This document shows positions 1-64,000 of a DNA stretch of 64,000 nucleotides, piece after piece. Made by a program: the position numbers and the translations under genes. This DNA is from a virus. The notes beneath the pieces are model-generated. The model was not told the DNA's origin, ran no database searches, and saw only the letters and a program-made list of their open reading frames with translations. Location of the stretch: positions 126,268 through 190,267 of IMG/VR virus record IMGVR_UViG_3300022902_000004. The stretch is one strand, 5' to 3'. The first letter of the stretch is position 1. Each line of letters starts with the position of its first letter.

Positions 1-3000
1 AACGTCGATCGCCGCCCCGAAGGCATCAAATGTTGGCCCAATTATTTTCGATGTCCTCAATAACTCGTCAGCGTCTATGACCTTAGAAATGCCAATCAAC
101 GCAGACATCAGTGTTTGCATTGAAAAATCAATGTCCATCTGGAGTTTAACAATATCTATTGCCATCAATTTTTTCGTTGACTTAACAATCTTTTTTTCTA
201 AATCGGCGATAGAATCGATGATGCCGATCATCTTGTGTGCCGCAGCCATCTTCGTTATGCTCTTTTTCGCTTTGGCATCATCCTCTGCAGCGAGCATCGC
301 CTTCTCAATCTTGCTAATGTTCTTGCCCGCGGCCAATTTCGCCGACGCCAAAAAATGTTCGCGGTATGTCTGCTGCACGTCGCCCGACATTTTCGAAAAA
401 CCATCTTTGTCAGACGCGATTGCTTTTTGAAGTTGCATTTGGGCGTAGAGACCAATGGCACCTTGTTTGTCACCTTTTTTCAGCGCTTCTTTATACCAAG
501 TTTGCATGAGCTTTTCATTAGCACCTGCTTCTTTGATTACGGCGTTATTGAGCCTGACTGCCGTTGTTTTCACAGCGCCGTTTATGGTTTTCTCAATCTC
601 TCTGAGCTTCTTCATCCCTCCGCCTGTGATATAGTCAGATACGCCAAACGTCATCGCGGAGAGCATTGACTCAGCAAAAACAACTCCCCTGTGCACGCCT
701 AGTTTCGAGAGACGTTTATCTTGTGAATCACCTCCAAATGTGACTGCGTCATACAGCCCAAATGCTGCTGCGACGATTGTTCCCAAGAAAGGTATCGCTT
801 TTAGAGCTGCAGTAATTTTTGGTAAAAACTTGCCGAGACCCTTTACCATTCCTGCCATCCGACCGCCCATTCCTTTCATGAACCCCGAGCCTTTCAGCAT
901 TTTGCCGAACCCGGTGGCCAGGAGCGACCCACCGATGGTTATCATGCTTGATGTGATCGATGATAAAAAACCACTCATGAATGCAGCTCCGGCGACGGTG
1001 GCAACATCCTTAAGCATCGGCTTAATGATTGGCCACAGTGTTTTCCAAATCTTTTCCAGTTGTGGCTTCAGGCTTGTCCATGCATTTCCTAGCGCTGCGA
1101 TAACAGGTTCTAAAAAAGAGCCTGCGCTTGCTTTTGCAGCACCCCCGCCGCCCATGTTGAACAATATTTCAAATATGTTCATGCCATCGGCTCCTTTGCC
1201 CGCCTCTTTCTTGATAGCCGCCGTTAGCTTGTCAAGAAACCCTTGAATTGCTGGCAGTACTGTATCAAACAGCTTCGTTGCAGCCGTTTCAATCGTCAGT
1301 GCTACCCCTTTCATGATGAATCCGGCAAACTTATTAAATCCTGTCTTCAGCTTTGTGAGGATGCTTCCGCCAGGACCTGCTTGTTCTTCGAACACTTTTT
1401 CAATGTTTGTAAAAAACGCGCTCCATCCATTTTCAGACTTGAACAGCTTTTCGAATGCGCCCTTTATACCATCAGTGAAGTTTTTTATCTTTGCAGGATC
1501 AAACAATTCGCTGATAGCTGACAGCATAGTTTTCACGCCAGGGAAATATTTCACAAACATATACGCGACTTCTCGGCCTGCTTTGTGTACCTTCAGAAGT
1601 GCCTTCTGGATATCTTTCAGAGCACCTCGCATTCCGCCTGCCTTCATGAGACCGACACCGAAGCCTTTGATGAACGCGTCGAAGAAGCCGGCATATTTTT
1701 CGACGTTCATCAAGTGATTGAGTTTCTTGATTTGCTTACCAAGATCTTGCATCACTTTCTTTTGTGTAATCTGTTGCTTGCCGGCTTTTTTGGCTTGCTT
1801 CTCAATATTCTCATATGAGAGCCCCTGCTTTTCCAGCGAGAATGCTGCCTCAAGCGCCGTGCCCTCAAGACCGGTTGTTTGCTCGAGGTATTGTCGTTGC
1901 TGGTAGCTCATCTTCGAAATATCGTTTCCGGCATTGAAGAATGATTTCCTCAACATATCAATTTTCTTGGCAGGATTCTGCGCTGCCATCAGCTTCATAG
2001 CGTCGATGTTCATACCGAAACCCTGAGCCAATTCTGATGCAGCCTTTGCCGTGTCAGAAAATCCGGAGAACTTTTTCATCGTGCCGGCCAGTTGCTTCAC
2101 CTCGATACCCAATTTCTTTGCATACACAACCATCGGTGCAAATGCTTTCGGGCCCAGGTGACCAAACGTCGAGACATCTATGTTAAGCTCTGCCATTCCC
2201 TTGGCCATGGTTTTGACACCCATCCCAAACTCTTCAGCCGTTTGCAGCGTTATTTTTGAGAATTCCTCGATTGCCCGGCCGACATCCTTTCCGCGGAGCT
2301 CAGCAATATTCATCAACTGGCCCATGTTTTCAGCCGTGACGCCCAAACCTTTTTGCATCATCGTAAGCTGCAAGCCTGACTCTTGGAAAACCCCTTTCAA
2401 TCGCGTGAACGATTCACCTGTTCCTTGAGCCAATTCGTTTACAGCCTTGAGTGCCCCTGCAATTCCCTCAGCACCGAAACCGAAAACACGAGTAACACTC
2501 AATCCAGTTCCGGCCAGATCTCTTGCTGATTTGCTAATCGTGTTTAGCTGGCTTGCGACAGCTTTTCCTGGCCCTGTGGCAATATCACCGAAAATGTCTC
2601 TAATTTCTTCGAGTGCGTCGGCGATTGCGGTGTTTCTCGGCAGAGTTTGGGCTGTTTCAATAAACGCATCGAATATCTTAAACGGGGTCGATAGGATTGT
2701 GATTCCTAACTCGCCGATTGCGCCTGCGATATTAAGGATTGCACTTCCAACATTTGTCATTGTGCTAAGGCCAGCAGACATTGCATCAGCAAATGCCCCG
2801 AAAACCTTCTTGCCAGTGATCAGAGGCTTTTTTGCCTTCTCCATCTTTTGACCAGTTTCTGCGGCGGCGGTGCCTAGATCACGGTTACCTTCTGCAGCTT
2901 TTTCGCTAGCGATAACATTTGCGTCCAAAGATGTGGTGACATCGTCAATTGCCTTTTGTGCTTCTTTGAGGCCCTCACCTTTCAAAGCATTACGCATCTT

Positions 3001-3123
3001 GACAACCAAATCAAGTTGTGTCGACAAAATCTTAGTTTGAGTATTAAGCAAAGTAGAACGAGCTTTCAACGCTTCGTTCATTTGATTTTGTATTTGTAGT
3101 TGGACTGAACCTTCATCTGCCAT
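1..3123 (-). CDS. tail tape measure protein (partial; ORF runs off window start)
   Basis: Manual reverse-strand translation from ATG (rc of cat at 3121..3123; start MADEGSVQLQIQNQMNEALKAR...) gives >500 codons with no stop. Product is alpha-helical, Ala/Gly/Lys-rich with long low-complexity stretches typical of TMPs. SD GAGGT lies 6 nt upstream. Position downstream of tail tube and two small genes fits a TMP. Not in ORF track because no stop codon occurs inside the window. Confidence 0.6.
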   Translation of the reverse strand, partial: MADEGSVQLQIQNQMNEALKARSTLLNTQTKILSTQLDLVVKMRNALKGEGLKEAQKAIDDVTTSLDANVIASEKAAEGNRDLGTAAAETGQKMEKAKKPLITGKKVFGAFADAMSAGLSTMTNVGSAILNIAGAIGELGITILSTPFKIFDAFIETAQTLPRNTAIADALEEIRDIFGDIATGPGKAVASQLNTISKSARDLAGTGLSVTRVFGFGAEGIAGALKAVNELAQGTGESFTRLKGVFQESGLQLTMMQKGLGVTAENMGQLMNIAELRGKDVGRAIEEFSKITLQTAEEFGMGVKTMAKGMAELNIDVSTFGHLGPKAFAPMVVYAKKLGIEVKQLAGTMKKFSGFSDTAKAASELAQGFGMNIDAMKLMAAQNPAKKIDMLRKSFFNAGNDISKMSYQQRQYLEQTTGLEGTALEAAFSLEKQGLSYENIEKQAKKAGKQQITQKKVMQDLGKQIKKLNHLMNVEKYAGFFDAFIKGFGVGLMKAGGMRGALKDIQKALLKVHKAGREVAYMFVKYFPGVKTMLSAISELFDPAKIKNFTDGIKGAFEKLFKSENGWSAFFTNIEKVFEEQAGPGGSILTKLKTGFNKFAGFIMKGVALTIETAATKLFDTVLPAIQGFLDKLTAAIKKEAGKGADGMNIFEILFNMGGGGAAKASAGSFLEPVIAALGNAWTSLKPQLEKIWKTLWPIIKPMLKDVATVAGAAFMSGFLSSITSSMITIGGSLLATGFGKMLKGSGFMKGMGGRMAGMVKGLGKFLPKITAALKAIPFLGTIVAAAFGLYDAVTFGGDSQDKRLSKLGVHRGVVFAESMLSAMTFGVSDYITGGGMKKLREIEKTINGAVKTTAVRLNNAVIKEAGANEKLMQTWYKEALKKGDKQGAIGLYAQMQLQKAIASDKDGFSKMSGDVQQTYREHFLASAKLAAGKNISKIEKAMLAAEDDAKAKKSITKMAAAHKMIGIIDSIADLEKKIVKSTKKLMAIDIVKLQMDIDFSMQTLMSALIGISKVIDADELLRTSKIIGPTFDAFGAAIDV

Positions 3124-3393
3124 GCCATACCTCTATACTAAATATGACTTCGAAAAAGTTAGGTGAATCTACGTAACCTTGCCGGCACTTGTTCTCTCTG
3201 GCGTCCCATTAATGCTCTTTGGTCTGGAGTGTTGTCAGACGCACTTTTTGATGTGTTGCTTGAATCAATCTCAGTAACAAACCTTTGTACAAACCATTTG
3301 CGTTGCCAAATCGGCAAATTCATCGCGTCATGAAACGTAAAGCCCATGTAATACATCAATGCAAATATAGGCTCGAGGTAGACCTCTTTGTCA

Positions 3394-4248
3394 TTAGGCG
3401 TCAGGCCAAAAAAACGAAGTGCCGATGGGCAGGTCTACCTCCGAAGACTCATAGCAACTTTCACAAGTCATAACGCACTTCATCTCGATGCCCGGCTCAT
3501 TGTCATTCATGAACTTGCGAAGTGCCCGACTGTCTCGGGCTGGCATGTTATGCACAAACATTGCTAGCTTTGAACGGTCTTCGATGTTGTCAACGGCAAC
3601 AACGGCTGCCTGGAGCCGACTGGTCACCATGCTATCGAGATCACCCGACAACTTCTTCTTTCTTTTTCGCTCTGCCGTTAGTGCAATATTTTGCTCGTCG
3701 GCGCCCGTTAGGAACCTGAACGTTACAACCTTCTTGCTGACTGGCAAAGTAAAGGTGAATTTGTTCTCGCCTGGTTCTGACGGTTCAATTTCGAGTCGCT
3801 TGATAGGAAGTTCTGCAAGACTGAATGACTGCTTTTGAGACACATCGCATTCTGGGCAAGGAATTTCGACCTCGTAATCAGAGCCGTACCCTGTAATCCT
3901 GACGGCAACCATTAGCGCATTACGGTCTCCGGAGATAAGCTGATCAACCCGGACTGCTTTGTTTACCAGACATGAACGAAGAAGTGCCGTGATGACAGTG
4001 CCCTTCTTGAGGAGAGCGCGACTGGTTAGAATATCCTCGTCCTTTGCCGTCATGGCCCGGATTTCAAGCGTTTCACAATTGTGCGCCGCCGAACCCTCTG
4101 GGTAGATTTTCCCCTGTGATGGCAGTGGTGCGGCATCAACTGGAATTTCCATTCCAAAATCTTCCCTCATCACATTTCTTGTCTGCATTCCACTAGCTTG
4201 CGCTCGCTGGGCATCGAAAACATGGTTCCCTTCTCTTTTGTTGCTCAC
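3394..4248 (-). CDS. hypothetical protein with two CxxC pairs (zinc-ribbon-like), in tail assembly/baseplate-hub position
   Basis: 284-aa ORF with GTG start preceded by SD AGGAGTG. Motifs CPEC...CESC. Lies between tail tube and TMP genes. Confidence 0.45.
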   Translation of the reverse strand: MSNKREGNHVFDAQRAQASGMQTRNVMREDFGMEIPVDAAPLPSQGKIYPEGSAAHNCETLEIRAMTAKDEDILTSRALLKKGTVITALLRSCLVNKAVRVDQLISGDRNALMVAVRITGYGSDYEVEIPCPECDVSQKQSFSLAELPIKRLEIEPSEPGENKFTFTLPVSKKVVTFRFLTGADEQNIALTAERKRKKKLSGDLDSMVTSRLQAAVVAVDNIEDRSKLAMFVHNMPARDSRALRKFMNDNEPGIEMKCVMTCESCYESSEVDLPIGTSFFWPDA

Positions 4249-4335
4249 GTATCACTCCTGTAATTGTCACCTGCATACTGTAGTCCTGTATGCACGCTTG
4301 TAAACATAAGTATAAGTGTGTGAAAGTCGTAGGAG

Positions 4336-5118
4336 TTAGTTTTCTGTGTCGTGTTTTATGTTATAAAATTCGTCTGCTGCGTTCCACAAAATATCTTCAA
4401 GCTCATGACTTGGAATGCCCAACTTAACATCAATGTATTTTTCTAGTCTTTTAAATGATGAAATCATTGATTCAACGTCTGGTTTTTTGCCCGTAAGATG
4501 GTATGATGAATCCAAAAAATTACCGAAGTTTTCTTTTCCAGGATTGTGTACGCGGGCGTCATCAGATTTTTGTGGGGTTATGGGTTTCTTTTTGTTATCT
4601 AGCGGCGTAGATTCAACGTCAGCGCGCTTGTTTTTGTAATATTTCCAGACGCGCTGAGCTGACGGTGATACACCAGGCTGCCTGTCTGGCATTAATTCAC
4701 CTGTTTCCGCCATGGCTATATCATACATGAGCGGACCAAAATTTTTCGATGCGGCTGGGCCATGCACCATACTAGCACCATTGCTGTTACTTGACGCTTT
4801 TTCTATATCAATCGTCCCCATAATGAATGATTCTGCATGTCCAGCCATTCCATCTGGAAGTATCCCGGCATGGTCGTCAAAATCGGCGAGAATGTCGCTG
4901 ACTGACACTTTACTTGCGCGGGCCATATCCTTAATTTCCTGAATTAGAAAATGTATAAACATACTCCTGTCAAAAAGAATGTACAGGATGTCGCCAGGTC
5001 CATCGCGATCCTTGTATACGGCTAACGCTAAATTGTCATTCGACGCCATTTTGGCGGTACGTGCTTTTTCTTGTAGGAGAGTTGTGCGGACGAAGGTCCT
5101 GATTGATGAGATGTTCAT
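4336..5118 (-). CDS. hypothetical protein (tail assembly module position)
   Basis: 260-aa ORF on the dominant coding strand between tube gene and TMP. No recognizable motifs. Confidence 0.4.
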   Translation of the reverse strand: MNISSIRTFVRTTLLQEKARTAKMASNDNLALAVYKDRDGPGDILYILFDRSMFIHFLIQEIKDMARASKVSVSDILADFDDHAGILPDGMAGHAESFIMGTIDIEKASSNSNGASMVHGPAASKNFGPLMYDIAMAETGELMPDRQPGVSPSAQRVWKYYKNKRADVESTPLDNKKKPITPQKSDDARVHNPGKENFGNFLDSSYHLTGKKPDVESMISSFKRLEKYIDVKLGIPSHELEDILWNAADEFYNIKHDTEN

Positions 5119-5244
5119 ATTACTAATTATCGTGCAGGATGGGTTCTGGACGTATCAATCACCAATGTGTATGTAGTATGTATTGAAATGATTCGGGAAG
5201 CACACGGGATGAGGTGGGACTGTTAGGTGATTGACATGATTGAG

Positions 5245-6048
5245 CTAGTTGTCAAAGTTCAAAGATGGATGTTCGTGCCCGTGGCAAATCTTACATAGAA
5301 CGATTCCGGATACATTTTGTGACGTGTGGTAATCAATCACTTTTTCAACGATTATTCTATTTTGTTCTGGTGTCAAGACATGACAATCAACGTCACTGCG
5401 GAACTTCTTGATTATCGCTGCCATTTTTTCTTTATCATGATGGATGTGCAATTTTGTTGTGCTTGAGCATCTTTCACACTTGAATTTTGCTGCGGCGAGC
5501 TTTGGAAATTTCCATTCGCTGTATAGTCGGTTATTTGAATGGCAAAGAGCACCGATTGTTGACGTTCCGCCTTTCCATTGCGGGTGTTCTGATCCTGTCA
5601 AAGATGGAATAATACCGGCCAATCTATTTTTTGACATTATTTTGCTATACTTTTCTCGTTTTTCGGTTGTCCATGTTTTTGCGACCGATCTTCCGGCAAT
5701 GCGGAGTCTTTCATCATCATGCTTCGTTATCCCTTTATTCCAGACAATCATTTCTCCAGATTTCAACATTTCCCGCCGGGAAGCCTGGCTTTTCTTTTGT
5801 GCGTTTTCATTGTGGCCCCAGTTATTTTTGATACGCGCTTGATGACCTGGGCAAAACTTTGAATATCCTTTTGTGATTCCATGGAATTTTGTCTTTGACA
5901 TGCAACCACAAGCACACGTAGGCTGTTTATGCTTGACAACTGCAGCCAGATATATTGCCTCGCTTGAAAGCTTATGCGCTTTTTGTGCATGAATACGCAA
6001 TGAGTTAATTTTTTCAGTTTTGTAATTACAACTTGGACATAAAAACAT
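5245..6048 (-). CDS. freestanding homing endonuclease-like protein (HNH-like with NUMOD3-like repeats and N-terminal C2H2-type zinc finger)
   Basis: N-terminal CPSC...H...H. Repeats WNKGITKHDDE / EHPQWKGG resemble NUMOD3. C-terminal KLHIHHDKE...LTPEQNRII...CKICHGHEH is HNH-like. Inserted between tube gene and tail assembly genes. Confidence 0.5.
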   Translation of the reverse strand: MFLCPSCNYKTEKINSLRIHAQKAHKLSSEAIYLAAVVKHKQPTCACGCMSKTKFHGITKGYSKFCPGHQARIKNNWGHNENAQKKSQASRREMLKSGEMIVWNKGITKHDDERLRIAGRSVAKTWTTEKREKYSKIMSKNRLAGIIPSLTGSEHPQWKGGTSTIGALCHSNNRLYSEWKFPKLAAAKFKCERCSSTTKLHIHHDKEKMAAIIKKFRSDVDCHVLTPEQNRIIVEKVIDYHTSQNVSGIVLCKICHGHEHPSLNFDN

Positions 6049-6088
6049 AGTCCCTCCCTATGACACTAGTATATCAATGGGAGGGACT
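6049..6088 (-). promoter_or_regulatory. GC-rich hairpin (AGTCCCTCCC-loop20-GGGAGGGACT) sequestering the SD of the HNH-like HEG; doubles as terminator-like structure after tail tube gene
   Basis: The 3' arm GGGAGGGACT directly abuts the HEG ATG (6048) on the minus strand, followed by UUUUUAU. Confidence 0.55.
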
Positions 6089-6117
6089 ATGTAAAACCTC
6101 GTTATCGTAACGTTACA

Positions 6118-6606
6118 TCAAAATTGAAGCACGGCGTTGTCATACCTGACCGTGAGTGCAATCTCTGATGCGTCTGACGTGCTGTAATCTAGTGCACCGA
6201 AATCAGCCGCTGTCAAGAATGCACCACGGATATCCCACAATTCAACGACTGTACCGACCGGATCAAGCATCTTCAACTGAATGTCGCGCTTGTAGAAGTC
6301 TGCGTAGCCTGCTCGACCTGAGACCGACTCGAAGTGTGTTCGAATCCATTCCATAACCTGCTGAGCGCCGGATGGAGCAATTGGGTCGTGAAGCGTAATC
6401 GATAGTGTTTCGAATGTTGCCTTGCCTGCCACATATCGTTTGTGATTGATATACGGAATTTCCAGCTCTTCAATCGCAATGTTTGGTCGCGAGGCAGTCT
6501 TCACAATGAAGGCGTCGATGCCTTCAACAGCAAGGACCCACCTAAACTGACGTTTTGGCTCAAATTTATTCGGAAGCATGTCCGTTACTGATAGTGTTTC
6601 TGCCAT
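6118..6606 (-). CDS. tail tube protein (T4 gp19-like)
   Basis: 162 aa (T4 gp19 is 163 aa). N-terminal RQFRWVLAVEGI and C-terminal ELWDIRGAF...DYSTSDASEIALTVRYDNAVLQF resemble gp19 C-terminus (LWP..VG..LDW...TFEVTLALDYWE). Lies directly downstream of the sheath genes. Confidence 0.7.
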   Translation of the reverse strand: MAETLSVTDMLPNKFEPKRQFRWVLAVEGIDAFIVKTASRPNIAIEELEIPYINHKRYVAGKATFETLSITLHDPIAPSGAQQVMEWIRTHFESVSGRAGYADFYKRDIQLKMLDPVGTVVELWDIRGAFLTAADFGALDYSTSDASEIALTVRYDNAVLQF

Positions 6607-6660
6607 TTTAATCTCCTAAGACTGAGGCTTCGTTATGTTACAGGTCTAAGTATGGTAAAC

Positions 6661-7179
6661 CTAGAATCCCGACAACACAGCTTCCATTTTTTCTGCCATC
6701 TCGTCGTAATTGCTACTTCCGTTGGCACCCATGTTGACGACCTTTCTGCCGTTTACAATGATCCACCCGTTTCTGCCGTCAATTTTTATTTCTGCATCTG
6801 GGTATCGGCGCTTGAATTTTGCCCTCAACGATTTTGCAGCAGACATTGATGCGGGACCTGCTTGGTTATAGCTTCGTTTGCGGGGCTTTCTGCCTGTCGG
6901 TGAGTAACCATAATTCTGATCGCGACCATAATTTTGTTCATTGACCTGTTTCGAAGGTGCCAGTCGATTCGTCATGATCCCATAAACGTCTCCGTTTCCA
7001 AAATCTACGTCGGCCATGTCACCCATTTTGTGCATTTTCTTGACAGTGCCTTTCCTTGTTTTACCAAAGATCTCCGTTGTAACAATATCGCCTGGTTTTA
7101 CTACCTTTCCTACTGGTTTGGCACGCCATGGTGTGCTTTCTCGAATCAAGTTTCTAATTTGTCGTCGTGTGATTTTCAT
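6661..7179 (-). CDS. MKIT-tag family protein (basic; putative capsid-targeted internal protein)
   Basis: Starts MKITRRQIRNLIRE. 172 aa, Lys/Arg-rich. SD AAGGTGGA. Paralog of the 20.7-25.4 kb cluster. Confidence 0.6.
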   Translation of the reverse strand: MKITRRQIRNLIRESTPWRAKPVGKVVKPGDIVTTEIFGKTRKGTVKKMHKMGDMADVDFGNGDVYGIMTNRLAPSKQVNEQNYGRDQNYGYSPTGRKPRKRSYNQAGPASMSAAKSLRAKFKRRYPDAEIKIDGRNGWIIVNGRKVVNMGANGSSNYDEMAEKMEAVLSGF

Positions 7180-7182
7180 GGG

Positions 7183-7440
7183 TTACATCCACCTTTGTAC
7201 TTTTCTATTGAGTACCTTCATCGCCTGATATTTGATTCCTGGTGCTCTAAAACCGCCGCCGATACGTTCAGCCTCATCGTCGATATACCTGATCAGTGAG
7301 TCAATCTCTCTTTCAACGTTTGCCATAAGGTCGTCGCGCTCCTGGTCCTCATCATCAGAAACCGTGCCGTCCGCGTTCATCTCTGAGAGGATCTTCTCTT
7401 CATTGATAAGTCTTCGTAATTGTTTTTTTGTAATTTTCAC
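7183..7440 (-). CDS. MKIT-tag family protein (acidic; putative capsid-targeted internal protein)
   Basis: GTG start, MKITKKQLRRLINEE. SD AGGAA overlaps the sheath stop codon. 85 aa, acidic C-terminus. Confidence 0.55.
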   Translation of the reverse strand: MKITKKQLRRLINEEKILSEMNADGTVSDDEDQERDDLMANVEREIDSLIRYIDDEAERIGGGFRAPGIKYQAMKVLNRKVQRWM

Positions 7441-7449
7441 GTGCTATTC

Positions 7450-10400
7450 CTAGATATTGTTGCTTACCACGAAGTCAAGCGAGACGAACTCGATTGATTT
7501 TGTTGGCTGTAAGAAGATTTTACCGCGGATGGTGTTATTCTCAATGTCAGCCTGTGTCGTTGTCGACGCGTCAATCTTGACCTTGAATCTATCCAACCCA
7601 CCTTGTGACTGGACGGCTGCCAAGATCGGTTGTACCCTCGCTTCAAATGATGCGATTGTAGATGCCTGGTTTGGCTCAAACAAGAATGTTCGTGCCACAT
7701 CTCTGACCTTTCTACGAATGTCGATTAGCAAACGTCGTACGTTCACACGGTCGAGAGCGCTCTGTGCTGCAAGCAATGTTTTCTGGCCGAATACGGTTAC
7801 TCCGGAATTTGCCTGGACGTCACCGATGATTGGGTTGACATCAGCGCTGTAAAGTGCATCACGATTTGCCTGTAGAAGCTCAACCGTTGGATACAATGCA
7901 CTCTGCAAAGCACCTCGTGAGAAGCCTGCAGGTGCGAACCAAGGATGACCAATTGCATCATTCAGTGCCATGGCACCAAGAACAACAGCCGAAGACGGTG
8001 CTTTCACATTCGTCTTGGTTGCAACATCCTGAATTACCACGTCTGGGAAGTATGCTGCCGCAAACGATGAATCCAAAGCCCTCGATTGGAAAGCGTTGAC
8101 CGTGTTCGTCACGCTGATTACCTGAGCTGATGATGTCACGAACGTGTTAACTTCGTCCTTTTCCTCGATGTCCATGACATACAATGCATCAAATCGTCGT
8201 TCGACTGATTCGATTGCGTAGTCTGTAACAGATGAGTGACGAAGTCCAGGGATTGCCAACAACTGAATGTCAACATCCTGTTTTGCTTCCATCACGTCGA
8301 CTGCTTTTCGCAACGCTGCAACGGTTGGTCCGTTCTTGCCGCCCTGCAAAGTCGAGTCATCCATCTCACGACGAACAGCCGTATCGGTGAATTTCGATTT
8401 CTCAGAGTCAAATACGTTGGTTCCGTCATATCCGCCCTGGAGTGGGAATGTGAACTTCAAGTATTTCTGGCTTGGAATGTGCGCAAAATCCTTAGTTGAA
8501 TCCAAGAATCGAACGTTGGTCTTCGAAGTTCCGTCACGGTCATCAAGCGATGATGCCTGCGTTCCATTTCGGCGATACGAAGCAGCTGCCCACTGTTGTG
8601 GGTCTGGCCTGTCATTCGATCCAGTAATAACCTGCACCCTCTCAAGAGAGAAGAAGTTGTTGTTGAAACGGTCAGCGTCGAAAATCGTTCCGCCCACGTC
8701 AGCAGCTCCAGCATTATCACCGACTAGTGGGTTCTGCCAACTTGTGTGGAATTTCGGGTAATACCTTGTGAAGGATAGCAACGATGCATCCAGTTTTTCA
8801 TTCTTGTTAGGAAGTGAAACGCTTGTCTTCGTTTCGAATTGGATTCCCCATGTGAATGACTGCTGGACGTTTTTCTTTGGTGAAGCACCGGTAGAGATCG
8901 ACTCACGCATTGGGATAGGAGGCTGAACAACCCGTTTGAGCAGATCAGATGAAATGCTGGCTGACATCGAACCTCGCAATGTGGCAAAGCTTCCTGTTAG
9001 GATTGAGCCTGCTGTTCCTGCGATTGTTGTGCCTGACGTAATCAAGTGATGAATTCCACGGAAACCTGTTGGCAATGCCGTTGGGTCCAATCGATCATTC
9101 TTCAAGTCGCTACTCAACGTCACTCGGACGTAGTTTGAAACGCTTGGGTAATCACCTTCGACAACGATCTTCTGGTTTCCAGTTGCTGCTTCGAAGTCGA
9201 AGTATGTTCGCTGGTCACCGATTCGCTTTGCAATGTAGTTGTCAGACGACGGATCCAAACTCAAGCCTCTGAATGATTCCAGAACTGCTGGGTTCAAATC
9301 GTTGTCTGTGAAGCGTCGAATCAACACATCGAAAGTGCCGTACTTATTATTCGCCTTTGATGAAGCCGCGATGTTTTCAATCGTGACCTTGACTTCGCCT
9401 GCACCGATGAGACCGTCAGACAATGTTGTTAGTCTGAACAAATCCTTGTTTGCGCCACCGAATTTCTGTGATACGACGAATGGACTGAATGCCGCCTCAA
9501 ACCTGTCCTCGAAGTTCTCGAAGTTAGGTACACCAACGGTTGTTGCCGATGTTGCAGAACCTACGTCCCGGTTGAGTGTCGAAGTCAAAAGCAAAGCAAC
9601 TGGCTCAAGATTTGTGAACCAGACTGTTGGGTTGATCACGCTTGTACCGGTCGCAACAGCAAGTGCTGGATCGATATCGTAGTGCGTATATAGATAATGC
9701 CCAGCATCTTCGATTTTCAATGGGTCTGTGTTGAGCACGTTTACGAAGTAGTTTGGAACGCTGGGGTCGAATGATGCCGTAACAACATTCTTGTATGTTG
9801 CGTTATTTTTGTGACCGTTGAATAGGAGAACGAACTCCTGCTTCGAGTTACTAACATCGACGCTACCAATGTTTCCGCCAGCATTACCGACACCTGATCC
9901 GCCAAATGATGGATAAGCGGCTTCGTTTGCAGCCGGAGCCATGTTACCAGCAAGGTCAAGTGAGTGACTCAATGCCGGGATAACACCAGAAGGTGCCATT
10001 AGCATACCACGGAGAATCGGAGTTGCGTTGACGTTCTTCTGGATGCCAGCGTCGCTAAGGTATGTTGAACCGTTTGACTCAGACATGATAGCTGCCAGCA
10101 TGTATGAACGGCCGAGCGCTCCACCTGGTAAGTTTTCAGCACCTGAATATGAGTTATCGCCGACGAGCCCGTTTGACTGGACAAGCCTATCACCAACAAC
10201 AAATCCTGCGTTGGTTACCTTGCCCTGGTTGTTACCCGTCGAGAGCCTTGCAGAACCGTCACCGGCACCAAGAACACGAACGAATACACCCGAATCGGCG
10301 TTCCTCAACCATTCACGCATTGCAATCGGTCCAAATTTTGTGCCGTCGCTATTCCCGAACGTTGAAATAAAGTCTTGAAATGTTGCCATAGTCACTGGGA

Positions 10401-10533
10401 CGAAAGCAGGACCTCGTACTGACGTTCCTACAACACCTGCAGGAATTCCAGAGGGAGAAACCTGTGTGGGTCCTGAAAGGTCAATTTCATTCGCCACTAC
10501 GCCCGGACTAACTGGAAAAGTGAATTCTGCCAT
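7450..10533 (-). CDS. contractile tail sheath protein, paralog 1 (gp18-like, ~1027 aa)
   Basis: N-terminus SPGVVANEIDLSG...GVVGTS.RGPAFVPV and C-terminus FGQKTLLAAQSALDRVNVRRLLIDIRRKV match conserved sheath N- and C-domains. Roughly 50% identical to the adjacent paralog in those domains. Confidence 0.85.
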   Translation of the reverse strand: MAEFTFPVSPGVVANEIDLSGPTQVSPSGIPAGVVGTSVRGPAFVPVTMATFQDFISTFGNSDGTKFGPIAMREWLRNADSGVFVRVLGAGDGSARLSTGNNQGKVTNAGFVVGDRLVQSNGLVGDNSYSGAENLPGGALGRSYMLAAIMSESNGSTYLSDAGIQKNVNATPILRGMLMAPSGVIPALSHSLDLAGNMAPAANEAAYPSFGGSGVGNAGGNIGSVDVSNSKQEFVLLFNGHKNNATYKNVVTASFDPSVPNYFVNVLNTDPLKIEDAGHYLYTHYDIDPALAVATGTSVINPTVWFTNLEPVALLLTSTLNRDVGSATSATTVGVPNFENFEDRFEAAFSPFVVSQKFGGANKDLFRLTTLSDGLIGAGEVKVTIENIAASSKANNKYGTFDVLIRRFTDNDLNPAVLESFRGLSLDPSSDNYIAKRIGDQRTYFDFEAATGNQKIVVEGDYPSVSNYVRVTLSSDLKNDRLDPTALPTGFRGIHHLITSGTTIAGTAGSILTGSFATLRGSMSASISSDLLKRVVQPPIPMRESISTGASPKKNVQQSFTWGIQFETKTSVSLPNKNEKLDASLLSFTRYYPKFHTSWQNPLVGDNAGAADVGGTIFDADRFNNNFFSLERVQVITGSNDRPDPQQWAAASYRRNGTQASSLDDRDGTSKTNVRFLDSTKDFAHIPSQKYLKFTFPLQGGYDGTNVFDSEKSKFTDTAVRREMDDSTLQGGKNGPTVAALRKAVDVMEAKQDVDIQLLAIPGLRHSSVTDYAIESVERRFDALYVMDIEEKDEVNTFVTSSAQVISVTNTVNAFQSRALDSSFAAAYFPDVVIQDVATKTNVKAPSSAVVLGAMALNDAIGHPWFAPAGFSRGALQSALYPTVELLQANRDALYSADVNPIIGDVQANSGVTVFGQKTLLAAQSALDRVNVRRLLIDIRRKVRDVARTFLFEPNQASTIASFEARVQPILAAVQSQGGLDRFKVKIDASTTTQADIENNTIRGKIFLQPTKSIEFVSLDFVVSNNI

Positions 10534-10559
10534 TTTATCTCCTACCTTTACGTATCGTC

Positions 10560-13500
10560 TTATTCAAAACTTACGCCATTGTTTGTAATAATGAAGTCAA
10601 CCGAGATGAACTCAATCGCTCGGGTGGGCTTCACTTTGATTTGACCACGAAGTTTGTTCTGGTCAATTTCCGCCTTTGTGTTATTGCTTTCATCACAAAT
10701 AACCTGGAATGCTTCGATTCCCTGTCGGGCTTGAACGTATGTCAGCTCACGGATTGAATCAGCAGAGAACTTCTTTCGAGTTGTCGCATCATTCTGTTCG
10801 AATGCAAGACCTTGCGCGATAGAACGAATCCTTCGCTTTACGTCAATCAACATCCTTCTTGTGTTGATTCTGTTTAGTGCCGTTTGTGCAACCTGTAGCG
10901 TTTTCTGGCCGAAGATTACGTAGCCTGATCGTGGGAACGTTGCGATTGGGTTGATTTTAGCATCGTATAGAGAATCCCTATCCTTTGCTGACAACCTATT
11001 CTCAACGTTTTTCACGAAGCCTAGCGCTCCACGGTTGAAGCCTGCCGGAGCAAACCAAACCTGCTGGACACGGTCGTTGAAACCTAGTGCGCCCATTGCG
11101 GCAACAGACGGTGGAACCTGAACGACCCGGTTATTCACCTTGTCCTCGATTGTAACATCTGGGAAGTATGTCGCGACGTAGTTGTTATCAATCGCACGTG
11201 TTTCGAACTGGTCAATTGTCTTTGTGACATCAGAATTTGCTTCAGAGTCGTCGTACAATCGGTTCGAGCTCTTGTCGAATTCCACAGCATCCATAACATA
11301 CAATGCAAGACCGTATTTCTTGACCGCATCTGAAGCATGGTCGGTTACGAATGGCTCTCTCACACCAGGGATTGCCAACAGGTTGATCCTTGATGAGATT
11401 GGGTTTGTGATGATGTCCACAGCGGTTCGAATCGATGCAACATTGTTGTTGAGTCGTCCGCCGCCCGCCTGGTTAGCAGTTCCGATTAGTGCAAGACCAA
11501 TTCTGTCTGCGGCTCCGGGTGTTGGTTGTGCTTTACCGCCTGTGTCAGATGACAATGCTTTGTCACGGAAGTATCCTTGGTCTTCATCAAGGATGTTCGT
11601 TCCGTCAAATCCACCGTAGAACACGTTTGTGAACTTGTGGTACTCGGTGAAGCGATTGAACAGTGCCGATGATGTTGCGATCAACGACGCCATGGTGATT
11701 CGTCCTGTCCGTGCACCGTCAGTAACGGTGTATGTGGATGGGTTCGGACGACCATTTCGTACGTATGCAGCTTGGAGCATGTGCTCTCGGGCTGTGCCGG
11801 TGACTTGCGTCGTGACATCAGAAAGCTGTGTTGCGGCATTATATAGGGCCACTCGTGCCAAGGTGAATTTGTTATCGTTGAAGAAGTCTGCACCGGAACC
11901 GGTTACCAAACTGTCCATCTTCGAGATACCCTGGAACTTCGTGTATGTTCTAACAAGTGGGTTGATTCCTGCACCTTCATTTGAACGAAGGACCGCATCA
12001 GTGATACCGAGTGTCGAATCGTTGCTTGATGAAACAGGCAGCGGATCAGTTTTGACGCCCCAGTATAGTCGACCGTCAACACGTTCTGTGCTGCCAGGAT
12101 CGCCTAGGAATGTTGGGCTTATACCCTGGACTGCACCCTTCGTCACTTTCACTCGGAAAGGAAGAGGAGGTACGATAGAACCGGTGGTGGCCATAACTGA
12201 TGTGCCTGATGTATGGTAAACACCAAGGCGACGCCTTGTTACATCACCAATTGTTTCTCCGTTGAGACCTGTAAGTGCCGTTGAGCTATCAGTCAGCGTA
12301 TCAGTCGTCTTGATGACCGGAACTCCCCGGAAACCGAATGGCAACGAAGTTTTTGGAACCTTCTCCAACTCAACCTGCTCATTCATTACGATCCGAACAC
12401 GCTGCGAAACGTTCGGGTATTTTCCTGTTACAACTAGGCGGCGCTCATCTGGTGATTCCTGGTCCCAATCAAATCGAACCTTTTTGTCGCCAATGAGGCG
12501 TGCAACGTATCGCTCAGAGTTCGGGCCAAGTGAGCAGTTCGGGTACCTTTCCAGAATTGCTGAATTGCCGTCGCTGTCCTCGAATGATCTGATTTGCACC
12601 TCGAACAAACCGTATGGTTGTTTTTCGTTTGTGCTTGCTCGCAGACCTGCAATCGAAACCTTGAATTTTTCGTTGGCGTAAACACCATCGTCAATTGTTT
12701 CAAAACTGAACAAGTCATACTCAGCATCACCATATGGCTGTGAGATGAAATTCGTTGTTCGTGGAGTCTGGTATCGTGTATCATATCGACCGAATAGCTG
12801 CATAAACCCGACCGGAGTTCCGGCGGATGTGCTTTTGTTCGCTGAACCTGAAACCAACGCGACAGTTGGTACAACACTTGAAATCACAGGAGCAAGTGCA
12901 TGCTCGACTGCGAAATCGAGGTAAAGCAGATGCTCTTCCTCTTGGAACTTGAGTGGATCTGTGTTCAGGACCTTGCCGATGTAGTTCGCGTCGTGGGGAT
13001 CGAGTGAGGCGGTCAGAATTTTGATTCCGTCATAGCCTTCATCATACGCCCAGTCTTTTCCAGACGAAGAGCTAAGAATCAGTTTGAAATATTTGTTTTG
13101 TGTCAATGGGCTGGATGGAATTGAACCGACGAGTGCCGAGTTGTACCCGGGCGCAGACTGATCAGCGTAGGTTCCTGTATTGTCTAGCGCCATCATTCTT
13201 GTGCCAGTGGCGAGCAAAACTGCGCCCCGGACGAGGTTCATAGACGATGCATTGTTGATGCTGCTATTGTCAGTAAACATCGGGTAGCCATTTGTTTCAT
13301 CGTTTGCAACAGCATCATGCCGCGCGACGATGAACTGGACAAGCCCTTGACTGCCAGGCAAATCAGTATTCAACGAATCGCTGCCTGTAATTCTAAATCC
13401 TGCATTCTTGACAATTCCTGACCCGCGGGTGTTTGAAATATCGGTCGCAGTCTCATTTGCACCGGCACCGAGTAATCTCACATATGTAAGTGCTGTCCTA

Positions 13501-13727
13501 TTGTCAAGCCACTGCTTAACAGCATATGGACCAAACCGCTTTGCGTTGAGTGTTCCAAATTTTGTTTCGAAATCAGCGAAAGATCCGACAGTAACCGGAA
13601 CGAATGCCGGTCCTTTCTCAGATGTGCCGACAACACCGGCTGGCACACCCGTTGGCGCAACCTGCTGACCTGATAGGTCTATTTCCTGGTCGAAAAATCC
13701 AGGAGATCGAAATGTTTGCTCAGCCAT
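10560..13727 (-). CDS. contractile tail sheath protein, paralog 2 (gp18-like, ~1055 aa)
   Basis: N-terminus SPGFFDQEIDLSG...GVVGTSEKGPAFVPV, C-terminus FGQKTLQVAQTALNRINTRRMLIDVKRRIR. SD AAGGAGAAAAC. Collinear homology with paralog 1 throughout. Confidence 0.85.
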   Translation of the reverse strand: MAEQTFRSPGFFDQEIDLSGQQVAPTGVPAGVVGTSEKGPAFVPVTVGSFADFETKFGTLNAKRFGPYAVKQWLDNRTALTYVRLLGAGANETATDISNTRGSGIVKNAGFRITGSDSLNTDLPGSQGLVQFIVARHDAVANDETNGYPMFTDNSSINNASSMNLVRGAVLLATGTRMMALDNTGTYADQSAPGYNSALVGSIPSSPLTQNKYFKLILSSSSGKDWAYDEGYDGIKILTASLDPHDANYIGKVLNTDPLKFQEEEHLLYLDFAVEHALAPVISSVVPTVALVSGSANKSTSAGTPVGFMQLFGRYDTRYQTPRTTNFISQPYGDAEYDLFSFETIDDGVYANEKFKVSIAGLRASTNEKQPYGLFEVQIRSFEDSDGNSAILERYPNCSLGPNSERYVARLIGDKKVRFDWDQESPDERRLVVTGKYPNVSQRVRIVMNEQVELEKVPKTSLPFGFRGVPVIKTTDTLTDSSTALTGLNGETIGDVTRRRLGVYHTSGTSVMATTGSIVPPLPFRVKVTKGAVQGISPTFLGDPGSTERVDGRLYWGVKTDPLPVSSSNDSTLGITDAVLRSNEGAGINPLVRTYTKFQGISKMDSLVTGSGADFFNDNKFTLARVALYNAATQLSDVTTQVTGTAREHMLQAAYVRNGRPNPSTYTVTDGARTGRITMASLIATSSALFNRFTEYHKFTNVFYGGFDGTNILDEDQGYFRDKALSSDTGGKAQPTPGAADRIGLALIGTANQAGGGRLNNNVASIRTAVDIITNPISSRINLLAIPGVREPFVTDHASDAVKKYGLALYVMDAVEFDKSSNRLYDDSEANSDVTKTIDQFETRAIDNNYVATYFPDVTIEDKVNNRVVQVPPSVAAMGALGFNDRVQQVWFAPAGFNRGALGFVKNVENRLSAKDRDSLYDAKINPIATFPRSGYVIFGQKTLQVAQTALNRINTRRMLIDVKRRIRSIAQGLAFEQNDATTRKKFSADSIRELTYVQARQGIEAFQVICDESNNTKAEIDQNKLRGQIKVKPTRAIEFISVDFIITNNGVSFE

Positions 13728-13808
13728 GTTTTCTCCTTAGCTTCAAATGTTCAAGAAGCGTCCATTGTAAGTATCCTCGAGAATGCAAAAATCAAATATT
13801 TCATGCAA

Positions 13809-15086
13809 CTAAAAAATCTCGCGATAAATAGTTTCGCCACTTCTATTTGTCCTCGTTTTGACAACATTGTACCGGCGGGTTGTTTTCCCGGTGAACGGAT
13901 CAACAAATGACTCAACAGTACGCACGTTCACATCGTTCACGGCACCGCCGATCATCGCAGATTCATCTCTGTCATGTGACTTTGCATTCAGGTTTTTCGA
14001 ATTATTGTACGTCACCGACTCTTGGCCGGCAACAGCCCCACCTGGCAATGGCGCAAACAATTGCCGCGAGTCATCCAGCACATAGTCACCGGGATCACCA
14101 CTTGGTGAACCAACAACAACATCATCAACGATCTGTACGGATGTCATGTCCATTTCAAATGATATTTGAGGCTGCGACAGAATCGACCGAAGACGATTCG
14201 GGGCGCCGGGGTATGTTTCCCCTAGCAAAAAACCTGGCACTTTCATTGTGAACGACGTGCGAACAATCCGTTCGTCATCTGTGAAATCATCAAAATTGTT
14301 TGCTGGATCGAATGATGAATCCATGTAGGCGACGTATGAATATCCCTTTGCTGATTCAATTCTGAACGTCCTTTGCGCATAATTTTGTGCATTTGTCATG
14401 ATTGCCATTACAATGTCATTCATCTGTATCACATATTGCGCCCAAATTGTAATATCATATGTTGCAGTGATAAAAGTAGGAGGTGGCATCTCAATCACTT
14501 CAAAAATATTGTTGTCTAGTTTCGGGGTGAGCAGGTTTCCAGATCTTACGTTGTCTGATAGCTCGTATTCGCCCCGGCGAGAAGCAACACGACCCGGGCT
14601 CGCGCCTTTTAGTGGAGCTTCTGTTCCATCGTTCATGAATGCTTCGCCGGTTGCCAAATCATCAGAGTTCTTGAGACCTGTCTTGTTTAGTAAACGCTGA
14701 TACCTGGGATCTTTTTTCGATAGGCGTTTCTTAATGATATGCGGAACTGTGGTATTTGATGCCATACCCATTTCATTATCTTGCGTTACGTTTGTACGCA
14801 TTATTGAAATGATGGGCAATATCAGGGCGCCAGCTTTGTCGCGGAGGGGCTTCTTTCTGGCTATTAATGCAAACCTCTCGCCAGATGCAAACACAATCGG
14901 TATTTTTTTCGGTTCTTTTTTATATGAATATGTTAGTGGAAGATCTTTATCGAACAAATTGAACAACGCACGATCGATGTCCTCAATCGTGCTGCTTGGG
15001 AGCTCTAGGTTGATGCCTGACGTATTGTCGCCGGCTGCAGGTGGATTACCACCTCTGTTGGCTTCGAGTTGTTCGCGTGTTGACAT
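13809..15086 (-). CDS. hypothetical structural protein (neck/tail-completion module position upstream of sheath)
   Basis: 425-aa ORF immediately upstream of the sheath genes, tightly packed in the same operon. No diagnostic motifs. Confidence 0.5.
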   Translation of the reverse strand: MSTREQLEANRGGNPPAAGDNTSGINLELPSSTIEDIDRALFNLFDKDLPLTYSYKKEPKKIPIVFASGERFALIARKKPLRDKAGALILPIISIMRTNVTQDNEMGMASNTTVPHIIKKRLSKKDPRYQRLLNKTGLKNSDDLATGEAFMNDGTEAPLKGASPGRVASRRGEYELSDNVRSGNLLTPKLDNNIFEVIEMPPPTFITATYDITIWAQYVIQMNDIVMAIMTNAQNYAQRTFRIESAKGYSYVAYMDSSFDPANNFDDFTDDERIVRTSFTMKVPGFLLGETYPGAPNRLRSILSQPQISFEMDMTSVQIVDDVVVGSPSGDPGDYVLDDSRQLFAPLPGGAVAGQESVTYNNSKNLNAKSHDRDESAMIGGAVNDVNVRTVESFVDPFTGKTTRRYNVVKTRTNRSGETIYREIF

Positions 15087-15088
15087 AG

Positions 15089-15754
15089 TTAACTTTCGTC
15101 GTAAAATGAAGATCCTGCGTCTGTTTCATCGCCCTTCGATGAAACCTCGGCTGGTCCTGAAATTGGCGCTGTTAGAACACCTTTTTGTTGCAGCGATCGA
15201 ATATCATCTGTCGCCCCGAGTCTGTTCTCCTCGAAACCTCGTTGCTGGACAAATGTATCCTGCACTGCATCCGGATCGGTGTACTCTTCGAACGTTGGGC
15301 CGTGCGGTGTCTGTGACATCTGGCCTTTTCTTGCCTGACGACCCATCAATTTCACGCCCATGACATGTTCAATTTGCCCATAAATTGAGTTATCGTACTG
15401 GTGCTGTATTACCTCAAAGAACGTCACATCGTATGAAAAGTAATCGCCAATTTTCGTTTCAATCCCACGATCTAGTAAGTCCCTGTAATGCAGATATACC
15501 TCAATCGTATAAAACTCTTCGATTCCGTAGCGGTTGATTCTGTTCTCATCAGGTTTGTAGTCGACTCGCGCCTCGATCTCAATTGGCGGATCGAATACTT
15601 TGCTTGGAGATTCTTCATACACATCATGGATTTTCATGATGTCAGGTCTGACAGGATAATAATAAATCTTCTGCCCTACAACATCCTTGATAAGCTCTTT
15701 GTTCACATCGTTGATGTAATCTATTTCTCGCGGCGATAAAAATAACCTTGCCAT
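15089..15754 (-). CDS. hypothetical structural protein (tail completion module position)
   Basis: 221-aa ORF, 2-nt gap to the downstream gene. Same operon. Confidence 0.5.
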   Translation of the reverse strand: MARLFLSPREIDYINDVNKELIKDVVGQKIYYYPVRPDIMKIHDVYEESPSKVFDPPIEIEARVDYKPDENRINRYGIEEFYTIEVYLHYRDLLDRGIETKIGDYFSYDVTFFEVIQHQYDNSIYGQIEHVMGVKLMGRQARKGQMSQTPHGPTFEEYTDPDAVQDTFVQQRGFEENRLGATDDIRSLQQKGVLTAPISGPAEVSSKGDETDAGSSFYDES

Positions 15755-15758
15755 GATG

Positions 15759-16928
15759 TTATCCTATGAAAATCGCGCGCCCATTTGGAGTTGGGATGCT
15801 TCGTAATATTTTTTGTAGACTCTCGACCGCAGCAGCTTCTACTTCGACAAGTTTCTCGTATGTAGTTGACTCTAGCATTTCTCGCAATGATGTCACCAAT
15901 TTCTCTTTGTCTTCTCGGCCATGCGTCAGCAATTCCTGCCCATTGAGACTAAGATCGCCGCCTGGAATTGGGACAGATGCGAACTTTGTTCGAATCCAAC
16001 CGAGTAGCTCCATCGCAAGTGCCATGGCATATTGTCTGACCCACTGACGGCCGATGGAGTTGATTTTCGAGAATTGAATGTTTCCAAACGGAATGTTTGA
16101 CAGGTTTGAAACGCCGTAAATTGACGGATCATTAATGTCTGGATCCGTCGGATCAGGCTCAAACATTACCCTCATCCACAACTTCTGTGGATCGTATGAC
16201 GATGGCACTGGAAATATTCGAATGTTTTGGCCAACAATTTTGTACGTGTAGTTTGACCGCCTAACCCTGTTCGACAAATCAAGCATTCCGCCACGCAAGA
16301 TGTCCTCAAATACAGGTAGCACGTAAAAAACTGTTTCTGGTGTGAAAGACTCGAACGAGAACTCGTTTGCAAGATAATTCGTTGCAGATGACTGGTTGAA
16401 AAAACGATATGCAGCGTGAGGATTGAAATGAAACACTTCCATGATTTTCATTTTGCCTCCAGTTTTATTGAGGCTAGAATCGACGAGTGGGTCGCCGGCG
16501 GCATCGTTTAGCGTTTCATAGATGTTGTAGTCTTGTTGGCCTTTCACTAATGTGATTGAGCCTGAGGCTGCATTGTATGAGCCACCCAAACCCGCCTGCA
16601 TCGCATACGGCTCTGCTTTCCTGAGAAAGAACTCTAGAGTCTCGCGTGAATATTTCTGCTCTTGGCCTTCTAGCGATCCTGTAGCGACGCCCAAGAAGTT
16701 TGCCAGTTGGCTCTTGGCTTGGTACTCATTTACAATTTTTCCGTATTCGAAGAGCGACTCTTCAAGGCACATCCAAATCATCTTTTTCGTTAACTCGACG
16801 CTAAGAACATCATCGCCGAGCTTTCGCTTGACAAACAGAACGAGACTGTCTGCTTCACTTTGAAATGCTAAGTCAGAATCAAAAATGCCATACGGTGTTG
16901 GGTTTAGTGTATTTAGAAAACTCGCCAT
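15759..16928 (-). CDS. hypothetical structural protein (neck/tail module position)
   Basis: 389-aa ORF. SD AGGTGAGG before ATG. First gene of the long operon running through sheath and tube. Confidence 0.5.
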   Translation of the reverse strand: MASFLNTLNPTPYGIFDSDLAFQSEADSLVLFVKRKLGDDVLSVELTKKMIWMCLEESLFEYGKIVNEYQAKSQLANFLGVATGSLEGQEQKYSRETLEFFLRKAEPYAMQAGLGGSYNAASGSITLVKGQQDYNIYETLNDAAGDPLVDSSLNKTGGKMKIMEVFHFNPHAAYRFFNQSSATNYLANEFSFESFTPETVFYVLPVFEDILRGGMLDLSNRVRRSNYTYKIVGQNIRIFPVPSSYDPQKLWMRVMFEPDPTDPDINDPSIYGVSNLSNIPFGNIQFSKINSIGRQWVRQYAMALAMELLGWIRTKFASVPIPGGDLSLNGQELLTHGREDKEKLVTSLREMLESTTYEKLVEVEAAAVESLQKILRSIPTPNGRAIFIG

Positions 16929-16971
16929 AATTCGACCTCACCTATAAATATCAGTGAGGGGAGACGGCGAG

Positions 16972-17310
16972 CTAAAAAAGCTTCATTACTGCCATGGCTC
17001 CTGCCATTATAACTTGTATGACTGCGAAGGCAGTAACTGCTCTGACCATGAATATTTCGTGCTTATTTACTTTTTCGACGAGTGTCTTGAGTTGAGCTGG
17101 CGACGCGACTTCGTCGATCTTGTCTTTCCATGCCTTGAGTTCATCGATTTTCGATTCTCTGGCCGACAGTGTCGCAAAACTCAGTTTTAGCGCTTTCATT
17201 TCCTCAGACAGCCCGTCGATTCCAGTCGCTAAAGTTTCTAATTCCTTTAGCACAAGCTTAGAATATTCGTTCCAGTTACTTTGGTCTTTTTCTTCGGCCA
17301 TGTTACACAA
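16972..17310 (-). CDS. coiled-coil protein with C-terminal transmembrane anchor
   Basis: Probable start at MAEEKDQ. Heptad-like charged N-terminus. C-terminal hydrophobic stretch AVTAFAVIQVIMAGAMAVM. Confidence 0.4.
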   Translation of the reverse strand: MCNMAEEKDQSNWNEYSKLVLKELETLATGIDGLSEEMKALKLSFATLSARESKIDELKAWKDKIDEVASPAQLKTLVEKVNKHEIFMVRAVTAFAVIQVIMAGAMAVMKLF

Positions 17311-17548
17311 CCTGTTGTGTTGTGATCTGTTCTATTCTGTCTATTTTCTCTGTTGCTGTTTCAGCAAGCACTAAAACGTCCATGATCCTATCGTATAGCT
17401 TCGCTTTTTGCAGATATTGATTTTCAAGTTCCGTGATCGTATCAATCATTTTGCGAAGGTGAGTGAACTGTCGTGCTGCTTTGAACTCACACCTGGGTTT
17501 GACTATTTTTTCTTGCATTGAATTGACTCTTGTGTTTTCTTTCAGCAT
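17303..17548 (-). CDS. hypothetical protein
   Basis: 81-aa ORF. 8-nt overlap with the downstream gene. Dominant strand. Confidence 0.35.
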   Translation of the reverse strand: MLKENTRVNSMQEKIVKPRCEFKAARQFTHLRKMIDTITELENQYLQKAKLYDRIMDVLVLAETATEKIDRIEQITTQQVV

Positions 17549-17605
17549 TAACTATAAGTATTGAGGAATTCGTAAAATAGTCAAAACCGTATCCGGTGGT
17601 GGTAT

Positions 17606-18013
17606 CTATTTTGAGCGAGTGAGATTATGCTTTTGTGCTAGCTCATTGCATAGTTTTTCTCGTTCGTGGTATGAAAAGTATTTCACGACAGTTCGGAGGT
17701 GCTCAGCATTCTCATCGACCATTTTTATAGCGATTGGGTGTGCTTCCGCATGTGAAAGAACGAAAAACTCGTTTGCCATAATATCTTCGCAGACCTCATG
17801 AATTTTCTTGTTGCGGACTTTCGGATCTGGTGCTGCTGGGGTTACGACCTTGGGAGTCACAACTTTAGGAGCGACAACAACAGGTTTTGGTGTTTCCGCT
17901 TTTACTACGACAGGCTTCGGAGCTGCTGGCTTCGGAGCAACTGCTTTGGGCGTTGTCTTTGTCGTTGTTGTTGATTTTGGTTTTGTATCTTTAGCCATGT
18001 GTTTCTTCTCCAT
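17606..18013 (-). CDS. Pro/Lys/Val-repeat (histone H1 tail-like) protein with C-terminal globular domain
   Basis: N-terminal PKPxxPKPVVV / PKVVTPKVVTP repeats, then a globular C-domain. More likely start is the second ATG (17998), which has SD GGAGAAG 8 nt upstream. TATAAATA lies about 54 nt upstream on the coding strand. Confidence 0.5.
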   Translation of the reverse strand: MEKKHMAKDTKPKSTTTTKTTPKAVAPKPAAPKPVVVKAETPKPVVVAPKVVTPKVVTPAAPDPKVRNKKIHEVCEDIMANEFFVLSHAEAHPIAIKMVDENAEHLRTVVKYFSYHEREKLCNELAQKHNLTRSK

Positions 18014-18064
18014 TGAAGTTCAAAAATAAATATCTTGCTGAGAGCGAAACGTATATTTATATGC

Positions 18065-18784
18065 ATGTCACGTAGCGATCAACAATTTGAAACATTCGTC
18101 CGGTCAGTCCTCAAAGAGATCCGGGATGAAAGAAAAGGAAGTCGTGTGCTCTATCGCATTGATAAACGACCTGTCCAGGTTAGGCCTGAGCGTCGAGGTG
18201 AGGGATGGAGCAGAGACTGGTTAGCAGGTCGGGAAGACGGCGGAATCTTTATGTCGACCAATCCGCGAGGTATTCGAGCCAACCATCACATTGTTGGTCA
18301 CGTTTATGCTTATCGCGTTCCTGAGTGGGCTATCGCTAAGAGCGGTGGCTTACATCGTTTCGACTGGGGAACTGAGGTTCTTATCAAAAATGACATCTGG
18401 GAAAAAATCAAACACACCGGGGAACTCAAATTTTTGGGTAAATCAATGTCAGACGATAAACTTGACATGGATGCTTGGTATGGTGATGGTTCAGCATGGG
18501 AAAGAAGGGAAGCTGATGATTTCAGAAGAAGACAGAACAAAGATCCTGCCGTAAAATTTGAGGTAGAGTTACGGCGCATGTTGGGTTCTGCAAAGGCTGC
18601 ACACCAAGATCCGGAGCATAGCCTGCTAGGCGTCCAGATGTTATCGTTGCGTGACAGGAGGCATCGCTTTTCGATTGTCAATCAGGCGATCAAAACGGAT
18701 CACCGATTCATTATACCAACAGAGTTGCCGGCATGGAAAACATTACGGGACATACTTCGAGATTCAATCGCTGAAGATTCTTAG
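18065..18784 (+). CDS. hypothetical protein, plus-strand; possible ADP-ribosyltransferase-like motif order (YR ... STN ... E)
   Basis: Starts MSRSDQQFETF (ATG 18065). Divergent from the 17606..18013 gene. Motifs LYRID, FMSTNPRG, GTEVLI. Speculative. Confidence 0.45.
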   Translation: MSRSDQQFETFVRSVLKEIRDERKGSRVLYRIDKRPVQVRPERRGEGWSRDWLAGREDGGIFMSTNPRGIRANHHIVGHVYAYRVPEWAIAKSGGLHRFDWGTEVLIKNDIWEKIKHTGELKFLGKSMSDDKLDMDAWYGDGSAWERREADDFRRRQNKDPAVKFEVELRRMLGSAKAAHQDPEHSLLGVQMLSLRDRRHRFSIVNQAIKTDHRFIIPTELPAWKTLRDILRDSIAEDS

Positions 18785-19287
18785 ATGATCCTGTCCATTC
18801 CTTTAATTCTAATCTCCGCAGTGGCTTCAAGATCGCATTTATCGCAACCCGTCATAAACACAACAACCTTGTTTCCCACTTCATCGCTGGCATAAACAGG
18901 AATCCCGTCTAAAGTCCCGATCACTGGCCATTCTGTTTTCGCCGTGCAGCAACTGCAATGATGGTATATTCCGCGAAACCAATGCGTTGCCTCAAGGACA
19001 TTTTGAATATCACGTGAAACAATGATTCCCGATGTCATCCCTGTTATACCGTTGTCTGTTATTTTCCGCCATGCGTCGTGGACAGCCTCGGCCAAAATCG
19101 AATACCACTCTGTCACAGTTCCATAAAACAATGGGCGTGCCTCCTCGTCGGCGCAATCCTCACCTGTCTCTTTTAAGACATACCTTCCCGGCATTCGATG
19201 CCAATATGTCACGTAGTCAGGCGGTCGGCTTCCATCAAGAATTTTGCGCATAACTGCTGGGTCTGGTGTCGGATATGGTTTTATCAT
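18781..19287 (-). CDS. hypothetical protein (Cys-rich: HHCSCC, CDKCD)
   Basis: 168-aa ORF. -10-like TATAAT and SD AGAGGTAAAATAA precede the ATG. Confidence 0.5.
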   Translation of the reverse strand: MIKPYPTPDPAVMRKILDGSRPPDYVTYWHRMPGRYVLKETGEDCADEEARPLFYGTVTEWYSILAEAVHDAWRKITDNGITGMTSGIIVSRDIQNVLEATHWFRGIYHHCSCCTAKTEWPVIGTLDGIPVYASDEVGNKVVVFMTGCDKCDLEATAEIRIKGMDRII

Positions 19288-19341
19288 TTATTTTACCTCT
19301 GTATGAAAATATTATACTATGATTCAAGAGGAAATAAAATT

Positions 19342-19731
19342 ATGAAACACAAAACAAAACATAAGATAATCACGCCGGCGGATCTTCCTGATTACGAAGA
19401 AATGGGTGAACTGTACACTGATATGAATGACTTCCTGGGCAAAACACCGATGCTGGGGACACATATCATGCAATCTGAGTTGCCGTCCTGTCTTGTTTTT
19501 TATGTTGCTGGTGATTCCGTGCAAAGTGTTGCCGTAAGCGTTTCATCGCACAAAGACGAAATGCTATCGCTTGAAGAGCTTGTTGAAAGACAGAACGATG
19601 ATGATTTTTACGTTGTGTATAAAAACAGGGTTCCTAGCGCAACGTTCAGCCCGCGTGGTGCCCCGATCGTGGATCCAAGTAAATGTTATCGATTCAAGAA
19701 AGTCCCTGTCTACAGAGACTTTAGCATTTAG
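19342..19731 (+). CDS. hypothetical protein, plus-strand
   Basis: Starts MKHKTKHKIITPADL. SD GAGGAA 9 nt upstream. TATACT -10-like element upstream. Converges on and overlaps the ParB-like gene by 11 nt. Confidence 0.35.
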   Translation: MKHKTKHKIITPADLPDYEEMGELYTDMNDFLGKTPMLGTHIMQSELPSCLVFYVAGDSVQSVAVSVSSHKDEMLSLEELVERQNDDDFYVVYKNRVPSATFSPRGAPIVDPSKCYRFKKVPVYRDFSI

Positions 19732-20692
19732 CCAATTGGCACCAACGCTCTGTCAATAGATTCCCATCACGCTCAGCAGATTCTTTCTGTGGGCTTAATG
19801 GGCTTTTGATATTGATTTCAGCGTTCTGCAGCTTGTCATAAATCGCTGCCTTTCCAGCTTTACCGCCAATTGATTTGTCGTCAAGTTGGGGCATATCCTC
19901 TCGGGCGGGCGCTTTCGTGTTGCTTGGCACAGTTGCCAGGTTTGCCGAAATCTTCTTGATGATTTTCACGATCACTTCTTTAGGATCAGCACCTGGTTTG
20001 AAGCCTGCCCATTTTGCAATGGTCTTATCTTTTGATGAGTTCGAAACCATTTCATCGTTTAGCATTGGGCCGGGGGCTCGACGGTCTACCTGGCGTCCCA
20101 CATTTGCTGCCATCATCTTTTCAATTTCGCTCGATGACTTGCCCAGAATGTTGTTTGCGATCTTTCCTGATGCTGTTGGCATATCCTGGTTTGGATCTTT
20201 GTGTGCTGCGATGGCAAGTTGAGCTGCGGCGAGTTTCTGGGTTGTGTCTCCAGGAAGCTCTAAATCTTCGGCGCTGATTACACCATCCGGTCCACTGATT
20301 GCCCATACACCTGACCATCTATGGTGCCCATCGATCACATCATCGCCTGATACGGTAATTGAGCCGGGAGCGTCTGTTGTGTTTGAGGAGATTGCTTTTG
20401 CAAGAGCCTTTGCACTTCCCAATGGAAACGCCGCCGACTTCATCATGTCAATTTCTTTCTGTGTAGGTTTGAAATCCCGAATTTGTCTCATTGCTGGTTT
20501 TGACACTTTCGTCGTGTCGTCCGCTTTGACATTGTCGTGAGTGCCATGAAGGGCAGCCTTCAACTCATCCGGGTCAGGATGGTTGTCTACGAACGATCGT
20601 ACTGCACCGGGTCCACCCTTGGCAGCCTTGGCAATATCGTCAGTCACATCCTCAAAAAGGACATCAACAAGTTTTGGATAACGATATGCCAT
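19721..20692 (-). CDS. ParB/Srx-like nuclease-domain protein (putative)
   Basis: Motif VIDGHHRW after FKPTQKEID resembles the ParB N-terminal nuclease fold core (DGHHR). Confidence 0.4.
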   Translation of the reverse strand: MAYRYPKLVDVLFEDVTDDIAKAAKGGPGAVRSFVDNHPDPDELKAALHGTHDNVKADDTTKVSKPAMRQIRDFKPTQKEIDMMKSAAFPLGSAKALAKAISSNTTDAPGSITVSGDDVIDGHHRWSGVWAISGPDGVISAEDLELPGDTTQKLAAAQLAIAAHKDPNQDMPTASGKIANNILGKSSSEIEKMMAANVGRQVDRRAPGPMLNDEMVSNSSKDKTIAKWAGFKPGADPKEVIVKIIKKISANLATVPSNTKAPAREDMPQLDDKSIGGKAGKAAIYDKLQNAEINIKSPLSPQKESAERDGNLLTERWCQLAKC

Positions 20693-21006
20693 TAGTAATG
20701 CGAGTACCGTTTTGTTTCAATTGCCCTTAGCTCCCTGGCAAGGGTAAGATAACCTAGCGTATCTGCTGGCCCCGCGACTACTTCTAGCAAGGCAAGTTCA
20801 GCGAATTCGCCACCCTCATCATCACCCAACTCATCAGCCGCATCGGCCATTACAATTTCAAGAAAATTCTCAACCTGATATTCAAGTGCAGATCGTGTTT
20901 CAATGGGGGTGTGCATGGCTAGCGCTCGTTTGCCGACGCGTCCTTCGCTCATTTTTGATTTTTCTTTACGGATTGCTTTCCGTAATTGGTTTTCTGTTAT
21001 TTTCAT
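20692..21006 (-). CDS. MKIT-tag family protein (putative internal protein)
   Basis: Family-conserved start MKITENQLRKAIRKE at 21006 (SD AGGAAAGGA). The ORF-track 5' extension is unsupported by family conservation. Confidence 0.55.
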   Translation of the reverse strand: MKITENQLRKAIRKEKSKMSEGRVGKRALAMHTPIETRSALEYQVENFLEIVMADAADELGDDEGGEFAELALLEVVAGPADTLGYLTLARELRAIETKRYSHY

Positions 21007-21080
21007 GATACCTGTGTCCTTTCCTGTACGCCCTAAACACGCCATTGGTAGGTTACCTAAGCGTAATGTAAAGAAGCTGC

Positions 21081-21320
21081 CTAGTATGCATCGTGTGATT
21101 GCTCGTATCCATCATCCCGAACTTGCTGCAGGGCGTATCTGAATTCTTCTTCTATGTCGGAATATGACAGACCGGTCGACAGTCCGCCCGTAATCAATGT
21201 TTTTAGATCTTCCGCAAAGAAGTTGCTTGTTTGAAAACGACCATCTGGACTTTTCATTTCTGCCAGTTTTGATTTTTCGTGGCGGATAACATTACGTAGC
21301 TGGTTTTCTGTAATCTTCAT
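21081..21320 (-). CDS. MKIT-tag family protein (putative internal protein)
   Basis: MKITENQLRNVIRHE. SD GGAG. Preceded by a member of the conserved promoter family (21373..21400). Confidence 0.6.
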   Translation of the reverse strand: MKITENQLRNVIRHEKSKLAEMKSPDGRFQTSNFFAEDLKTLITGGLSTGLSYSDIEEEFRYALQQVRDDGYEQSHDAY

Positions 21321-21372
21321 TCTGATGCTCCGTTACGATCATAAATATCATGTCGGGTCGCTTTATGAATAT

Positions 21373-21400
21373 ATTTTATCACACCAGCACGAAACTTACA
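21373..21400 (-). promoter_or_regulatory. sigma70-like promoter family member (TGTAAG-N16-TAAAAT)
   Basis: Coding-strand sequence CGTGTAAG TTTCGTGCTGGTGTGA TAAAAT. Overlaps the stop codon of the upstream gene. Precedes MKIT genes 21320..20692. Confidence 0.5.
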
Positions 21401-22085
21401 CGGGCCCAACTTTCTTTGCAGGAACAGTTTTTCCGCGCCACATGGTGCCGTAGGTTTTGTTGCGCCTGTTCGGTGGGATACGGTCGCCATAAGAGTTGCT
21501 TGCAGCCAGGAATGGGGTGTGAATATGCCTCACCACCGGCCCATCATAATTCTTGTATTGTGCCATCGATGCTTTATCAACAAGCACGATGTTGTTGAAC
21601 TCTTCGATGAATTGGCCAACCATGATGTCAAACCAAACAGTAAGCCCGTCCATGCGACTGAATTCTTCAGATTGAACTCGGTGCTCATAATCAGTCAGAG
21701 AGAATTTTGTCCTCAACCTTGATGTTTCTGCGCAGCCCACACCTTCTTCATATGGGGTCTCCATTGCTTTCCATTCAAAATCGACGCCGTCAAAAACTCG
21801 CCTGATAAGCGGAAACACATTTTGTTGGGCCAGGTTGAACGCTTCCTGATTCCACGTTCTTGGACACGAACGATGTCGGGAATGCATATCTTCAATTTCG
21901 CGCAGAATTAGTTTCGATTGATTCTCAAAAAGGATTGCGTAATTGAGAGCTTTTTCCTGAGACAGGTTGTCCAGGATTTGGGTGTGACTCCACTTACTGA
22001 TGAGATGCTGGTGATGCTGACTTAACACGGCGGGTGTCACAGTAACATCGTCATTGTTAGATTCATTTAGCATGTTAGCTGACAT
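21396..22085 (-). CDS. hypothetical protein
   Basis: 229-aa ORF between MKIT family clusters. Overlaps the next gene by 19 nt. Confidence 0.5.
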   Translation of the reverse strand: MSANMLNESNNDDVTVTPAVLSQHHQHLISKWSHTQILDNLSQEKALNYAILFENQSKLILREIEDMHSRHRSCPRTWNQEAFNLAQQNVFPLIRRVFDGVDFEWKAMETPYEEGVGCAETSRLRTKFSLTDYEHRVQSEEFSRMDGLTVWFDIMVGQFIEEFNNIVLVDKASMAQYKNYDGPVVRHIHTPFLAASNSYGDRIPPNRRNKTYGTMWRGKTVPAKKVGPV

Positions 22086-22492
22086 TTTATTCCTGGGTCG
22101 ACATCGTATTTCCCGATCGGGGTTTTGAGCTGCGTATGAAGATCTGCAAGCGTCTTGTTTGCAAGTGCTTCACCATATGCCGACGCGACCTCTCCTATCG
22201 GTAATGTGCCTGCTTTCGTTAGCTTTAGTCCGGGTGGTCCACCGACAGATGAGCAAACCACGCGCTCATCTTTGAATGGGTATGGCATTGGGTCGATTAC
22301 TTTTCTTGCTGGTTGCCATGGTGGGTAATCGACTTTGGGCTCCCCTTTGAGCTCCTCCATTGTCGGTGTTACCTTTGTCAAGACCAACGCTAGGTGTGCC
22401 TTTATCATTCGTACCTGTTCTGGTTTTACGTCGTCCGTATCAGAGATTTCAAAGAATCCCTGGAGCCAGTATGCAAAATCTCTTGCTGTCAT
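22067..22492 (-). CDS. hypothetical protein
   Basis: 141-aa ORF on the dominant strand. Confidence 0.45.
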   Translation of the reverse strand: MTARDFAYWLQGFFEISDTDDVKPEQVRMIKAHLALVLTKVTPTMEELKGEPKVDYPPWQPARKVIDPMPYPFKDERVVCSSVGGPPGLKLTKAGTLPIGEVASAYGEALANKTLADLHTQLKTPIGKYDVDPGIKCQLTC

Positions 22493-22504
22493 TTCGTTCT
22501 CCTG

Positions 22505-22780
22505 TTATAGTCTTGGTTCGATTTGTTCTGCTGCCAATAACTCTACGGCTGTGTCGGCAAACTCAGCGAACCAAAGAACCTGATCCCAGCATTTTCGATG
22601 TACATCAGCCCGAAAGAATGCGATTGGTTTCAAAATGCTGGGTGAATGCTCAGCAATGATGATATTTGGTGTAATGTCAATATACGCCGCGAACTTTGTT
22701 GCATTGGTTAGGGGCTGGTACGATGCTACTTTGCGTACGATGTGAAAAGGAGCCAGGGCGAATTTTGTTAGGCGGTTCAT
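22505..22780 (-). CDS. hypothetical protein
   Basis: 91-aa ORF filling what would otherwise be a 284-nt gap. ATGA-type overlap with the upstream gene. Confidence 0.3.
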   Translation of the reverse strand: MNRLTKFALAPFHIVRKVASYQPLTNATKFAAYIDITPNIIIAEHSPSILKPIAFFRADVHRKCWDQVLWFAEFADTAVELLAAEQIEPRL

Positions 22781-23466
22781 TCGTCGTCCTCGTCAATGTA
22801 CTCTATTTTGTTCATCCCGAGACGTTCCATCATGCTGTCTATAAGTTCGTCGGCACCCTCTTCGATTGGAATCGCTGGGATGTGAAATTCTTGATATAAA
22901 AGGCTGTGAAATTCTTGATGCGTTTTGCATTCGGTGTATGGTTTTAAGTCTTTTCTTTCTATAACAACGCCGGGTGCATTGAGCCTACAATATTTTGTGG
23001 CTTCGTACGCTTCATCGCTTGTCGCATAACCCGCACCTAAAATATGACCAAACTCCCAAACGGCTGCGCGCAAATCCCACTCTGGATTCATTTCCCAGCG
23101 AGGCATGTCTCGTGAAACAACGAAAAAATTGCCTGTGGATGCGGCCGCATCTTGGTACGATATTTCGCTAGCATATACTTCTGCGCGTGTCTTGGACATA
23201 TCGCATTGAGAAGGCCAGGAATGACCCACCGGCCAGTGATTATTGCCTCCGAAAGCTTTTGCGTATTGTGTGTTCCATTCTTTGACGCACTCGTCGGCAC
23301 CACCACCGTGGTCCAAAGCGCCTTGGATAAACCCTTCCAAATTCATATTGCGGATTTCTTCAGCGATTGCTTTGACATTGCTAATCACCGGGCGTAACTT
23401 CGTCGAGAACGCAATATCCGTACCTACAACGCGAAGCGTCAACAAAAACATGGGCTTACTCATCAC
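22777..23466 (-). CDS. hypothetical protein with degenerate metzincin-like motif (WEFGHILGAGY)
   Basis: GTG-ATG start. -10 TATAAT and SD GGAGG upstream. Motif aligns to HEFGHxLGxxH with first and third His replaced. Confidence 0.45.
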   Translation of the reverse strand: MMSKPMFLLTLRVVGTDIAFSTKLRPVISNVKAIAEEIRNMNLEGFIQGALDHGGGADECVKEWNTQYAKAFGGNNHWPVGHSWPSQCDMSKTRAEVYASEISYQDAAASTGNFFVVSRDMPRWEMNPEWDLRAAVWEFGHILGAGYATSDEAYEATKYCRLNAPGVVIERKDLKPYTECKTHQEFHSLLYQEFHIPAIPIEEGADELIDSMMERLGMNKIEYIDEDDE

Positions 23467-23507
23467 AACCTCCGTTTAGAGATTATATGATGAATGAGCT
23501 GGATGTA

Positions 23508-23861
23508 TTATGTTACGAAATCTAAGTGGGTGTATTTCCTGGGTGCACGCTTATTTAGCATCCCCTTACCTGCGTTTGCTGCCATGAACTGAACGAATTC
23601 TTCTTTCGTTCCCGGGCTGTCATTGTGGCTAAAATCGATGTTCATTAAGCTTTCATCAGCGTAATCTTCTGATGGGAAACGGGCCGGCGGGGAAACCCTT
23701 ACATATGACTTGTATGGTTTGTAGCCCATCGTCTTCAAATCTTCCGGTGTCAGCGTTTCCATCCAGAGTTCACCAGACATAAACCTGAGCCAGGCCTCCG
23801 TTTTGTTTCCACCTAAGGATTCCCGAATGAGATGCCTGAGTTTGGATTCTGTGATTTTCAT
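23508..23861 (-). CDS. MKIT-tag family protein (putative internal protein)
   Basis: Family start MKITESKLRHLIRE at 23861. ATGA overlap with the upstream member. SD AGGA. Confidence 0.55.
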   Translation of the reverse strand: MKITESKLRHLIRESLGGNKTEAWLRFMSGELWMETLTPEDLKTMGYKPYKSYVRVSPPARFPSEDYADESLMNIDFSHNDSPGTKEEFVQFMAANAGKGMLNKRAPRKYTHLDFVT

Positions 23862-24100
23862 TCGTAATCCTGGTACACCGTGTTTTGGCTTTGTTGGCCG
23901 TCTCTTCGTCTGCCGGCCACAGATCGACGAACTGCTTGAATACATTTATCAACAATCGTCGCGGCCTGATAGTGTCCTGCTTCTTCTAGTTTCCATATTG
24001 CACTGCCGAGACTTTGTATCGCCTCACTAACTAGTCGAGCTTTTTCGTTTGAGGAGGTTTCTTTTACCAGCTTCCTGAGTTGAGATTCTGTGATTTTCAT
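23858..24100 (-). CDS. MKIT-tag family protein (putative internal protein)
   Basis: MKITESQLRKLVKE. SD AAGGTAGG. Translationally coupled (ATGA overlaps). Confidence 0.6.
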   Translation of the reverse strand: MKITESQLRKLVKETSSNEKARLVSEAIQSLGSAIWKLEEAGHYQAATIVDKCIQAVRRSVAGRRRDGQQSQNTVYQDYE

Positions 24101-24576
24101 TGATGCCTACCTTTGTATTTTCTTGTCGCTACAACCGGTTCTGCAAATGTAAGGACTGTCTCATACGTCGTTCTATTCCCAGAAAAGCGAGCCAATGACC
24201 AAGAATTGCCGGAGGAATCCGTCCATGTATGTTTCGATTTAGTCCAGTTTCCGGCGGGATGATGGTCATCCGAAGCACCTGAGTGTTTGAAACCTAACGC
24301 CTCCATCGCTTCCACCAGTTGCCAGTCAAAGAAATTCCGCAGTGTCTTCGACCATGAAACACGGGTCGCCATTCCAGGAACAGTGTCATCAACATCAGTC
24401 GATCGTCCGTTTCCTCCAGGGATTCCCGCTTTGATCGCAGCGAGCTGTTTTTCCGTTACTTCCAAACGCGTACGACTATTAAAACTGTCAGAAACAGTGA
24501 TGTACCTCTTTCGCGATGATTGCTCAGATAGCAGCTTCTTCACGACAATTTTTAGTTGTGATTCGGTGATTTTCAT
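24097..24576 (-). CDS. MKIT-tag family protein (putative internal protein, 159 aa)
   Basis: MKITESQLKIVVKKLLSE. SD AGGAAGG. Confidence 0.6.
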   Translation of the reverse strand: MKITESQLKIVVKKLLSEQSSRKRYITVSDSFNSRTRLEVTEKQLAAIKAGIPGGNGRSTDVDDTVPGMATRVSWSKTLRNFFDWQLVEAMEALGFKHSGASDDHHPAGNWTKSKHTWTDSSGNSWSLARFSGNRTTYETVLTFAEPVVATRKYKGRHQ

Positions 24577-24815
24577 TGTGACCTTCCTATCAGGGTCAGG
24601 GCAATCGCCCGAATGACAGGCAGCTTCCCAACTTGTTCACCGTGTGTCGCGAGCTCTTTCGCAATTGCTTGACAAAACTCTTTCTTTCCCAACAGGCTTT
24701 CGATGGCTTTTTGTTCGTCTGGGCCTAACTGATTGAATAGCTGTTCTGCCCGATCGGTTTTGCCTTCAGCTTGCTCTCGGATTAGTTTCCTGAGCTGTGT
24801 TTCTGTGATTTTCAT
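24573..24815 (-). CDS. MKIT-tag family protein (putative internal protein)
   Basis: MKITETQLRKLIRE. SD GGTGGAGAA. Confidence 0.6.
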   Translation of the reverse strand: MKITETQLRKLIREQAEGKTDRAEQLFNQLGPDEQKAIESLLGKKEFCQAIAKELATHGEQVGKLPVIRAIALTLIGRSQ

Positions 24816-25027
24816 TGGTTCTCCACCGCGGTGTCGATCGCACTACGAACAGCATCGGCTCCGATTTCATGACCGATGGAAGCCAGAATAACCTCGGCGC
24901 GCTTTAGGAACTCCAGTGCCCTGTCCATCTCATGATCCCAAGTGAAATCTGATGTTTCATTTTGGCCCCAGTCTGAGACGTGCGATTCTTTTATCAGTTT
25001 TCTGAGTTCTGATTCTGTGATTTTCAT
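24812..25027 (-). CDS. MKIT-tag family protein (putative internal protein)
   Basis: MKITESELRKLIKE. First gene after promoter 25083..25110. Confidence 0.6.
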   Translation of the reverse strand: MKITESELRKLIKESHVSDWGQNETSDFTWDHEMDRALEFLKRAEVILASIGHEIGADAVRSAIDTAVENQ

Positions 25028-25082
25028 TTGTGCCTCGTATATGTATCACTAAATATCTAATTGCACCCGAAATTACATAAAT

Positions 25083-25110
25083 ATTATACCACACATACAC
25101 GAATATTACA
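25083..25110 (-). promoter_or_regulatory. sigma70-like promoter (TGTAAT-N16-TATAAT with TGG extended -10), member of conserved family
   Basis: Coding-strand sequence ATGTAAT ATTCGTGTATGTGTGG TATAAT. Drives the coupled MKIT gene operon 25027..23508. Confidence 0.55.
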
Positions 25111-25112
25111 TG

Positions 25113-25149
25113 CCAAAGACGAAGGGCTCCCAGATTTCTCCAGGAGCCC
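25113..25149 (-). terminator. hairpin terminator after first MKIT-family gene
   Basis: Minus-strand RNA reads GAAGGGCUCC-loop12-GGAGCCCUUC followed by GUCUUUGG. Confidence 0.5.
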
Positions 25150-25180
25150 TTCAAACGTTTAGCTAACCGAAGCTAGCCAG

Positions 25181-25432
25181 TCACACAGACATTGGGTCAT
25201 CAAGATCGAGACCCTCAGCATTGTAGTCCATCCAGTACAAATCAGAATCGTCGGCCTCAGACTGAATGTAGTTCATTATCTCATCCTTGCTATGACCTGT
25301 TTCATGTTCCGCTTCGGCCCATGGGATTATGCCTGGTGATGGCGCGAGATTGTGGAGCGTTATCCAGAGATCACGACGCGAATGTTTTTGCTCTCTGATG
25401 AGTTTCCTGAGATTTGATTTTGTGATTTTCAT
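25181..25432 (-). CDS. MKIT-tag family protein (putative internal protein)
   Basis: MKITKSNLRKLIRE. Followed by a hairpin terminator. Confidence 0.6.
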   Translation of the reverse strand: MKITKSNLRKLIREQKHSRRDLWITLHNLAPSPGIIPWAEAEHETGHSKDEIMNYIQSEADDSDLYWMDYNAEGLDLDDPMSV

Positions 25433-25464
25433 TGATGTCCCCTATTGTATTTCTAATTATCTGC

Positions 25465-26460
25465 TTAGAATCGAATCACACAAAATTCCTTATCGTTCTG
25501 AAAGCTCCAATCGATTGCCGCTTGATATTTCAATGGGTCGTTGTCATTTTCCTGACCTTTGACTTCGTAAAGCATTGAACCTGAGAGTGATAGGAAGTCT
25601 GGGACATAGGTTCGCTCGACGCCGTTTGGGTCTTTGTATGGGATGCGGATGTCGTGTTTCTTGGTGACTGGCTCGCCCCGAGATACACATTCGTCCAGGA
25701 AACGGGACTCCCACCCGGAGTGCATGTATTCTTCTTGCTGTGTGAACGGGTTGAACTTCCACTCGGTCTTGAATGGCGCCTGCGGCCCGATGACGCCGTC
25801 CTCTAGCAACTGGATGGCACGTTCGCTGTATACTTTTTTCATTTCTGGATTGTTTTGCCACCAACGTTTTGATGCAACTGATTTCTTCTTCTTTACATCC
25901 TGCCTTGCGGCGGTTTTATGGCCGGCAAGTCTTTGCTTCTCACGGTACTCGTCAGTTCTTAGCACCTCAACCCTTTTATCATAATCCTCGTCCCACCTTT
26001 TTTGAGCCGCCTTACTGTAACGCTCTTTTTGCTCAGATGTTCTTACCTTTCCAAAGTTTGGACTGTCGGCTCCTCGTTTTCCATACATTCCATTATTTTT
26101 GCCTTTGTTACTGTGTCCACGAAGATATTCAGGAAACCCGCCCTTCGCCCATTTGAGTTTCGTATTGCAGCCGCACTTGCATACCGGCCAGATGTTGTTA
26201 TGTTCTGTACGAACTTGATATGCCGGCCATTCAATTTTATGCTCTTTTCTTACGTGACGAGCAAGAACATTGTTTGAATTTGCAACAAGCTCGTCGCAAA
26301 TCTTACACTTTATTGTGAACTCGACGACAGGTTTTGCATAAATCTCTTTTGCGATATCCTTATGCCAATAACCAACATGAGCACCGACGGATCTCGGCGT
26401 ATTTCTCAACATCTTGTCGCAGTACTTGCACTTTACTTTTTCTATTTGTTTTTCCATCAT
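25465..26460 (-). CDS. freestanding homing endonuclease-like protein (NUMOD3-like repeats + C-terminal PD-(D/E)xK nuclease motif)
   Basis: Probable start MMEKQIEKVKCKYC at 26460. NUMOD3-like MYGKRGADSPNFGKVRTSEQKERYSK. C-terminal YVPDF...YEVKG is PD-(D/E)xK-like. Inserted between MCP gene and MKIT cluster. Confidence 0.55.
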   Translation of the reverse strand: MMEKQIEKVKCKYCDKMLRNTPRSVGAHVGYWHKDIAKEIYAKPVVEFTIKCKICDELVANSNNVLARHVRKEHKIEWPAYQVRTEHNNIWPVCKCGCNTKLKWAKGGFPEYLRGHSNKGKNNGMYGKRGADSPNFGKVRTSEQKERYSKAAQKRWDEDYDKRVEVLRTDEYREKQRLAGHKTAARQDVKKKKSVASKRWWQNNPEMKKVYSERAIQLLEDGVIGPQAPFKTEWKFNPFTQQEEYMHSGWESRFLDECVSRGEPVTKKHDIRIPYKDPNGVERTYVPDFLSLSGSMLYEVKGQENDNDPLKYQAAIDWSFQNDKEFCVIRF

Positions 26461-26508
26461 ACAATAAATATATAGGAAATGAATGAATTGTATAGGAAAA
26501 AGATGGTT

Positions 26509-26546
26509 AAAAAGGAAAAGGCGCCCTTTGTGGGGGCGCCTTTCCA
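26509..26546 (-). terminator. intrinsic terminator downstream of major capsid gene (GC hairpin GGCGCCC/GGGCGCC + U-tract), palindromic and potentially bidirectional
   Basis: Minus-strand RNA reads GGCGCCCCCACAAAGGGCGCC UUUUCCUUUUU. Preceded by a second AU-rich 8-bp hairpin (26549..26568). Confidence 0.7.
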
Positions 26547-26574
26547 ATCATCTAGTGGTAACTAGATGGTCAAC

Positions 26575-28473
26575 CTAGATAACGTTCATGTCAAGACATG
26601 TCACAGTTCCGTAGAAATCGTTACGGACCATTTTCTTACCGTACCGAGTCATCACGCCCTTTCGAGGAGTGAAGTCTTCCGGTGCGAAGATGGTAGGAGT
26701 CACGATCAGCGGGACGTAAGGAGCGTAGACGTATCCTGTCTCCAGGTAGCTTCCGCCCTTGTATCCAACCAGAATCTGGTTGCGTGGGAAGTAAGGGTCC
26801 TTGTAAACCGAGAATCGATTCGACAGGGTACCAACCTTCTCAGCACCGATAACCATCGGGCCAACCTGTCCGTCAGCGTCAAGCGAGAAGCTTGGCTTGT
26901 ACAGGATTGAAGACTCGAAGATTGTTGCAACATCCGGGCCGACAACGATGAAGTTAGCCGAACCACGTAGCGTCTTACGATGAATCTCGTTAGCAACGTC
27001 GATGATGGTCTCGATAAGAGTCTCGTACCACTCTCGAACTGTACCGGTGAATGCCGGGCCAGGTGTCAACGAGTTTGTACGGTTGACTTCGATACCAGTC
27101 TGCTTGTTGAGGAACTTACCTGGGCTACGTGACCAGTAGAAGCGCGCAGCTCCAGCCTGTGTCAGCAAGTCATTCAAGATCTCTCGGTCAAGCTCCATTG
27201 CGATCTGCTCGGACAGGATGTGTGTCAGCTCAACCTCAGCGTCAAGGCTGTGGTAAGCGTTCAGGTCCTGTGCCATTTCTGGCGACCAGCGGGCACGCAA
27301 CTTACGAGTCTCAGCCACAACAGCGATTGACTCGATCTTGATGTCGATTTCTGGGATTGCAGGTGATGGGTCGACCGCGAAGTCAGACTCGAACGAAGGA
27401 ATGACCAACGTATCACCAGTGTTTGCAGCCGAATCGAGTGCAGCAGCCAATGGCTTAGCAAGCACGGTTGCAGGAGCAGCGAGGCCGCCCTGGTTAGCAC
27501 CAGACACAATCATCAAGAGCGCTGCGTTAGCATCGCCTGCCTTGACCAAGCCGTTAGGCGTGAAGTTTGTGCCGTCCCAGGTTCCCATCTGGTTCAATCG
27601 ACGGATGTTAGCTGTGCTACCACCCTGGATTGCGTTACCATTGGTGTCGTTTCCAACAACCTTGTATGGGGCCACTGGAGCCAACGAGAAGTCCTTAGAC
27701 AACGTAAGGTCAGCATCACCGAAGAGCGTACCACCTGAAGCCAACGAAACCACGAGTGCGTGATATACAGCAGAACCTGTAAGAGCACCCGGTCCGCCAC
27801 CAACTGGTGCCGCGTTGTTCTCGATTGCGTTTGTGATTTGCGGGTCGTACTGAAGCAACTTGCCGTCAGAACCTGTTGCAGCCAATGTTTTAGCATTGCT
27901 GAACACTGTTCCGGAACCGAAAGCACCTGATGCCGACAATGAAACTGCAGCAGTCACACCGTAAACTCGAGAGTAACCCGAGCCAGCAAGGTCGTACTGA
28001 CCACCAACGCCCTGCGAACCAGACTGAACGCCTTTACCCGCTGGGCTGTTGTAAATTGACGAACCTGAAGAATAAGGTGTCGCCGCGCCGACCGAACCTG
28101 CCATGTTTCCACCGTAGGTGTAGTCCATGTAGAAGAGCAGTCCGGAAGGAAGGCTCATTGGCTGGATCGAAACAAGGTCGTTCGCAATCAATCCACCGAA
28201 GACTCGGCGAACCAATGGGAATGCGATGTTTGTGAAACCACGAAGGTCACCAGACGAGGTTCCGTTAGCGCCACCGGTCGAAATCGATGATGCTTCCTTG
28301 ATAACCTGGCCAGCCTGACTTTCGAGCAAGCGCGCCATGTTCTCTCGTTTCGTGCCGTCAAGGCCGCGAAGAAGACCAGTACGGTTCCACTTCTCGATGA
28401 GTAGTTTGTTTTGCGAGCCGACGTGACGTTTTTGAATCCCCTCGGTTAGCATTTCTAGATTAAATGTAGACAT
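26575..28473 (-). CDS. major capsid protein (T4 gp23-like)
   Basis: 632 aa. IAFPLVRRVFGGLIANDLVSIQPMSLPSGLLF aligns with gp23 MVRRAIPNLIAFDICGVQPMNSPTGQVF. C-terminus YFPRNQILVGYKGG...GYVYAPYVPL...TRYG aligns with gp23 DYFTVGYKGP...GIYYAPYVAL...TRYG. Putative LLE|S processing site near residue 51. SD AAGGAG. Confidence 0.9.
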   Translation of the reverse strand: MSTFNLEMLTEGIQKRHVGSQNKLLIEKWNRTGLLRGLDGTKRENMARLLESQAGQVIKEASSISTGGANGTSSGDLRGFTNIAFPLVRRVFGGLIANDLVSIQPMSLPSGLLFYMDYTYGGNMAGSVGAATPYSSGSSIYNSPAGKGVQSGSQGVGGQYDLAGSGYSRVYGVTAAVSLSASGAFGSGTVFSNAKTLAATGSDGKLLQYDPQITNAIENNAAPVGGGPGALTGSAVYHALVVSLASGGTLFGDADLTLSKDFSLAPVAPYKVVGNDTNGNAIQGGSTANIRRLNQMGTWDGTNFTPNGLVKAGDANAALLMIVSGANQGGLAAPATVLAKPLAAALDSAANTGDTLVIPSFESDFAVDPSPAIPEIDIKIESIAVVAETRKLRARWSPEMAQDLNAYHSLDAEVELTHILSEQIAMELDREILNDLLTQAGAARFYWSRSPGKFLNKQTGIEVNRTNSLTPGPAFTGTVREWYETLIETIIDVANEIHRKTLRGSANFIVVGPDVATIFESSILYKPSFSLDADGQVGPMVIGAEKVGTLSNRFSVYKDPYFPRNQILVGYKGGSYLETGYVYAPYVPLIVTPTIFAPEDFTPRKGVMTRYGKKMVRNDFYGTVTCLDMNVI

Positions 28474-28516
28474 TATATGTTCTCCTTTGAACTTAAGTAT
28501 TGTTGTCTATGACTTT

Positions 28517-28534
28517 CGGCAAAATTATTTGCCG
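28517..28534 (-). promoter_or_regulatory. 7-bp stem / 4-nt loop hairpin (CGGCAAA-UAAU-UUUGCCG) whose loop contains the scaffold gene stop codon, 40 nt upstream of MCP start
   Basis: Perfect palindrome seen in sequence. Function unknown (possible RNA processing or stability element). Confidence 0.35.
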
Positions 28535-30267
28535 GGAAGACCTGCTAGGACTGCCCATCGACCTGCATCAACGCCACTTTTGGCAGGTTGTCCTGACCGG
28601 GTTGATCTGGAAGACGACCCGAGAGTCCTTTTTCCTTCACTCAGCATGTTGCCACCTTGGCCCCTACGAGTGAGTGACTCGGAGAGTGATTTGTAAAGCA
28701 GTTTTGCCTCACGGAGCGTCTTGGCATTATCGATCGCCTCAACAATTGCTCGCTGTTGTTTTACGGTTAGACCCTTGTTCTGGAGCAACTTGTTAGCAAA
28801 CAAGAGCTTCGCGTTGAACATGTTCATTTCAACCAGTTGTTTCTTCAACTTGGTTGCCGCTGTTTTGTATGTCTTTGCTTCTTTCATAGCACGTGAGTGG
28901 CCTCGCGATGGGCGAGCTGGACGTCGCCCTCGACCTTCAGCAACTCGACGACGACCAGCTCGTCGTCGACGACTTTCAGCAACACTACCAAGCTCATCCG
29001 CTAGGACGTTGATCAGTGTGTCTTCATCGATTTCAATCACGTCACCGAGAATCTTGCCATCACCAAACTGGTCGGCCTCATCTTCAGCGGCTTCGCGAAC
29101 CATTCGGCGTAGTTTTGAACGACCACGTGACTCTCGGATCTTGCGACCATTACCATTTCTCATGCGTGAAAGCTCCTTACGAAGAACCGACTCATCGATT
29201 TCGTATACTTCATCCAAGTCGTCAGACTCTTTCAGTCCGCTCCATGCAGACTCCTCAAGGTCAACGTCCAATTCTTCGACATCGTCGAACCCTTCTTCGC
29301 CACCTTCCTCATAGTCCATTTCGTCACCACCTTCGCCAGCAATCTCAAGGTCAAGACCAAGAGCAGAGCCTAGACTCTGTAGCGCAGCAGTTGCAGCGTC
29401 GACGTCAACATCGCCTGTTGGGACGCCTTCTTCTTCGACATCCAAATCAAGCTCTTCGCCCGAATCCTCGAGCCCACCATCAAGAACCTCAACGTCCTCT
29501 CCAGTTTCTTCCTGCTCGTTCACGGCGTCGTCCGCATCTTTCTTCTTCGATTCAGCGGCATCGCCCTCGAAAAGAAAGTCGAAAATGTTCTTTTTGTATT
29601 TACTTGACATTTCTCTCATCTCCTTAATGGTAGAATTCAGCTTTGCATGAAGGCGCCGATGACCCGTTCCACTCAATTTTACTTCATTCTGCAAGGACAC
29701 AGCGTCCTTAACACATGACATAAAACCCAGTTCTAATCGTTTTCTTTTAACGGTTGATAGTTTGCTCTCTCGGAGCACGCTCACCACATCGCCGAGTTTC
29801 TTAACTCGCTTCGATAGGGCGTCGATTTTTTCTTCAAGACGGCGTGGGGCGACGAAGTCCTTATTAATAAGGGAAGCAAGAACGTTTGCGCCGGCTTCAC
29901 CTAGCATCATTTCGTCGTGTGACTCTGATACGTTAATGTTTACGTCGCCTGCGGCGTGAACTGAAACAGAACCTGCCTGCGTGACTGCCTCTTGCGACGC
30001 AGCATCTTCGAAATCAACTCCGACATCTGGCATTCCGTCGAGCATGGATTCTAGATCGTAATCGTCTTCCATTCCGCCCATCGCGCCGTCGCCGTCTTCA
30101 TCAGAATCATCATCATCAACTTCGTCTTGTTCGAACAAGATTCTGTTGTTGATCATTTCCCTGATTTGCGGAGTTATCGTTTCCATAATTCGAGCCTGTG
30201 CAGCCTGTTCGGCTGCGTCTCGAATCTTTCGCGCGTCTAGCAATGCTTCGTCATATACTGTTGACAT
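28525..30267 (-). CDS. prohead scaffold protein (gp22-like, putative)
   Basis: 580 aa, strongly acidic (poly-D/E tracts), predicted helical/coiled coil. Immediately upstream of the MCP gene. Confidence 0.5.
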   Translation of the reverse strand: MSTVYDEALLDARKIRDAAEQAAQARIMETITPQIREMINNRILFEQDEVDDDDSDEDGDGAMGGMEDDYDLESMLDGMPDVGVDFEDAASQEAVTQAGSVSVHAAGDVNINVSESHDEMMLGEAGANVLASLINKDFVAPRRLEEKIDALSKRVKKLGDVVSVLRESKLSTVKRKRLELGFMSCVKDAVSLQNEVKLSGTGHRRLHAKLNSTIKEMREMSSKYKKNIFDFLFEGDAAESKKKDADDAVNEQEETGEDVEVLDGGLEDSGEELDLDVEEEGVPTGDVDVDAATAALQSLGSALGLDLEIAGEGGDEMDYEEGGEEGFDDVEELDVDLEESAWSGLKESDDLDEVYEIDESVLRKELSRMRNGNGRKIRESRGRSKLRRMVREAAEDEADQFGDGKILGDVIEIDEDTLINVLADELGSVAESRRRRAGRRRVAEGRGRRPARPSRGHSRAMKEAKTYKTAATKLKKQLVEMNMFNAKLLFANKLLQNKGLTVKQQRAIVEAIDNAKTLREAKLLYKSLSESLTRRGQGGNMLSEGKRTLGSSSRSTRSGQPAKSGVDAGRWAVLAGLPGK

Positions 30268-30308
30268 CCATAACCTCTTGCAACTAAGTATTCGGTAACT
30301 TTGGAAAA

Positions 30309-30827
30309 CTAACTTTCGTCTTCATTTTTTACCAAATCTTGCACTGAATAAATATGCTCTTCATTTTCAAAATCATCAGAATTTTCTTCTGCTGCAGGAA
30401 ATGATTCCGGTGGAGCTGATGCCCAACCCCTCAATGACCCTGTCCGTTTGTAATTAGAACCAGCCACACCGCCACTAGCACTCACGCCAGCATCATAGTT
30501 TGCCATCTCAATGATAACCTGTTCACAATCCCAGAAGCAGCCACACAAGCTATCTGTGCCTTCAGAAAAATAGTATGGATTCGGGCGGGAGCTGATGTGA
30601 AAACTGTCTGATGGGATAAACCCGGCACCCTTATTTGTAACAGCGTCGACGTCTAATTCGTCTGCGTCAGGTGCGTCTTTGTAAGGATCATCTTCAACGT
30701 ATGGAAATGATGAGCCAGATTCTTTCTCGTCATGAAATTGGGGTTCAAGCATGCCGAAGCCCAAGCCGGTTCTGGCGTCGGGTTTCGACATTGCTTCGTG
30801 GAGTTTGTCAATAATCATTTTTATCAA
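30309..30827 (-). CDS. hypothetical acidic head-module protein
   Basis: 172 aa within the head morphogenesis operon. N-terminal KLHE motif. Confidence 0.45.
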   Translation of the reverse strand: MIKMIIDKLHEAMSKPDARTGLGFGMLEPQFHDEKESGSSFPYVEDDPYKDAPDADELDVDAVTNKGAGFIPSDSFHISSRPNPYYFSEGTDSLCGCFWDCEQVIIEMANYDAGVSASGGVAGSNYKRTGSLRGWASAPPESFPAAEENSDDFENEEHIYSVQDLVKNEDES

Positions 30828-30840
30828 CTATTCCGATTGT

Positions 30841-31416
30841 CTATAGACGATCTTTTATCTGCTTAGCGGTGTTGGTTGGGTTTCGTGCAGGCTCAGCTTT
30901 CGTTCCATCAGATGGTAGCGAAACGCTAGCACCGGAGAATGGTGCACTTGGTGTCTGCTTGTTAACGAATCCTTCTGGGGCTGCGGCCATTGTAGATGGG
31001 TTGACACTTCCTTCACCAGGAGAAACAGGGTTGGGAACGAAAGGTGTTGCCGGAAGACCAGCGGCACCCGTCTTTACGCCATTCATGTCAGGAAGGTTTG
31101 TTGTCTTATCATTATAGTCAAGATGGAATTGTCCGAGACCGTAAGCCTCATCGTTGACATTTCCTTTCACGACGTTGTTGATGAACCACTTTCGGTATGC
31201 CGCAGCATCCGAAGTATCAATATCATCCTTCTCGCCGCCGACCTTGATTTTCGTTGGGGAGTAACCTGGAAGTGGAGAGCCCTTAAAAATAGATGTTAGA
31301 GCTGTAGCGTTTGCTTTGCCCATTGCACCTTCCGTGTTTAGGTTTCCACGATATCCCAACTTCTTGTCGGGCTCGATAGTAACCTGCTCTGATTTTTTAA
31401 TGACTTCAATCGCCAT
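30841..31416 (-). CDS. hypothetical head-module protein
   Basis: 191 aa, Pro/Gly-rich C-terminus. In head operon. Confidence 0.45.
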   Translation of the reverse strand: MAIEVIKKSEQVTIEPDKKLGYRGNLNTEGAMGKANATALTSIFKGSPLPGYSPTKIKVGGEKDDIDTSDAAAYRKWFINNVVKGNVNDEAYGLGQFHLDYNDKTTNLPDMNGVKTGAAGLPATPFVPNPVSPGEGSVNPSTMAAAPEGFVNKQTPSAPFSGASVSLPSDGTKAEPARNPTNTAKQIKDRL

Positions 31417-31445
31417 GATATTCCCCTTCTAGCTTAACCAAGTTC

Positions 31446-31724
31446 TTAGATTCGGCGACCAATTCGACGACGCAACTTTGATTTCTGCTCGCGCAATCGC
31501 TTGAGACCGCGAACCATCTTTGCTTCCTTGATCTTCAGTGCCTTGATAAAGTCAAGATCCTGCTCAAGCGTACCGGCCAGTGCGTCAGCATCAACTTCGT
31601 CAGCATTGACATCTTCTGCTTCCTTCTTGCCCTGCTCGATCGTTTCTAGTTTTAGTTTCCTAGCCTCTTGAATGATAATCTTCTTCAGGAAGCCAGGTGT
31701 AATTCGTCGTACTCTCTTTGCCAT
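31446..31724 (-). CDS. small charged prohead-core-like protein (gp67/gp68-like, putative)
   Basis: 92 aa, highly charged. N-terminal IIQE / KLE motifs resemble gp21 cleavage sites. SD AAGGAG. Confidence 0.4.
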   Translation of the reverse strand: MAKRVRRITPGFLKKIIIQEARKLKLETIEQGKKEAEDVNADEVDADALAGTLEQDLDFIKALKIKEAKMVRGLKRLREQKSKLRRRIGRRI

Positions 31725-31764
31725 AAAATTCTCCTTCGCCTTGTGGGCTCTTGTCTAAATATGC

Positions 31765-32337
31765 TTATGGAAGTTTTTTAGTCGTCGAACGCTCTAAAAC
31801 TTCGCTCCAATTCGCCGCGGCATCACCAAACAACGCATTGATGTCAAGACCGGCGGCAGCCTGGTGTTGAACAGGAGGTTGAGGCCGCCTTGTATACGCT
31901 GCCTCCGGCATGTTTTCCTGGACCATGCCATATGCATCTCGAGGGCCCGGCAAAGATGGTGCTGACATCCGAGGGACCGACGGCACATTTGTTTCGTGTT
32001 TCATTCGTTCGCGGTACGTTGTATTCGCCGTCTCATTCAAAATACTTTGAAGCATCACATCATCGGTTGCCATCGTTGCCAAGTTTGATGTGGTATCATT
32101 TCCACCAAAACGTTGCTGGAAAGACTCGTCCATTTGATCAAAAATGGATGTTCTTTTCTGCTGACGTTTTGGTTGACGCCGCTGTTGGCGTTGTGGGCGT
32201 CGCAATTCTTGCACAGGTTCTCGGCGACGTGAGCCCTCAGTTAGACTTTGCTGCGGAACGCCGAGCCCCTCACTTAGAAGTTCAACGAGGCATTCCTTGA
32301 TGAGACCCTTCAACGACGCCTTTGTCATTTTTGCCAT
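31765..32337 (-). CDS. prohead-core-like protein (putative)
   Basis: N-terminus MAKMTKASLKGLIKECLVELLSEGL has multiple (L/I)xE motifs. Gln/Arg-rich. Confidence 0.4.
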   Translation of the reverse strand: MAKMTKASLKGLIKECLVELLSEGLGVPQQSLTEGSRRREPVQELRRPQRQQRRQPKRQQKRTSIFDQMDESFQQRFGGNDTTSNLATMATDDVMLQSILNETANTTYRERMKHETNVPSVPRMSAPSLPGPRDAYGMVQENMPEAAYTRRPQPPVQHQAAAGLDINALFGDAAANWSEVLERSTTKKLP

Positions 32338-32741
32338 TATCCTACTCCTACGACACCGTTTGAACCTGACATTGTAAAGAAGTTCTTGCGGGGTATTGTT
32401 GTTAAACCGGCGACAATTGACACAATGTTTGGGTCTGTTCCGGCGTCTTTTCTTACGAAGACTTCATCGCACTTTAATTCAAGACGTGGTGTGTTACTCA
32501 TCGCCAAGACCAAAAAATAGTTTGATTCAGTTGGGTTTGCATTGACACCGTTTTCAGTAAACCCAACACGAACGGGTGTTGAACCCGAATTGAAAATCGT
32601 GACGTGCCTTGCCACGTATGGAAACGTGAACTTTTGTGGAGCTGTGTCCACCATAGATGCTGATGAGCTGACAAACGGTACTCCGGCTGCCTGATATTCG
32701 CTGACCATTCCGTGGCCAGGCGGTGCATATTGTTGACTCAT
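32337..32741 (-). CDS. hypothetical head-module protein
   Basis: 134 aa. ATGA overlap with the next gene. Confidence 0.45.
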   Translation of the reverse strand: MSQQYAPPGHGMVSEYQAAGVPFVSSSASMVDTAPQKFTFPYVARHVTIFNSGSTPVRVGFTENGVNANPTESNYFLVLAMSNTPRLELKCDEVFVRKDAGTDPNIVSIVAGLTTIPRKNFFTMSGSNGVVGVG

Positions 32742-33347
32742 TTACCACTCCAAAATGTCATTGAAGACTCTATCGATTCGGTCTGATTTCGTAAAGTGAC
32801 GGTTTAGATCCGCCCTTGTAAAGTCGCGGCCTTCTTTCATCATAAATGCGCCCGGTGTTGAGGGCTCACTAACGAAGTCCCAACAAATTAGTTGGAAGTC
32901 GTCCTGGACAACATCATAATCACCCTCTCTACTTGTTGATCCAACGCCGCGTGAAGAGATGCCTAATGTTACACCCGATTCTACAAGACTTTGCAGGATC
33001 TTTCCGCTTGGCGTGTCTAGCAATTCGACTAGACCGAAACATGTTTTGCCGTCCATCCACGCCTTACGAATGATATGCGACGAATTTTTTAGCTCTACAA
33101 CAGATGAATCAGGATGATCGCATTCGCCGAGGGCACGGTTCTCTTTAATAAACTTCTGATAGTTTCTCACCTCACGGGAAAGAATTGACTCTGGGTACAC
33201 GCGGCCGTTTTGGTTCAAGGTGTCTGCTTTTTGCAGAATACCCTTCATCACAATCTTACCGCCGTGCTGTTCACGGCTTTCCTTGATTTGATCTGCTGTA
33301 TAATCGAACTTCAGCCATTCTGTTAACAGGTTTCTACTTTTGCTCAT
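32742..33347 (-). CDS. prohead protease (T4 gp21-like)
   Basis: NGRVYPESILSREV...GRALGECDHPDSSVVEL..SH.I....G...GLVELLDTPSGKIL..L..GV.LGISSRGVGS matches the gp21 core. Start taken at MSKSRN (33347, SD GGAGA); ORF track extends to 33407. Confidence 0.85.
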   Translation of the reverse strand: MSKSRNLLTEWLKFDYTADQIKESREQHGGKIVMKGILQKADTLNQNGRVYPESILSREVRNYQKFIKENRALGECDHPDSSVVELKNSSHIIRKAWMDGKTCFGLVELLDTPSGKILQSLVESGVTLGISSRGVGSTSREGDYDVVQDDFQLICWDFVSEPSTPGAFMMKEGRDFTRADLNRHFTKSDRIDRVFNDILEW

Positions 33348-34176
33348 TTTTAATCTCCATTTCCTCGAGTAGGTGAACCAAGTGTAGTGTTTTCGCCACC
33401 GTATCATCAGATTTTGCCTCTGACAGCCTTTCGATTCTAGTTTTTACGTTATCGATTTTTTCGAGTAGGACGTTATTGTCACACGTTTTTTTGAACTCAT
33501 TGACAGTTATGAGAGCTTTCTTCTTAATCTCGCAAATGATTGTACTGAAATTGTTTTCGTCGCCAAGGATCGCTGATTCCAAAACGGCCTGCTGTTGTGT
33601 GCTCAGGTGCTCTTTATATTTTTCTTCGAATTTCTGGAACATCAGCTTACGAACAAGCGGGTCTGCTTCGAATGTTTCTTTCAAAACAGCAGTCGACGTG
33701 CGTGCCAGGTGCTCAACAATTTGTTCTTCGTATTTTGCCTTATTCGTCAATGAAAGAGAATCCATGCCTCGCCACTCATTGAGCATCGTCTGGACTGTTG
33801 CATACAATCTATAACTTTCGATCTTAATGTCGTAAAATCGTGCTGATTGTGAAAGGCCGTGGTTTATGTCCTTGATCAGATTTGATTTCTCTTTCCGAAG
33901 TTTTTGCGAGCTGTGAGTTATTGCTGATTTCTTGCTCTCGAGCAAAATACGTTCAGCCAAGCTCCGAGAGCCGACAGGGAGGTTCACCAACGCATTGAAG
34001 AGCCTAAACTCTCGGAAGAGCTCAGAGTCTTGCTTAAAATGCTTCGTAATAATCGCAATTGCTTTCTCTGCTGATTTCTTGTCGCGCGCTATTAGCGAGC
34101 TGGCAACGTATCTAATCAGCTGCTCGTGTATTAGACCGACATTGCGTTTTTTGTTGTGCTTTGTCATTATGATCAA
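33334..34176 (-). CDS. prohead core/scaffold-like protein (gp68-like position)
   Basis: 280 aa, helical/charged. N-terminal LIHE motif. Between portal and protease as in T4 (20-67-68-21). Confidence 0.4.
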   Translation of the reverse strand: MIIMTKHNKKRNVGLIHEQLIRYVASSLIARDKKSAEKAIAIITKHFKQDSELFREFRLFNALVNLPVGSRSLAERILLESKKSAITHSSQKLRKEKSNLIKDINHGLSQSARFYDIKIESYRLYATVQTMLNEWRGMDSLSLTNKAKYEEQIVEHLARTSTAVLKETFEADPLVRKLMFQKFEEKYKEHLSTQQQAVLESAILGDENNFSTIICEIKKKALITVNEFKKTCDNNVLLEKIDNVKTRIERLSEAKSDDTVAKTLHLVHLLEEMEIKNEQK

Positions 34177-36104
34177 TCCCCTGTGTTCAAATTCTCATTC
34201 AACAGATCTTCAGATAAAAGTTCCGTCCTATTACTACTTATCGAGTTTCCCATTGACGTGAACATTCTTTCTAAACTTCGTGTCATTTTTGGTGCCATAA
34301 TTGAATTTCTTCCTTCGGACTCGCCTAGGTTGAACAACGACTCTGCATCGAATGGTTTATTTAGCGAATCCTGTGAACGCCCTGCTTTACCTACACTCAC
34401 CATCTTTCCAAAATCGGGCATGTGTGTCTGCTCAGCACCACCTTTGACTTTTCTGTTTGGCTTGATCGGTCCACCAAAAGCATTTTTGATTTTCTTTGCG
34501 GCCTTTTCAGGGGCGTCGATGTCATCAATTGATAAATTCAGTCGGTCATCGTCTTCATCACTTTCAAGCTCAAACTCGTTTCCCGTCCCGGGAAGTGCAG
34601 TTAATAATGAACCGCCTGGCTTATCACCAGCGAATAGGTCGTCAGCGCTGTCTGCCGGACCGTCATCCATCATCTCATCACCGCCGGCGGCGGGTGCATC
34701 ATCGGCTGGTTCGCCAGCTGCTTCGACCTCCATATCCTCAAGTTTATCTGCAATCCGGCCCGCTTTGATTTCTGCAATTTGTGTTGGTGTCAAGCCGAAC
34801 ACATCACGCCTGACGTAATTCCTATCAACAACACTTTCTGGAGCGCTATTGGCGATATCAAATCGAGTTCGAATCAGCTCTAACTTCTGTTGTTGAGCAA
34901 CCGAGCTTGGGTTTGTCAATTTCAAATCGAAGTCGGCCAAATCTTCCTCGGCAAACCCGTGACAGTAAAGGTGAATCATTGCCAGGGTATTGAATTCGGC
35001 AATGATAGTCTTCTGGATTTTTGCAATTGTACGACTAAACCTGATGTCTTCCATTGCCAGTGTCGCTTTGGAGCCCACATCCTCATCATATCCAAGATAT
35101 GCTCTCGGGATTTTCAGTGCGGAAAACAGTTTCTTCTGGATGTATTCAACATCCTCAATTGCTGCTGCGTTGGAACCTCCGGCTAAGGTGTCGATCCTTG
35201 TTCCTGATTCTTGGCCTCGAACTGGCAGGAAATAATCCTCATCAACGCTGTATGGGTTGTAGCGGTAATCCATCTTGCCGTTATTCTTATCGATTGCAGG
35301 CTGGCGCTTCAGGCTCGAGACGGCGCCTTCCATGAAGTTCTCGATTTCATTCGGTGGAATGTTACCCACATCAATGTAGAAAACTCGGCGTTCAGGAGCA
35401 CGAATGATCCTGTAGACAAGCATGGCGTCTTCCATGAGAATCAGTTGACGCCAAATACGACGCGCTGACTCTAGGACAGACGAACCGTACGGCAAGAATG
35501 CATCATTACCAAGCAATCTAAAGTGAGAGACCTGCCATTTTTCGAGGATTTGATTCCCTTGTGTAATCCAGCGGAACCGGACAGCCATTGGATCTTCAGG
35601 ATCAAAGCCTTCCTCTCTTTCAATTTCGCTGATTGCAATTGGGTATGCATTTACAATGCCGAATTCTGGAGAAATGTCGTTGAAAATGAAAAAGTCGCCG
35701 TACTTGCAGAGATTGCGGACCCACATTGTCAAGTTGAAATCCACGTTCAGAATATCGTAGAAGAGCTCGCCAAGGATTTCCTGAATCCTGTTGTTCTCAG
35801 AATAGATGTGGAGGACCTTTCCCTTGTCGTCACAGCTCGCGGTTTCTTCAGCATAGATGTCGAGCGCGGAGCCAATCTCTGGTGTTGCCTCCATTTCTGA
35901 GAAATCGCTGTATCTGCTCATTCTGTCGTAGGAACCGTATGCCGACAACGTGCTGTTATAAACGTTGCTGTGTACTTTGCGGAAAGTTTCTAGCGATGTC
36001 GATGAACTCGGACCTGATACGTTCTTTACGCGGCGTCTAACGACCGGACCTGATCTGAACAATTTTGTTAGTCGGGTAAATAACGACCCTTTGATTTCAC
36101 TCAT
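34173..36104 (-). CDS. portal protein (T4 gp20-like)
   Basis: 643 aa. Motifs SALDIYAEET and LKIPRAYLGYDED resemble gp20. Acidic C-terminus. ATGA overlap downstream. Confidence 0.8.
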   Translation of the reverse strand: MSEIKGSLFTRLTKLFRSGPVVRRRVKNVSGPSSSTSLETFRKVHSNVYNSTLSAYGSYDRMSRYSDFSEMEATPEIGSALDIYAEETASCDDKGKVLHIYSENNRIQEILGELFYDILNVDFNLTMWVRNLCKYGDFFIFNDISPEFGIVNAYPIAISEIEREEGFDPEDPMAVRFRWITQGNQILEKWQVSHFRLLGNDAFLPYGSSVLESARRIWRQLILMEDAMLVYRIIRAPERRVFYIDVGNIPPNEIENFMEGAVSSLKRQPAIDKNNGKMDYRYNPYSVDEDYFLPVRGQESGTRIDTLAGGSNAAAIEDVEYIQKKLFSALKIPRAYLGYDEDVGSKATLAMEDIRFSRTIAKIQKTIIAEFNTLAMIHLYCHGFAEEDLADFDLKLTNPSSVAQQQKLELIRTRFDIANSAPESVVDRNYVRRDVFGLTPTQIAEIKAGRIADKLEDMEVEAAGEPADDAPAAGGDEMMDDGPADSADDLFAGDKPGGSLLTALPGTGNEFELESDEDDDRLNLSIDDIDAPEKAAKKIKNAFGGPIKPNRKVKGGAEQTHMPDFGKMVSVGKAGRSQDSLNKPFDAESLFNLGESEGRNSIMAPKMTRSLERMFTSMGNSISSNRTELLSEDLLNENLNTGD

Positions 36105-36156
36105 TTTTCTCCGTTCGTATGAATATCATCATATAATATGACAAAGTTCGCTTTTG

Positions 36157-37755
36157 TTATCCGAGCACCCACGAAAATTCGCTTGGGACATGTTCGGGTC
36201 GACCTCTGCTGCCATATGATCCATTCGGCATATTCATATATGGGTTCACGTTATTGACGTTTGTAACCTCACGTTGAGTGTCTTTATGCCTTTTGTTCAC
36301 GCCAAACCCTGCAAGCATGCCCTTTGCCGAGTCTTGACTTTTAACAGCACTTCCGGTGCCAGGCTCTACAAGCGAGTTTCCGATCGCCATAGCCATCACG
36401 ACATCATCGAATGAACCCTTCTTCGCGACGGGCTTATCACCCTTCATTACGAATGTTTTTAGCTCATCGACAAGCCTTGATGAACGAACCTTGATCGTGT
36501 TATTCCTTAACCGTTCTTCAAGCAATCTAAGGATTGGTCCACGTGTCTTGACACTCGTCACAAACCCGACTTTTCCTAAACTAACTTCAGTTGGGTCACC
36601 GTACATCAAATCGAATTTGTCTTTTAGCGATTTGAAATGAAGATTCTTATATCCAAGCTCAACGAGCTTTAGAATTGTCCCTTGCCCATACGTGTTATTT
36701 TCAGGACAAATTAAAGCGTTATTGAACTTCTTACCGACCTCGTCTAGCAGGACACCAAACTGATCGGGCCTTATTTTCCCTCGATATTCGCAAACCTGCT
36801 CAGCGGTGTTCTTGTTTATAACTTGGAATGATGAATAGTCATTTGCGTCGCCACGTGAAACGTCAGCCGACACTACGAATTCTTCTCCGACTTGTGGATA
36901 TGCCCATTGCCAAATTTCATTCTTGGCGCCCCATCTTTCGATCGGTGGCTCGATTTGCAGCCGTAGCCTTTCAATAATGTCGGCCGTGACGAACGTGTTA
37001 CCTGAACCTGCAAAGTCACACATCAGTTCCTGTGCAATTGCATGTGGTGTCATGTTCTTGACTTCTTTTTCCAGCCACACATCGTCTCTTTTCGGGTGAG
37101 CATGCCACATTAGCTTTGTAAGATTGAACTCACTAGTGCCTGCTTCAGCATCTTCGACTAGTTTATGATACATTCCTCCAGTACCATTCGGAGTGCTAAT
37201 AATAATAGCACGACCACCTTCTGCCAGCGTAAAATACAGACCAGTCCACAATGTATCAAAATCACGAATGAATGCAGCTTCGTCGACAATTAGTAACGAC
37301 AGTGCCTCAGAACGACCCGCATCTTCAGATGTTGGAATTGCTTTGATTTGCGAGCCATTACTGAATGCTACGAGCTGTTTTGTTCTTTCTGTCACAGACG
37401 GCAGAACAAGCCATTTTGGCAGTGCATTGAGGGCAACCTTCACCTTTTTGATAAAGTTCTGCGCAGTTGCTAACTTCGTAGCAATAACAAGAATGTTCTT
37501 GTCTCGATAAAAAATAGCCAGCCAAACTGCATAAATTGCAGTGACCGTTGAAAGGCCTAGCTGTCGAGCCTTGACGATGATGTTAAATCGATGGTCGATG
37601 AATGACTGGACACAATCATCCTGAAATTCGTATGTATCAAACTTGATCGTGCCTTTCATAGGCGTCTGGATCATCGCATACTTATTTATGAAATGAACAG
37701 GATCCTGGCCACAAAGAACAATCTCCTTTGCGTGTGTTGCAGTGGCGCGAGCCAT
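36157..37755 (-). CDS. terminase large subunit (T4 gp17-like)
   Basis: ARQLGLSTV (Walker A region, cf. gp17 SRQLGKT). LLIVDEAAFIRDF...AIIISTPNGTGGMYHKL aligns with gp17 MIYIEDCAFIPNF...KIIITTTPNGLNHFYDI. Confidence 0.9.
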   Translation of the reverse strand: MARATATHAKEIVLCGQDPVHFINKYAMIQTPMKGTIKFDTYEFQDDCVQSFIDHRFNIIVKARQLGLSTVTAIYAVWLAIFYRDKNILVIATKLATAQNFIKKVKVALNALPKWLVLPSVTERTKQLVAFSNGSQIKAIPTSEDAGRSEALSLLIVDEAAFIRDFDTLWTGLYFTLAEGGRAIIISTPNGTGGMYHKLVEDAEAGTSEFNLTKLMWHAHPKRDDVWLEKEVKNMTPHAIAQELMCDFAGSGNTFVTADIIERLRLQIEPPIERWGAKNEIWQWAYPQVGEEFVVSADVSRGDANDYSSFQVINKNTAEQVCEYRGKIRPDQFGVLLDEVGKKFNNALICPENNTYGQGTILKLVELGYKNLHFKSLKDKFDLMYGDPTEVSLGKVGFVTSVKTRGPILRLLEERLRNNTIKVRSSRLVDELKTFVMKGDKPVAKKGSFDDVVMAMAIGNSLVEPGTGSAVKSQDSAKGMLAGFGVNKRHKDTQREVTNVNNVNPYMNMPNGSYGSRGRPEHVPSEFSWVLG

Positions 37756-38130
37756 TTATGCAACCTTCAATACCCAGGTCATTCTGTAATACGCAATTTT
37801 TCTGGGTGAATTTGATGTCGCTGAAATCAGTTCGACATTGTCTGACGTCGAACTTTTCGTCGTACTTAGGGTGCTTCCGGCTTCGGCCTTGAACTCTTTT
37901 TTTAGCAAGGTCATGTACTCGGTGAGCCTTTGTGTTGCCTCATCTGTACATCGAATGACCTGCTCGCGAAGAGCATTCTCGGTTGCAAAGTGCACTATCA
38001 TCGTGTAATTTAGCACTAAGTTCTCGCCGGCCTGTTTGCATTTGATAGAATACGAACCATCTCGTGAAGATGACTTTCCAAATGTCGTATCAATCAAATT
38101 GCCCAGGACGTTCACGTCATTAAAGTTCAT
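37756..38130 (-). CDS. hypothetical protein (possible terminase small subunit by position)
   Basis: 124-aa ORF abutting the terminase large subunit start (TAAATG junction). No sequence signature. Confidence 0.3.
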   Translation of the reverse strand: MNFNDVNVLGNLIDTTFGKSSSRDGSYSIKCKQAGENLVLNYTMIVHFATENALREQVIRCTDEATQRLTEYMTLLKKEFKAEAGSTLSTTKSSTSDNVELISATSNSPRKIAYYRMTWVLKVA

Positions 38131-38374
38131 TTTTTCTTACCTCATTTCTGCATGGACGCCACCCGGTTTTCCACCGTTTGGCATTGATGTAGTAATAAGT
38201 ATCTACGCAATTGGTACATGCGTCTTTATCATGATATGATTCGAAATCTTTATCATCGCGAAGTAGGTGGTCGCAAACGGGACAAACATAAACTCTAACA
38301 ATGTCTGGCAGGACTAAACGATAACTGCCACGGAACACATTCTGCTTTTTCATTTTGTAAGTGTAAAACGACAT
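38120..38374 (-). CDS. small zinc-ribbon protein (CPVC...CTNC)
   Basis: 84-aa ORF with two Cys pairs. Start ambiguous. Confidence 0.35.
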   Translation of the reverse strand: MSFYTYKMKKQNVFRGSYRLVLPDIVRVYVCPVCDHLLRDDKDFESYHDKDACTNCVDTYYYINAKRWKTGWRPCRNEVRKNEL

Positions 38375-39192
38375 CCGCCGTTTGTAACACCTGGTGCTGA
38401 CAAAGCAACCGCCCTTGCGACTCTAGAACCGTACATCCTACTAATATCCTCGATGAACTTACCCACCGCCGGTGGAAGGGCTTTCTTGATTTCCGATACC
38501 CTTATCTTCGTTGAGATTGAATAACCCCATTGCTTATCTACATCGCTGAACCCGAGCTTTAGCATCTCTTCTTCAAATTTTTCTGCTGCCCAGAAGAAAA
38601 CATGACCGAGATTCTTTTCCTTCTCGACGTTGTGGAATTCACGATCTTCTGTGTTCATAGGCGACGAGATCAGAACCTTCCCACCTGGCTTCAACAAACG
38701 AAACGCCTCTTTGAAGAATAGCAGGTTTTGTTCGTATGAAAGATGTTCCACAGTCTCGCTCAGGACGACTGCGGAAATTGTTCCTGCCTTGATTGGAAGT
38801 GGCTTGGTGATGTCTGCACAAAGTGCCAACACATTTTTTCTGTTTTTGAACTTAGATGAAATGAGATAGTCTCGCCTAATGTCCACTCCGATGTAGTTCG
38901 GGTATGTTCGCTGCATTTTGTATGCGTTTTAGATTGGAATTTCCGCGCAGCCCATTTCTAGAATCACATCATTCTTATGATCTTCCATGGCGTTGAAACT
39001 ATGTAGCGCTCCCCAGGTACGCTCAAATGCCCCGAACAACCCATCATAGATTCCTTCCTGATCTGCCTGTCGTTTGGCAACGCTGTGCTTCATCAGCCCG
39101 GCGTTGTAGAATGCAACCCCTTCATCAAACTCAAGTGGTGCTGTAATGATGTCGGTGATTGCTTCTTTTTTGTTTGCTAGATTTTGTTGCAT
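38350..39192 (-). pseudogene. class I SAM-dependent methyltransferase interrupted by in-frame TAA (38929..38931)
   Basis: Upstream ORF ends ...DVILEMGCAEIPI* (start of motif I). Downstream ORF starts 12 nt later in the same frame with IGVDI (post-I), ADITKLP, VVLSETVEHL, LLKPGGKVLIS. A single MTase fold is split by one stop codon. Confidence 0.45.
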
Positions 39193-39199
39193 TATTTTC

Positions 39200-42100
39200 C
39201 TATAAAAATTTGACCTGGGCATCATGGCCCTTGGTTGTTGAAATCTCAATGATGTTGTCGACGACGTCTTTCACCGTGTCGACGTGTGATATTATTAAAA
39301 TCAGCCTGAACGTCTTTGTTAAACTCCTGAGCAGAGTTGTACAGGCTTCTACATTTGTCGCGTCGAGAGCACCAAACCCTTCATCAATAATCAGGACATC
39401 AGCTTTTGGAAGACTCGAAACTCGAACCAAAGCCGTACGAATTGCCAAGGATGACATCATTTTTTCCATGCCGCTACAGCACTCGATCACTCGTTTGGAG
39501 TCGCCGTAGTTTAGGATGATGTCCATACCTGCCGAATCGTCCACGGTCAGCTCAACAGTGAAACCGGTAATCCCCTGGAGGATGTTTGCAATCTCGACAT
39601 TGATTACCGGCAACTTACGCTTGACAATCTGGAGCGGGATTCCATTACGACTCAGTGCCTTGCCCAAGAGCGTCAATATTTGAACCTGTTGGTTGTTTTT
39701 CTCGAATTGGATTTTATCTGTTCGAAGGCGCTTCACCTCTGATGTCAACAGGCCGATTCGTTCACTCAGGGTTTGGATTCGTAACTTTGCCTCTTGCAGT
39801 TTTTCAGTTGCAAGCTTCTTCTTAGCCACCAGAATCTTGCGTTCCTTGGCACTTTCAGTTGAGCATAGATTGATTTTCATTCGTGACAACATTGAATTGT
39901 CAACGGCTAAATCTCGCTCGACGTTTGAAATACGACTCTCCAACCCGAGTATTTTCATGCTCAGTTTTGACTTGCTTTGTGCCAATAAGAACAGTTTTTC
40001 ATCATGCTCTTGTTTCTGGGCCAATTTCTCATCGACGTTTTCTTTGAGTAATTTCTTTAGAGATGACTTCAATGCGGCGACTCGTTTCTTCGATGCTAGC
40101 AAATCATCTTTTTTCTCGAGCATGTTCTTTTCGGCTTTCTTGGCGCTGATTATGTACTTGCATTGCGGAAAAGTGTCAGCACAGGGCACATCGCTTAGCT
40201 TTTTTACAGCTCGTTTGTCTGCCCGAAGCTTGGACGACTTTGTTTCAATTTCGCCTGTTGCCACAATGATCCCGTGCTCAGAATCAACAATCGCAACCTT
40301 TTTCTTTTTGAGTTTGGCAAAATCGATGTCCTGAATCTTGGTTTTCATCTCAGTAATTGTGGCATTGATTACGTCACGCTCGAGTGAAGCGACAGACATG
40401 GTTTCCATAAACTCGTCACGATCTTCATTTGCCTTTCTGATTTTCTCAGCCTGATCGTCAATTTCAGTCTGGACATACATTTCTTTTGTTTGTGAGTCCA
40501 ATGCAGAGTTTATGTTGTTCAAAATCCTCGTGATCTTTCCAAGGGAGTCAGATTCGGCAGTACGCTCCGCGATTCTCGCTTTTACCTTTGCCGTCTTATC
40601 AACAATCTTTGCATCGAACTGTTGTTCAGGTGCAGATTTGAGCATTTTCTTTGCGATGGACAAATCTTGCTTGACCAATTCAAATAGCGTGTCAAGGATA
40701 TCGAGCCTCAGGAATTTAGCCAGGATTGATTTTCTTGTTGCAGAACCTTGGTCCACAAAACGATTGATGTCGCCTTGGGATGCCAACGTCGTCAAAAGGA
40801 AGTCGTCCAAGGTTCCAACCAGCCCACGCAATATCTTTTCGGTTTCTCTGCGTTGCTCCTCAGAAATATCCTTCAGGGGTGTTCCTGTTTCATCGGATTC
40901 AAAAAGGTTCAGGTGGGTCACTGCATGGTGATCTCCTTTTTTCGTCGTCTTTTTTACAGTCTGACGCTCTACAAGGTAGTTTTTTCCCTTCTTTGAGATG
41001 AGAGCCTTGGCAACACAATATCCTTTTCTTGCATTCACAATGTGCATGTTCTTCATTGCGCCACGATCTGTACCGTTGAATAATGCGTAAGTTGCTGCAC
41101 CACACAAAGATGATTTTCCTGACCGATTCTTACCAAAAATGCCCGTAATACCGCTTGCGGACTCAAAGTTTACAATGTTTCCTTCACCGTACCCGAATAT
41201 ATTATCAAACTCCATTCGACGGAGAGACCACCGACCGGACGTTGAGTTATCAGCGAGTTTTGCAGACTTCCAAACGCCTGATAAGGTCTTCGCCATCTCA
41301 TTTATTGTTTCATCGTCCAATTTTGCGTTGGCATAGAACTCTTTGATTAGATTGTTTACCGCGTCGAAGCTGTCGAGTTTTATTGTTTCATCAAGGAGTT
41401 CATCTGAAAGTTCTAATGTTGCAGCATCTACCTCTCGTTTGAAAACAATTTCGGTTGGACCGGAGACGCTTTTTATTGCTGCGCGAATTTGTGACATGTC
41501 GGCTTGGGTTGCGGCACTCTGAATCTTGACTCTCACGTGCGCTGACGATGGATAGTCTTCCATTTCAGATTGCAGCTTGTCTAGATCATCGTCGTAATCC
41601 AAAGTCACGAATGGATGCTCATGTTTGATCTCGACATGCTTCACATCAAAATCATCTTTCGATTTGATGTCCCACATTAGGAAACCCTTTCCAGGGGTCT
41701 CGGCGTAGTTTTGTTGAATTGCGCTGCCGCTAAATCTGATCCGACCGGCCTTGTCAAGAATCTGTTGCTTGTGAATGTCACCTAGCATGACGAAATCATA
41801 CCCTTCAAAGAACTTCAAATTGACATCACTTTCAAGAGCCCAGGCGGCATCTGTTTCCGAATTGTGGACGACGCCATGGAACGTCGCAATGTTGATCTTT
41901 CCTTCTTCAGGCTTCACATCCGGCCATCCGGCTTCATCGAAACATGAAAAAACACAAATGTTGCACTCATCATTCATAGGATATGTGCCGGACTTTTTGT
42001 ATAGCTTGATTCTGGGATTGTCGATTGCAGCGAGGATCGGTGAGATTGCATCCTCTCTGTCTGGATTCAAAATAAGGCCGTCATGGTTGCCAAGGGTCAC

Positions 42101-42352
42101 GTGGACCTCTGCTATTTCAGCCAAACCGTTGAACCACCATGTCAAATTTGAAATCAGTTCAGGGGAAATGCCTTGGGTTTTTGAGTGAACGATGTCACCG
42201 GCGATGAAAATAATGTCTGGTTTCAAAGTATGCAACTTTGAAAATGCGTCTTCAAACGCTGTGCGATATTCATCGTGCCTAGAAAGAGAGCGCCAGTGTA
42301 TATCGCTTAAATGACAGATCTTAGTAATGTGACACCTCGAGGTTATTTTCAA
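39200..42352 (-). CDS. fused Mre11-Rad50 (SbcD-SbcC; T4 gp47-gp46 equivalent) recombination nuclease/ATPase
   Basis: N-terminal calcineurin-like phosphoesterase motifs (HLSDIHW, GDIVH, GNHD, TFHG). Then Rad50 Walker A FGKNRSGKSSL, long coiled coils, C-terminal signature/Walker B LIIDEGFGALD and ILIISHVDTV. Confidence 0.8.
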   Translation of the reverse strand: MKITSRCHITKICHLSDIHWRSLSRHDEYRTAFEDAFSKLHTLKPDIIFIAGDIVHSKTQGISPELISNLTWWFNGLAEIAEVHVTLGNHDGLILNPDREDAISPILAAIDNPRIKLYKKSGTYPMNDECNICVFSCFDEAGWPDVKPEEGKINIATFHGVVHNSETDAAWALESDVNLKFFEGYDFVMLGDIHKQQILDKAGRIRFSGSAIQQNYAETPGKGFLMWDIKSKDDFDVKHVEIKHEHPFVTLDYDDDLDKLQSEMEDYPSSAHVRVKIQSAATQADMSQIRAAIKSVSGPTEIVFKREVDAATLELSDELLDETIKLDSFDAVNNLIKEFYANAKLDDETINEMAKTLSGVWKSAKLADNSTSGRWSLRRMEFDNIFGYGEGNIVNFESASGITGIFGKNRSGKSSLCGAATYALFNGTDRGAMKNMHIVNARKGYCVAKALISKKGKNYLVERQTVKKTTKKGDHHAVTHLNLFESDETGTPLKDISEEQRRETEKILRGLVGTLDDFLLTTLASQGDINRFVDQGSATRKSILAKFLRLDILDTLFELVKQDLSIAKKMLKSAPEQQFDAKIVDKTAKVKARIAERTAESDSLGKITRILNNINSALDSQTKEMYVQTEIDDQAEKIRKANEDRDEFMETMSVASLERDVINATITEMKTKIQDIDFAKLKKKKVAIVDSEHGIIVATGEIETKSSKLRADKRAVKKLSDVPCADTFPQCKYIISAKKAEKNMLEKKDDLLASKKRVAALKSSLKKLLKENVDEKLAQKQEHDEKLFLLAQSKSKLSMKILGLESRISNVERDLAVDNSMLSRMKINLCSTESAKERKILVAKKKLATEKLQEAKLRIQTLSERIGLLTSEVKRLRTDKIQFEKNNQQVQILTLLGKALSRNGIPLQIVKRKLPVINVEIANILQGITGFTVELTVDDSAGMDIILNYGDSKRVIECCSGMEKMMSSLAIRTALVRVSSLPKADVLIIDEGFGALDATNVEACTTLLRSLTKTFRLILIISHVDTVKDVVDNIIEISTTKGHDAQVKFL

Positions 42353-43130
42353 AAATCATAACATACGTCCAATTCTTGTTATTACAAAAACCTATTGCAG
42401 CTCTTTTTTTTGCATCTACTTTTTCTGGGTCCCTTATAAACCCTTTGATTTCTTCAATGCATGTACTTCCGGAACAGCTTTCTACTAGTATATCCGGTAT
42501 GTATATATGTTCGGATCCGTCATGACTATATTTTATTTTTATGCCGTGCGACGTTGTAAACTTAACAACTTCATCACATGATTCAAGAAATCGCAATCTG
42601 CGCAGTTCGTATGACGACATATAATACATTCGTTCACCAGCTTTCTTCGAATAAAACCAGCCTCTTGCTGTGTTTTTCATTTGACCGGATTTTATAAAAA
42701 TCTTCTCAATTATTTCATCAAATTCTTTTTCGCTCTTTTTTGACCAATGGTTTTCTTTTATTAGTTGCCTTGTTTTATTCGAAACTGTTTTCCCGGTGCA
42801 GGCACTGCTATGCTTGTCTTTTCTGTCGTCAGTCCAGTACTCTTTTGCGTGTTTTTTTGTCCACCTAAACGCCTTACCGGTTTCATTGATTTGTTTCATG
42901 ACCCGACTGCCATTACTCGAAATAGCTTTTCGAATTTTCTTAGTTTCTTCTTTTGGTTTTTTTGACCAGTGATTTTCTTTAATTTTTTTGCTCACTTCTT
43001 TCTTCTTTTCACTTGTCATGACATCACCATACAATCGCCGATATTCGGCAACCCCCATATTATGTTTAAACTTCAAGTGAGAAGGAGAAATAATTCCAAA
43101 TTTTTTGTGGCATAGCTGACATTCTATCAT
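42321..43130 (-). CDS. freestanding homing endonuclease-like protein (zinc finger + ENHWSKK repeats + PD-(D/E)xK-like C-domain)
   Basis: Probable start MIECQLCHKKFG at 43130 (SD GAGGT). C-terminal YIPDILVE...CIEEIKG. 3' end overlaps the sbcCD-like start. Inserted between primase and Mre11-Rad50 genes. Confidence 0.5.
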   Translation of the reverse strand: MIECQLCHKKFGIISPSHLKFKHNMGVAEYRRLYGDVMTSEKKKEVSKKIKENHWSKKPKEETKKIRKAISSNGSRVMKQINETGKAFRWTKKHAKEYWTDDRKDKHSSACTGKTVSNKTRQLIKENHWSKKSEKEFDEIIEKIFIKSGQMKNTARGWFYSKKAGERMYYMSSYELRRLRFLESCDEVVKFTTSHGIKIKYSHDGSEHIYIPDILVESCSGSTCIEEIKGFIRDPEKVDAKKRAAIGFCNNKNWTYVMIFENNLEVSHY

Positions 43131-43185
43131 TTTAGATACCTCGCAGATATAAGTATCTTGACATCGGCCATGTGGCAAATTTTTG

Positions 43186-44145
43186 TCATAGTATAGAACC
43201 GCTCTTGATTTTTGAAATCTTGTGATTGAGAAAAGAAACTGGAGTCCACCGTGCCGTCGTCGCCAAAATGTCACGAACATCGCTTTTCGTTCTGCTGCCT
43301 AGGTCGTTACCCTTGATCGTTAAGTTATAAACGGAACAACCGGCAAGAGATAAACGGCGACATACGTCATGAATTCTGCTTTCTGCATCTTCATCAAACG
43401 CCACGATAACCGTACTTTCATGTTGCTTCAACCTCATAAATAAATTACTGCCTGATGCTAGCGAAGAACCTAACACAGGAACTGTATTCTCCGGACATTT
43501 TACTGCATCGAACACACCTTCCACAAGAATGATCGGTTCATCCCAGTTGATGTCGAACTCGTTAAAAATGACCGTTCGTTTCGGCACGTCAGCATTTTTG
43601 TATTTGAATTTTGTTTCATCGATGCACCTCGCCGTGTAGTAGTTGAGCTGGCCTGAGGCTGTAAATGACGGGAAGATTGCCTTGCGGCGAAACTTGAACT
43701 CATTTGACACACATATGCGCCATCTATACATATCCATTTTCGTCAGGCCACGGGCTTTTAGGTATCTTTTTACATCATTTGCGTCGGGATCATTTTTCGC
43801 GGACATTAACAAAACTGAATCTTCCGGCAGTTCCGGCGGCAGAATGATCTCTTCGAGAGCCTGCTGGTCTGTATATGACCGGTCTTCATGAAATAATTGT
43901 GCGCATCGAGGGGCATAATTTTTAGCGAACTTGCGAAACAAAAAGTTGATGTTTTTGCCAGAGGTGCCGCATACCCAACAATGATACCAGCCGGTTGCCA
44001 GCTCAATATATAGCTTTTTCTTATTTTTTCGGCCATCTTTGCAACTTGGACAGGAAACGTGGAAGTTTACCTTCCCAGTTTCCATGTAACCAGATCCAAA
44101 CGCAGCTTCAAATAAAGCAGTCTTTTTTGATATTTCTAAGCCCAC
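43186..44145 (-). CDS. DNA primase (DnaG/T4 gp61-like)
   Basis: Zinc-binding CPSCKDGRKNKKKLYIE...WYHCWVCGTSGKNINFL. Toprim motifs ILVEGVFDA and VIVAFDEDAES. Confidence 0.8.
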   Translation of the reverse strand: MGLEISKKTALFEAAFGSGYMETGKVNFHVSCPSCKDGRKNKKKLYIELATGWYHCWVCGTSGKNINFLFRKFAKNYAPRCAQLFHEDRSYTDQQALEEIILPPELPEDSVLLMSAKNDPDANDVKRYLKARGLTKMDMYRWRICVSNEFKFRRKAIFPSFTASGQLNYYTARCIDETKFKYKNADVPKRTVIFNEFDINWDEPIILVEGVFDAVKCPENTVPVLGSSLASGSNLFMRLKQHESTVIVAFDEDAESRIHDVCRRLSLAGCSVYNLTIKGNDLGSRTKSDVRDILATTARWTPVSFLNHKISKIKSGSIL

Positions 44146-44735
44146 TATACATTTGTATCACTAATGTCTGTGGTTTTCAAAACATCGGCGCCAAAACGAG
44201 CAACAACATATGCATCGGCGATGTCAAAACAAACTGCCTCATTACGTGTGATACCCTTATTCTTCCCGCTTTTGAGTACTTTTGTGGGCCATGGGTATGA
44301 AATCATGTCTGGTTGAACCTTCACCCACTCAAAAACTTGGTCTTTCGTGTTGAGGGGTAGTTTCCTGTTGACGAAGCACCCGACGGCTTTCCTCGTGGAA
44401 ATCACATTGGCCAGGTATAATGGGCAATCAAAAATTGAACGAGCGAGGTAACTAGCAATACCGTTGAACCGGTTTAGCTTCGCCAACGTCCCAGCAGAAG
44501 ACATCCTGCTTCTAAACGCCTGGAGAGCCTCCTCAACAACAATCACGTCAATCTCGTGATCGTACGCCACATCGGAAAGATGTTCCCTCAACATGCACGA
44601 CTTCGTATAGAGACCTTTTGTTTTTGTCATCGAAATACCGTCGGCAATGACAACACGATCTTCCATTGGTAACGATGTGTCAATTACACAAACACCCACG
44701 TTTGACGTTGAAACGTCCAATCCTAAAACTTTCAT
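44145..44735 (-). CDS. RuvC-like Holliday junction resolvase
   Basis: MKVLGLDVSTSNVGVCVID (Asp7 equivalent), VIVVEEAL (Glu66 equivalent), FDIADAY (DxxD). Confidence 0.65.
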   Translation of the reverse strand: MKVLGLDVSTSNVGVCVIDTSLPMEDRVVIADGISMTKTKGLYTKSCMLREHLSDVAYDHEIDVIVVEEALQAFRSRMSSAGTLAKLNRFNGIASYLARSIFDCPLYLANVISTRKAVGCFVNRKLPLNTKDQVFEWVKVQPDMISYPWPTKVLKSGKNKGITRNEAVCFDIADAYVVARFGADVLKTTDISDTNV

Positions 44736-44742
44736 ACACGTA

Positions 44743-45741
44743 TTATGACATAATTTTTAGTTCGCGTAAATCGTGTTCTGTTATGAATCGATATTCGTTG
44801 ATCCCTTCAGACTCACAGAATTTTCGGGATGCTAATGCTTTTTGTTGAACTTTTTCTGTGTTTATAAACATTGACGGTTTCACTTCCCATATTTGTCTTG
44901 TTCCGTCACTAAATTCAACCAAAAAATCAGGAATATACCACCTTTTTTCCCCATTGTAACGATATGGAATTTTAATTGTTTCATATCCATATGATGCTAC
45001 ATTATCATCATTGTCGAGAAAGTTCATTGTTATTAGTTCCCAACCGGAACGATAGAACATTTTCTTGCCTGTTTTTGGTGAAACGTGTTCACCGGCTTGG
45101 CGATTTTTTCCGTACGGCTTTATTTTGCCAGCTAACATCATTTCTGCACGTTTTAGCGACATAATTGCCTTAGATTCAACAGTATGGCACTTTCCATACA
45201 TCGGATTGTTTTTTCCCTTCGAGCGATTTGAATTACGTTGCTCGGCGCTCATTTTCTTTTTTGATTCTTCGCTATGCTTTCGACCTGTCCATGGGTGAAC
45301 ATATGTCCCTTCTTTTTGCTTTTTACGAATTGTACGACTAATATTTGCACGGGCTTCTGGCGTCATACTTTTCTCATGCCAAATCGCATAAGTTTCTGGG
45401 TTTTTTGATTTCCATGATCCGTAACATTGAGGTTTGCAAAAGCTTCCATGAATTTCATTTGGGGCAGCCTGAGACGTCCATCGCTCAATTAGTTTTCCGC
45501 AATCTCTGCAGTTTGCTTTTGTTATTGCTGCACCGTGACCGCCGAAGCCGTCAGACTTACGATGACCGTATGTACATTTTTTTGAACATCGATGTATTTT
45601 TGCTCTTACGTATGCAGTTCTATATTTTCCAGCACGCTCAAACGTCGAACCACAAATATCACATTTGATGACTACAACCGTTGGTGGATTACCAGGAGCG
45701 CCCGGTCTTTTTCTTGGAAGTTGTTTTATTTCTATGATCAT
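44743..45741 (-). CDS. freestanding homing endonuclease-like protein (NUMOD3-like repeats + PD-(D/E)xK)
   Basis: HPWTGRKHSEESKKKMSAEQR and NNPMYGKCHTVESKAIMS are NUMOD3-like. C-terminal WYIPDFLVEF...IWEVKP. Paralogous architecture to 25465..26460. Confidence 0.55.
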   Translation of the reverse strand: MIIEIKQLPRKRPGAPGNPPTVVVIKCDICGSTFERAGKYRTAYVRAKIHRCSKKCTYGHRKSDGFGGHGAAITKANCRDCGKLIERWTSQAAPNEIHGSFCKPQCYGSWKSKNPETYAIWHEKSMTPEARANISRTIRKKQKEGTYVHPWTGRKHSEESKKKMSAEQRNSNRSKGKNNPMYGKCHTVESKAIMSLKRAEMMLAGKIKPYGKNRQAGEHVSPKTGKKMFYRSGWELITMNFLDNDDNVASYGYETIKIPYRYNGEKRWYIPDFLVEFSDGTRQIWEVKPSMFINTEKVQQKALASRKFCESEGINEYRFITEHDLRELKIMS

Positions 45742-45781
45742 GTTTCTAAGTATAGCGTCATCTCAGAAAATGTATAGGAAA

Positions 45782-48277
45782 TTAATAATCGAGGCGGACT
45801 CTTACCACGTATCGGTCGCCGTCTCGCTTAATTGCAGGTTGTGCGAAGTTGGCACGACCTACAACGTTTAGGTTCTCATCATGGAATTGCATTCCCGTCA
45901 GGTATACAAATGACTTCGCCGTTTCATTGGGGTAATCACTTGGAACCATGTCCTGGTATGTCGGGTTCGGCGATGAGTTGACGAAACCCTTGTCGACAGG
46001 GACGTTGACTTCAAGGACGTGGATATTTCGCTGGCCTTCAAATGAGATTTCCCAGGCATCAGAACCAAACATAGGAAGATTCGGAGATTTGACAACGAGG
46101 ATTCCCTCTTCATAAATCACATTTCCAACCGACGCCCAGGTTGCATGTGAGCCCTCCGAATCAGCTCGGTACAGGTTACCATACCCATCGTCTTTCAGGG
46201 TTATCTGGACCCTCCCGTTCGACCCTGTTACAGCCAAATCCTTCAACACAATCGATTTTGGTTTCAATTGGTCGCCATAGAACATGTTTGACACATCAAA
46301 GAACACAACTTCATTCGAACTCGGGTCCTTTGTTCGCTGGAGAATTGTCAGAATGTTCGCGGGAGAAACAGCAGGATCCTCAGGGGTCGGACCGATTAGC
46401 GGAGCAACAATAGATCCAGAGATAAGTTTTGCCGTCCCTTGCTGGTCATCAAATTTTGGAAGAAATTCTGTGCTGACCAGATTTTCCAACGTAATCAATG
46501 ACAGGTCAATATTTCCAAAATCATTTCTAAATTTGTCCAGAATCGAACCGCTGGTAGCTTTGTCCAAGTTTCCTGAAAGCAACATTTTGAAATTCGGTGT
46601 GAACCTTCCGTTATCGCATGGAAGAATCGACAAGTTTCGTTTTCTATGGCTGCCGGATTCGTAGATCCAGTAGTTTGCAGATTTCGGTGTGATCGTCGTC
46701 GAATCAATTTGTGATGTTTCAAGACCGAGGTGCCGCGGTGTGGTTCCACGAACAAACTCACGAGTGAAGTTTTGAATGTTTAGCTCATGACCTCCAACAC
46801 CAAATGACATCGCTACGTTGAATGGATCGTTTGTCGTTCCAGTCGTATAGAAGAATGGAGTTTGATTCACATATCGAGGTTGGACTGCTTTGACGAAGAA
46901 TGGTGGCACATAGAATAACAACCCATCATTCGCAGAGCTTCCAGACAATTTTTGATCCGTGCCGGTCACATTACCATGAATGTAGTAATCACTAAATTCG
47001 GCACCTTTCATCGATGATGTCAGTATTTGTTGGTTGCTTCGGTAATTGTCGTAAATCTTGAGATCGTGAACCTCAGCATTCAACGGGTGACTGAACGATG
47101 AATCCGTCGGGTCTGTAGCACCATCATCGTCGTTGAAGTTCAGAACTCCGAATTGCCTGTGAGCTGTTGGGTTGAAATATCCTGCGATCGGTTTTGTGTC
47201 GTAGTTGCTTCCATCATAGAAGTTGCCGATGAACAAAGCATCAGCATCATGGTACTCATTCGATGTTACAATCGGTTGCATGACTGAAGCGCTTGTGATT
47301 GGGAATGTTCCCTTTTCCTGGCCGTCGATTACAAACGATCCGGTGCCACGAGCAACATTCTCACCTCCCCAACGGACAGCAATATGGTGCCACTTGTTGA
47401 AGGATAATGAGTTGTCGTCTGACATGAATAAGAAGCCCGGGTCAGCAGTCGCTCCTGGTGCAGTAACTGAATCGCCTGAGATTGTTATTTCGCTGGGTTT
47501 GATTTCTGCCGACTGGCTCAATTGGAGCAACAAACGGAAACCATCAGGCTTCGCCGTCTTCGATGAAATAGATGAACCGGTCACCAAACTAATCGCGTAT
47601 GACGACGACATATGGAAAATCGTGCCGGGTCGGTACTCATCCCCTACGTTCTCAGTTGTGTATCTCGGGTTGACATAGAAATCAAATGTGAAACTGGAAC
47701 TTGGGGCGTAAACATTTGTATCCTCAAGCGCGACCGTTCCAGTTCCTGCCGGGTAAATCAGGCATGTGTTCTCGGGAAGGTATGAGGATGTCACGAAATT
47801 CAGCGAATGATAGTTTGAATATGCCCATTGCAAAGTTGGGTATGCATGCCTGTAGAATGGAAACAATGATGTCTTCGTTACTCGTTTGCGCTGGAAATTC
47901 TTATCAATCTTGATTCCAGGCTCAAATCGTATGACATTTTGCTTCTTGTCGAATTGTGATGAACTTACAAGTCCGTGTACCTTGGAAATATATGCATCGA
48001 TAGCGCCGAAAGCGTTTATAGAGTTAGAAGCAGCCTCGACTGCGGCAGCTCTCAGGTTTTCTACTTGTTCATCATTTGCTGGATCAGCATTCAACCCAAC
48101 GTCAGAAAACACATCCTTGAACGCAGATGAGCCATCGGCGAATAAAGGAAGGGCACCGGTGATTCCAGAAGGGGTGACATGTACCATTGCCAGCGACGCA
48201 GATTTGTAGGTGCGCGCAGGTTCGGCTCGTAACGAATACCTTTCTACATTTTCTTTCGTGATCTTGATAATTGACAT
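45782..48277 (-). CDS. large structural protein (baseplate/tail fiber module, 831 aa)
   Basis: Long ORF, Ser/Thr/Gly/Asn-rich beta-type composition typical of baseplate wedge or fiber proteins. Confidence 0.5.
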   Translation of the reverse strand: MSIIKITKENVERYSLRAEPARTYKSASLAMVHVTPSGITGALPLFADGSSAFKDVFSDVGLNADPANDEQVENLRAAAVEAASNSINAFGAIDAYISKVHGLVSSSQFDKKQNVIRFEPGIKIDKNFQRKRVTKTSLFPFYRHAYPTLQWAYSNYHSLNFVTSSYLPENTCLIYPAGTGTVALEDTNVYAPSSSFTFDFYVNPRYTTENVGDEYRPGTIFHMSSSYAISLVTGSSISSKTAKPDGFRLLLQLSQSAEIKPSEITISGDSVTAPGATADPGFLFMSDDNSLSFNKWHHIAVRWGGENVARGTGSFVIDGQEKGTFPITSASVMQPIVTSNEYHDADALFIGNFYDGSNYDTKPIAGYFNPTAHRQFGVLNFNDDDGATDPTDSSFSHPLNAEVHDLKIYDNYRSNQQILTSSMKGAEFSDYYIHGNVTGTDQKLSGSSANDGLLFYVPPFFVKAVQPRYVNQTPFFYTTGTTNDPFNVAMSFGVGGHELNIQNFTREFVRGTTPRHLGLETSQIDSTTITPKSANYWIYESGSHRKRNLSILPCDNGRFTPNFKMLLSGNLDKATSGSILDKFRNDFGNIDLSLITLENLVSTEFLPKFDDQQGTAKLISGSIVAPLIGPTPEDPAVSPANILTILQRTKDPSSNEVVFFDVSNMFYGDQLKPKSIVLKDLAVTGSNGRVQITLKDDGYGNLYRADSEGSHATWASVGNVIYEEGILVVKSPNLPMFGSDAWEISFEGQRNIHVLEVNVPVDKGFVNSSPNPTYQDMVPSDYPNETAKSFVYLTGMQFHDENLNVVGRANFAQPAIKRDGDRYVVRVRLDY

Positions 48278-48343
48278 ATACAGTTCCGTCGGTCAGGCAC
48301 ACTACAACGTGTAATCCTAATTATCGACGGGCGCAAAGTAAAC

Positions 48344-48589
48344 TCAATCTACATCACCAACCAATTGTTTTCGTTGTGCATGTGACAAGAAAAGAATCCG
48401 ATTTGCTAGAATATAGCACTCGGTGCAACCCTCGCCTAGGGCGAATGTAATGCAGTGCATGATGTCGTCGTCGTTGACATTGAAGTCATCTAAGACGATA
48501 TGTAAGCAACACCCGGCAGCGTTACGGTTGTATGCAGCTTCAACGCCGGCATATATTTTGTGATCAATTACAAGCTTATTTTCGTTCAT
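48344..48589 (-). CDS. hypothetical Cys-rich small protein
   Basis: Probable start MNENKLVIDH (48589, SD GGAG). Part of the early-gene island. Confidence 0.3.
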   Translation of the reverse strand: MNENKLVIDHKIYAGVEAAYNRNAAGCCLHIVLDDFNVNDDDIMHCITFALGEGCTECYILANRILFLSHAQRKQLVGDVD

Positions 48590-48857
48590 CGAGGAACTCC
48601 GACACTTTCTTGTTCCATACAACAACTGCTGGCCACCAATTATAGCCTGGATCGGGTACGTGGTAAACGACCTGCCCAATAGCGACAGTCCAACCGTCGG
48701 GTACACGCATAACATGAGGCGGCGTCGGTCCTGCGGAGATGCGGAAATTCCTGGCACCGACCCATTTCTCTTCAGCTAACGCTGCCCAGGTCATGCCGTC
48801 TAGATACTCACGTCTTCCGAGATCGCGGGTTTCAAGAGCTTCCATTTTATCTTTCAT
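48576..48857 (-). CDS. hypothetical protein
   Basis: Probable start MKDKMEALETRD at 48857. Trp-rich. Confidence 0.3.
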   Translation of the reverse strand: MKDKMEALETRDLGRREYLDGMTWAALAEEKWVGARNFRISAGPTPPHVMRVPDGWTVAIGQVVYHVPDPGYNWWPAVVVWNKKVSEFLDERK

Positions 48858-49752
48858 GCTGATCCTCATCCCACATGTATCGCGGGTCATCAGCGAAATT
48901 CTTGTACAATGTGGCGCCACCGGCGACCAACCCAAATACGTCCAGATCGAACTCAGCCTTTCCCTTTGTCATGGAAAACTGGCCAGGCTTCCCTTTCTCA
49001 TAGTCGGCGACCTTGCGATAAATGTCAACCGGAGGAACCCATTTGAACGGAATGTGTGTGGTGCAGTGCTCGCCTGCATTGTAATACGGCACTCGCTGGA
49101 TCGGATCATCAGGATCATCCAAAATGATGTCAGGATGGGCAGCCAAAATCTCCGCTGCTTTCTTGAGATCATATCGACCTTCGGTGAATGAACCATTCAT
49201 GTAGTCGTAGTGACGACCTGCCGGTAATGGTAAACCCTTTGCATCAAAAATGAGGTGATTGTAATTGTATTCCTCGATCAAAATCAACTTTTTGCCTTTC
49301 TCAATCGCAGCAAACGGTTTCTCACACTCACAAGCACTCAATTTGTCATAAACGTCCATGTACCCATAGCCGACTGACTGAACGATATCGAGATATTCCT
49401 GGGTGACAAGCTTGAAAATAGTATGGTTACCGTCACGCGTGGTGAAGTAGCTGCGCGACATTCGGAGCTGACCTTGACCTCGCAGGATTGCATCGAGCTC
49501 TGATTTCAAACAGATCCCTTCTGACATTTCAACATCATACTTCTTGCGCTGGGATTCATCCTGTAGGTTCACCAGAGATTCATCTTCGGCTCGTGATGCC
49601 ATTCGACACACAACGAAACCCAGATCGTTGTCTGGAAGAGGCAGAAATTCAATGTTGCGGGATGTGACCCTTGTAACCTTACTCCAGTTTCGTTGTGCGT
49701 TTTTCATCCTAACCCTCCCTGGCACCCAATGATTTCCTTGAGCACAGCCCAC
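48847..49752 (-). CDS. hypothetical protein (301 aa)
   Basis: Dominant-strand ORF in the early-gene island. No motif recognized. Confidence 0.45.
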   Translation of the reverse strand: MGCAQGNHWVPGRVRMKNAQRNWSKVTRVTSRNIEFLPLPDNDLGFVVCRMASRAEDESLVNLQDESQRKKYDVEMSEGICLKSELDAILRGQGQLRMSRSYFTTRDGNHTIFKLVTQEYLDIVQSVGYGYMDVYDKLSACECEKPFAAIEKGKKLILIEEYNYNHLIFDAKGLPLPAGRHYDYMNGSFTEGRYDLKKAAEILAAHPDIILDDPDDPIQRVPYYNAGEHCTTHIPFKWVPPVDIYRKVADYEKGKPGQFSMTKGKAEFDLDVFGLVAGGATLYKNFADDPRYMWDEDQHER

Positions 49753-49970
49753 GGGATTTCTGCTGTTACCGCCTGGAATCCGGCGTAACCTTGTCCGCTC
49801 GTCTCACCTAAAGCGCTAAGGCCGAGGTCACCACACCAGACTTCGATGTTCTCTGGTCCTTCAATGTCGAAGCCAGGCTGACCTGACCGGATCGTGATCT
49901 CCCAGCCCTGACAATGCCAGCGGGAAATTCCGTACTCGTCAGTTTTCCAAGTTTTTTCTTCGTGTGTCAT
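49704..49970 (-). CDS. hypothetical protein
   Basis: 88-aa ORF directly downstream of promoter 49992..50019. SD GGGGGTGA. Confidence 0.4.
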   Translation of the reverse strand: MTHEEKTWKTDEYGISRWHCQGWEITIRSGQPGFDIEGPENIEVWCGDLGLSALGETSGQGYAGFQAVTAEIPWAVLKEIIGCQGGLG

Positions 49971-49991
49971 GCTTCACCCCCGTACACATCA

Positions 49992-50019
49992 ATTATACCA
50001 CGATATGATGACTCTTACA
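49992..50019 (-). promoter_or_regulatory. sigma70-like promoter family member (TGTAAG-N16-TATAAT)
   Basis: Coding-strand sequence CGTGTAAG AGTCATCATATCGTGG TATAAT, 20 nt before the SD of 49704..49970. Confidence 0.55.
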
Positions 50020-50491
50020 CGATTCGGCTGGAGTTATTTGTCTCCATTTTGTCTGGTTCGAAACCTGGGATGCGAATCTTATATGTTGATGCCTGCCATG
50101 CTGACTCGTCATGACCGTACCACATCCATCCTGCCCTGGCATTATGCGGCGCTACATTGGCACGCTGATAAACAAGACCTTCACGGTTCAGTCGCATCAA
50201 TGCCTTGTGAACATCTTTTTCATATGCTTCAAGCTTGATCGCTAGCCCCTCTTTCGTCACACGGGGCATAAAATGATGGACTTCGAATGGGTCATCCTTC
50301 GTTTTGCTTTTGACAACCCATTCTCGAATTTTTGCTTGTACTACTTCCTTGACCTCTTCGTAGCAATCTCGTTTCTTTCGCCGGATGTGAACCTTTTTAC
50401 GCTTATGGTTTCCGCCACCTGAGAGTCTCCCGGCGGGATGCATTGGGAGCTCACGCCTATCCGGACTATTACTTGAATACTTTCCGTGCAT
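50015..50491 (-). CDS. hypothetical basic protein, possible winged-helix DNA-binding (LMRLNREGLV)
   Basis: 158 aa with a K/R-rich N-terminus. ATGA overlap with the upstream gene. Confidence 0.4.
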   Translation of the reverse strand: MHGKYSSNSPDRRELPMHPAGRLSGGGNHKRKKVHIRRKKRDCYEEVKEVVQAKIREWVVKSKTKDDPFEVHHFMPRVTKEGLAIKLEAYEKDVHKALMRLNREGLVYQRANVAPHNARAGWMWYGHDESAWQASTYKIRIPGFEPDKMETNNSSRIV

Positions 50492-50829
50492 TACACATTC
50501 TCCTTGACATATGCGAACACAAGTTCCTTCTCGTCTGGCGTCAGTTTCTTCAGCGCTTGCGACAAGGCAACATGTTTTAGTTGTCCCGAGTCCAGGACTC
50601 CTTTTAGATATGTCGCCGGGACGTTTTGGTCAGTGATGCACTGAATCGCAGTGCTGTACACCTTCACTTCCCTAATCGCAAAAGAGGCTTCGTAAGGGCC
50701 ACCCATCGCTTCATGCTTCCAGCCAGATTTGCGGATAACATCGGCGTCCTCGTAGTTTAGAAAATAACCTACTGTTTTGCTGCTTCGCCCTTCACAATCG
50801 GCGGCGGCCTTTAGCTCGAAAACTTTCAT
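50491..50829 (-). CDS. hypothetical protein
   Basis: 112-aa ORF, translationally coupled to its neighbours. Confidence 0.4.
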   Translation of the reverse strand: MKVFELKAAADCEGRSSKTVGYFLNYEDADVIRKSGWKHEAMGGPYEASFAIREVKVYSTAIQCITDQNVPATYLKGVLDSGQLKHVALSQALKKLTPDEKELVFAYVKENV

Positions 50830-51533
50830 TTCTTACCTTCCTGGACGTGAATTAACACATCAAGCAATCCGCGCTGGTTGCGGAGGATGATTTTGAGGTT
50901 CTCATACGCCGGGTATTGACGTGGGAACTTTCGGCGGGCATGCCGAATCATTGGGAAGAACCACGTGTCCAGCTCACCGACGTACTTTTTCTGCTTGGGA
51001 ACGTCGAAAACGCCCTGCATCGTTTGGAGATTGTGGGCACGGTCAGCCAATTTCACCAGGCTGGCGATTGGATCCTCACTCATCTCACTGAAATACGAAT
51101 CGTATGTCTTGACAAGACCGGCTGATTTCTTCGAAAGGTGCCAGACTGCAGTAGCAACTCGCTCGCCGAACTTTGTCTCAAGATCGTTTCGAGTGAAACG
51201 TTCGGAGTGATCTTCCAGCACGTCATGAAGAATCGCCGCTGCCAGCGTATCCTCAGGGAACATAAAATTCGCCTCGAGGGTTGTTAATAGCCGGGTCACC
51301 GAAAGCTGGTGATGAAACTTAGGAGTCAGTCCATCCTTACGGGTTCCGCATTCAAGGGCACGGACCAGCTCCAACGCCTCGAGTGCCTTGTAATAACCCT
51401 TACCGTCAAGCCAGCCTCGCATGGTGGAAAGCTGCTTACGATGACGAACCTCAATCTCTGACGGTTCATGACATGCTGGTAACTGTTCAATGGTTTTCAT
51501 AGGCACCTCTAGTCGTTCAAAACGTGCAAGCAA
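50826..51533 (-). CDS. RelA/SpoT-type HD-domain hydrolase (small alarmone hydrolase-like, putative (p)ppGpp/ppApp pyrophosphohydrolase)
   Basis: FHHQLSVTRL ... AAILHDVLEDHSERFTRNDLETKFGERVATAVWHLSKK ... KLADRAHNLQTM match the Rel/SpoT hydrolase signature (H..H, HDxxED, FG..VA.LV, KLADRLHNMRT). Confidence 0.75.
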   Translation of the reverse strand: MLARFERLEVPMKTIEQLPACHEPSEIEVRHRKQLSTMRGWLDGKGYYKALEALELVRALECGTRKDGLTPKFHHQLSVTRLLTTLEANFMFPEDTLAAAILHDVLEDHSERFTRNDLETKFGERVATAVWHLSKKSAGLVKTYDSYFSEMSEDPIASLVKLADRAHNLQTMQGVFDVPKQKKYVGELDTWFFPMIRHARRKFPRQYPAYENLKIILRNQRGLLDVLIHVQEGKK

Positions 51534-51763
51534 ATGCCAGTTTCCTCGTTCTTGTATTTCGTTCCGCGGATTTCATTCATGTGCTCGACATATCCGGTGA
51601 ATTGGAACATCTTCTTTTCACCAGTGTGATGACTCACAACAATCGGCTCGTTGGTCCATGAGTAGAAATTGCCTGGCCAACGAAGATCAGATGCCTCAGC
51701 GACCAACAGCTTATCTGCTGAGTGCCAGCTCATGGTATGTGTGCTAATCTCTTCAAGAAACAT
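51509..51763 (-). CDS. hypothetical protein
   Basis: 84-aa ORF. Start ambiguous (M1 or M11). Confidence 0.3.
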   Translation of the reverse strand: MFLEEISTHTMSWHSADKLLVAEASDLRWPGNFYSWTNEPIVVSHHTGEKKMFQFTGYVEHMNEIRGTKYKNEETGICLHVLND

Positions 51764-51896
51764 GGTGTTGTCCCTGGTCGTATGTTGTGCTGCCTGGTAC
51801 CTTAGTATGCATTGAAATCATTCGGAGCGTACACAGGTCATTCTGGGGTCCTTCATGTTCATTCGTAAGCATCTGGTTTCCCCTGGTTACATAAGA

Positions 51897-51924
51897 ATTA
51901 TATCACGTTTTTCGGACTCTTACA
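51897..51924 (-). promoter_or_regulatory. sigma70-like promoter family member (TGTAAG-N16-TATAAT)
   Basis: Coding-strand sequence CGTGTAAG AGTCCGAAAAACGTGA TATAAT. Confidence 0.5.
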
Positions 51925-52141
51925 CGTTATACACGACATATTTCCAAGACGGGAAACAAACATATCCTGAGTCGCATAGCACCTGGGCCGTGGTTGTTTC
52001 ATAACTGTACCCGCCATGACTAGACAGCCTTGTCCCAGTCTTATGAACTGCAATGAAAAGGCCGAACCCACAATGCTCTGCGGTGCTGCGTGTCATGACA
52101 GCAACCAAATCACCCTTCTTCATGCTCACCTTTCGATTCAT
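51920..52141 (-). CDS. small hypothetical protein
   Basis: Likely start MKKGDLVAVM (SD AAGGTGA). Directly downstream of promoter 52152..52179. Confidence 0.3.
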   Translation of the reverse strand: MNRKVSMKKGDLVAVMTRSTAEHCGFGLFIAVHKTGTRLSSHGGYSYETTTAQVLCDSGYVCFPSWKYVVYNV

Positions 52142-52151
52142 GGTACAATAG

Positions 52152-52179
52152 TACTATATCACGACGGAAGGAAGATTAC
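52152..52179 (-). promoter_or_regulatory. sigma70-like promoter family member (TGTAAT-N16-TATAGT)
   Basis: Coding-strand sequence CGTGTAAT CTTCCTTCCGTCGTGA TATAGT. First promoter after structural gene 52191..53480. Confidence 0.5.
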
Positions 52180-52190
52180 ACGAAAATACC

Positions 52191-53480
52191 CTAGAAGTCC
52201 ATACGAATTCTGAACGTCACGTCTTTCTCATCATTCTTCTCGATGGGACGTGAAACCTTCGCAACGGCAAGTAGATTACCGAACTCGTCGTGAAGACCAA
52301 CCGTCGTCGGCATTGTAAATGTTCGCTGGACGTCTTCCTGCCCACTGTCGACAACGCGGATTCGACCGGTTGAGTCTGCGAAGGTTGGGTTCGTTGAGTA
52401 ATTGAACTCATCCGCGGTTGCACGACAGAAAACCAGTGTGCTGTTGATGTTAGTGCTATTCTGGAACGTTGCTGCCGTCAGGGTTCCGGATTGGAAACGA
52501 GCGTTGGCAACGTGATCAACAATATCGTCAATTGAGGCTGATACAAGGAAGTCCGGGATGAACTTTGCCAAGTCGTTGCCAGCTCCTGAGCCTGTCGTTC
52601 CTAGGACGATTTTACCGGCGGCAACGGATGCACCGTTGATTGTCGCTGCTGTGGACATGGCGTCAATTGTGCCAGACATTTTTTGTGAGCCTGAGAACAC
52701 CTTCGCCATGTCCAGTACAATCATTCCTGCGTCGTAGAAGATCAAACCGGCGTTGATGTTGGTGTTGGCTGCGTTCTTGATAGCGCCGACGCCACCGCCG
52801 AATGTTCGACGTTGGTTTGTACTAGCACCAATGTCGGTGAAGATACCGGAGCCTGAAACTGACGTGTGATTGATGTTGTCGCGGCCGTACCCGATCAGAG
52901 ATGTGTCTTCGCCATGGTCAGCAACCGACGCACTCTGGAACAATCGTACCGCAAAGGTTTCTCGCTTGATTCCATCTCGAGTGAAGAGTCGCTTGAAGTT
53001 GAGGAATAGTGCATTGTCGATGCGATTGCCGGTCGTATCGGTGCCCGGGGTCGTCTTGATTTGGAATGGCGAGAAGAATGCTTGGTCGGCGTCGCCGAGC
53101 AATGACGCCGCAAACTGCCTATAAACGTCCACCTTCTCGCGCATCATCAAACTTTGTGATTGAAACAGCAACTTTCCAGCCGAATCCTCACCGGTTTTTG
53201 CGTCCTGCACTGTAGAACCGCTATACCATAAACCAACGGTCATGTCCATAACCGGGTTGGCAGTTTGCAACGTAAAGTCTTGGTCGTAAACTGTTTGGAA
53301 TAACGAACTTGTCACTCCCGGGCCGATGCCTCCCGTTACAAAAATCTGGTACGCACGGCGAGTGGTGCTTCCTGATACGTCTTCCTGGATTACATCAACG
53401 AGTTGATGCAAAACAGACCGAGAGACCTTGATGTCCTCAGGTGAAATTCTTTTGAAGCTTCCGCCAACTACTTTTGCCAT
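52191..53480 (-). CDS. structural protein (baseplate/tail fiber module, 429 aa)
   Basis: Gly/Ser/Thr/Asn-rich. SD GAGAGA. Same operon as the large structural genes. Confidence 0.5.
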   Translation of the reverse strand: MAKVVGGSFKRISPEDIKVSRSVLHQLVDVIQEDVSGSTTRRAYQIFVTGGIGPGVTSSLFQTVYDQDFTLQTANPVMDMTVGLWYSGSTVQDAKTGEDSAGKLLFQSQSLMMREKVDVYRQFAASLLGDADQAFFSPFQIKTTPGTDTTGNRIDNALFLNFKRLFTRDGIKRETFAVRLFQSASVADHGEDTSLIGYGRDNINHTSVSGSGIFTDIGASTNQRRTFGGGVGAIKNAANTNINAGLIFYDAGMIVLDMAKVFSGSQKMSGTIDAMSTAATINGASVAAGKIVLGTTGSGAGNDLAKFIPDFLVSASIDDIVDHVANARFQSGTLTAATFQNSTNINSTLVFCRATADEFNYSTNPTFADSTGRIRVVDSGQEDVQRTFTMPTTVGLHDEFGNLLAVAKVSRPIEKNDEKDVTFRIRMDF

Positions 53481-53495
53481 GGTTTATATCTCTCG

Positions 53496-54185
53496 TTATT
53501 TGGTAATCGTAACACTAAATTCTTTTCGAAGACCTGATTGGTCGCCGACCACCGCTACGACTGTGTTGATTGTTGTACCGTCGCCATAAACACTGAACAT
53601 TGTGTCATCCAGTGACGTCCGGGTTTGTAAGTCGAAACTTGTTTGCGCGCCATTCTTACTTGACGTTGACTTCCTAACAAGGTTGTAACTTGCGATTCTT
53701 GTGATTGCTTCAATCTGCAGCGGGCTCGAACCTGGTATAGTCAGGAACCGATCTGGCACGAAGACGGAGAACGTCACGTCCGATGTTCCATCTGGAATCT
53801 TCGTCTCAGAATCGATTCGTTGTTCGACCTTTACGTTTCTCGTTTTGTCGTTGTTTCTTGTGAATGCAATCGTATTGTCTGTTAGTCCGGTGGAACCTGC
53901 AATCGACAGTGTTGGAAGGCGGATAATCGTTGGGTCAGGAAGTGTCAGTAGGCGATTTTTTAGTGCCAAATTACCTTGCGTTTGTGCTTCGAAGATAGGC
54001 GTGTTCTTGGTGATTTTCTCTTTGCCCACCGTTCTTCCAAACTTTTGAATGACTGTGTAGTCGACTTCATCGTCCGCTAGCGAAAAGAAAGCGATTTTGA
54101 AACTGCCGTTGTTGTCGGCTAATTTCCGGCGACCCGTGTCCGTTAGAACCGCGTCGATGATTATGTTGTTTGTAGAATTGTCCAA
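53496..54185 (-). CDS. structural protein (baseplate module, 229 aa)
   Basis: TTG start 10 nt after the GIY-YIG HEG stop. Beta-rich composition. Confidence 0.45.
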   Translation of the reverse strand: MDNSTNNIIIDAVLTDTGRRKLADNNGSFKIAFFSLADDEVDYTVIQKFGRTVGKEKITKNTPIFEAQTQGNLALKNRLLTLPDPTIIRLPTLSIAGSTGLTDNTIAFTRNNDKTRNVKVEQRIDSETKIPDGTSDVTFSVFVPDRFLTIPGSSPLQIEAITRIASYNLVRKSTSSKNGAQTSFDLQTRTSLDDTMFSVYGDGTTINTVVAVVGDQSGLRKEFSVTITK

Positions 54186-54195
54186 AAAACCGATA

Positions 54196-54870
54196 TCACA
54201 CCTCCAGTGACGTATAACGCCACATGCACTTTTTATGCGTTGCTCTGTAACCTTTACAACATGCTAAAATGTTGTGGTCTTGACCACCAACGTGTTTTGC
54301 AGCATGTTGTGCCGATTCAAACCTTTGAATCTCTTTACCGGCCAAATCGAGTTGAGTTACCGGAGTTACCTTTCTTATTCTTTTTCGTAATGCAGCCGAT
54401 ATCTTCGCTCGGGCAGCCTGTGATTGCGGAGTCCCAAATGGTCGGCCACCATTACCAGGCAGGTCTGCGGCAAACAATCCTTTTGAAATTGCAGCGCAGT
54501 GTGCCTTTGATAGTTTCTTCCCCATTCGCGATTCGCTCATCTTCTTTTTTGTTTCTTCAGTGTGACGATATCCAAGCAGTCCGTCGCCGGCCAGCGTCAT
54601 GTTGTACCCACCATGATCAAGGTGTGTTTTTTCTTTTGCAATCCAAAACTTCTCTCGTTCGCGAAGAAGAGCTGTTTCACAAATCTCCAGGCACTCAACA
54701 TCAAAACTTGCTTCCCCGTATTTCCGGATTGCCTTTGATAAGACCGCTGTTGATTTCTTCCTTCGTGACGCTACAATATGCAATTTCCACCGGTCTTCGA
54801 TAGTCATCGTCGTCAACCCTACATATTGCCGATTGTTTTTGCAATTGGTAATTTTGTAGATGTTTCCCAC
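54196..54870 (-). CDS. GIY-YIG homing endonuclease (Seg-like) with NUMOD3 and NUMOD1 modules
   Basis: GNIYKITNCKNNRQYVGLTT (GIY-X10-YVG), R/E catalytic positions. NUMOD3-like GYRHTEETKKKMSESR. C-terminal NUMOD1-like FESAQHAAKHVGGQDHNILACCKGYRATHKKCMWRY. GTG start with SD AGGAGA. Confidence 0.8.
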   Translation of the reverse strand: MGNIYKITNCKNNRQYVGLTTMTIEDRWKLHIVASRRKKSTAVLSKAIRKYGEASFDVECLEICETALLREREKFWIAKEKTHLDHGGYNMTLAGDGLLGYRHTEETKKKMSESRMGKKLSKAHCAAISKGLFAADLPGNGGRPFGTPQSQAARAKISAALRKRIRKVTPVTQLDLAGKEIQRFESAQHAAKHVGGQDHNILACCKGYRATHKKCMWRYTSLEV

Positions 54871-54930
54871 GGTTTCTCCTATAATGATTGCCGGATAATG
54901 AGGTCCCGCACATAACTAAATATCACATAC

Positions 54931-56709
54931 TCACAAATTTTGTAAATCATCGACCTTGAGCTCGACAGTCGTCGATTTTTGTAAGTCGAGATTCAAAACG
55001 TGCACTTTATATTTGCCCTGGTCGTTATCAGTAGAGACAATGTTCGAAATTTTTCCGGCGGTGGTCTCAATTGTCTTTGCATCCGGCGTGAAATACACAT
55101 CCATTTTCATATGGCCGCTGTCAAAAATTGCGTCCTGTGAGAAACTGTCTACCGCGAGGTTGTCATCCAAATCTGGATCAATGAAAAAGTTGGGATATTG
55201 TTTTGGGGCGTCCGGTTTCGAGATGTTCTTCAACGTCAGTACGTTCTTCGTTTTGTCGAACCCGACCAACGTTTGTGCCGAATATCCTGATGTCATGCCA
55301 TGAGCATCAATTGCGCAAACAGAATAAATCGCCGGTGGGCTCTCTCGTGAAAAGGACATGTCTTCAAATGATGTGGCAGCGCCGGGTGTTCTGATTACCA
55401 TATCCGGGCGTACCATTTCCGGGCGTAAGGTTCGGACCTCGGAATCATCGAAATTCAGTTCGGCAATGCACTTGAACGGTTCATAGATTGATCTACGCTT
55501 GAAAACCTGGAAGAATTTCACATCCCTCGAGGAACCCGGTGGAATCTGCCAATTTAGAATAAGACCTTTTGCAGCGCCATAATTGAAATGATAGAACAAT
55601 CCATCTGGTGCCAATGGCGGCTCATATTCCTCGGTTTTCACAGTCGCAAATGATGTTGGTCTGGATGCAATGTATGTTGAGATTCGAAACTTTCTAGTCT
55701 TATCGCCATCTGGGGCTGCAACAATTGCGTCGAGTTGATATATCGCTTTCACAGCATATGCATATTTCGATCCGTATATGATGTTGTCGTCGAGGTATCT
55801 TGTGTTGTCGCGACCTGAAATCGTAAAGTAGCTCGGGTTCAATATGTTGCCGTCAGGTGACATTTGATAACGAATGATGCGGTACCCGAGAATGTTTACG
55901 CCTAGGATTTTCGAATCCTCAGTCGGCATTACCTCAATCGGTGCTATCCTAGGAAGAATCGATGCCTCAATATCATCTTCTGTCAAACTAAATTCATTTG
56001 CTGTCACCAAGAATTCTTTCGAAACTTTCTGTGCCTCCGCTTGCAACTTCAGTCTGCTCAGTGGCGAAACATCATCGCCGCCGAGCGACGAAATACCAAT
56101 AAATCGTTTGCTTACCAATGAGTTCAGTGAAAGTTGCGTCGCGGTGTCATACATCGTTGCTACTGATGCCAATGGCTTTGTATTGACACCCATCGACGAT
56201 TTGTCTCCATACGGCGAAATCAGCGTCTGGACTTTGTCCTTTGACACACCTAGCATATCAGACAGGATTTCAGACTGGAACGGATCCGAGAAATCAAGCC
56301 CGCTTATGTTCGACAGCGCCTTCATTTTTTCAGCGATCCTGGAACTTGCAACTGGATCACTTTCACGAACCGCAACAAACGCCGCATTGGTGATTTCTTC
56401 CTCGCCGGAGATGTCATTATATTCCTTATCCTCGAGATTGACGGTGTTCTTGGCATCACCGAAATTCCCGAACTCAACGATCGTTGGGGGCTTGAAGTTT
56501 ATGTTGATATACCTGGGAATTTCAGAACGCAAAACCCCATTGTTGATCATACTTTGGGTCGCACCGGCATGTGCCGCTCCAGGCACACGCAGATCACCGG
56601 AATCATTCAGGCGCTCATCTGGCACAAAAAAATTGTAAACAAATTCTGCCTTTATTTCTAATGGATCTGGAAGGTCTACAAGCGTGAATCGTCTACTTTG
56701 CTTTGTCAT
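54931..56709 (-). CDS. structural protein (592 aa, baseplate/fiber module)
   Basis: Long ORF. 1-nt overlap with the upstream giant gene. Confidence 0.5.
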   Translation of the reverse strand: MTKQSRRFTLVDLPDPLEIKAEFVYNFFVPDERLNDSGDLRVPGAAHAGATQSMINNGVLRSEIPRYININFKPPTIVEFGNFGDAKNTVNLEDKEYNDISGEEEITNAAFVAVRESDPVASSRIAEKMKALSNISGLDFSDPFQSEILSDMLGVSKDKVQTLISPYGDKSSMGVNTKPLASVATMYDTATQLSLNSLVSKRFIGISSLGGDDVSPLSRLKLQAEAQKVSKEFLVTANEFSLTEDDIEASILPRIAPIEVMPTEDSKILGVNILGYRIIRYQMSPDGNILNPSYFTISGRDNTRYLDDNIIYGSKYAYAVKAIYQLDAIVAAPDGDKTRKFRISTYIASRPTSFATVKTEEYEPPLAPDGLFYHFNYGAAKGLILNWQIPPGSSRDVKFFQVFKRRSIYEPFKCIAELNFDDSEVRTLRPEMVRPDMVIRTPGAATSFEDMSFSRESPPAIYSVCAIDAHGMTSGYSAQTLVGFDKTKNVLTLKNISKPDAPKQYPNFFIDPDLDDNLAVDSFSQDAIFDSGHMKMDVYFTPDAKTIETTAGKISNIVSTDNDQGKYKVHVLNLDLQKSTTVELKVDDLQNL

Positions 56710-59700
56710 TATTTGAGCACCATTGGTGGAGCAGGAACTGCATTTGAAGAATATGTCATGACAGAAACTGTTGATTGTGATGCATCCGAACCTGCCAAGC
56801 TTAGTTTTGCTTTATCATTCGCATCTATTGTTTTCCCGCCCTTCACCTTTGTTTCTGGTCCGGTTGAAAGCGTCGCAAATTCGCCTGCATAAAAAAGGAC
56901 ACCGATTGTCTTATCGAAGTATGATGGTGCAAAGACATATTCATTGATGATTCCATCATAAAAATAGACGGAACCGAATATATCGTAAAAAAGTTCTGCA
57001 TCACCTAAATTGAGTAACTGCGGTTTTATTTTTTGTCCTGTTGCTGTTTTTTTGACCTTCGAAGTCGTGTGAGCCAGCAATGCGTCCTCAGATAATTGTG
57101 TTACATCAGATTCTTGATTCAAAAATACATCTTCGAATATCTTTTCGTCATGCCCTAATGTTTTTGCAACAGTCTTCGCCAGCGACGAAGATCCAGGGCC
57201 GCGGCGAGAAAAATCGAATTTCACCAAATTCTTCTCAGATGTGTCAGACACGGACAAAATTGAGAAAGCTTTTTTCAGTAGAAACGAATACACTTCATTT
57301 TTTAACAGCACCCGAGCCCGAGACGGGACAGCATATTTGTTGATGAATTGCTTACCGTTTTCTCCTGATGTCAGCAATACCCTGGAAACAATGTCATCCA
57401 TTGTCGTAGGCTTTGATTTGACGAACGGTGAAAAACTGTTCTCATCAATAAGTCGCAGAACAGAGAATTCCCGGGTGAGCGGTTGATAATCGATTTCGTC
57501 GAGTACACCGTCCTGCAATACATTTAATGTCAGAACAGTTTCCATTGGGCTGGCCTCAAACCCTGTGGAGAGCCTGAACTTTGGGAGCAAATTTCCTGAT
57601 AAGAAGTCACCAGGTAACCCAAACATCCCAAAAACCAAATTGTCTGTCGGGAGTGATGATATTTCCTTGAATAGCTTTTTCATACAGAATACCTCGCCAA
57701 GGGTTATCTTGGGCACCTTTTTGCTAGATCCTGCCATGCCGTTCTTGAAAACGTTAAGACGATCTTGCGAGATGTCAAGCGAGTAATCAGTGACAGATAG
57801 CAGGAATGTTTTTCCTAGGAATGTCTTTGAGAACGCTGATAGAGCTGCCGACAATTGCGATTGTTCTTTTTCTCCGCGTAATTCCGCAGCAAGGTTCGAA
57901 ATGTTTCTTGTTTGCTGGAATGTGTGTTGTAGCATTGCAGAAACGCCTGCCAGTGCAGCTAACGGAATGTCTCTTTCCTTTGCCAAATCAATAAACATGT
58001 CTTCGAATGACAACCACGACAATTGTTGCTGGTAACTTGGTGTTGTTAATGGATCATTCTTTGAAATATTGTCAATGTCAGGAATGGTTCCCGCAGCGGA
58101 TATTGCATTCGAAAAGTTGTTATTTTTTGATGCTGCGACTAGCATATTTATTGCTTTCCTTGATTTTTCATTCGTGCTATCCGGGCCGACCGGCATGACA
58201 GCTTTCAGCTTAAACTTCGTTGAGCCCTTTCGAATTTCGGCATCAACAAAAATAGAAATCAAATCGAGCATTGCTTCAAATAGCATTGATATTGCCAGTG
58301 AGCCGTCGAGTTGCGAATTTCTTGTAAGTCGCCCGGGTGCGAGCCAGGTTGACATATCATTTTCTGTTTTTGCAGCCGCTTTTGCCTCATCATGCAATTC
58401 GATGAAGACACTTGCCAAGCGACTTATAAGTGACTTATTTGACGATTGAATGTCCTTTAGGAGGTTCGCCATTGAGCTGTTGAACACACCAAAATTTTTC
58501 GGCAGGTCATGCAATCCGGCCTTGGCACCGAGCTTATATAAATGACTATACACAATAGAATTGTTTGGAATCCAGACTAAACCTGCCGCATAAGAATCAG
58601 TTGGCGAAAAACGAATCATGTCATCAGGAAATTCAACATTTTTTGCCGCTGGTGAAGATGCTTCATTTTGTGTCGTGTCAATTGTAAATGTGTCGCCGGT
58701 CTTTGCTTTTCCCTTTTTTATTGTCACCGTTGTTGAAGTCGATGGCGATTTCTTTTCAGCTTGAGCATTTGTTTCAGGCTGGCTTTTATCACTTTCTAAA
58801 AGTGAAAGCATTGACTTATGTGCTATCATACCAAGAAAAAACTGCTTAATTACAGTTGTGTGACCGAACGGCGTAACAACGTTTCTAGACTGTATAGCCA
58901 AATCACGGAGAACAGTTAGCTCCATAATCACCGTCGAATCTCCTAAGCCTTTCGGTGCCGCGCATTGCTCAAGCGCTTTTGACAATTCGTCGAGCAGCCT
59001 TGTGTACAATCCACGTGGGGTAAGAAGTGTTGGTTCTTTATCTCGCAAATGAAGCTTCTTATAGAACTGCAAGCCGTCATCAAACGACGAGTTCGCAGCA
59101 ATGAGGGCATCATCAAATCTTTTCACCTTATTATTTTGCGGGCTCCTAGCAATAGATTTTAGAAACGAGCTGAATGCATTTTGCATCGCCTGATTGCCTT
59201 TAACGTTGTCACCATCGAGAAGCACGACGCGCTGTTTTTTGTATGCCGATGCCGATCCGTCGGTTGCAACCACAAAACTATCGACCAAACTGTTGACATG
59301 CGCTGTCTCTTTTGAAGCGTTTGATATTCCGGCTGTTCCCAAAAATGATGCAATGAAATCAGATGAATCGGATCCAAAACGATTGCCCAACGGTGTCCCT
59401 GATAATCTTCCTAAACCGGCAGACACTGCAAATTCATTTGCTATCATCGTTGACAACATCAGGGCTCTTCTATGGGCCGGAACCTTCAGATTTTTGTAGA
59501 ACGGATGAGTCGTATACATAATTCCCGGTGAACCGAAACCGAATGCAAAGCTTGATGCTGGTGAATTGTGTGCAGACAACAGCTTTAGACTGACCGGATA
59601 TTTTTCATCATGTGTTCCCTTCTTGAAAAGATTTTGTGCCACCCGCATTTGTCCTTTTGGGATATTCACGACTGCGTCGTTCAGTATTGCTGGTGTGTAT

Positions 59701-60680
59701 CCTCTTCCTATGGATTGTGCAGCCACTTGAAGGGCCTGGGTCGCCAATGCAGTCCTCGATTTTGTATCAAGGTTCTGTGCAGTCAAATGATAACCGAAAC
59801 GATTCAAAAATGATTTCGGGCCAGTTGATAATCGATTCTTTATCAGTAGCTGTTCAGGTTTGCACAGCGCTGTAGCCGTCTTCAGGGCAATCGATGAAAT
59901 ACTTTCGTGCCCCTGGGACGCGTCCATTGACATATTTGTGACTTTCAGTAAATCAAACACTAAAAATAACTGGTCTATCGAGTTTTGAGTCAATGCCAAT
60001 TGTTGGTTTATTCGAGACTCAATTTGTGATAGGTCATCACCCCCGGCGTTGATTTTTGAAAATGTTGTCGACAGATATTTTTGTGAAATTCTATCTTCAA
60101 GATATGTCTGCTCGATCGCTGCAAGCATTGGTGAATACGGCTTACCTTTGAAATCTATTGCTCTAATGTTTGAAATAACGAATGGTTCGATTCTTGATTT
60201 GTTGATTGCCACATCTTTGTTTGTCGACGGCGTATTTTCATCTTGATCGTCATCGTCTTCATACGCGATTGTTTTTATTGATGCGTTTGCGTTTACGTAT
60301 GCTTGCAAATGTAACTGTGCGATCTTTATCGATGCCTTTGGCGAAACAGGAACCAAAATTGCTGCAATTTTCTGTGTTTCGCCGGTCATCTCACCGACTG
60401 AGTTTCCCTTCTTTTTCGGGTCCGATAGCAATAACGGTGGCTCGCCTGGTAATGTGAATTCTGGGGCTGTCCCTTTCGAATTTGATTTCGATTCAAACTC
60501 AGTCTTTTTCTGTGCCCCGCCGTCTCGCCCACGTGGCGCTGGGCTTGAGGTCCTTCCGCCGTTGGTTGGACCTTGTCTAGGCGCAGGAGTCTTTTTTGAC
60601 GTAACAACAGCCAGTCCATTGTCTGCTGAAATTGGACTTACTGCTTGCGATGAAATTGTTGCTGTTAGTGTCTTAATCAT
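56709..60680 (-). CDS. giant structural protein (1323 aa) with disordered Pro/Gly/Ser-rich N-terminal region
   Basis: Long ORF abutting the upstream gene (60680/60681). Confidence 0.5.
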   Translation of the reverse strand: MIKTLTATISSQAVSPISADNGLAVVTSKKTPAPRQGPTNGGRTSSPAPRGRDGGAQKKTEFESKSNSKGTAPEFTLPGEPPLLLSDPKKKGNSVGEMTGETQKIAAILVPVSPKASIKIAQLHLQAYVNANASIKTIAYEDDDDQDENTPSTNKDVAINKSRIEPFVISNIRAIDFKGKPYSPMLAAIEQTYLEDRISQKYLSTTFSKINAGGDDLSQIESRINQQLALTQNSIDQLFLVFDLLKVTNMSMDASQGHESISSIALKTATALCKPEQLLIKNRLSTGPKSFLNRFGYHLTAQNLDTKSRTALATQALQVAAQSIGRGYTPAILNDAVVNIPKGQMRVAQNLFKKGTHDEKYPVSLKLLSAHNSPASSFAFGFGSPGIMYTTHPFYKNLKVPAHRRALMLSTMIANEFAVSAGLGRLSGTPLGNRFGSDSSDFIASFLGTAGISNASKETAHVNSLVDSFVVATDGSASAYKKQRVVLLDGDNVKGNQAMQNAFSSFLKSIARSPQNNKVKRFDDALIAANSSFDDGLQFYKKLHLRDKEPTLLTPRGLYTRLLDELSKALEQCAAPKGLGDSTVIMELTVLRDLAIQSRNVVTPFGHTTVIKQFFLGMIAHKSMLSLLESDKSQPETNAQAEKKSPSTSTTVTIKKGKAKTGDTFTIDTTQNEASSPAAKNVEFPDDMIRFSPTDSYAAGLVWIPNNSIVYSHLYKLGAKAGLHDLPKNFGVFNSSMANLLKDIQSSNKSLISRLASVFIELHDEAKAAAKTENDMSTWLAPGRLTRNSQLDGSLAISMLFEAMLDLISIFVDAEIRKGSTKFKLKAVMPVGPDSTNEKSRKAINMLVAASKNNNFSNAISAAGTIPDIDNISKNDPLTTPSYQQQLSWLSFEDMFIDLAKERDIPLAALAGVSAMLQHTFQQTRNISNLAAELRGEKEQSQLSAALSAFSKTFLGKTFLLSVTDYSLDISQDRLNVFKNGMAGSSKKVPKITLGEVFCMKKLFKEISSLPTDNLVFGMFGLPGDFLSGNLLPKFRLSTGFEASPMETVLTLNVLQDGVLDEIDYQPLTREFSVLRLIDENSFSPFVKSKPTTMDDIVSRVLLTSGENGKQFINKYAVPSRARVLLKNEVYSFLLKKAFSILSVSDTSEKNLVKFDFSRRGPGSSSLAKTVAKTLGHDEKIFEDVFLNQESDVTQLSEDALLAHTTSKVKKTATGQKIKPQLLNLGDAELFYDIFGSVYFYDGIINEYVFAPSYFDKTIGVLFYAGEFATLSTGPETKVKGGKTIDANDKAKLSLAGSDASQSTVSVMTYSSNAVPAPPMVLK

Positions 60681-63449
60681 TTAGTTGCCGTCCATCGTTA
60701 AATCATTTATATTTGCAATCAATGATCCATATTTTTGTGGGCGATCTTGACTTGTCCCACCAGCATATTTTTTCGGTATCGGTTTTGGTTGAATTTTTGT
60801 CGTGCGATATTCACCTAAGAGAGATCCGATCGTCGGTGAATCCGCCTCATCGACGTCCAGCGGTTTAATAAAACTTCCATTTTTTTGCCGAGAATAAAAT
60901 GATGCAGGTTCGACATTCATAATTTTTGGTTTGCCGGCAACCGTTAATAGCACAACGCCATCGAACATATTTTCTGGCACAGAAAAATTCCTATTTGTTT
61001 TCGCAAGTGGCGAAGTCATAATCTCGTCATCATCAAAGTTTATGACCTTCACGCTGTACGTCTTTTCACCAACTTCGTCGAAAAACCTGTCGTCACGGAA
61101 CCTGTACACTGATGCAGACTCCGTTGCCGCCGTTGCACCAAGTAGTTGCTCATGCCCATCGATGTTGCAATATACCAGAAAATAGCTGACCTCTGCTGTG
61201 TTCCCGGTGACACGCCACGTCAAAAAATTGTATGCCACCTTATTAATTATGTCTATGTGCTCAACAATTGGGTTTGCCGCTGGCAAACTTATCCTGACTG
61301 CCTGTTCCTGCCCGATTTGTGACTCAAGCACAAGACTTTCGATCGATTTTCCATTCAAAATATCTGATTCTGGTGGTAAGATGCCCAACTTATCATATAT
61401 TAGCCTACCGAATCTTGCTGCCGATTTCGAGAACTCTTTATTTTCACGATTGATAACACCAATATTTGAAGACTGCAGAAAAACAGATGGCTGTTGCAAG
61501 CACGTTTTTATGATATACTCGTATCTTTTGCCTGCGATTGGAGACGGAATCCCACGAGGTAAACGTGACTTTGGTGAATCTACGAACTTTCCTGGTGGAA
61601 CTAACCCGAATGACGCCCGAATACCCGTCGCAACTTCAAAACGTTCAACGAGAAACATTGTGAATAGTTTTGTTTTTGTTTCATCGTTTTGAAGCTTTGA
61701 AATGAATTCATCAGCGATTCCTGCTTCTCGTAATGAGTGAATCACGGTGCTAAATAAATCAGCAGTTGCCTCGACAACAATCTCAAACGAGACAGATATG
61801 TTATTGTTAGTATCAGTTTCCACGGTGTCAGACGTCACATCAATCGCGAAGGGCAACTCACCCAAGAAAAACTTACGAATGATTACTTCATCCTCATCAG
61901 ATATTATTTCCTGGGATCTTGATGCATCGCCCGGTTGACCGATTCGGAGTGCGGTAAAGTATCGGTATTTTCTTCCTAAAATCGTAGTGTCATCATGGAA
62001 CTCGATTTCTGTTTTTGAACCGTTGAGCACAGTTGTCGTTTCGTTGTCTGTTGATTGCAAAGTAACTATACCTTCACTAAAGTTCCCTGTTTTTTCTAAT
62101 TCTTGTCGCAGGAGACGCAACGTCAAAATGTCTCGTGACAGAGGGACAACGTTGATGCTTATCCTGTCTTGCGTATTGATTGCACGAATTGAAACAGGTG
62201 TGCCGGCGGAATTCAGCGGGTCAGACACTTTTTTGAATGACGGGATCACAATACTCGAGAAGTCACCGACTGATCCATCACCGTTTATGACAACAACACG
62301 ATACACGACATGGTTTGGTTTGATGTTGTCAACCCGGTCGTCGAATTTTATGACAGACTCTTTTCCAAACGAAACGTCAGAAACGTCAGTTACCTGTGTG
62401 CGATTCATATTCGGGTTTGTAACAATCCTTACGATTCTCACGTTTTTCAGCGTTGGATCATCTTTTTGAATTCGAATCGAGACATGTGATTGTGACGCGC
62501 CCAACAAAGAAACATCTGGCGCCTCAGGGTTTGCTAAGAACTCAAACAGTTCCCGTCCATGGTTGACCTCGACGTTCTTTTTTCCAAATGTATTTCTTGA
62601 GTCGCTTTTTGTGATTGCGGTAATCGCCACAAACAACCTCTCAGCACCTTGCATTTCATCTTTTTTGATGTTGATGCTTCTAATATATTCTTTTTTCGCA
62701 GGTATTAATGTCACGCAAGCTACAGGAGCTCTTCGTGTTGGACGAGGCGGTGATAATGCCGCTGCTACTTCGTTGTCTTGGTTCGACCGAGTCGCCCGAC
62801 GTGAGACCGATCTTGTCGCAGACAGACTCTCTCGTGACTCAATACGTGTTGAAGTCGAACGGATATCCTCGTGGCGGTTGCCCGCTCGTTGGTTTGTTGA
62901 GTCTCGTGAAGTGGCCGCTCTCGATGTTGCTGCAGAAAAGTTTCCTGATCGAGCCAACGCCGCGGGATCACGATTGTTACCACGGGCCGCCTTTGATGTA
63001 TGCCTCAATGTGTTTGCTCTCGGTGGCGTTCTTCCAGGCAAAATCATCCCAGCAGGAAGTGCTGCCGGTAGTTGCTTCGAAACAAAAACCTCATGCTGAT
63101 CATTTTGCCAAGAACCTTGTTGGCGACCGGTCGTTGTTTCTAAGATCTTTTTCGTTTCGTGGAACCTTATTTCCATCGTCTTTATTGCATCAACTGACTG
63201 CAATGTTTCATTTACTGGATCACGGATGAACACGTCAAGTTTTACACCGATCACTCCCAGCTTCTTGGCCATGGTTTGATCAAGCAAAAAATGGGTACGA
63301 TATGAATACTCACCGGGGGCAACATCAAACGCAAGGCCGGACTGCTGCATACGATCATTTATGATGTCCACCAATTCAAACGGATCCGAACCCTCCGCAA
63401 ATTCGAAAAAGCTATCAATGGAAAACTTTCTTGTTGTTAATCTTACCAT
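60681..63449 (-). CDS. large structural protein (922 aa) with Arg/Ser/Thr-rich low-complexity segment
   Basis: Long ORF. Residues ~130-250 are R/S/T/A-rich and disordered. Confidence 0.5.
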   Translation of the reverse strand: MVRLTTRKFSIDSFFEFAEGSDPFELVDIINDRMQQSGLAFDVAPGEYSYRTHFLLDQTMAKKLGVIGVKLDVFIRDPVNETLQSVDAIKTMEIRFHETKKILETTTGRQQGSWQNDQHEVFVSKQLPAALPAGMILPGRTPPRANTLRHTSKAARGNNRDPAALARSGNFSAATSRAATSRDSTNQRAGNRHEDIRSTSTRIESRESLSATRSVSRRATRSNQDNEVAAALSPPRPTRRAPVACVTLIPAKKEYIRSINIKKDEMQGAERLFVAITAITKSDSRNTFGKKNVEVNHGRELFEFLANPEAPDVSLLGASQSHVSIRIQKDDPTLKNVRIVRIVTNPNMNRTQVTDVSDVSFGKESVIKFDDRVDNIKPNHVVYRVVVINGDGSVGDFSSIVIPSFKKVSDPLNSAGTPVSIRAINTQDRISINVVPLSRDILTLRLLRQELEKTGNFSEGIVTLQSTDNETTTVLNGSKTEIEFHDDTTILGRKYRYFTALRIGQPGDASRSQEIISDEDEVIIRKFFLGELPFAIDVTSDTVETDTNNNISVSFEIVVEATADLFSTVIHSLREAGIADEFISKLQNDETKTKLFTMFLVERFEVATGIRASFGLVPPGKFVDSPKSRLPRGIPSPIAGKRYEYIIKTCLQQPSVFLQSSNIGVINRENKEFSKSAARFGRLIYDKLGILPPESDILNGKSIESLVLESQIGQEQAVRISLPAANPIVEHIDIINKVAYNFLTWRVTGNTAEVSYFLVYCNIDGHEQLLGATAATESASVYRFRDDRFFDEVGEKTYSVKVINFDDDEIMTSPLAKTNRNFSVPENMFDGVVLLTVAGKPKIMNVEPASFYSRQKNGSFIKPLDVDEADSPTIGSLLGEYRTTKIQPKPIPKKYAGGTSQDRPQKYGSLIANINDLTMDGN

Positions 63450-63455
63450 TTCGTT

Positions 63456-63923
63456 CTACCTGAATATGACTGTAAATAGACACATAAATGTTTCTGATCC
63501 AAAGGCATCATGCAACATTTTTCCAACAAAGACAACTCGCGACTGCTTCGTATCTGTTTCATCGTCAATGAACATACCAAAATCGACCGCTGCCAATTTT
63601 TCTACGCCTGACTTGCCTTGTTCGAAAAACTGAATCACGTTGTTGTTTGCCCTGCTGGTTTTCGAAAAAGAAAATGCTTGCTTTTGCTTGCCTTTCAATG
63701 AATGAACCATATCCTCTAGCGTTGAGATTTCACGTTCATTGAATCTTGGATAATTGCCAAGTAGCGTTCCATTCGCTGCTCCCGGGAGGGGGACATTTTC
63801 AGGAGGCAAATATTTGAAGTTCGGGAAGTCACCAAACCTTGCATCGCTAAAGACACTCGGGACATTGTCGATGTTTACAGTTTCATTTTGACCGGAGCGT
63901 AAATACATTGTCTCATCGCCCAC
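63456..63923 (-). CDS. hypothetical structural protein (may extend 5' beyond window end)
   Basis: ORF-track GTG start at 63923, but the frame stays open to position 64000 on the reverse strand, so the true start may lie outside the window. Confidence 0.4.
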   Translation of the reverse strand: MGDETMYLRSGQNETVNIDNVPSVFSDARFGDFPNFKYLPPENVPLPGAANGTLLGNYPRFNEREISTLEDMVHSLKGKQKQAFSFSKTSRANNNVIQFFEQGKSGVEKLAAVDFGMFIDDETDTKQSRVVFVGKMLHDAFGSETFMCLFTVIFR

Positions 63924-64000
63924 TGAGAATGAGCCTGTTGAAGGCGAGATTTCAATGTTTTGATGAGCTGAGAACTCGTCAATTGAACCTATTATTTTCT

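What the first reader, a model, noticed from the sequence alone, without database searches (positions are those of the whole stretch)
6049..6088. Stable hairpin sequestering the ribosome-binding site of a freestanding homing endonuclease gene
The 10-bp GC-rich inverted repeat AGTCCCTCCC/GGGAGGGACT (20-nt loop) lies immediately after the tail tube stop. Its 3' arm is the HEG Shine-Dalgarno (GGGAGGGA) and ends one base before the ATG. A U-run follows on the minus-strand RNA. In T4, seg and I-Tev HEGs are kept translationally silent in read-through transcripts by exactly this kind of RBS-sequestering hairpin. Here the same structure could also terminate or attenuate the tube operon.
Basis: partly seen in the sequence, partly recalled or inferred. 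Interest (0 to 1): 0.55.

Follow-up and report, generated by a model that had tools for sequence, protein, structure and literature searches.

The report
Hairpin masking a homing-endonuclease start site
A very stable RNA hairpin just after a phage tail-tube gene buries the ribosome-binding site and start codon of a mobile nuclease gene and carries a promoter-like site in its loop; phage T4 is known to silence such selfish genes this way, and here the device is conserved across a large, undescribed nuclease family.

Summary
On the minus strand a perfect 14-bp stem (6092..6079 / 6058..6045) plus an inner 6-bp helix buries the Shine-Dalgarno sequence GGGAGGGA and the ATG (6048..6046) of a 267-aa ORF. 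It is followed by a U-run. It is the longest perfect local inverted repeat in the 64-kb window.

The ORF has a zinc finger and an HNH-nuclease fold. It is present or absent among related phages, always directly 3' of the tube gene, so it behaves as a free-standing homing endonuclease gene (HEG).

In 58 distinct homologous loci the start region is far more structured than control genes. The two arms co-vary. Mismatches are G·U on the sense strand only (34 vs 1), so selection acts on the RNA.

Transcripts starting there (about 6061) lack the 5' arm; the energy needed to open the ribosome-binding site falls from 30.6 to 6.7 kcal/mol.

This is the T4 I-TevI/segB/mobE design in a new HEG family, probably also acting as the tube terminator. 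Nothing has been tested experimentally. Verdict: a new member, or slight variant, of a known kind.

The parts
6079..6092 (-). 5' arm of the hairpin (ACATAGTCCCTCCC), the anti-SD and anti-AUG strand
   Evidence: 14/14 Watson-Crick pairs with 6045..6058
6045..6058 (-). 3' arm (GGGAGGGACTATGT); contains the SD GGGAGGGA (6058..6051) and the start codon ATG (6048..6046)
   Evidence: P(paired) = 1.00 for SD and AUG in read-through RNA
6061..6076 (-).
   Evidence: MFE and centroid structure; kept in sister contig L081 through A-U>G-U and U-G>U-A changes
6090..6095 (-). -35-like hexamer TTTACA, overlapping the base of the 5' arm
   Evidence: 10/12 match, 16-nt spacer; conserved in L081 and L082
6068..6076 (-). 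Extended -10-like element TGaTATACT in the loop. The predicted transcription start is about 6060-6062, just 5' of the 3' arm
   Evidence: one of only two >=10/12+TG sites on the gene strand; 0.4 expected per strand; the only such site 20 nt upstream of a start
6041..6045 (-). U-run (UUUUU) starting at the last stem position; 7 of 9 nt after the last G/C are U
   Evidence: 25/31 variant-A homologues have >=6 U of 9
5245..6048 (-). 267-aa ORF, a putative free-standing homing endonuclease with an N-terminal C2H2 zinc finger, a CxCxC..H motif and a C-terminal HNH domain
6118..6606 (-). Tail tube gene (gp19-like), the upstream source of read-through transcripts
6646..6653 (-). ATACTTAG, this phage's late-promoter-like motif upstream of the tube gene and the presumed origin of read-through RNA
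   Evidence: ATAYTTA occurs 19 times on the gene strand vs 3 on the other, nearly all intergenic
4336..5118 (-). Second extra ORF (260 aa, no family) between the HEG and the baseplate gene. It is absent from most relatives; whether it belongs to the cassette is unknown

Best explanation
This is an RNA-level insulating switch that travels with a free-standing HNH homing-endonuclease gene inserted directly 3' of the tail-tube gene.

1. Shown in silico: transcripts that start at the tube gene's late-type promoter and run past the tube stop fold into a 14+6-bp hairpin. The hairpin buries the HEG's Shine-Dalgarno sequence and AUG.
2. Inferred: the HEG is therefore not translated from the abundant late tube mRNA.
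3. Inferred, less certain: the same hairpin plus its U-run terminates or attenuates those transcripts. It would take over the role of the classic terminator that HEG-less relatives carry at this position.
4. Consensus match and conservation only: a sigma-70-like promoter with an extended -10 (TTTACA-16-TGaTATACT) lies across the 5' arm and loop. RNA started there (about 6061) lacks the 5' arm, leaves the SD and AUG accessible, and is the translatable HEG message.

This is the logic known for T4 I-TevI, I-TevII, I-TevIII, segB and Aeh1 mobE. The differences here are a sigma-70-like rather than late-type promoter, and masking against late rather than early or middle read-through.
For: Structure:
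- MFE -43.7 kcal/mol, z = -8.2. It is the longest perfect local inverted repeat in the window.

Masking:
- P(paired) = 1.0 for SD and AUG in RNAs with 5' ends at 6100-6250.
- Opening 6060..6034 costs 30.6 kcal/mol in read-through RNA, against 6.7 kcal/mol for RNA starting at 6061.

Family conservation:
- 58 distinct HEG-homologue start regions have mean MFE -22.9, against -9.9 (61 tube starts) and -14.3 (40 window genes).
- P(-18..+3 paired) is 0.71, against 0.41 and 0.50; Mann-Whitney p = 1.6e-18 and 6.9e-11. The window's hairpin is the most stable of all.

Arm co-variation:
- All 31 3' arms are distinct. Cognate 5'/3' halves fold at -17.6 kcal/mol, chimeras at -6.1. The cognate partner is the best in 28/31 rows.
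- In register, 91% of cells are paired, against 44-53% when the partner is slid.
- Window vs sister contig: G6087-C6050 becomes A-U, there are coordinated indels in both arms, and the inner helix is kept.

RNA-level, sense-strand selection:
- With a strand-symmetric stem definition, internal non-Watson-Crick positions are 34 G·T vs 1 A·C (p = 2e-9).
- The sense strand folds better than the antisense in 42/44 cases.

SD in the 3' arm:
- 28/31 HEG-linked hairpins, against 13/47 terminators of HEG-less loci.

Promoter:
- 10/12 match plus TG. It is one of 2 such sites on the gene strand, with 0.4 expected, and the only one just upstream of a start.
- It is retained in L081 (17-nt spacer) and partly in L082.
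- Loops of homologues are enriched for TATNNT (17/31 vs 8.5), for the phage-type motif ATAYTTA (9/31 vs 0.8; 7/13 vs 0.1) and for TGnTAnnnT (8/13 vs 0.3).

Cassette membership:
- In L009 vs L003 the hairpin+HEG is an insertion bounded by 22-nt repeats, upstream of the retained resident terminator.

Terminator role:
- The U-tract is 7/9 U, and 25/31 homologues have >=6/9.
- There is no other terminator-like site between the tube and baseplate genes in the window.
- 47/61 HEG-less relatives have a classic terminator there.

Precedent: PMC2988022 section 12; PMC3014915 section 29.
Against: - There are no transcript ends, toeprints or reporter data; every functional step is inferred.
- The promoter is a consensus match only. 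The loop does not match this phage's own late-type motif ATAYTTA (5/7 at best), so the promoter class and timing are unknown.
- Other >=10/12 sigma-70-like sites in the window are mostly intragenic chance matches.
- The simple terminator scan did not call the hairpin, because of the long loop with an internal 2x2 bulge.
- The U-run may simply be an A/U-rich SD-AUG spacer or coding sequence (Phe-Leu).
- RNA starting at 6061 is still predicted to be about 60% paired at the SD through weak local structure.
- The SD-to-AUG spacing is short (4 nt after GGAGG).
- About 6-8 of the 58 homologous loci lack a convincing hairpin.
Confidence: 0.7

Rival explanations
1. It is simply the Rho-independent terminator of the highly expressed tube gene. 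The overlap with the HEG's SD and AUG is a by-product of tight packing and does not regulate translation.
For: - HEG-less relatives have a terminator hairpin with a T-run at the same place in 47/61 distinct loci.
- The window hairpin is followed by UUUUUAUGU, and 25/31 homologues have U-tracts.
- There is no other terminator between the tube and baseplate genes.
Against: - An SD-like motif occurs in the 3' arm in 28/31 HEG-linked hairpins, against 13/47 ordinary tube terminators.
- Ordinary terminators there have tight tetraloops, whereas HEG-linked loops are larger and enriched in promoter-like motifs.
- Variant-B homologues have no U-tract (1/13) yet still bury the AUG.
- In L009 the resident terminator is retained downstream and the HEG brings its own hairpin.
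- The two functions are not exclusive.
Confidence: 0.12
2. It is an RNase III-type processing or mRNA-stability element. The roughly 20-bp quasi-continuous helix would be cleaved, or would block 3' exonucleases, to uncouple tube mRNA from downstream RNA, with translational masking secondary.
For: - The 14+6-bp coaxial helix with a 2x2 internal loop is in the size range of RNase III substrates (established knowledge of T7 and lambda processing sites).
- It sits between a very abundant and a rare message.
Against: - Many homologues have only 10-13-bp stems, too short for RNase III.
- The conserved placement of the SD or AUG in the stem and of promoter-like loops is not explained by this reading.
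Confidence: 0.08
3. It is a DNA-level palindrome: an operator for a dimeric repressor or for the endonuclease itself (as I-TevI binds an operator over its promoter), or a cruciform or recombination site, rather than an RNA structure.
For: - A perfect 14-bp inverted repeat overlaps a promoter-like site.
- T4 intron endonucleases autorepress at operators that overlap their promoters (PMC2988022, section 10).
Against: - Across the family, stem imperfections are 34 G·T vs 1 A·C with a strand-neutral stem definition (p = 2e-9).
- The sense strand folds better than the antisense in 42/44 cases.
- This asymmetry is expected only for a sense-strand RNA (or ssDNA) structure.
- Arm sequences are all different (31/31), so there is no common protein-recognition sequence beyond the SD core.
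Confidence: 0.03
4. The ORF is not a mobile homing endonuclease but an accessory phage gene (a zinc-finger/HNH protein with a tail- or packaging-related role). Its low, timed expression is set by the hairpin.
For: - The position after the tube gene is strictly conserved in 75/75 loci, across tube proteins 38-99% identical.
- No experimental cleavage data exist, and there is no Pfam HNH hit.
Against: - The ORF is absent from most close tube relatives; only about 4 of the 80 best tube loci carry it.
- There is an insertion footprint with flanking repeats.
- The ORF diverges faster than its flanks: 87% aa identity vs 98-99%.
- A fixed insertion site next to a conserved gene is what free-standing HEGs show (PMC2988022, Table 1).
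- The hairpin mechanism would be unchanged in any case.
Confidence: 0.07

Closest known systems
RBS-sequestering hairpins with an internal promoter at T-even phage homing endonuclease genes (T4 I-TevI, I-TevII, I-TevIII, segB; Aeromonas phage Aeh1 mobE)
   Same: - A stable hairpin holds the SD, and here also the AUG, of a HEG so that read-through transcripts from the upstream host-phage gene are not translated.
- A promoter lies inside or next to the hairpin, so that its transcripts lack the 5' arm (PMC2988022, section 12).
- The phage is T4-like: gp19-like tube, T4-type baseplate protein, sheath.
   Different: - The HEG belongs to a different, undescribed family (C2H2 zinc finger plus HNH; no sequence relationship to seg or mob was detected).
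- The embedded promoter looks sigma-70-like with an extended -10, not a late TATAAATA-type or this phage's ATAYTTA type.
- The upstream gene is a late structural gene, so the masked read-through RNA would be late rather than early or middle.
- The hairpin is followed by a U-tract and probably replaces the tube terminator.
- Nothing has been tested experimentally.
T4 late genes e (lysozyme), soc, 49, 25, 26: translation-initiation regions masked in long early transcripts and freed in late-promoter transcripts
   Same: - The structure/promoter logic is the same (PMC3014915, section 29).
- The window has a second example of this kind at 16935-16965, with the late-type motif ATATTTAT in the loop and the SD in the 3' arm of a neck/adaptor gene.
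   Different: - Those are ordinary phage genes, not mobile elements.
- Their promoter is the late TATAAATA type.
Rho-independent (intrinsic) transcription terminators
   Same: - A GC-rich stem is followed directly by a U-rich tract, and the position is directly after a highly expressed gene.
- HEG-less relatives carry canonical terminators at the same site.
   Different: - It has a long, structured loop with a promoter-like element instead of a tetraloop.
- Its 3' arm is a functional-looking SD abutting a start codon.
- It was not called by the simple terminator scan.
Free-standing HNH homing endonucleases of phages (T4 mobA-E, Aeh1 mobE; structural neighbours T5 SciA nicking endonuclease, GVE2 HNH)
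   Same: - It is inserted between two conserved genes at a fixed site, with patchy distribution.
   Different: - It has an N-terminal C2H2 zinc finger and a CxCxC..H module.
- Pfam, PHROG and PDB sequence profiles do not recognise the nuclease domain.
- The target site is unknown.

Membership tests
T4-type HEG translational-control hairpin (I-TevI/segB/mobE class) | Stable RNA hairpin that includes the SD and/or start codon of the endonuclease gene | tested here: met
   14-bp perfect stem covers SD and AUG. z = -8.2. P(paired) = 1.0 and opening energy 30.6 kcal/mol.
T4-type HEG translational-control hairpin (I-TevI/segB/mobE class) | Promoter placed so that its transcripts lack the 5' arm and free the RBS | tested here: inconclusive
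   Consensus-level only. TTTACA-16-TGaTATACT scores 10/12 plus TG. The predicted start near 6061 is 3 nt 5' of the 3' arm, and opening energy falls to 6.7 kcal/mol. Promoter-like motifs are enriched in loops of homologues. No 5'-end data. The site is not this phage's late-type motif.
T4-type HEG translational-control hairpin (I-TevI/segB/mobE class) | Read-through transcription from an upstream phage gene on the same strand | tested here: inconclusive
   The tube gene is on the same strand, with the late-type motif ATACTTAG at 6646..6653. No other terminator-like site lies between the tube stop and the hairpin. Transcripts themselves were not observed.
T4-type HEG translational-control hairpin (I-TevI/segB/mobE class) | Structure maintained by selection (co-variation) among related phages | tested here: met
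   47 of 58 distinct loci have a hairpin with WC score >=7; cognate halves -17.6 vs chimeras -6.1 kcal/mol; 34 G·T vs 1 A·C; compensatory G-C>A-U change between window and sister contig.
T4-type HEG translational-control hairpin (I-TevI/segB/mobE class) | Demonstrated repression of translation relieved by stem disruption | not testable with these tools
   Needs reporter fusions or toeprinting.
Free-standing HNH homing endonuclease | HNH (beta-beta-alpha-metal) nuclease domain with conserved His/Cys metal ligands | tested here: met
   [not shown]
Free-standing HNH homing endonuclease | Sporadic presence or absence at one fixed genomic site between conserved genes | tested here: met
   All 75 loci checked show tube, then HEG, on the same strand with a gap of 9-310 nt (174 nt or less in all but one); the baseplate gene follows wherever it falls inside the locus. 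Only about 4 of the 80 closest tube loci carry the HEG. Insertion footprint in L009 vs L003.
Free-standing HNH homing endonuclease | Site-specific cleavage of the HEG-less allele and gene conversion (homing) | not testable with these tools
   Requires protein expression, cleavage assays or co-infection assays.
Rho-independent terminator | GC-rich stem with a short loop, immediately followed by a U-tract | tested here: inconclusive
   The stem and U-tract are present (7/9 U). The loop is 20 nt with an inner helix, and the simple scan did not call it. HEG-less relatives have canonical terminators at this position.
Any curated Rfam family | Match to a covariance model at gathering score | tested here: not met
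   Only RsaJ at 21.4 bits, against a gathering score of 100.

The most novel reading that the evidence does not exclude
The hairpin is one copy of a portable three-in-one insulator (terminator, internal promoter and RBS/AUG mask). It would move together with a large, undescribed zinc-finger/HNH homing-endonuclease family that homes specifically to the site just 3' of the tail-tube gene in aquatic T4-like myoviruses.

The module would let the parasite sit directly behind one of the most heavily transcribed late genes without being over-expressed and without disturbing the tube-to-baseplate expression ratio. A sister version (variant B) achieves the same result with a leaderless mRNA started 6-7 nt after an extended -10 in the loop.
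Probability: 0.45. Interest if true: 0.55.

Novelty: new member of a known kind. Interest (0 to 1): 0.45.

Why it matters
The hairpin-plus-internal-promoter device that keeps homing endonucleases quiet was worked out in T4 and a few close relatives. These results extend it in three ways.

- The device is conserved, with clear RNA-level co-variation, across dozens of very divergent uncultured T4-like phages.
- It is attached to a new HEG family with a strict insertion site next to the tail-tube gene.
- The cassette seems to bring its own terminator-like hairpin, a concrete example of how a selfish gene insulates itself from, and limits its cost to, a highly expressed structural operon.

For annotation, the 267-aa 'hypothetical protein' family (more than 170 clusters, unnamed) can be labelled as a putative tube-gene-associated HNH homing endonuclease, and its upstream hairpin as a regulatory element.

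It does not open a new kind of mechanism.

Tried and rejected
- DNA similarity search of 4300-7500 against known phages found no match, so there was no annotated close relative to lean on.
- A MAFFT alignment of 31 hairpins was out of structural register by +/-1 nt, and RNAalifold returned no pairs. I therefore did not build a covariance model. I used alignment-free tests instead: chimeric arms, the G·T/A·C asymmetry and a loop-anchored register.
- Reading the loop as this phage's late-type promoter was rejected. The motif ATAYTTA(G/T) is well defined in the window, but the loop GATATACTAG matches only 5/7.
- Flanking direct repeats around the window's own cassette were not found, unlike in L009.
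- A sharp mosaic boundary at the hairpin between the window and sister contig L001 was not seen. Nucleotide identity is about 92% in the tube gene, about 84% in the HEG and about 65% in ORF260, with no clean break.
- Translational coupling to the tube stop codon was rejected. The stop lies 25 nt 5' of the stem, so a terminating ribosome would not reach it (inference).
- Population variants gave no information: four other metagenome contigs are identical.
- A literature search for a tube-gene-associated HEG family found nothing relevant.

Full report
**1. What is in the sequence**

All genes in this part of the window are on the minus strand. In transcription order they are:
- a tail sheath gene (7450..10533);
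- two small ORFs;
- a gp19-like tail tube gene (6118..6606; phrog_4542 E = 3.6e-30, Pfam gp19 weak);
- a 69-nt spacer;
- a 267-aa ORF (5245..6048);
- a 260-aa ORF with no family (4336..5118);
- a T4-type baseplate gene (3394..4248; PF12322 E = 1.2e-16).

ACATAGTCCCTCCC (6092..6079) pairs perfectly with GGGAGGGACTATGT (6058..6045). This 14-bp stem contains the Shine-Dalgarno sequence GGGAGGGA and the ATG (6048..6046). The 20-nt 'loop' forms a further 6-bp helix (6076..6071 / 6066..6061, with two G·U pairs) closed by ACUA. UUUUU (6045..6041) begins at the last stem position.

As RNA, 6125..6020 folds at -43.7 kcal/mol, against -19.4 +/- 3.0 for shuffles (z = -8.2). It is the longest perfect local inverted repeat in the 64-kb window. 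No Rfam family matches.

**2. The downstream ORF behaves as a free-standing homing endonuclease gene**

- It has more than 170 homologous clusters, essentially all unnamed.
- The alignment shows an N-terminal C2H2 zinc finger, a CxCxC...H motif, NNWGHN and HPQWKGG motifs, and a C-terminal CxxC...HVHHD...CxxCH...H signature.
- Sequence profiles recognise only the zinc finger.
- Among the 80 closest tube-gene loci in viral contigs, most go from the tube gene to a classic terminator to the baseplate gene with no such ORF. Only about four carry it.
- Conversely, in all 75 HEG-homologue loci examined, the HEG lies directly 3' of a tube gene on the same strand. The gap is 9-310 nt (174 nt or less in all but one), and the tube proteins are 38-99% identical to the window's.
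- A matched pair gives an insertion footprint. L009 (HEG+) equals L003 (HEG-less) plus a block made of 'hairpin + HEG', bounded by a 22-nt direct repeat. The resident terminator and the downstream TTTACA promoter-like sequence are retained after the HEG.
- In the sister contig L001 the flanking proteins are 98-99% identical, but the HEG is 87% and ORF260 69%.

**3. The hairpin is a conserved, RNA-level feature of this HEG family**

I took -70..+15 around the start of 58 distinct homologues.

| Measure | HEG homologues (n = 58) | Tube-gene starts (n = 61) | Other window genes (n = 40) |
|---|---|---|---|
| Mean MFE (kcal/mol) | -22.9 | -9.9 | -14.3 |
| P(-18..+3 paired) | 0.71 | 0.41 | 0.50 |

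The Mann-Whitney p values for P(-18..+3 paired) are 1.6e-18 and 6.9e-11. The window's hairpin is the most stable of all.

Two architectures occur.
- Variant A (31 distinct, including the window) has a pyrimidine-rich anti-SD 5' arm and a purine-rich SD 3' arm, usually followed by a U-tract and then ATG.
- Variant B (13 distinct) pairs an upstream arm with the ATG and codons 2-4, and has no U-tract.

The arms co-vary.
- All 31 variant-A 3' arms differ.
- Cognate halves fold at -17.6 kcal/mol and chimeras at -6.1. The cognate partner is the best in 28 of 31 rows.
- In a loop-anchored register, 91% of cells pair, against 44-53% when the partner is slid (this register is structure-derived, so it leans towards pairing).
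- Between the window and its sister contig, G6087-C6050 becomes A-U, both arms carry matching indels, and the inner helix is kept through G·U intermediates.

The selection is strand-specific. I defined stems with a strand-neutral rule in which only Watson-Crick pairs score. Under that rule, internal imperfections are 34 G·T and 1 A·C (binomial p = 2e-9). The sense strand folds better than the antisense in 42 of 44 cases. This excludes a double-stranded DNA palindrome (operator or cruciform) as the selected object.

**4. It differs from the ordinary tube terminator**

- HEG-less relatives have tetraloop terminators after the tube gene (47 of 61 distinct loci with dG of -9 or lower). Only 13 of those 47 have an SD-like motif in the 3' arm, against 28 of 31 for HEG-linked hairpins.
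- HEG-linked loops are longer and AT-rich.
- Variant-A hairpins nevertheless do look terminator-like: 25 of 31 have at least 6 U in the 9 nt after the last G/C (the window has 7 of 9).
- In the window there is no other terminator-like structure between the tube and baseplate genes.
- A dual role as terminator/attenuator and RBS mask is therefore plausible. The simple terminator scan did not call it, and the U-run could be only a spacer or coding sequence.

**5. A promoter-like site is embedded in the hairpin**

The sigma-70 scan finds TTTACA (6095..6090), a 16-nt spacer and TATACT (6073..6068), preceded by TG (6076..6075). This is a 10/12 match with an extended -10.

- Over the whole window only two such sites exist on the gene strand, with 0.4 expected from shuffles.
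- This is the only site at 10/12 or better that lies just upstream of a start codon.
- The -35 overlaps the base of the 5' arm and the -10 lies in the loop, so initiation is predicted at about 6060-6062, 3 nt 5' of the 3' arm.
- RNA starting there has an opening energy of 6.7 kcal/mol for 6060..6034, against 30.6 kcal/mol in read-through RNA.
- The site is retained in the sister contig (TTTACA-17-TGgTATACT) and partly in L082.

Across the family, loop regions are enriched in promoter-like motifs:

| Motif | Observed | Expected |
|---|---|---|
| TATNNT, variant A | 17/31 | 8.5 |
| ATAYTTA, variant A | 9/31 | 0.8 |
| ATAYTTA, variant B | 7/13 | 0.1 |
| TGnTAnnnT, variant B | 8/13 | 0.3 |

ATAYTTA(G/T) is this phage's own late-type motif. 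It occurs 19 times on the gene strand and 3 on the other, almost all intergenic and 12-90 nt upstream of starts. The window's HEG loop does not match that motif well, so which polymerase form uses the site, and when, is open.

A second gene in the window, a neck/adaptor-like gene (15759..16928), has the late-type motif ATATTTAT in the loop of a smaller hairpin whose 3' arm is its SD. This suggests that the device is used more generally in this phage, as it is in T4.

**6. Mechanism proposed**

- Shown in silico: the structure, its coverage of the SD and AUG, its conservation and RNA-level selection, its membership of the HEG cassette in one related pair of contigs (L009/L003), and the presence and conservation of a promoter-like site.
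- Inferred:
  - late transcripts from the tube promoter read into the hairpin;
  - part of them terminates at the U-run;
  - those that continue cannot be translated for the HEG;
  - the HEG is made only from its own short transcript.
- Rationale: the HEG sits behind one of the most abundant late messages, and the module keeps a potentially harmful nuclease at a low level.

This is the logic described for T4 I-TevI, I-TevII, I-TevIII, segB and Aeh1 mobE (PMC2988022, section 12), and for T4 genes e, soc, 49 and 25 (PMC3014915, section 29).

**7. Comparison and novelty**

It works like the T4-type HEG control hairpins and meets the structural criteria for that class. The promoter and read-through criteria are met only at the consensus level, and the functional criterion cannot be tested here.

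It differs in four ways:
- the HEG family (zinc finger plus HNH, undescribed, tied to the tube gene);
- the apparent promoter class;
- masking against late rather than early read-through;
- the likely added terminator role.

I rate it a new member of a known kind, bordering on a new variant. Interest is moderate. The mechanism is not new, but the breadth of conservation, the clean RNA-level signal and the tube-gene-specific HEG family are useful to people working on phage mobile elements.

**8. Limits**

- There are no experimental data and no transcript-end data.
- The host is unknown.
- The covariance analysis is alignment-free rather than R-scape on a curated alignment.
- The HNH assignment is structural and of moderate strength.

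Noticed in passing
L081-L174 (viral contigs); window 5245..6606: The zinc-finger/HNH ORF family lies directly 3' of a gp19-like tail-tube gene, on the same strand, in all 75 loci checked (tube proteins 38-99% identical to the window's). Most close tube relatives lack it. This is a site-specific, apparently undescribed free-standing HEG family.
   Followed up: partly
L097, L106, L110, L119, L120, L125, L139, L143, L147, L152, L153, L159, L160 (about 45 nt before the HEG start): A second hairpin architecture (variant B). There is no SD at a usable distance. An extended -10 (TGGTATAyT, with a -35 TTGACA or TATACA 17 nt upstream) ends 6-7 nt before the ATG, which predicts a leaderless mRNA. In longer RNA the ATG and codons 2-4 pair with an upstream arm. 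There is no U-tract.
   Followed up: partly
window, minus strand: 3138-3145, 4306-4313, 6646-6653, 13767-13774, 16944-16951, 28493-28500, 30284-30291, 31755-31762, 45746-45753, 54916-54923 and others: The motif ATAYTTA(G/T) occurs 19 times on the gene strand and 3 times on the other, almost always intergenic and 12-90 nt upstream of structural-gene starts. It is probably this phage's late-promoter element (T4's is TATAAATA).
   Followed up: partly
window 16935-16965 (-): A second promoter-in-hairpin: CCUCACU / AGGUGAGG, with the late-type motif ATATTTAT in the loop and the SD in the 3' arm. It lies upstream of a head-tail adaptor-like gene (15759..16928, phrog_211). The local fold has z = -2.5.
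   Followed up: partly
window 45742-45753 (-): The late-type motif ATACTTAG ends only 4 nt before the ATG of gene 44743..45741, which suggests a leaderless or near-leaderless late mRNA.
   Followed up: no
window 7450..10533 and 10560..13727 (-): Two tandem large tail-sheath paralogues (1027 and 1055 aa), both with sheath C-terminal domains.
   Followed up: no
window 6661..7179, 7183..7440, and ORF starts near 23946-24100 and 24577-24800 (-); also L014-L020, L038: Several small ORFs share the N-terminus MKITxxQLRxLIxE. They form a multi-copy family of unknown function scattered among the structural genes, and in some relatives one lies directly after the tube gene.
   Followed up: no
window 4336..5118 (-): A 260-aa ORF with no Pfam or PHROG match lies between the HEG and the baseplate gene. 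It is found only in the sister contig, at 69% aa identity, while the flanking genes are 98-99% identical. It is either a fast-evolving or exchanged cargo gene, or a second insertion.
   Followed up: partly
L009 640-700 and 1455-1490 vs L003 6490-6530: A 22-nt direct repeat (TAAyCAAAAGTGCATGTTATGCT) flanks the hairpin+HEG block in L009. L003 has one copy. The resident terminator is retained downstream of the HEG. This gives the insertion boundaries of the cassette.
   Followed up: yes
L002 695-790: A HEG-less relative (tube 88% identical) keeps a HEG-type hairpin (GATCCTCCC...GGGGGGATT) after the same post-tube leader, followed by a 6-codon mini-ORF where the HEG start would be. This is either a remnant of HEG loss or a pre-insertion state.
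   Followed up: partly
window 26517-26543 and 25121-25152: Two perfect 10-bp GC-rich hairpins. The first lies just after the major head protein gene (26575..28473). They are probably ordinary terminators.
   Followed up: no
L175-L178: The tube-HEG locus is 100% identical over 3.2-3.8 kb in contigs from at least four other metagenome assemblies, with contigs up to 184 kb shown. The cluster record lists a longest contig of 318 kb.
   Followed up: partly

Follow-up and report, generated by a model that had tools for sequence, protein, structure and literature searches.

A shared fourteen-residue leader on unrelated small proteins of a marine T4-like jumbo phage as a candidate capsid-targeting propeptide

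In an uncultured marine phage, two small genes that separate the tail sheath gene from the tail tube gene carry an N-terminal leader that is also present on eight further genes of the same DNA, a stretch of 64,000 nucleotides hereafter called the window. With moderate confidence we favour the explanation that this leader is a T4-like capsid-targeting propeptide borne by exchangeable, late-expressed accessory cargo genes, by analogy with the internal proteins of T4. The genes are real, the leader is shared, the cassettes are exchanged, a prohead protease is present and conserved head-core proteins have leader-like termini. In the proposed mechanism the 14-residue amphipathic helix MKITxxQLRxLIxE would act as the propeptide and dock the protein on the prohead scaffold or core during head assembly. 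The gp21-type protease would then cut after the invariant Glu14 in its hydrophobic-x-Glu context and free the body, and the mature body would be kept in the head and probably enter the next host with the DNA. The bodies would be unrelated, interchangeable modules, an acidic helical hairpin in the first gene (ORF-A) and a basic barrel with a small alpha/beta domain in the second (ORF-B). The 3' end of the sheath transcription unit would be a hot spot holding both genes in translational coupling, and as they have no promoter of their own they are proposed to be made late, at the time of prohead assembly. Swapping of cassettes would likely proceed by recombination in or beside the leader-coding sequence, possibly aided by neighbouring homing-endonuclease genes.

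The source belongs to an abundant, uncultured, marine T4-like jumbo phage lineage whose likeness to T4 is distant. The window codes for a gp23-type capsid protein, a gp20 portal and a T4-type large terminase. It also encodes a prohead protease of the gp21 type and has two sheath paralogues in tandem. The top matches of the capsid protein among 50,697 phage records are just ~48% identical (an uncultured huge phage, Flavobacterium phage immuto and Microcystis phage Mel-JY01), and the sheath-tube region gave 0 megablast nucleotide matches among these records. IMG/VR holds at least 594 relatives for the tube gene and at least 597 for the capsid gene, on contigs of up to ~290 kb. Features marked (-) below lie on the minus strand. 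Sheath paralogue 1 (1055 aa; 10560..13727 (-)) is followed by sheath paralogue 2 (1027 aa; 7450..10533 (-)), which contains Phage_sheath_1 and Phage_sheath_1C domains. Between the latter upstream and the gp19-like tail tube gene downstream (162 aa; 6118..6606 (-)) lie, on the same strand, ORF-A (85 aa, GTG start, MKITKKQLRRLINEE; 7183..7440 (-)) and ORF-B (172 aa, ATG start, MKITRRQIRNLIRES; 6661..7179 (-)). The TAG stop of sheath 2 overlaps the AGGA Shine-Dalgarno of ORF-A (TAGGAATAGCAC-GTG, 9-nt gap; junction 7441..7452 (-)), an arrangement kept in the related loci L001, L081 and L084. Only 3 nt separate the stop of ORF-A from the start of ORF-B, and 54 nt separate the end of ORF-B from the tube gene. 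The original prediction had described two leader-bearing genes between sheath and tube with a Shine-Dalgarno over the sheath stop, and its coordinates, charge and length of 172 aa were all confirmed. Just downstream of the tube gene lies a Zn-finger/HNH homing-endonuclease-like gene (5245..6048 (-)), which is sporadic among relatives.

ORF-A and ORF-B both begin with MKITxxQ[LI]RxLIxE, like the eight genes at 20692..25432. A leader profile built only from leaders of other contigs matches exactly ten genes of the window, always at residues 1-15 and with E values from 3e-9 to 5e-4, the next-best match in the window having E = 0.03. Sharing of the leader is therefore beyond chance, and the claim that both tail-operon genes carry it holds against a profile to which neither had contributed. 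The loci sampled contain 385 distinct leader-tagged genes with a median length of 100 aa. Position 12 is I, V or L, the leader ends in [LI]-[IV]-x-E, and Glu14 is present in 384 of the 385 genes, though the search pattern permitted Gln. All six codons are in use for Leu8 among these genes, and the third codon positions of the leader have an entropy of 1.2-1.8 bits as against 0.3-0.6 bits at the amino-acid level. Conservation thus acts on the peptide, and such synonymous codon diversity rules out a purely DNA-level repeat. Behind residue 15 the ten proteins of the window have no pairwise similarity (best E = 0.02). They are hence not true paralogues, since their bodies are unrelated, and the word "family" in the original prediction was misleading because the leader is all they have in common. 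Scans of the ten proteins against Pfam and PHROGs gave nothing above threshold, PDB sequence-profile searches gave nothing significant, and a full-text literature search with the leader sequence returned nothing relevant. In AlphaFold models the leader stands apart as an N-terminal helix, with a linker of low confidence behind it. Relatives have tagged arrays of 5-10 genes next to the tube gene, and one locus has at least 22 tagged genes in tandem.

The product of ORF-A is acidic (pI 5.2, or 4.5 without the leader). Its layout is the leader MKITKKQLRRLINE, a loop resembling an EF-hand and a helical hairpin; the AlphaFold model (pLDDT 82) has the leader helix, the loop and a long helical hairpin in this order. 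The leader comprises 14 codons (7399..7440 (-)), with a predicted protease site after Glu14 (I-N-E). The gene falls in a conserved subfamily of ~87 aa with 52 homologues, in which E14, E20, G25 and E31 are among the invariant residues and conservation is high over the block ERIGGGFRSPGI, and which thus marks it as a real gene. A 99%-identical copy is found on a 318-kb contig, and elsewhere its homologues occur amid non-structural genes or in tagged arrays that follow the tube gene. The consensus gave 0 tblastn matches among the 50,697 phage records, and against Pfam and PHROGs there was a weak match to DUF7399 only (E = 0.003). An EF-hand was taken as two helices flanking a 12-residue loop that has its ligands at positions 1, 3, 5 and 12, a Gly at 6 and an Ile at 8. 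The loop consensus E-M-N-P-D-G-T-I-S-D-D-E fits positions 3, 5, 6, 8 and 12, with Glu, not Asp, at position 1. The ORF-A profile matched the EF-hand region of SCaMC-1 weakly among PDB sequences (E = 0.04), and there was no Pfam EF-hand match, so that the EF-hand-like loop is only a lead. A second candidate protease site, L-S-E20, would leave the N-terminus MNADGTVSDDEDQER from residue 21; the invariant Glu20 may, however, be a residue of the EF-hand-like loop rather than a second cleavage site.

ORF-B encodes a strongly basic protein (pI 10.3, net charge +17.6) whose leader MKITRRQIRNLIRE also spans 14 codons (7138..7179 (-)), with a predicted protease site after Glu14 (I-R-E). In the model (pLDDT 67) the leader helix precedes a Tudor/SH3-like barrel (aa 32-69), from which a disordered NYG-rich linker leads to an alpha-beta3-alpha domain (aa 109-169). 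In Foldseek searches the barrel (~30-75) aligned with Tudor domains of the PDB at TM 0.70-0.85 and rmsd 1.2-2.0 A over ~53 residues, with E only ~7e-3 and a model pLDDT of ~76-81 in this part. Searching BFVD with the model returned only uncharacterised small barrel proteins. Against Pfam and PHROGs only weak matches to phrog_7955/1693 were seen (E = 0.003), there were 0 tblastn matches among the 50,697 phage records, and among 5.8 billion proteins only five homologues were found. The dN/dS of ORF-B against two relatives is 0.07-0.10, which indicates purifying selection and hence a real gene. It had been proposed that this member is basic and DNA-binding-like. The first half of this description is right; the second was drawn from charge alone, and the model has no recognisable DNA-binding fold.

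What ties the leader to the head is found in the head module of the same window. A gp21-type prohead serine protease is encoded at 32742..33407 (-) (Peptidase_S77, E = 8e-25; PHROG head maturation protease, E = 1e-50), and by analogy it is presumed to be the enzyme that takes off the leader. In T4, gp21 cleaves after L/I-X-E and the propeptides of the internal proteins have 10-19 residues (PMC9026906); these propeptides direct the proteins to the prohead core (PMC9026906, PMC3012670). Between the protease and capsid genes sit two conserved head-module genes with leader-like N-termini (a slash marks the boundary after Glu). One, core190 (31765..32337 (-)), begins with MAKMTKASLKGLIKE/C, and in homologues from 37 loci the pattern M(A)K[ILVM][TS][KR]xxLKx[LIV]VKEC is kept, some of them having exactly MKITKTQLKNLVKECL. 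The other, core92 (31446..31724 (-)), begins with MAKRVRRITPGFLKKIIIQE/A, ending RITPGFLKKIIIQE/A, and its N-terminus is leader-like in at least 23 loci. When 1488 ORF N-termini from 80 capsid loci were scored with the leader profile, only the tagged genes, core190 and core92 scored, although for most head-core homologues the score is weak (median ~2 bits). An acidic scaffold-like protein of 580 aa (28525..30267 (-)) contains the internal leader-like segment SKLRRMVRE/AAED (aa 384-393). The gp23-type major capsid protein (26575..28473 (-)) has a predicted propeptide cleavage site after Q-V-I-K-E60; the site Q[VLI]L[KR]E/[ASQ] is kept in 80 relatives at a position homologous to the T4 gp23 cleavage site. 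The end of the leader, the capsid site, the termini of core190 and core92 and the scaffold segment jointly make a capsid-targeting, protease-removed propeptide the best-supported reading. The analogy with T4 internal proteins that had been suggested from the sequence is thus backed by the gp21-type protease, by the hydrophobic-x-Glu end of the leader and by the leader-like N-termini of the head-core proteins.

The time of expression was examined through candidate promoter motifs. ATAYTTA occurs 22 times in the window against 9.5 expected, with a strand bias of 19:3. Of the 19 sites on the gene strand 15 fall between genes, most of them 12-65 nt ahead of a gene start, and the motif precedes the capsid, scaffold-like, sheath 1, tube, adaptor-like and baseplate genes. 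Of 80 relatives, 75 have ATANTTA ahead of the tube gene, mostly 26-47 nt away, in spacers that are otherwise divergent. From this distribution ATAYTTA/ATANTTA was taken as a candidate late promoter. The T4 late promoter TATAAATA is ruled out as the element in use here, having two matches against 0.95 expected, neither of which precedes a structural gene on the gene strand. A candidate late promoter ATACTTA lies 47 nt upstream of sheath 1 (13768..13774 (-)) and probably drives a transcript running from sheath 1 through sheath 2 and ORF-A to ORF-B; another ATACTTA lies in the gap between ORF-B and the tube gene (6647..6653 (-)). Between positions 6000 and 14000 the sole ATANTTA motifs are those before sheath 1 and before the tube gene, and neither ORF-A nor ORF-B has one directly upstream, which would place both at the end of the sheath transcript. 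The original prediction had put the pair in the late tail transcription unit, and indeed there is no space for a promoter of their own. A sigma-70-like site in the 3' end of the sheath gene (7544..7517) is within chance expectation, and a generic scan for sigma-70 promoters and terminators gave no enrichment around either tagged locus.

The main cluster of eight tagged genes (20692..25432 (-)) comprises 20692..21006, 21081..21320, 23508..23861 and 23858..24100 (all (-)), followed by 24097..24576, 24573..24815, 24812..25027 and 25181..25432 (all (-)), with untagged genes inside it at 21396..23466. Three of its four transcription units have a late-type motif ~28 nt upstream of the first tagged gene, and two of these three also carry an early-type GTGTAAG-N-TATAAT. 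This composite occurs three times in the window against 0.00 expected and otherwise precedes small non-structural genes. On these two units the candidate promoters are arranged in tandem. Upstream of 21081..21320 (21342..21401 (-)) there is an early GTGTAAG-N16-TAAAAT (21373..21401) with a late ATATTTA (21342..21348), and upstream of 24812..25027 (25050..25112 (-)) there is CATGTAAT-N14-GGTATAAT with ATATTTA at 25084 and 25056. Early as well as late expression had been anticipated. The additional early-type candidate promoters on two units are in line with this, but the division into an early main cluster and a late tail pair does not stand, as three of the four units of the cluster carry the late-type motif. 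By these motifs the tagged genes look late overall, with early-type promoters added to some units.

The main alternative, which we consider unlikely, is that the leader is an N-terminal helix unrelated to the capsid, a handle for a common partner in the cell or the phage (a chaperone, a hub protein or host machinery) or a leader for expression or stability, on proteins that stay inside the cell and work in takeover or anti-defence. The early-type promoters before two units of the main cluster would suit such a role, but it leaves unexplained the late-type motifs serving most units, the tail pair included. It would likewise agree with the arrays of relatives that lie in regions of a non-structural type, amid lysozyme, nuclease, RecA-like and ligase genes or beside adenylosuccinate synthase; yet why the motif should recur on two conserved head-module genes, and only on those, finds no answer in it. 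In the model the leader helix of ORF-A could belong to a helix-loop-helix fold, whereas a near-invariant Glu14 in a gp21-type context is again left without a reason, and an expression leader acting at the nucleotide level has synonymous codon diversity against it. At least 22 tagged genes in tandem seem much for capsid cargo. Two points do weigh against cargo: hydrophobic-x-Glu is a short, common motif, and with dozens of tagged genes in a genome a single capsid would have to hold a very large load.

The slot between sheath and tube is the clearest natural experiment in the window, since it holds differing tagged cargo between flanks that are 94-99% identical. No gene separates sheath from tube in 74 of 78 related loci, where only 29-80 nt lie between the stop of the one and the start of the other, so that the description of the two genes as inserted was apt; judged by conserved presence and position, they are not core tail-assembly genes. 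A filled slot is seen only in the immediate sub-lineage of the window and in two others, and it contains tagged genes only, save for an endonuclease-like gene in L003. The content is four tagged genes in L001, two together with the endonuclease-like gene in L003, one in L038, and two each in L081/L082 and L084-L086. The sheath and tube proteins on either side share 94-99% identity with those of the window, yet the first slot in L081 and L084 holds unrelated bodies. ORF-B itself exists in forms of 165-172 aa with a Tudor/SH3-like middle module and in a form of 94 aa that does not have it. Synonymous divergence between the window and L001 is 0.70-0.79 in ORF-A and ORF-B as against 0.35-0.37 in the flanks, which indicates that the cassettes are older alleles imported by recombination and not just fast-evolving genes. 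Across the slot-bearing phages the sheath end, the Shine-Dalgarno and the leader are conserved and divergence begins behind the leader, a pattern that fits a swap of cassettes by recombination at the leader. Zn-finger endonuclease-like genes adjoin both tagged loci of the window and are found sporadically beside the tube and capsid genes of relatives; in L003 the endonuclease-like gene lies between the tagged genes and the tube gene, and a GIY-YIG gene adjoins P0005.

These comparisons also bear on two further explanations. That ORF-A and ORF-B are tail accessory proteins (assembly chaperones, tube-lumen proteins or decoration of sheath or tube) with a tail-targeting leader is improbable. Their genes do lie between sheath and tube and are probably co-transcribed with the sheath, but a slot that is empty in nearly all relatives means that nothing in it is needed for tail assembly, and unrelated bodies are swapped in it between near-identical phages. 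Tagged arrays that include ORF-A homologues lie directly downstream of the tube gene in L014-L018 and L020, yet other ORF-A homologues are far from tail genes, and the leader resembles the N-termini of head-core proteins, not of tail proteins. We give still less credence to mainly selfish or hitch-hiking cassettes, spread by homing endonucleases and leader recombination with their position set by target sites and their bodies near useless, because, although the endonuclease-like genes near the tagged ones and the deeper synonymous divergence of the cassettes would agree with it, ORF-B is under purifying selection and ORF-A has its 52 homologues with invariant residues, and because it explains the movement of the genes and not their function, in which respect it is compatible with the cargo explanation.

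A removable capsid-targeting propeptide would have a counterpart in T4. There IPI, IPII, IPIII and Alt carry a short N-terminal propeptide on unrelated small proteins, of 10-19 aa as compared with 14 aa here (PMC9026906, PMC3012670), and the mature parts of the T4 internal proteins are mutually unrelated (PMC3012670). As in T4, the leader ends in hydrophobic-x-Glu, the head module includes a gene for a gp21-family protease, there are basic as well as acidic members, and the content differs between close relatives. With the T4 capsid-targeting sequence (MKTYQEFIAE), however, the leader has in common just the M-K of positions 1-2 and the I-x-E at the end, and on sequence it is an analogue, not a homologue. 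The repertoire is also different, being 10 genes per 64-kb window, at least 22 in tandem and 385 distinct genes here against three or four in T4. Further differences from T4 are that conserved head-core genes bear the leader too, that two members lie inside the tail operon and that the present system is known from genes alone. In phiKZ-like jumbo phages (phiKZ, 201phi2-1, SPN3US) a gp21-related protease trims many head-internal proteins on the C-terminal side of Glu (PMC9026906). The motif cleaved there is S/A-X-E, the substrate proteins are larger than here, and the head lineage differs from the gp23-type capsid present here. We know of no description of a common short N-terminal leader on small unrelated cassettes in phiKZ-like phages. 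Another parallel is provided by MuF-fused toxins in phage heads, in which a constant N-terminal trafficking module is joined to a variable C-terminal payload. The logic of a constant N-terminal part, swappable payloads and fast cassette exchange is alike; MuF-type delivery, however, uses large trafficking domains and toxin payloads, while here there is a 14-residue helix and no payload that matches a known toxin or family. New here, by this analogy, would be a leader unrelated to that of T4, spread over far more genes and borne by head-core proteins too, in a clade of uncultured marine jumbo phages.

A bolder version of this explanation is put forward only tentatively, as something possible rather than expected. 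The clade may have widened the principle of capsid targeting, with dozens of tagged proteins per genome and a leader shared with head-core proteins, the proteins being loaded into the capsid and injected as a large, rapidly reshuffled arsenal and cassettes entering the tail operon by leader recombination. Work on the internal-protein principle of T4 has so far centred on T4 and phages close to it. Should the leader be a removable capsid-targeting propeptide, this principle would be enlarged elsewhere by an order of magnitude, and a simple sequence rule would list the injected repertoire of widespread uncultured ocean phages. Hundreds of distinct small proteins would then become prime candidates for anti-defence and host takeover, and the leader could be used as a portable tag for loading foreign proteins into such capsids.

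A candidate for the late promoter of this phage clade is the heptamer ATA[CT]TTA, which would stand in place of the TATAAATA of T4. It was found on the minus strand at window positions 4313, 6653, 13774, 16951, 17561, 28500, 30291, 31762 and 45753, among others, with a strand bias of 19:3 across the window, and it lies mostly 12–65 nt upstream of the starts of structural genes. The copy upstream of the tail tube gene is kept in 75 of 80 relatives. Also upstream of the tube gene, on the minus strand, are two tail-sheath paralogues in tandem, of 1027 aa (7450..10533) and 1055 aa (10560..13727), which are about 33% identical to each other; both copies were found in nearly all of the 80 related loci.

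A second promoter-like class, a candidate for early or middle expression, is the composite GTGTAAG-N12-20-TAWAAT. Three copies were observed in the window (51897..51925, 49992..50020 and 21373..21401, minus strand) where 0.00 would be expected; each of them lies between genes, on the gene strand, and the composite mostly precedes small non-structural genes. Similar composite elements occur at about 25083..25112 and 52150..52182.

ORF-A (7183..7440), one of the two small leader-tagged genes between the sheath and tube genes, carries at residues 20–31 a loop conserved in its subfamily, E-M-N-P-D-G-T-I-S-D-D-E, which matches most positions of the EF-hand calcium loop; its profile match to the EF-hand region of SCaMC-1 is weak (E = 0.04). 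In the related locus L237 (7485..8208 and 9759..9938) there is a separate run of small genes beginning MK[IV]GDLV..., and these starts resemble the beginning of the barrel module (KPGDIVTTEIFGK...) of ORF-B, the gene next to ORF-A in the window. This likeness suggests that ORF-B acquired the module from small SH3-like proteins that form a free-standing family.

Leader-tagged genes form very long tandem arrays in relatives: at least 22 follow one another in L238 (77..7928), and seven do so in L237 (3415..5503), amid lysozyme, nuclease, RecA-like and ligase genes. In the window, the main tagged cluster is followed immediately downstream by a minus-strand gene (19721..20692) whose 323-aa product contains a DGHHRW motif; by eye this protein looks ParB/sulfiredoxin-like, and it gave no Pfam match at E ≤ 0.01.

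Both tagged loci of the window have an endonuclease-like gene alongside, one adjoining the tube gene (5245..6048) and the other the capsid gene (25465..26547), both on the minus strand. The annotated 5' end of the latter contains a strong terminator-like hairpin (26515..26545, minus strand; a 12-bp stem with 8 GC pairs, then a T run), directly 3' of the capsid gene stop, and the true start of this ORF is therefore probably further downstream. The two genes have a common Zn-finger N-terminal module (E = 7e-7) and differ in their C-termini, one being HNH-like and the other, by eye only, PD-(D/E)xK-like. In relatives, homologues (L003 5442..7097; L001 10561..11361) are sporadic and occur at the same two sites, beside either the tube or the capsid gene. 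This distribution suggests that the endonuclease-like genes are homing elements, which may drive cassette exchange.

What the first reader, a model, noticed from the sequence alone, without database searches (positions are those of the whole stretch)
7450..13727. Tandem, divergent duplication of a giant (~1030-1055 aa) contractile tail sheath gene
Two adjacent ORFs both have the conserved sheath N-domain (SPG..EIDLSG...GVVGTS..GPAFVPV) and C-domain (FGQKTL..AQ.AL.R.N.RR.LID..R..R). They are homologous along their whole length at roughly 50% identity in the conserved parts, and each is about 1.6x the size of T4 gp18. Phage genomes normally encode one sheath protein. Paralogous sheath sets are characteristic of extracellular contractile injection systems (Afp2/3/4). 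This suggests a heteromeric sheath, distinct sheath layers or positions (for example a collar-proximal ring), or alternative sheaths. The extra mass is presumably surface-exposed insertion domains.
Basis: partly seen in the sequence, partly recalled or inferred. Interest (0 to 1): 0.7.

Follow-up and report, generated by a model that had tools for sequence, protein, structure and literature searches.

The report
Two conserved paralogous phage sheath genes
An uncultured T4-like phage carries two adjacent, anciently duplicated, giant tail-sheath genes that are both kept intact in every relative examined, so its contractile tail is probably built from two different sheath proteins, which is rare in phages but has a precedent.

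Summary
Two adjacent minus-strand ORFs, ShB (10560-13727, 1055 aa) and ShA (7450-10533, 1027 aa), are full-length gp18-type tail sheath proteins. They are 34% identical over their whole length (E 2e-167).

It is not an assembly artefact or a decaying copy:
- 77 of 79 related IMG/VR loci with enough upstream DNA show gp15-like > ShB > ShA > tube. The other two hold a dispersed extra copy.
- No locus bracketed by gp15-like and tube has a single sheath gene (42 have two, 13 have three).
- ShA and ShB form separate clades (bootstrap 98 and 100) with largely matching sub-clades, which indicates one old duplication.
- Both are under equally strong purifying selection (dN/dS about 0.03) and diverge at the same rate (r = 0.97).
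- Both keep the ancestral N-terminal arm motif, their own Shine-Dalgarno site, and codon usage like abundant virion proteins.

The nearest cultured relatives (Mel-JY01, Flavobacterium immuto phages, RM378) have one sheath gene. Some sub-lineages have three or four copies, all from re-duplication of ShA.

The best explanation is a two-component sheath. Whether the two proteins co-polymerise along the trunk or occupy specific rings cannot be decided from sequence. Precedents are phage PaBG (an independent duplication) and eCIS Afp2/3/4. I rate it a new variant of a known kind, of moderate interest.

The parts
10560..13727 (-). ShB, the upstream sheath paralog (1055 aa). It is always single-copy and always the first sheath gene after the gp15-like gene.
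   Evidence: ORF. Pfam PF17482 44.3 bits, PHROG 23 5e-59. PDB profile match to T4 gp18 residues 459-651, E 6e-42. AF2 model pLDDT 86.4, pTM 0.86; best Foldseek hits are the KP1 and T4 gp18 sheaths. ShB clade bootstrap 100. dN/dS 0.029.
7450..10533 (-). ShA, the downstream sheath paralog (1027 aa). This is the lineage that re-duplicates (A2, C) and takes large insertions in relatives.
   Evidence: ORF. Pfam PF04984 37.9 bits and PF17482 32.4 bits, PHROG 23 1e-57. PDB profile match to gp18 residues 355-650, E 1e-35. AF2 model pLDDT 84.3, pTM 0.80; Foldseek best hits are the KP1 and T4 gp18 sheaths. ShA super-clade bootstrap 98. dN/dS 0.033.
10534..10559 (-). 26-nt ShB-ShA intergenic spacer carrying ShA's own Shine-Dalgarno site (TAGGAG, 5 nt before the ATG). 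No convincing terminator, so the two genes are probably co-transcribed.
   Evidence: Sequence. Terminator-like sites in the region are at chance level. An SD with at least a GGAG/AGGA core is present before ShA in 29 of 30 relatives; the median gap is 34 nt.
13728..13747 (-). Shine-Dalgarno site of ShB (AAGGAG, 5 nt before the ATG).
   Evidence: Sequence. Conserved in all 30 relatives examined.
13809..15086 (-). gp15-like gene (putative sheath terminator or stabiliser), immediately upstream of ShB. It is the conserved 5' neighbour of the sheath pair.
   Evidence: Weak Pfam T4-gp15_tss hit, E 9e-4, below the cut-off. Orthologs precede ShB in every locus with enough sequence.
6118..6606 (-). Tail tube gene (gp19-like), the conserved 3' neighbour of the sheath genes.
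   Evidence: PHROG 4542 'tail tube' 3.6e-30; Pfam Phage_T4_gp19 4.6e-5, below the cut-off. It follows the last sheath gene in relatives.

Best explanation
ShB and ShA are both functional subunits of one contractile tail sheath. They derive from a single ancient tandem duplication of a gp18-type gene in the ancestor of a widespread uncultured clade of T4-like phages, and both have been retained ever since.

The proposed mechanism is as follows. The two genes are co-transcribed, and each is translated from its own strong ribosome-binding site. Both proteins keep the inner, lattice-forming core: the N-terminal exchange arm plus the gp18 domain III/IV equivalents. This lets them be woven into the same 'handshake' mesh around the gp19-like tube, between the baseplate and the gp15-like terminator. 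Their large, mutually divergent middle regions (about 650 residues, against about 260 in T4 gp18) form two different outer surfaces.

My preferred sub-model is that A and B are co-equal components of the helical trunk, as inferred for PaBG gp76/gp213 and as seen for Afp2/Afp3. The extra, faster-evolving copies (A2, C) found in some relatives would then be the position-specialised or accessory ones.

Shown: homology, fold, age and universality of the pair, equal constraint, and expression signals. Inferred: co-assembly in one sheath, and trunk versus ring placement.
For: - **Both are sheath proteins.** Pfam, PHROG, PDB-profile and Foldseek matches to T4 gp18 all agree. Both AF2 models are confident.
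- **The pair is universal.** 76 of 79 loci with room upstream have an adjacent full-length ShB. One more has ShB 675 nt away, and two are a dispersed extra copy. No locus bracketed by gp15-like and tube has one sheath gene; 42 have two and 13 have three.
- **One old duplication.** The ShB clade has bootstrap 100 and the ShA super-clade 98, with largely matching sub-clades. Single-sheath phages (Mel-JY01, immuto, RM378, HTVC008M, S-8S56) fall outside.
- **Equal constraint.** dN/dS is 0.029 (ShB) and 0.033 (ShA), against 0.023 for tube and 0.016 for gp15-like. Ortholog identities to the window correlate at r = 0.97, with means of 52.2% and 52.1%.
- **Conserved exchange arm.** The first 50 residues are the most similar part (71% identity), yet residues 1-20 (ShA) and 1-22 (ShB) have pLDDT below 50 in the monomer models. 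That is what is expected of an inter-subunit exchange strand. Both keep the ancestral SPG....E[IK]DLS arm seen in single-copy sheaths, whereas A2, C and solo copies have lost it.
- **Expression signals.** Each gene has a conserved SD, the gap is short, and there is no terminator. By codon adaptation to MCP, tube and portal, ShA ranks 3rd and ShB 6th of 41 genes, above the low-copy gp15-like, adaptor-like and hub genes.
- **Contrast with the extra copy.** In three-copy lineages A (77%) and B (81%) stay slow while A2 drifts (54%).
- **Precedents.** In PaBG both paralogs are virion proteins (bands 4 and 5, PMC7412058). In AFP, Afp2 and Afp3 are both listed for the trunk entry 6rbn, while Afp4 is listed only for entries 6rao and 6rgl.
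Against: - There are no protein-level data of any kind. No isolate, virion proteome or map exists for this clade.
- Co-transcription and similar SD sites do not prove similar stoichiometry. Afp2/3/4 and Pvc2/3/4 are also adjacent genes but differ in copy number.
- The codon-usage argument is weak in phages, and the reference set was chosen by me.
- A variable paralog number (2, 3 or 4) in relatives is easier to reconcile with position-specific rings than with a strict co-polymer.
- The asymmetry between the two (ShB never duplicates or expands; ShA does) shows that they are not equivalent.
- The trees are neighbour-joining on corrected p-distances, not maximum likelihood. The node uniting A and B to the exclusion of outgroups has only 66-68% bootstrap support.
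Confidence: 0.8

Rival explanations
1. Position-specialised sheath. One paralog (most plausibly ShA) forms the helical trunk. The other (ShB, encoded next to the gp15-like terminator) forms only one or a few rings at the neck or baseplate end, as Pvc3/Pvc4 and Afp4 do in eCIS. This is a sub-model of the two-component sheath and competes with the co-polymer trunk sub-model.
For: - In the PDB hit tables Pvc3 and Pvc4 are listed only for the baseplate entry 6j0n, while Pvc2 is also listed for the sheath entries 6j0b and 6j0c. Afp4 is listed only for 6rao and 6rgl.
- Paralog number varies between 2 and 4 among relatives, which suits modular, position-specific roles.
- ShB is never duplicated and keeps a narrow length range, whereas ShA duplicates and expands to 1597 aa. 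The two are therefore functionally non-equivalent.
- 22 alignment columns are conserved within each paralog family but differ between them.
Against: - ShB shows the same substitution rate and dN/dS as ShA.
- ShB has an equally strong SD.
- ShB's codon adaptation (0.709) is clearly above that of the low-copy tail genes gp15-like (0.616), adaptor-like (0.651) and hub (0.658).
- Both proteins have equally large outer regions. The specialised paralogs listed (Afp3, Afp4, Pvc3, Pvc4) are 410-451 aa against 354-355 aa for Afp2 and Pvc2.
- The arm motif is ancestral in both.
- All of this evidence is indirect.
Confidence: 0.35
2. Redundant or alternative sheaths. Either protein alone can build a complete sheath. 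The second copy is a spare, a decoy against host defences that sense sheath proteins, or a source of virion heterogeneity.
For: - Both retain all core elements needed for polymerisation.
- Repeated further duplications of ShA show that the locus tolerates copy-number change.
Against: - True redundancy predicts frequent loss of one copy, yet no locus bracketed by gp15-like and tube has a single sheath gene (0 of 55).
- The pair persists across orthologs down to about 40% identity, with dN/dS about 0.03 in both.
- The two families carry fixed, family-specific differences.
Confidence: 0.08
3. Artefact or non-phage origin. The pair is an assembly chimera of two co-occurring strains, or the locus is an eCIS or tailocin rather than a phage tail.
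For: Tandem sheath paralogs are typical of eCIS (PMC6899500). The window is metagenomic, with no close GenBank phage.
Against: - The copies are only 34% identical, so read collapse or strain chimerism cannot generate them.
- The same order recurs on contigs from many independent samples.
- The window also encodes a gp23-like major capsid protein, a gp20-like portal, a large terminase, primase and SbcC-like nuclease, so it is a T4-like phage.
Confidence: 0.01

Closest known systems
Two-component tail sheath of Pseudomonas jumbo phage PaBG (gp76 and gp213; Kurochkina et al. 2018 Virology 515:46, as cited and summarised in PMC7412058)
   Same: A tailed phage with two sheath paralogs of similar size that arose by gene duplication. 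They are 38% identical in PaBG and 34% here. Both PaBG proteins are listed as virion bands in Table 1 of PMC7412058, which is the outcome I infer here.
   Different: The duplication is independent: PaBG gp76 and gp213 were used together as the outgroup, and both lie far from every T4-like sheath in the tree. The PaBG proteins are about half the size (528 and 547 aa) and are encoded about 117 kb apart. PaBG is a phiRSL1-related jumbo phage and is also annotated with two tube genes. Here the genes are tandem, 1027 and 1055 aa, in a T4-like phage with one tube gene, and relatives reach 3-4 paralogs.
eCIS sheath paralog sets Afp2/Afp3/Afp4 and Pvc2/Pvc3/Pvc4
   Same: Two to four adjacent sheath paralogs share the C-terminal handshake core and differ in their extra domains. 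They supply the two structural precedents for how paralogs can be deployed: a mixed trunk, or specialised rings near the baseplate.
   Different: Those are capsid-less injection devices with small sheath proteins (354-451 aa). This is a phage with capsid, portal and terminase genes and gp18-type multi-domain sheath proteins. Sequence similarity is confined to the last ~200 residues (E 1e-8 to 1e-17).
T4 gp18 and other single-copy sheaths of T4-like phages (Mel-JY01, Flavobacterium immuto phages, RM378, HTVC008M, cyanophages)
   Same: Best sequence and fold matches. They share the gene neighbourhood gp15-like > sheath > tube and the N-terminal SPG...E.DLS arm.
   Different: Those phages encode one sheath gene of 659-877 aa. 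Here there are two, each with about 390 extra residues in the region equivalent to gp18 domains I and II.

Membership tests
Contractile tail sheath protein family (T4 gp18 type) | C-terminal sheath domain (Pfam PF17482, Phage_sheath_1C) above the gathering score | tested here: met
   ShA 32.4 bits and ShB 44.3 bits, against a cut-off of 26.9.
Contractile tail sheath protein family (T4 gp18 type) | Subtilisin-like sheath domain (Pfam PF04984) above the gathering score | tested here: inconclusive
   ShA scores 37.9, above the 31.4 cut-off. ShB scores 22.2, below it. However, many ShB orthologs carry a precomputed PF04984 hit, and the ShB profile aligns to gp18.
Contractile tail sheath protein family (T4 gp18 type) | Three-dimensional similarity to solved sheath subunits | tested here: met
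   The top Foldseek PDB hits for both models are the T4 gp18 and Klebsiella KP1 sheaths (E 6e-14 and 7e-15, probability 1.00).
Contractile tail sheath protein family (T4 gp18 type) | Conserved N-terminal exchange arm and a gene position between the sheath terminator and the tube | tested here: met
   The arm motif is shared with single-copy sheaths. It is disordered in the monomer models yet 71% identical between the paralogs. The order gp15-like > ShB > ShA > tube is conserved.
Contractile tail sheath protein family (T4 gp18 type) | Polymerises around the tube and contracts | not testable with these tools
   Needs virions or recombinant protein.
Two-component (paralogous) phage sheath, PaBG type | Two intact sheath paralogs in one phage genome that arose by duplication | tested here: met
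Two-component (paralogous) phage sheath, PaBG type | Descends from the same duplication as PaBG gp76/gp213 | tested here: not met
   The PaBG pair, used as the outgroup, lies outside all T4-like sheaths. The duplication here is inferred to be an independent origin.
Two-component (paralogous) phage sheath, PaBG type | Both products present in the virion sheath | not testable with these tools
   Only indirect proxies are available: SD sites, codon usage and purifying selection.
Extracellular contractile injection system (Afp/PVC type) | Tandem sheath paralogs | tested here: met
Extracellular contractile injection system (Afp/PVC type) | No capsid or packaging genes (a capsid-less particle) | tested here: not met
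   The window encodes a gp23-like MCP, a portal and a large terminase. No Afp15-like or Afp16-like gene turned up among the ORFs scanned against Pfam and PHROGs. This is not an eCIS.
T4-like phages | Hallmark genes gp23, gp20, gp17 and gp19, with gp15- and gp13-like neck genes | tested here: met
   PHROG 138, 213, 2, 4542 and 211 hits. The closest MCPs are in LR756508, immuto phages, Mel-JY01 and RM378 at 39-49% identity.

The most novel reading that the evidence does not exclude
An entire, environmentally widespread clade of T4-like phages builds its contractile sheath as an obligate hetero-polymer of two giant paralogs, for example alternating A and B rings or A3B3 rings. Sub-lineages would then add one or two further paralogs (A2, C) with remodelled exchange arms as position-coded terminal rings. 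That would make it a phage sheath with eCIS-like division of labour, evolved independently from both PaBG and eCIS.
Probability: 0.4. Interest if true: 0.7.

Novelty: new variant of a known kind. Interest (0 to 1): 0.55.

Why it matters
Contractile sheaths of phages are textbook homopolymers of one protein. The only phage exception I found in the literature is PaBG and its relatives, plus a passing remark that some genomes have two copies.

Here the two-gene state is not a curiosity of one isolate. It is the fixed, strongly selected condition of a whole deep clade of uncultured T4-like phages. Tara Oceans proteins belong to it, and the IMG/VR loci come from many different samples. Some of its branches expand the family to three or four paralogs.

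If both proteins are in the tail, these phages are a natural system for asking three things. How does a helical, contractile lattice accommodate non-identical subunits? What do very large outer sheath domains do? Have phages and eCIS converged on the same paralog-based architecture?

The finding also matters practically for annotation and for sheath-based phylogenies, which usually assume one gene per genome.

Tried and rejected
- **Near-identical DNA in GenBank phages:** none found, so there is no annotated close relative.
- **Host clues from GTDB genomes:** the single-protein scan found nothing. The profile scan found three MAG contigs assigned to unrelated taxa (Flavobacteriales, Halobacteriovorax, Methylococcaceae). 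I read these as probably mis-binned phage contigs, so there is no host inference.
- **Promoter and terminator scans:** at chance level. The T4 late-promoter consensus TATAAATA is not enriched, with 2 sites against 0.95 expected and neither near the sheath genes. Transcription units are therefore inferred only from spacing.
- **The primary PaBG sheath paper (PubMed 29268081):** not held. I relied on its citation and summary in PMC7412058.
- **Identity of the inserted outer domains:** Pfam gave nothing beyond the two sheath domains. Whole-chain Foldseek is dominated by the sheath core.
- **Codon-adaptation ranking:** kept only as weak, supporting evidence.
- **LR756508 (484-kb phage):** it also has two sheath ORFs, but they do not pair with each other, nor clearly with ShA or ShB, in the tree and sit on long branches. 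I did not use it as evidence for or against the age of the duplication.
- **Split or frameshifted single gene:** considered and rejected, because each ORF is a complete sheath protein from arm to C-terminal strand.
- **Literature checks that led nowhere:** the Goslar and Erwinia jumbo-phage papers contain no sheath paralogs.


Full report
**1. The observation**

Two long ORFs lie head to tail on the minus strand. I call the upstream one ShB (10560-13727, 1055 aa) and the downstream one ShA (7450-10533, 1027 aa). They are separated by 26 nt.

BLASTP aligns them end to end (ShA 1-1026 with ShB 1-1050) at 34% identity, E 2e-167.

Identity is uneven:
- 71% in the first 50 residues.
- 36-48% across the last ~330 residues.
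- 12-28% in several windows of the middle.

**2. What the two proteins are**

Both proteins match the Pfam C-terminal sheath domain above its gathering score. ShA also passes the subtilisin-like sheath domain, while ShB falls below that cut-off. Both match PHROG 23 'tail sheath' at about 1e-58.

Profiles built from 96 ShA and 112 ShB orthologs find T4 gp18 as the best solved relative. The ShA profile positions 743-1030 align with gp18 355-650 at E 1e-35. The ShB profile positions 861-1053 align with gp18 459-651 at E 6e-42. Weaker hits go to Pvc2/3/4, Afp2/3/4 and other CIS sheaths.

The AlphaFold2 models are confident: ShA has pLDDT 84.3 and pTM 0.80, and ShB has 86.4 and 0.86. Their best Foldseek PDB matches are the T4 and Klebsiella KP1 gp18-type sheaths.

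The gp18-like ends flank a middle region of about 650 residues. From my own knowledge of the gp18 domain boundaries, the equivalent part of gp18 (domains I and II) has about 260. I could not identify those domains.

Size alone is not exceptional. PHROG sheath families of 915-1135 positions exist. Sheaths of 1248-1283 aa are tabulated in PMC9230969, and a 1492-aa sheath appears in BFVD.

**3. Genomic context**

The window is a T4-like phage. It encodes a gp23-like major capsid protein, a gp20-like portal, a large terminase, primase, an SbcC-like nuclease and a baseplate hub.

Around the pair the minus-strand order is: adaptor-like gene, a 221-aa ORF, gp15-like gene, ShB, ShA, two small ORFs, then the gp19-like tube.

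There is no near-identical DNA in GenBank phages. The nearest capsid and sheath relatives are the uncultured 484-kb phage LR756508, Flavobacterium immuto phages, Microcystis phage Mel-JY01 and Rhodothermus phage RM378. Mel-JY01, immuto, RM378, HTVC008M and cyanophage S-8S56 are each annotated with a single sheath gene.

**4. Is the pair real and maintained?**

Searching 5.8 billion metagenomic proteins returned a separate ortholog series for each paralog (53-97% identity).

I fetched 157 IMG/VR loci and classified their ORFs:
- Of 79 loci with a full-length ShA and at least 3.4 kb upstream, 76 have an adjacent full-length ShB.
- One more locus has ShB 675 nt away.
- The remaining two are the same dispersed extra copy.
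- Of loci bracketed by gp15-like and tube, 42 have two sheath genes, 13 have three and none has one.

This excludes an assembly artefact, as does the 34% identity. It also excludes a decaying duplicate.

Against the 97%-identical relative L014, dN/dS is 0.029 for ShB and 0.033 for ShA. That is comparable to tube (0.023) and gp15-like (0.016). Across 76 loci the identities of ShA and ShB to the window correlate at r = 0.97, with equal means of 52.2% and 52.1%.

**5. History of the duplication**

In neighbour-joining trees with bootstrap, ShB forms a clade with 100% support. ShA, together with all extra copies, forms a clade with 98% support. The two clades contain largely matching sub-clades, and all single-copy sheaths fall outside them. 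I read this as one duplication in the clade's ancestor followed by co-divergence.

PaBG gp76 and gp213, used together as the outgroup, lie far outside the T4-like sheaths, so that duplication is independent.

Unexpectedly, the family keeps expanding, and always from ShA:
- A sub-lineage has gp15 > ShB > ShA > A2 > tube. The A2 clade has 100% support and is sister to its own ShA clade at 98%.
- L094 has a separate recent A/A2 duplication (80% identity) plus a post-tube copy C, giving four genes in all.
- L072, L025 and L093 have the post-tube C copy.
- L099-L101 have a lone C-like gene away from the tail module.

ShB is never duplicated. ShA length ranges from 985 to 1597 aa.

**6. How it probably works**

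The region most conserved between the paralogs is the N-terminal arm. Residues 1-20 of ShA and 1-22 of ShB are nonetheless predicted disordered in the monomer models. By analogy with solved sheaths, this is the signature of a strand that is exchanged between subunits in the 'handshake' mesh.

Both A and B retain the ancestral arm motif SPG....E[IK]DLS found in single-copy relatives. A2, C and the solo copy have remodelled N-termini. In three-copy lineages B (81% mean pairwise identity) and A (77%) evolve slowly, while A2 (54%) drifts.

Each gene has its own conserved AGGAG-type ribosome-binding site. The gap is short (median 34 nt) and there is no credible terminator. By codon adaptation to capsid, tube and portal, ShA ranks 3rd and ShB 6th of 41 genes. 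That is well above the low-copy neck and hub genes, although this is weak evidence.

Together these results point to both proteins being abundant, canonical lattice subunits of one sheath. My confidence that both are functional sheath components is 0.8.

Whether they co-polymerise along the trunk or one is confined to terminal rings is not decidable here. I give the mixed-trunk sub-model about 0.45 and the special-ring sub-model about 0.35. Simple redundancy is unlikely, since loss is never seen.

**7. Comparison with what is known**

[quoted passage not shown] It has two paralogs at 38% identity, and both are virion proteins (PMC7412058). PMC9230969 notes in passing that some phage genomes encode two copies.

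eCIS carry Afp2/3/4-type paralog sets (PMC6899500). In the PDB hit tables, Afp2 and Afp3 are both listed for the AFP trunk entry 6rbn. Afp4, Pvc3 and Pvc4 are listed only for baseplate-associated entries.

The present case works like these but is a member of neither. The duplication is independent of PaBG's. The locus fails the capsid-less criterion for eCIS.

It differs in four respects:
- The genes are tandem.
- The proteins are gp18-type and twice as large.
- The pair is fixed across a whole T4-like clade that includes Tara Oceans sequences.
- The family extends to three or four paralogs in some branches.

**8. Verdict**

This is a real, ancient, selectively maintained tandem duplication of the sheath gene. 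It is most likely a two-component sheath, a new variant of a known but rare kind.

Interest is moderate (0.55). A specialist would find the clade-wide fixation and the 3-4-gene expansions notable. However, there is a phage precedent, no isolate exists, and the key question of stoichiometry and placement needs proteomics or cryo-EM.

Noticed in passing
L110 4273-13700; L111 3600-13045; L128 6881-16329; L147 6878-16342; L156 6874-16345 (and about 15 more loci): Many relatives have three tandem sheath genes (gp15-like > ShB > ShA > A2 > tube). A2 is a secondary duplicate of ShA, evolves much faster (54% vs 77% mean pairwise identity) and has lost the conserved N-terminal arm motif.
   Followed up: yes
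L094 6611-19958; L089 1-13327; L072 2152-5427; L025 4238-6997; L093 1695-4475: A further sheath paralog (C) sits after the tube gene. L094 carries four sheath genes in one locus (ShB, ShA, A2 at 80% identity to ShA, and C).
   Followed up: partly
L099 9887-13174 (the same gene in L100 and L101): A lone 1096-aa ShA/C-like sheath gene with no gp15-like, ShB or tube gene detected anywhere in the locus (about 9.9 kb upstream and 3.2 kb downstream in L099). It may be a dispersed extra copy elsewhere in such genomes.
   Followed up: no
L075 3589-8379: The ShA ortholog is expanded to 1597 aa. Other lineages have ShA of 1105-1196 aa, while ShB stays at 998-1165 aa. Large insertions therefore accumulate preferentially in ShA.
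   Followed up: no
L002 (LR756508.1, 484-kb uncultured phage) 7299-9788 and 10797-13277: This huge phage also has two sheath-like ORFs of about 824 aa after its gp15-like gene, separated by about 1 kb. In the trees they do not pair with each other or clearly with ShA or ShB. This may be another independent duplication or a long-branch artefact.
   Followed up: partly
window 7183-7440 and 6661-7179 (minus strand): Two small ORFs (85 and 172 aa) sit between ShA and the tube gene and share an N-terminal motif (MKITKKQLRRLI / MKITRRQIRNLI). In most relatives the tube gene follows the last sheath gene within 30-60 nt, so these look like inserted accessory genes. A comparable ShA-to-tube gap is present in the 97%-identical L014.
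   Followed up: partly
window 5245-6048, 25465-26547, 42321-43280, 44743-45741 (minus strand): Several endonuclease-like ORFs are scattered among structural and replication genes. Three match PHROG 15427 'endonuclease'. The fourth, 5245-6048, has no PHROG hit but shows a C2H2-like zinc finger and an HNH-like C-terminus by eye. Three of the four have unusually low GC3 (0.26-0.35). They are probably homing endonucleases.
   Followed up: no
window 26575-28473 (minus strand): The gp23-like major capsid protein is unusually long (632 aa). The best-scoring PHROG 138 stretch covers only residues 368-615 (two stretches matched in all), and the tblastn matches come in two pieces, which suggests an inserted or additional domain.
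   Followed up: no
window 6118-15086 versus L014: Synonymous divergence from the closest relative falls steadily along adjacent genes: gp15-like dS 1.65, ShB 0.79, ShA 0.51, tube 0.47. This hints at a recombination boundary near the start of the sheath module.
   Followed up: no
L167, L168, L169 (GTDB MAG contigs DQKQ01000203.1, PBIO01000013.1, NHDW01000006.1): Contigs carrying ShB orthologs (48-51% identity) are binned into MAGs of three unrelated taxa: Flavobacteriales, Halobacteriovorax and Methylococcaceae TMED69. One contig is 305,838 nt long. These are probably mis-binned phage contigs, so they give no reliable host signal.
   Followed up: partly
L087 1662-2732 (PaBG, KF147891.1 45661-46731): PaBG, the known two-sheath phage, is also annotated with two adjacent tail tube genes (gp74, gp75). 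The window has only one gp19-like tube gene next to the sheath pair.
   Followed up: no
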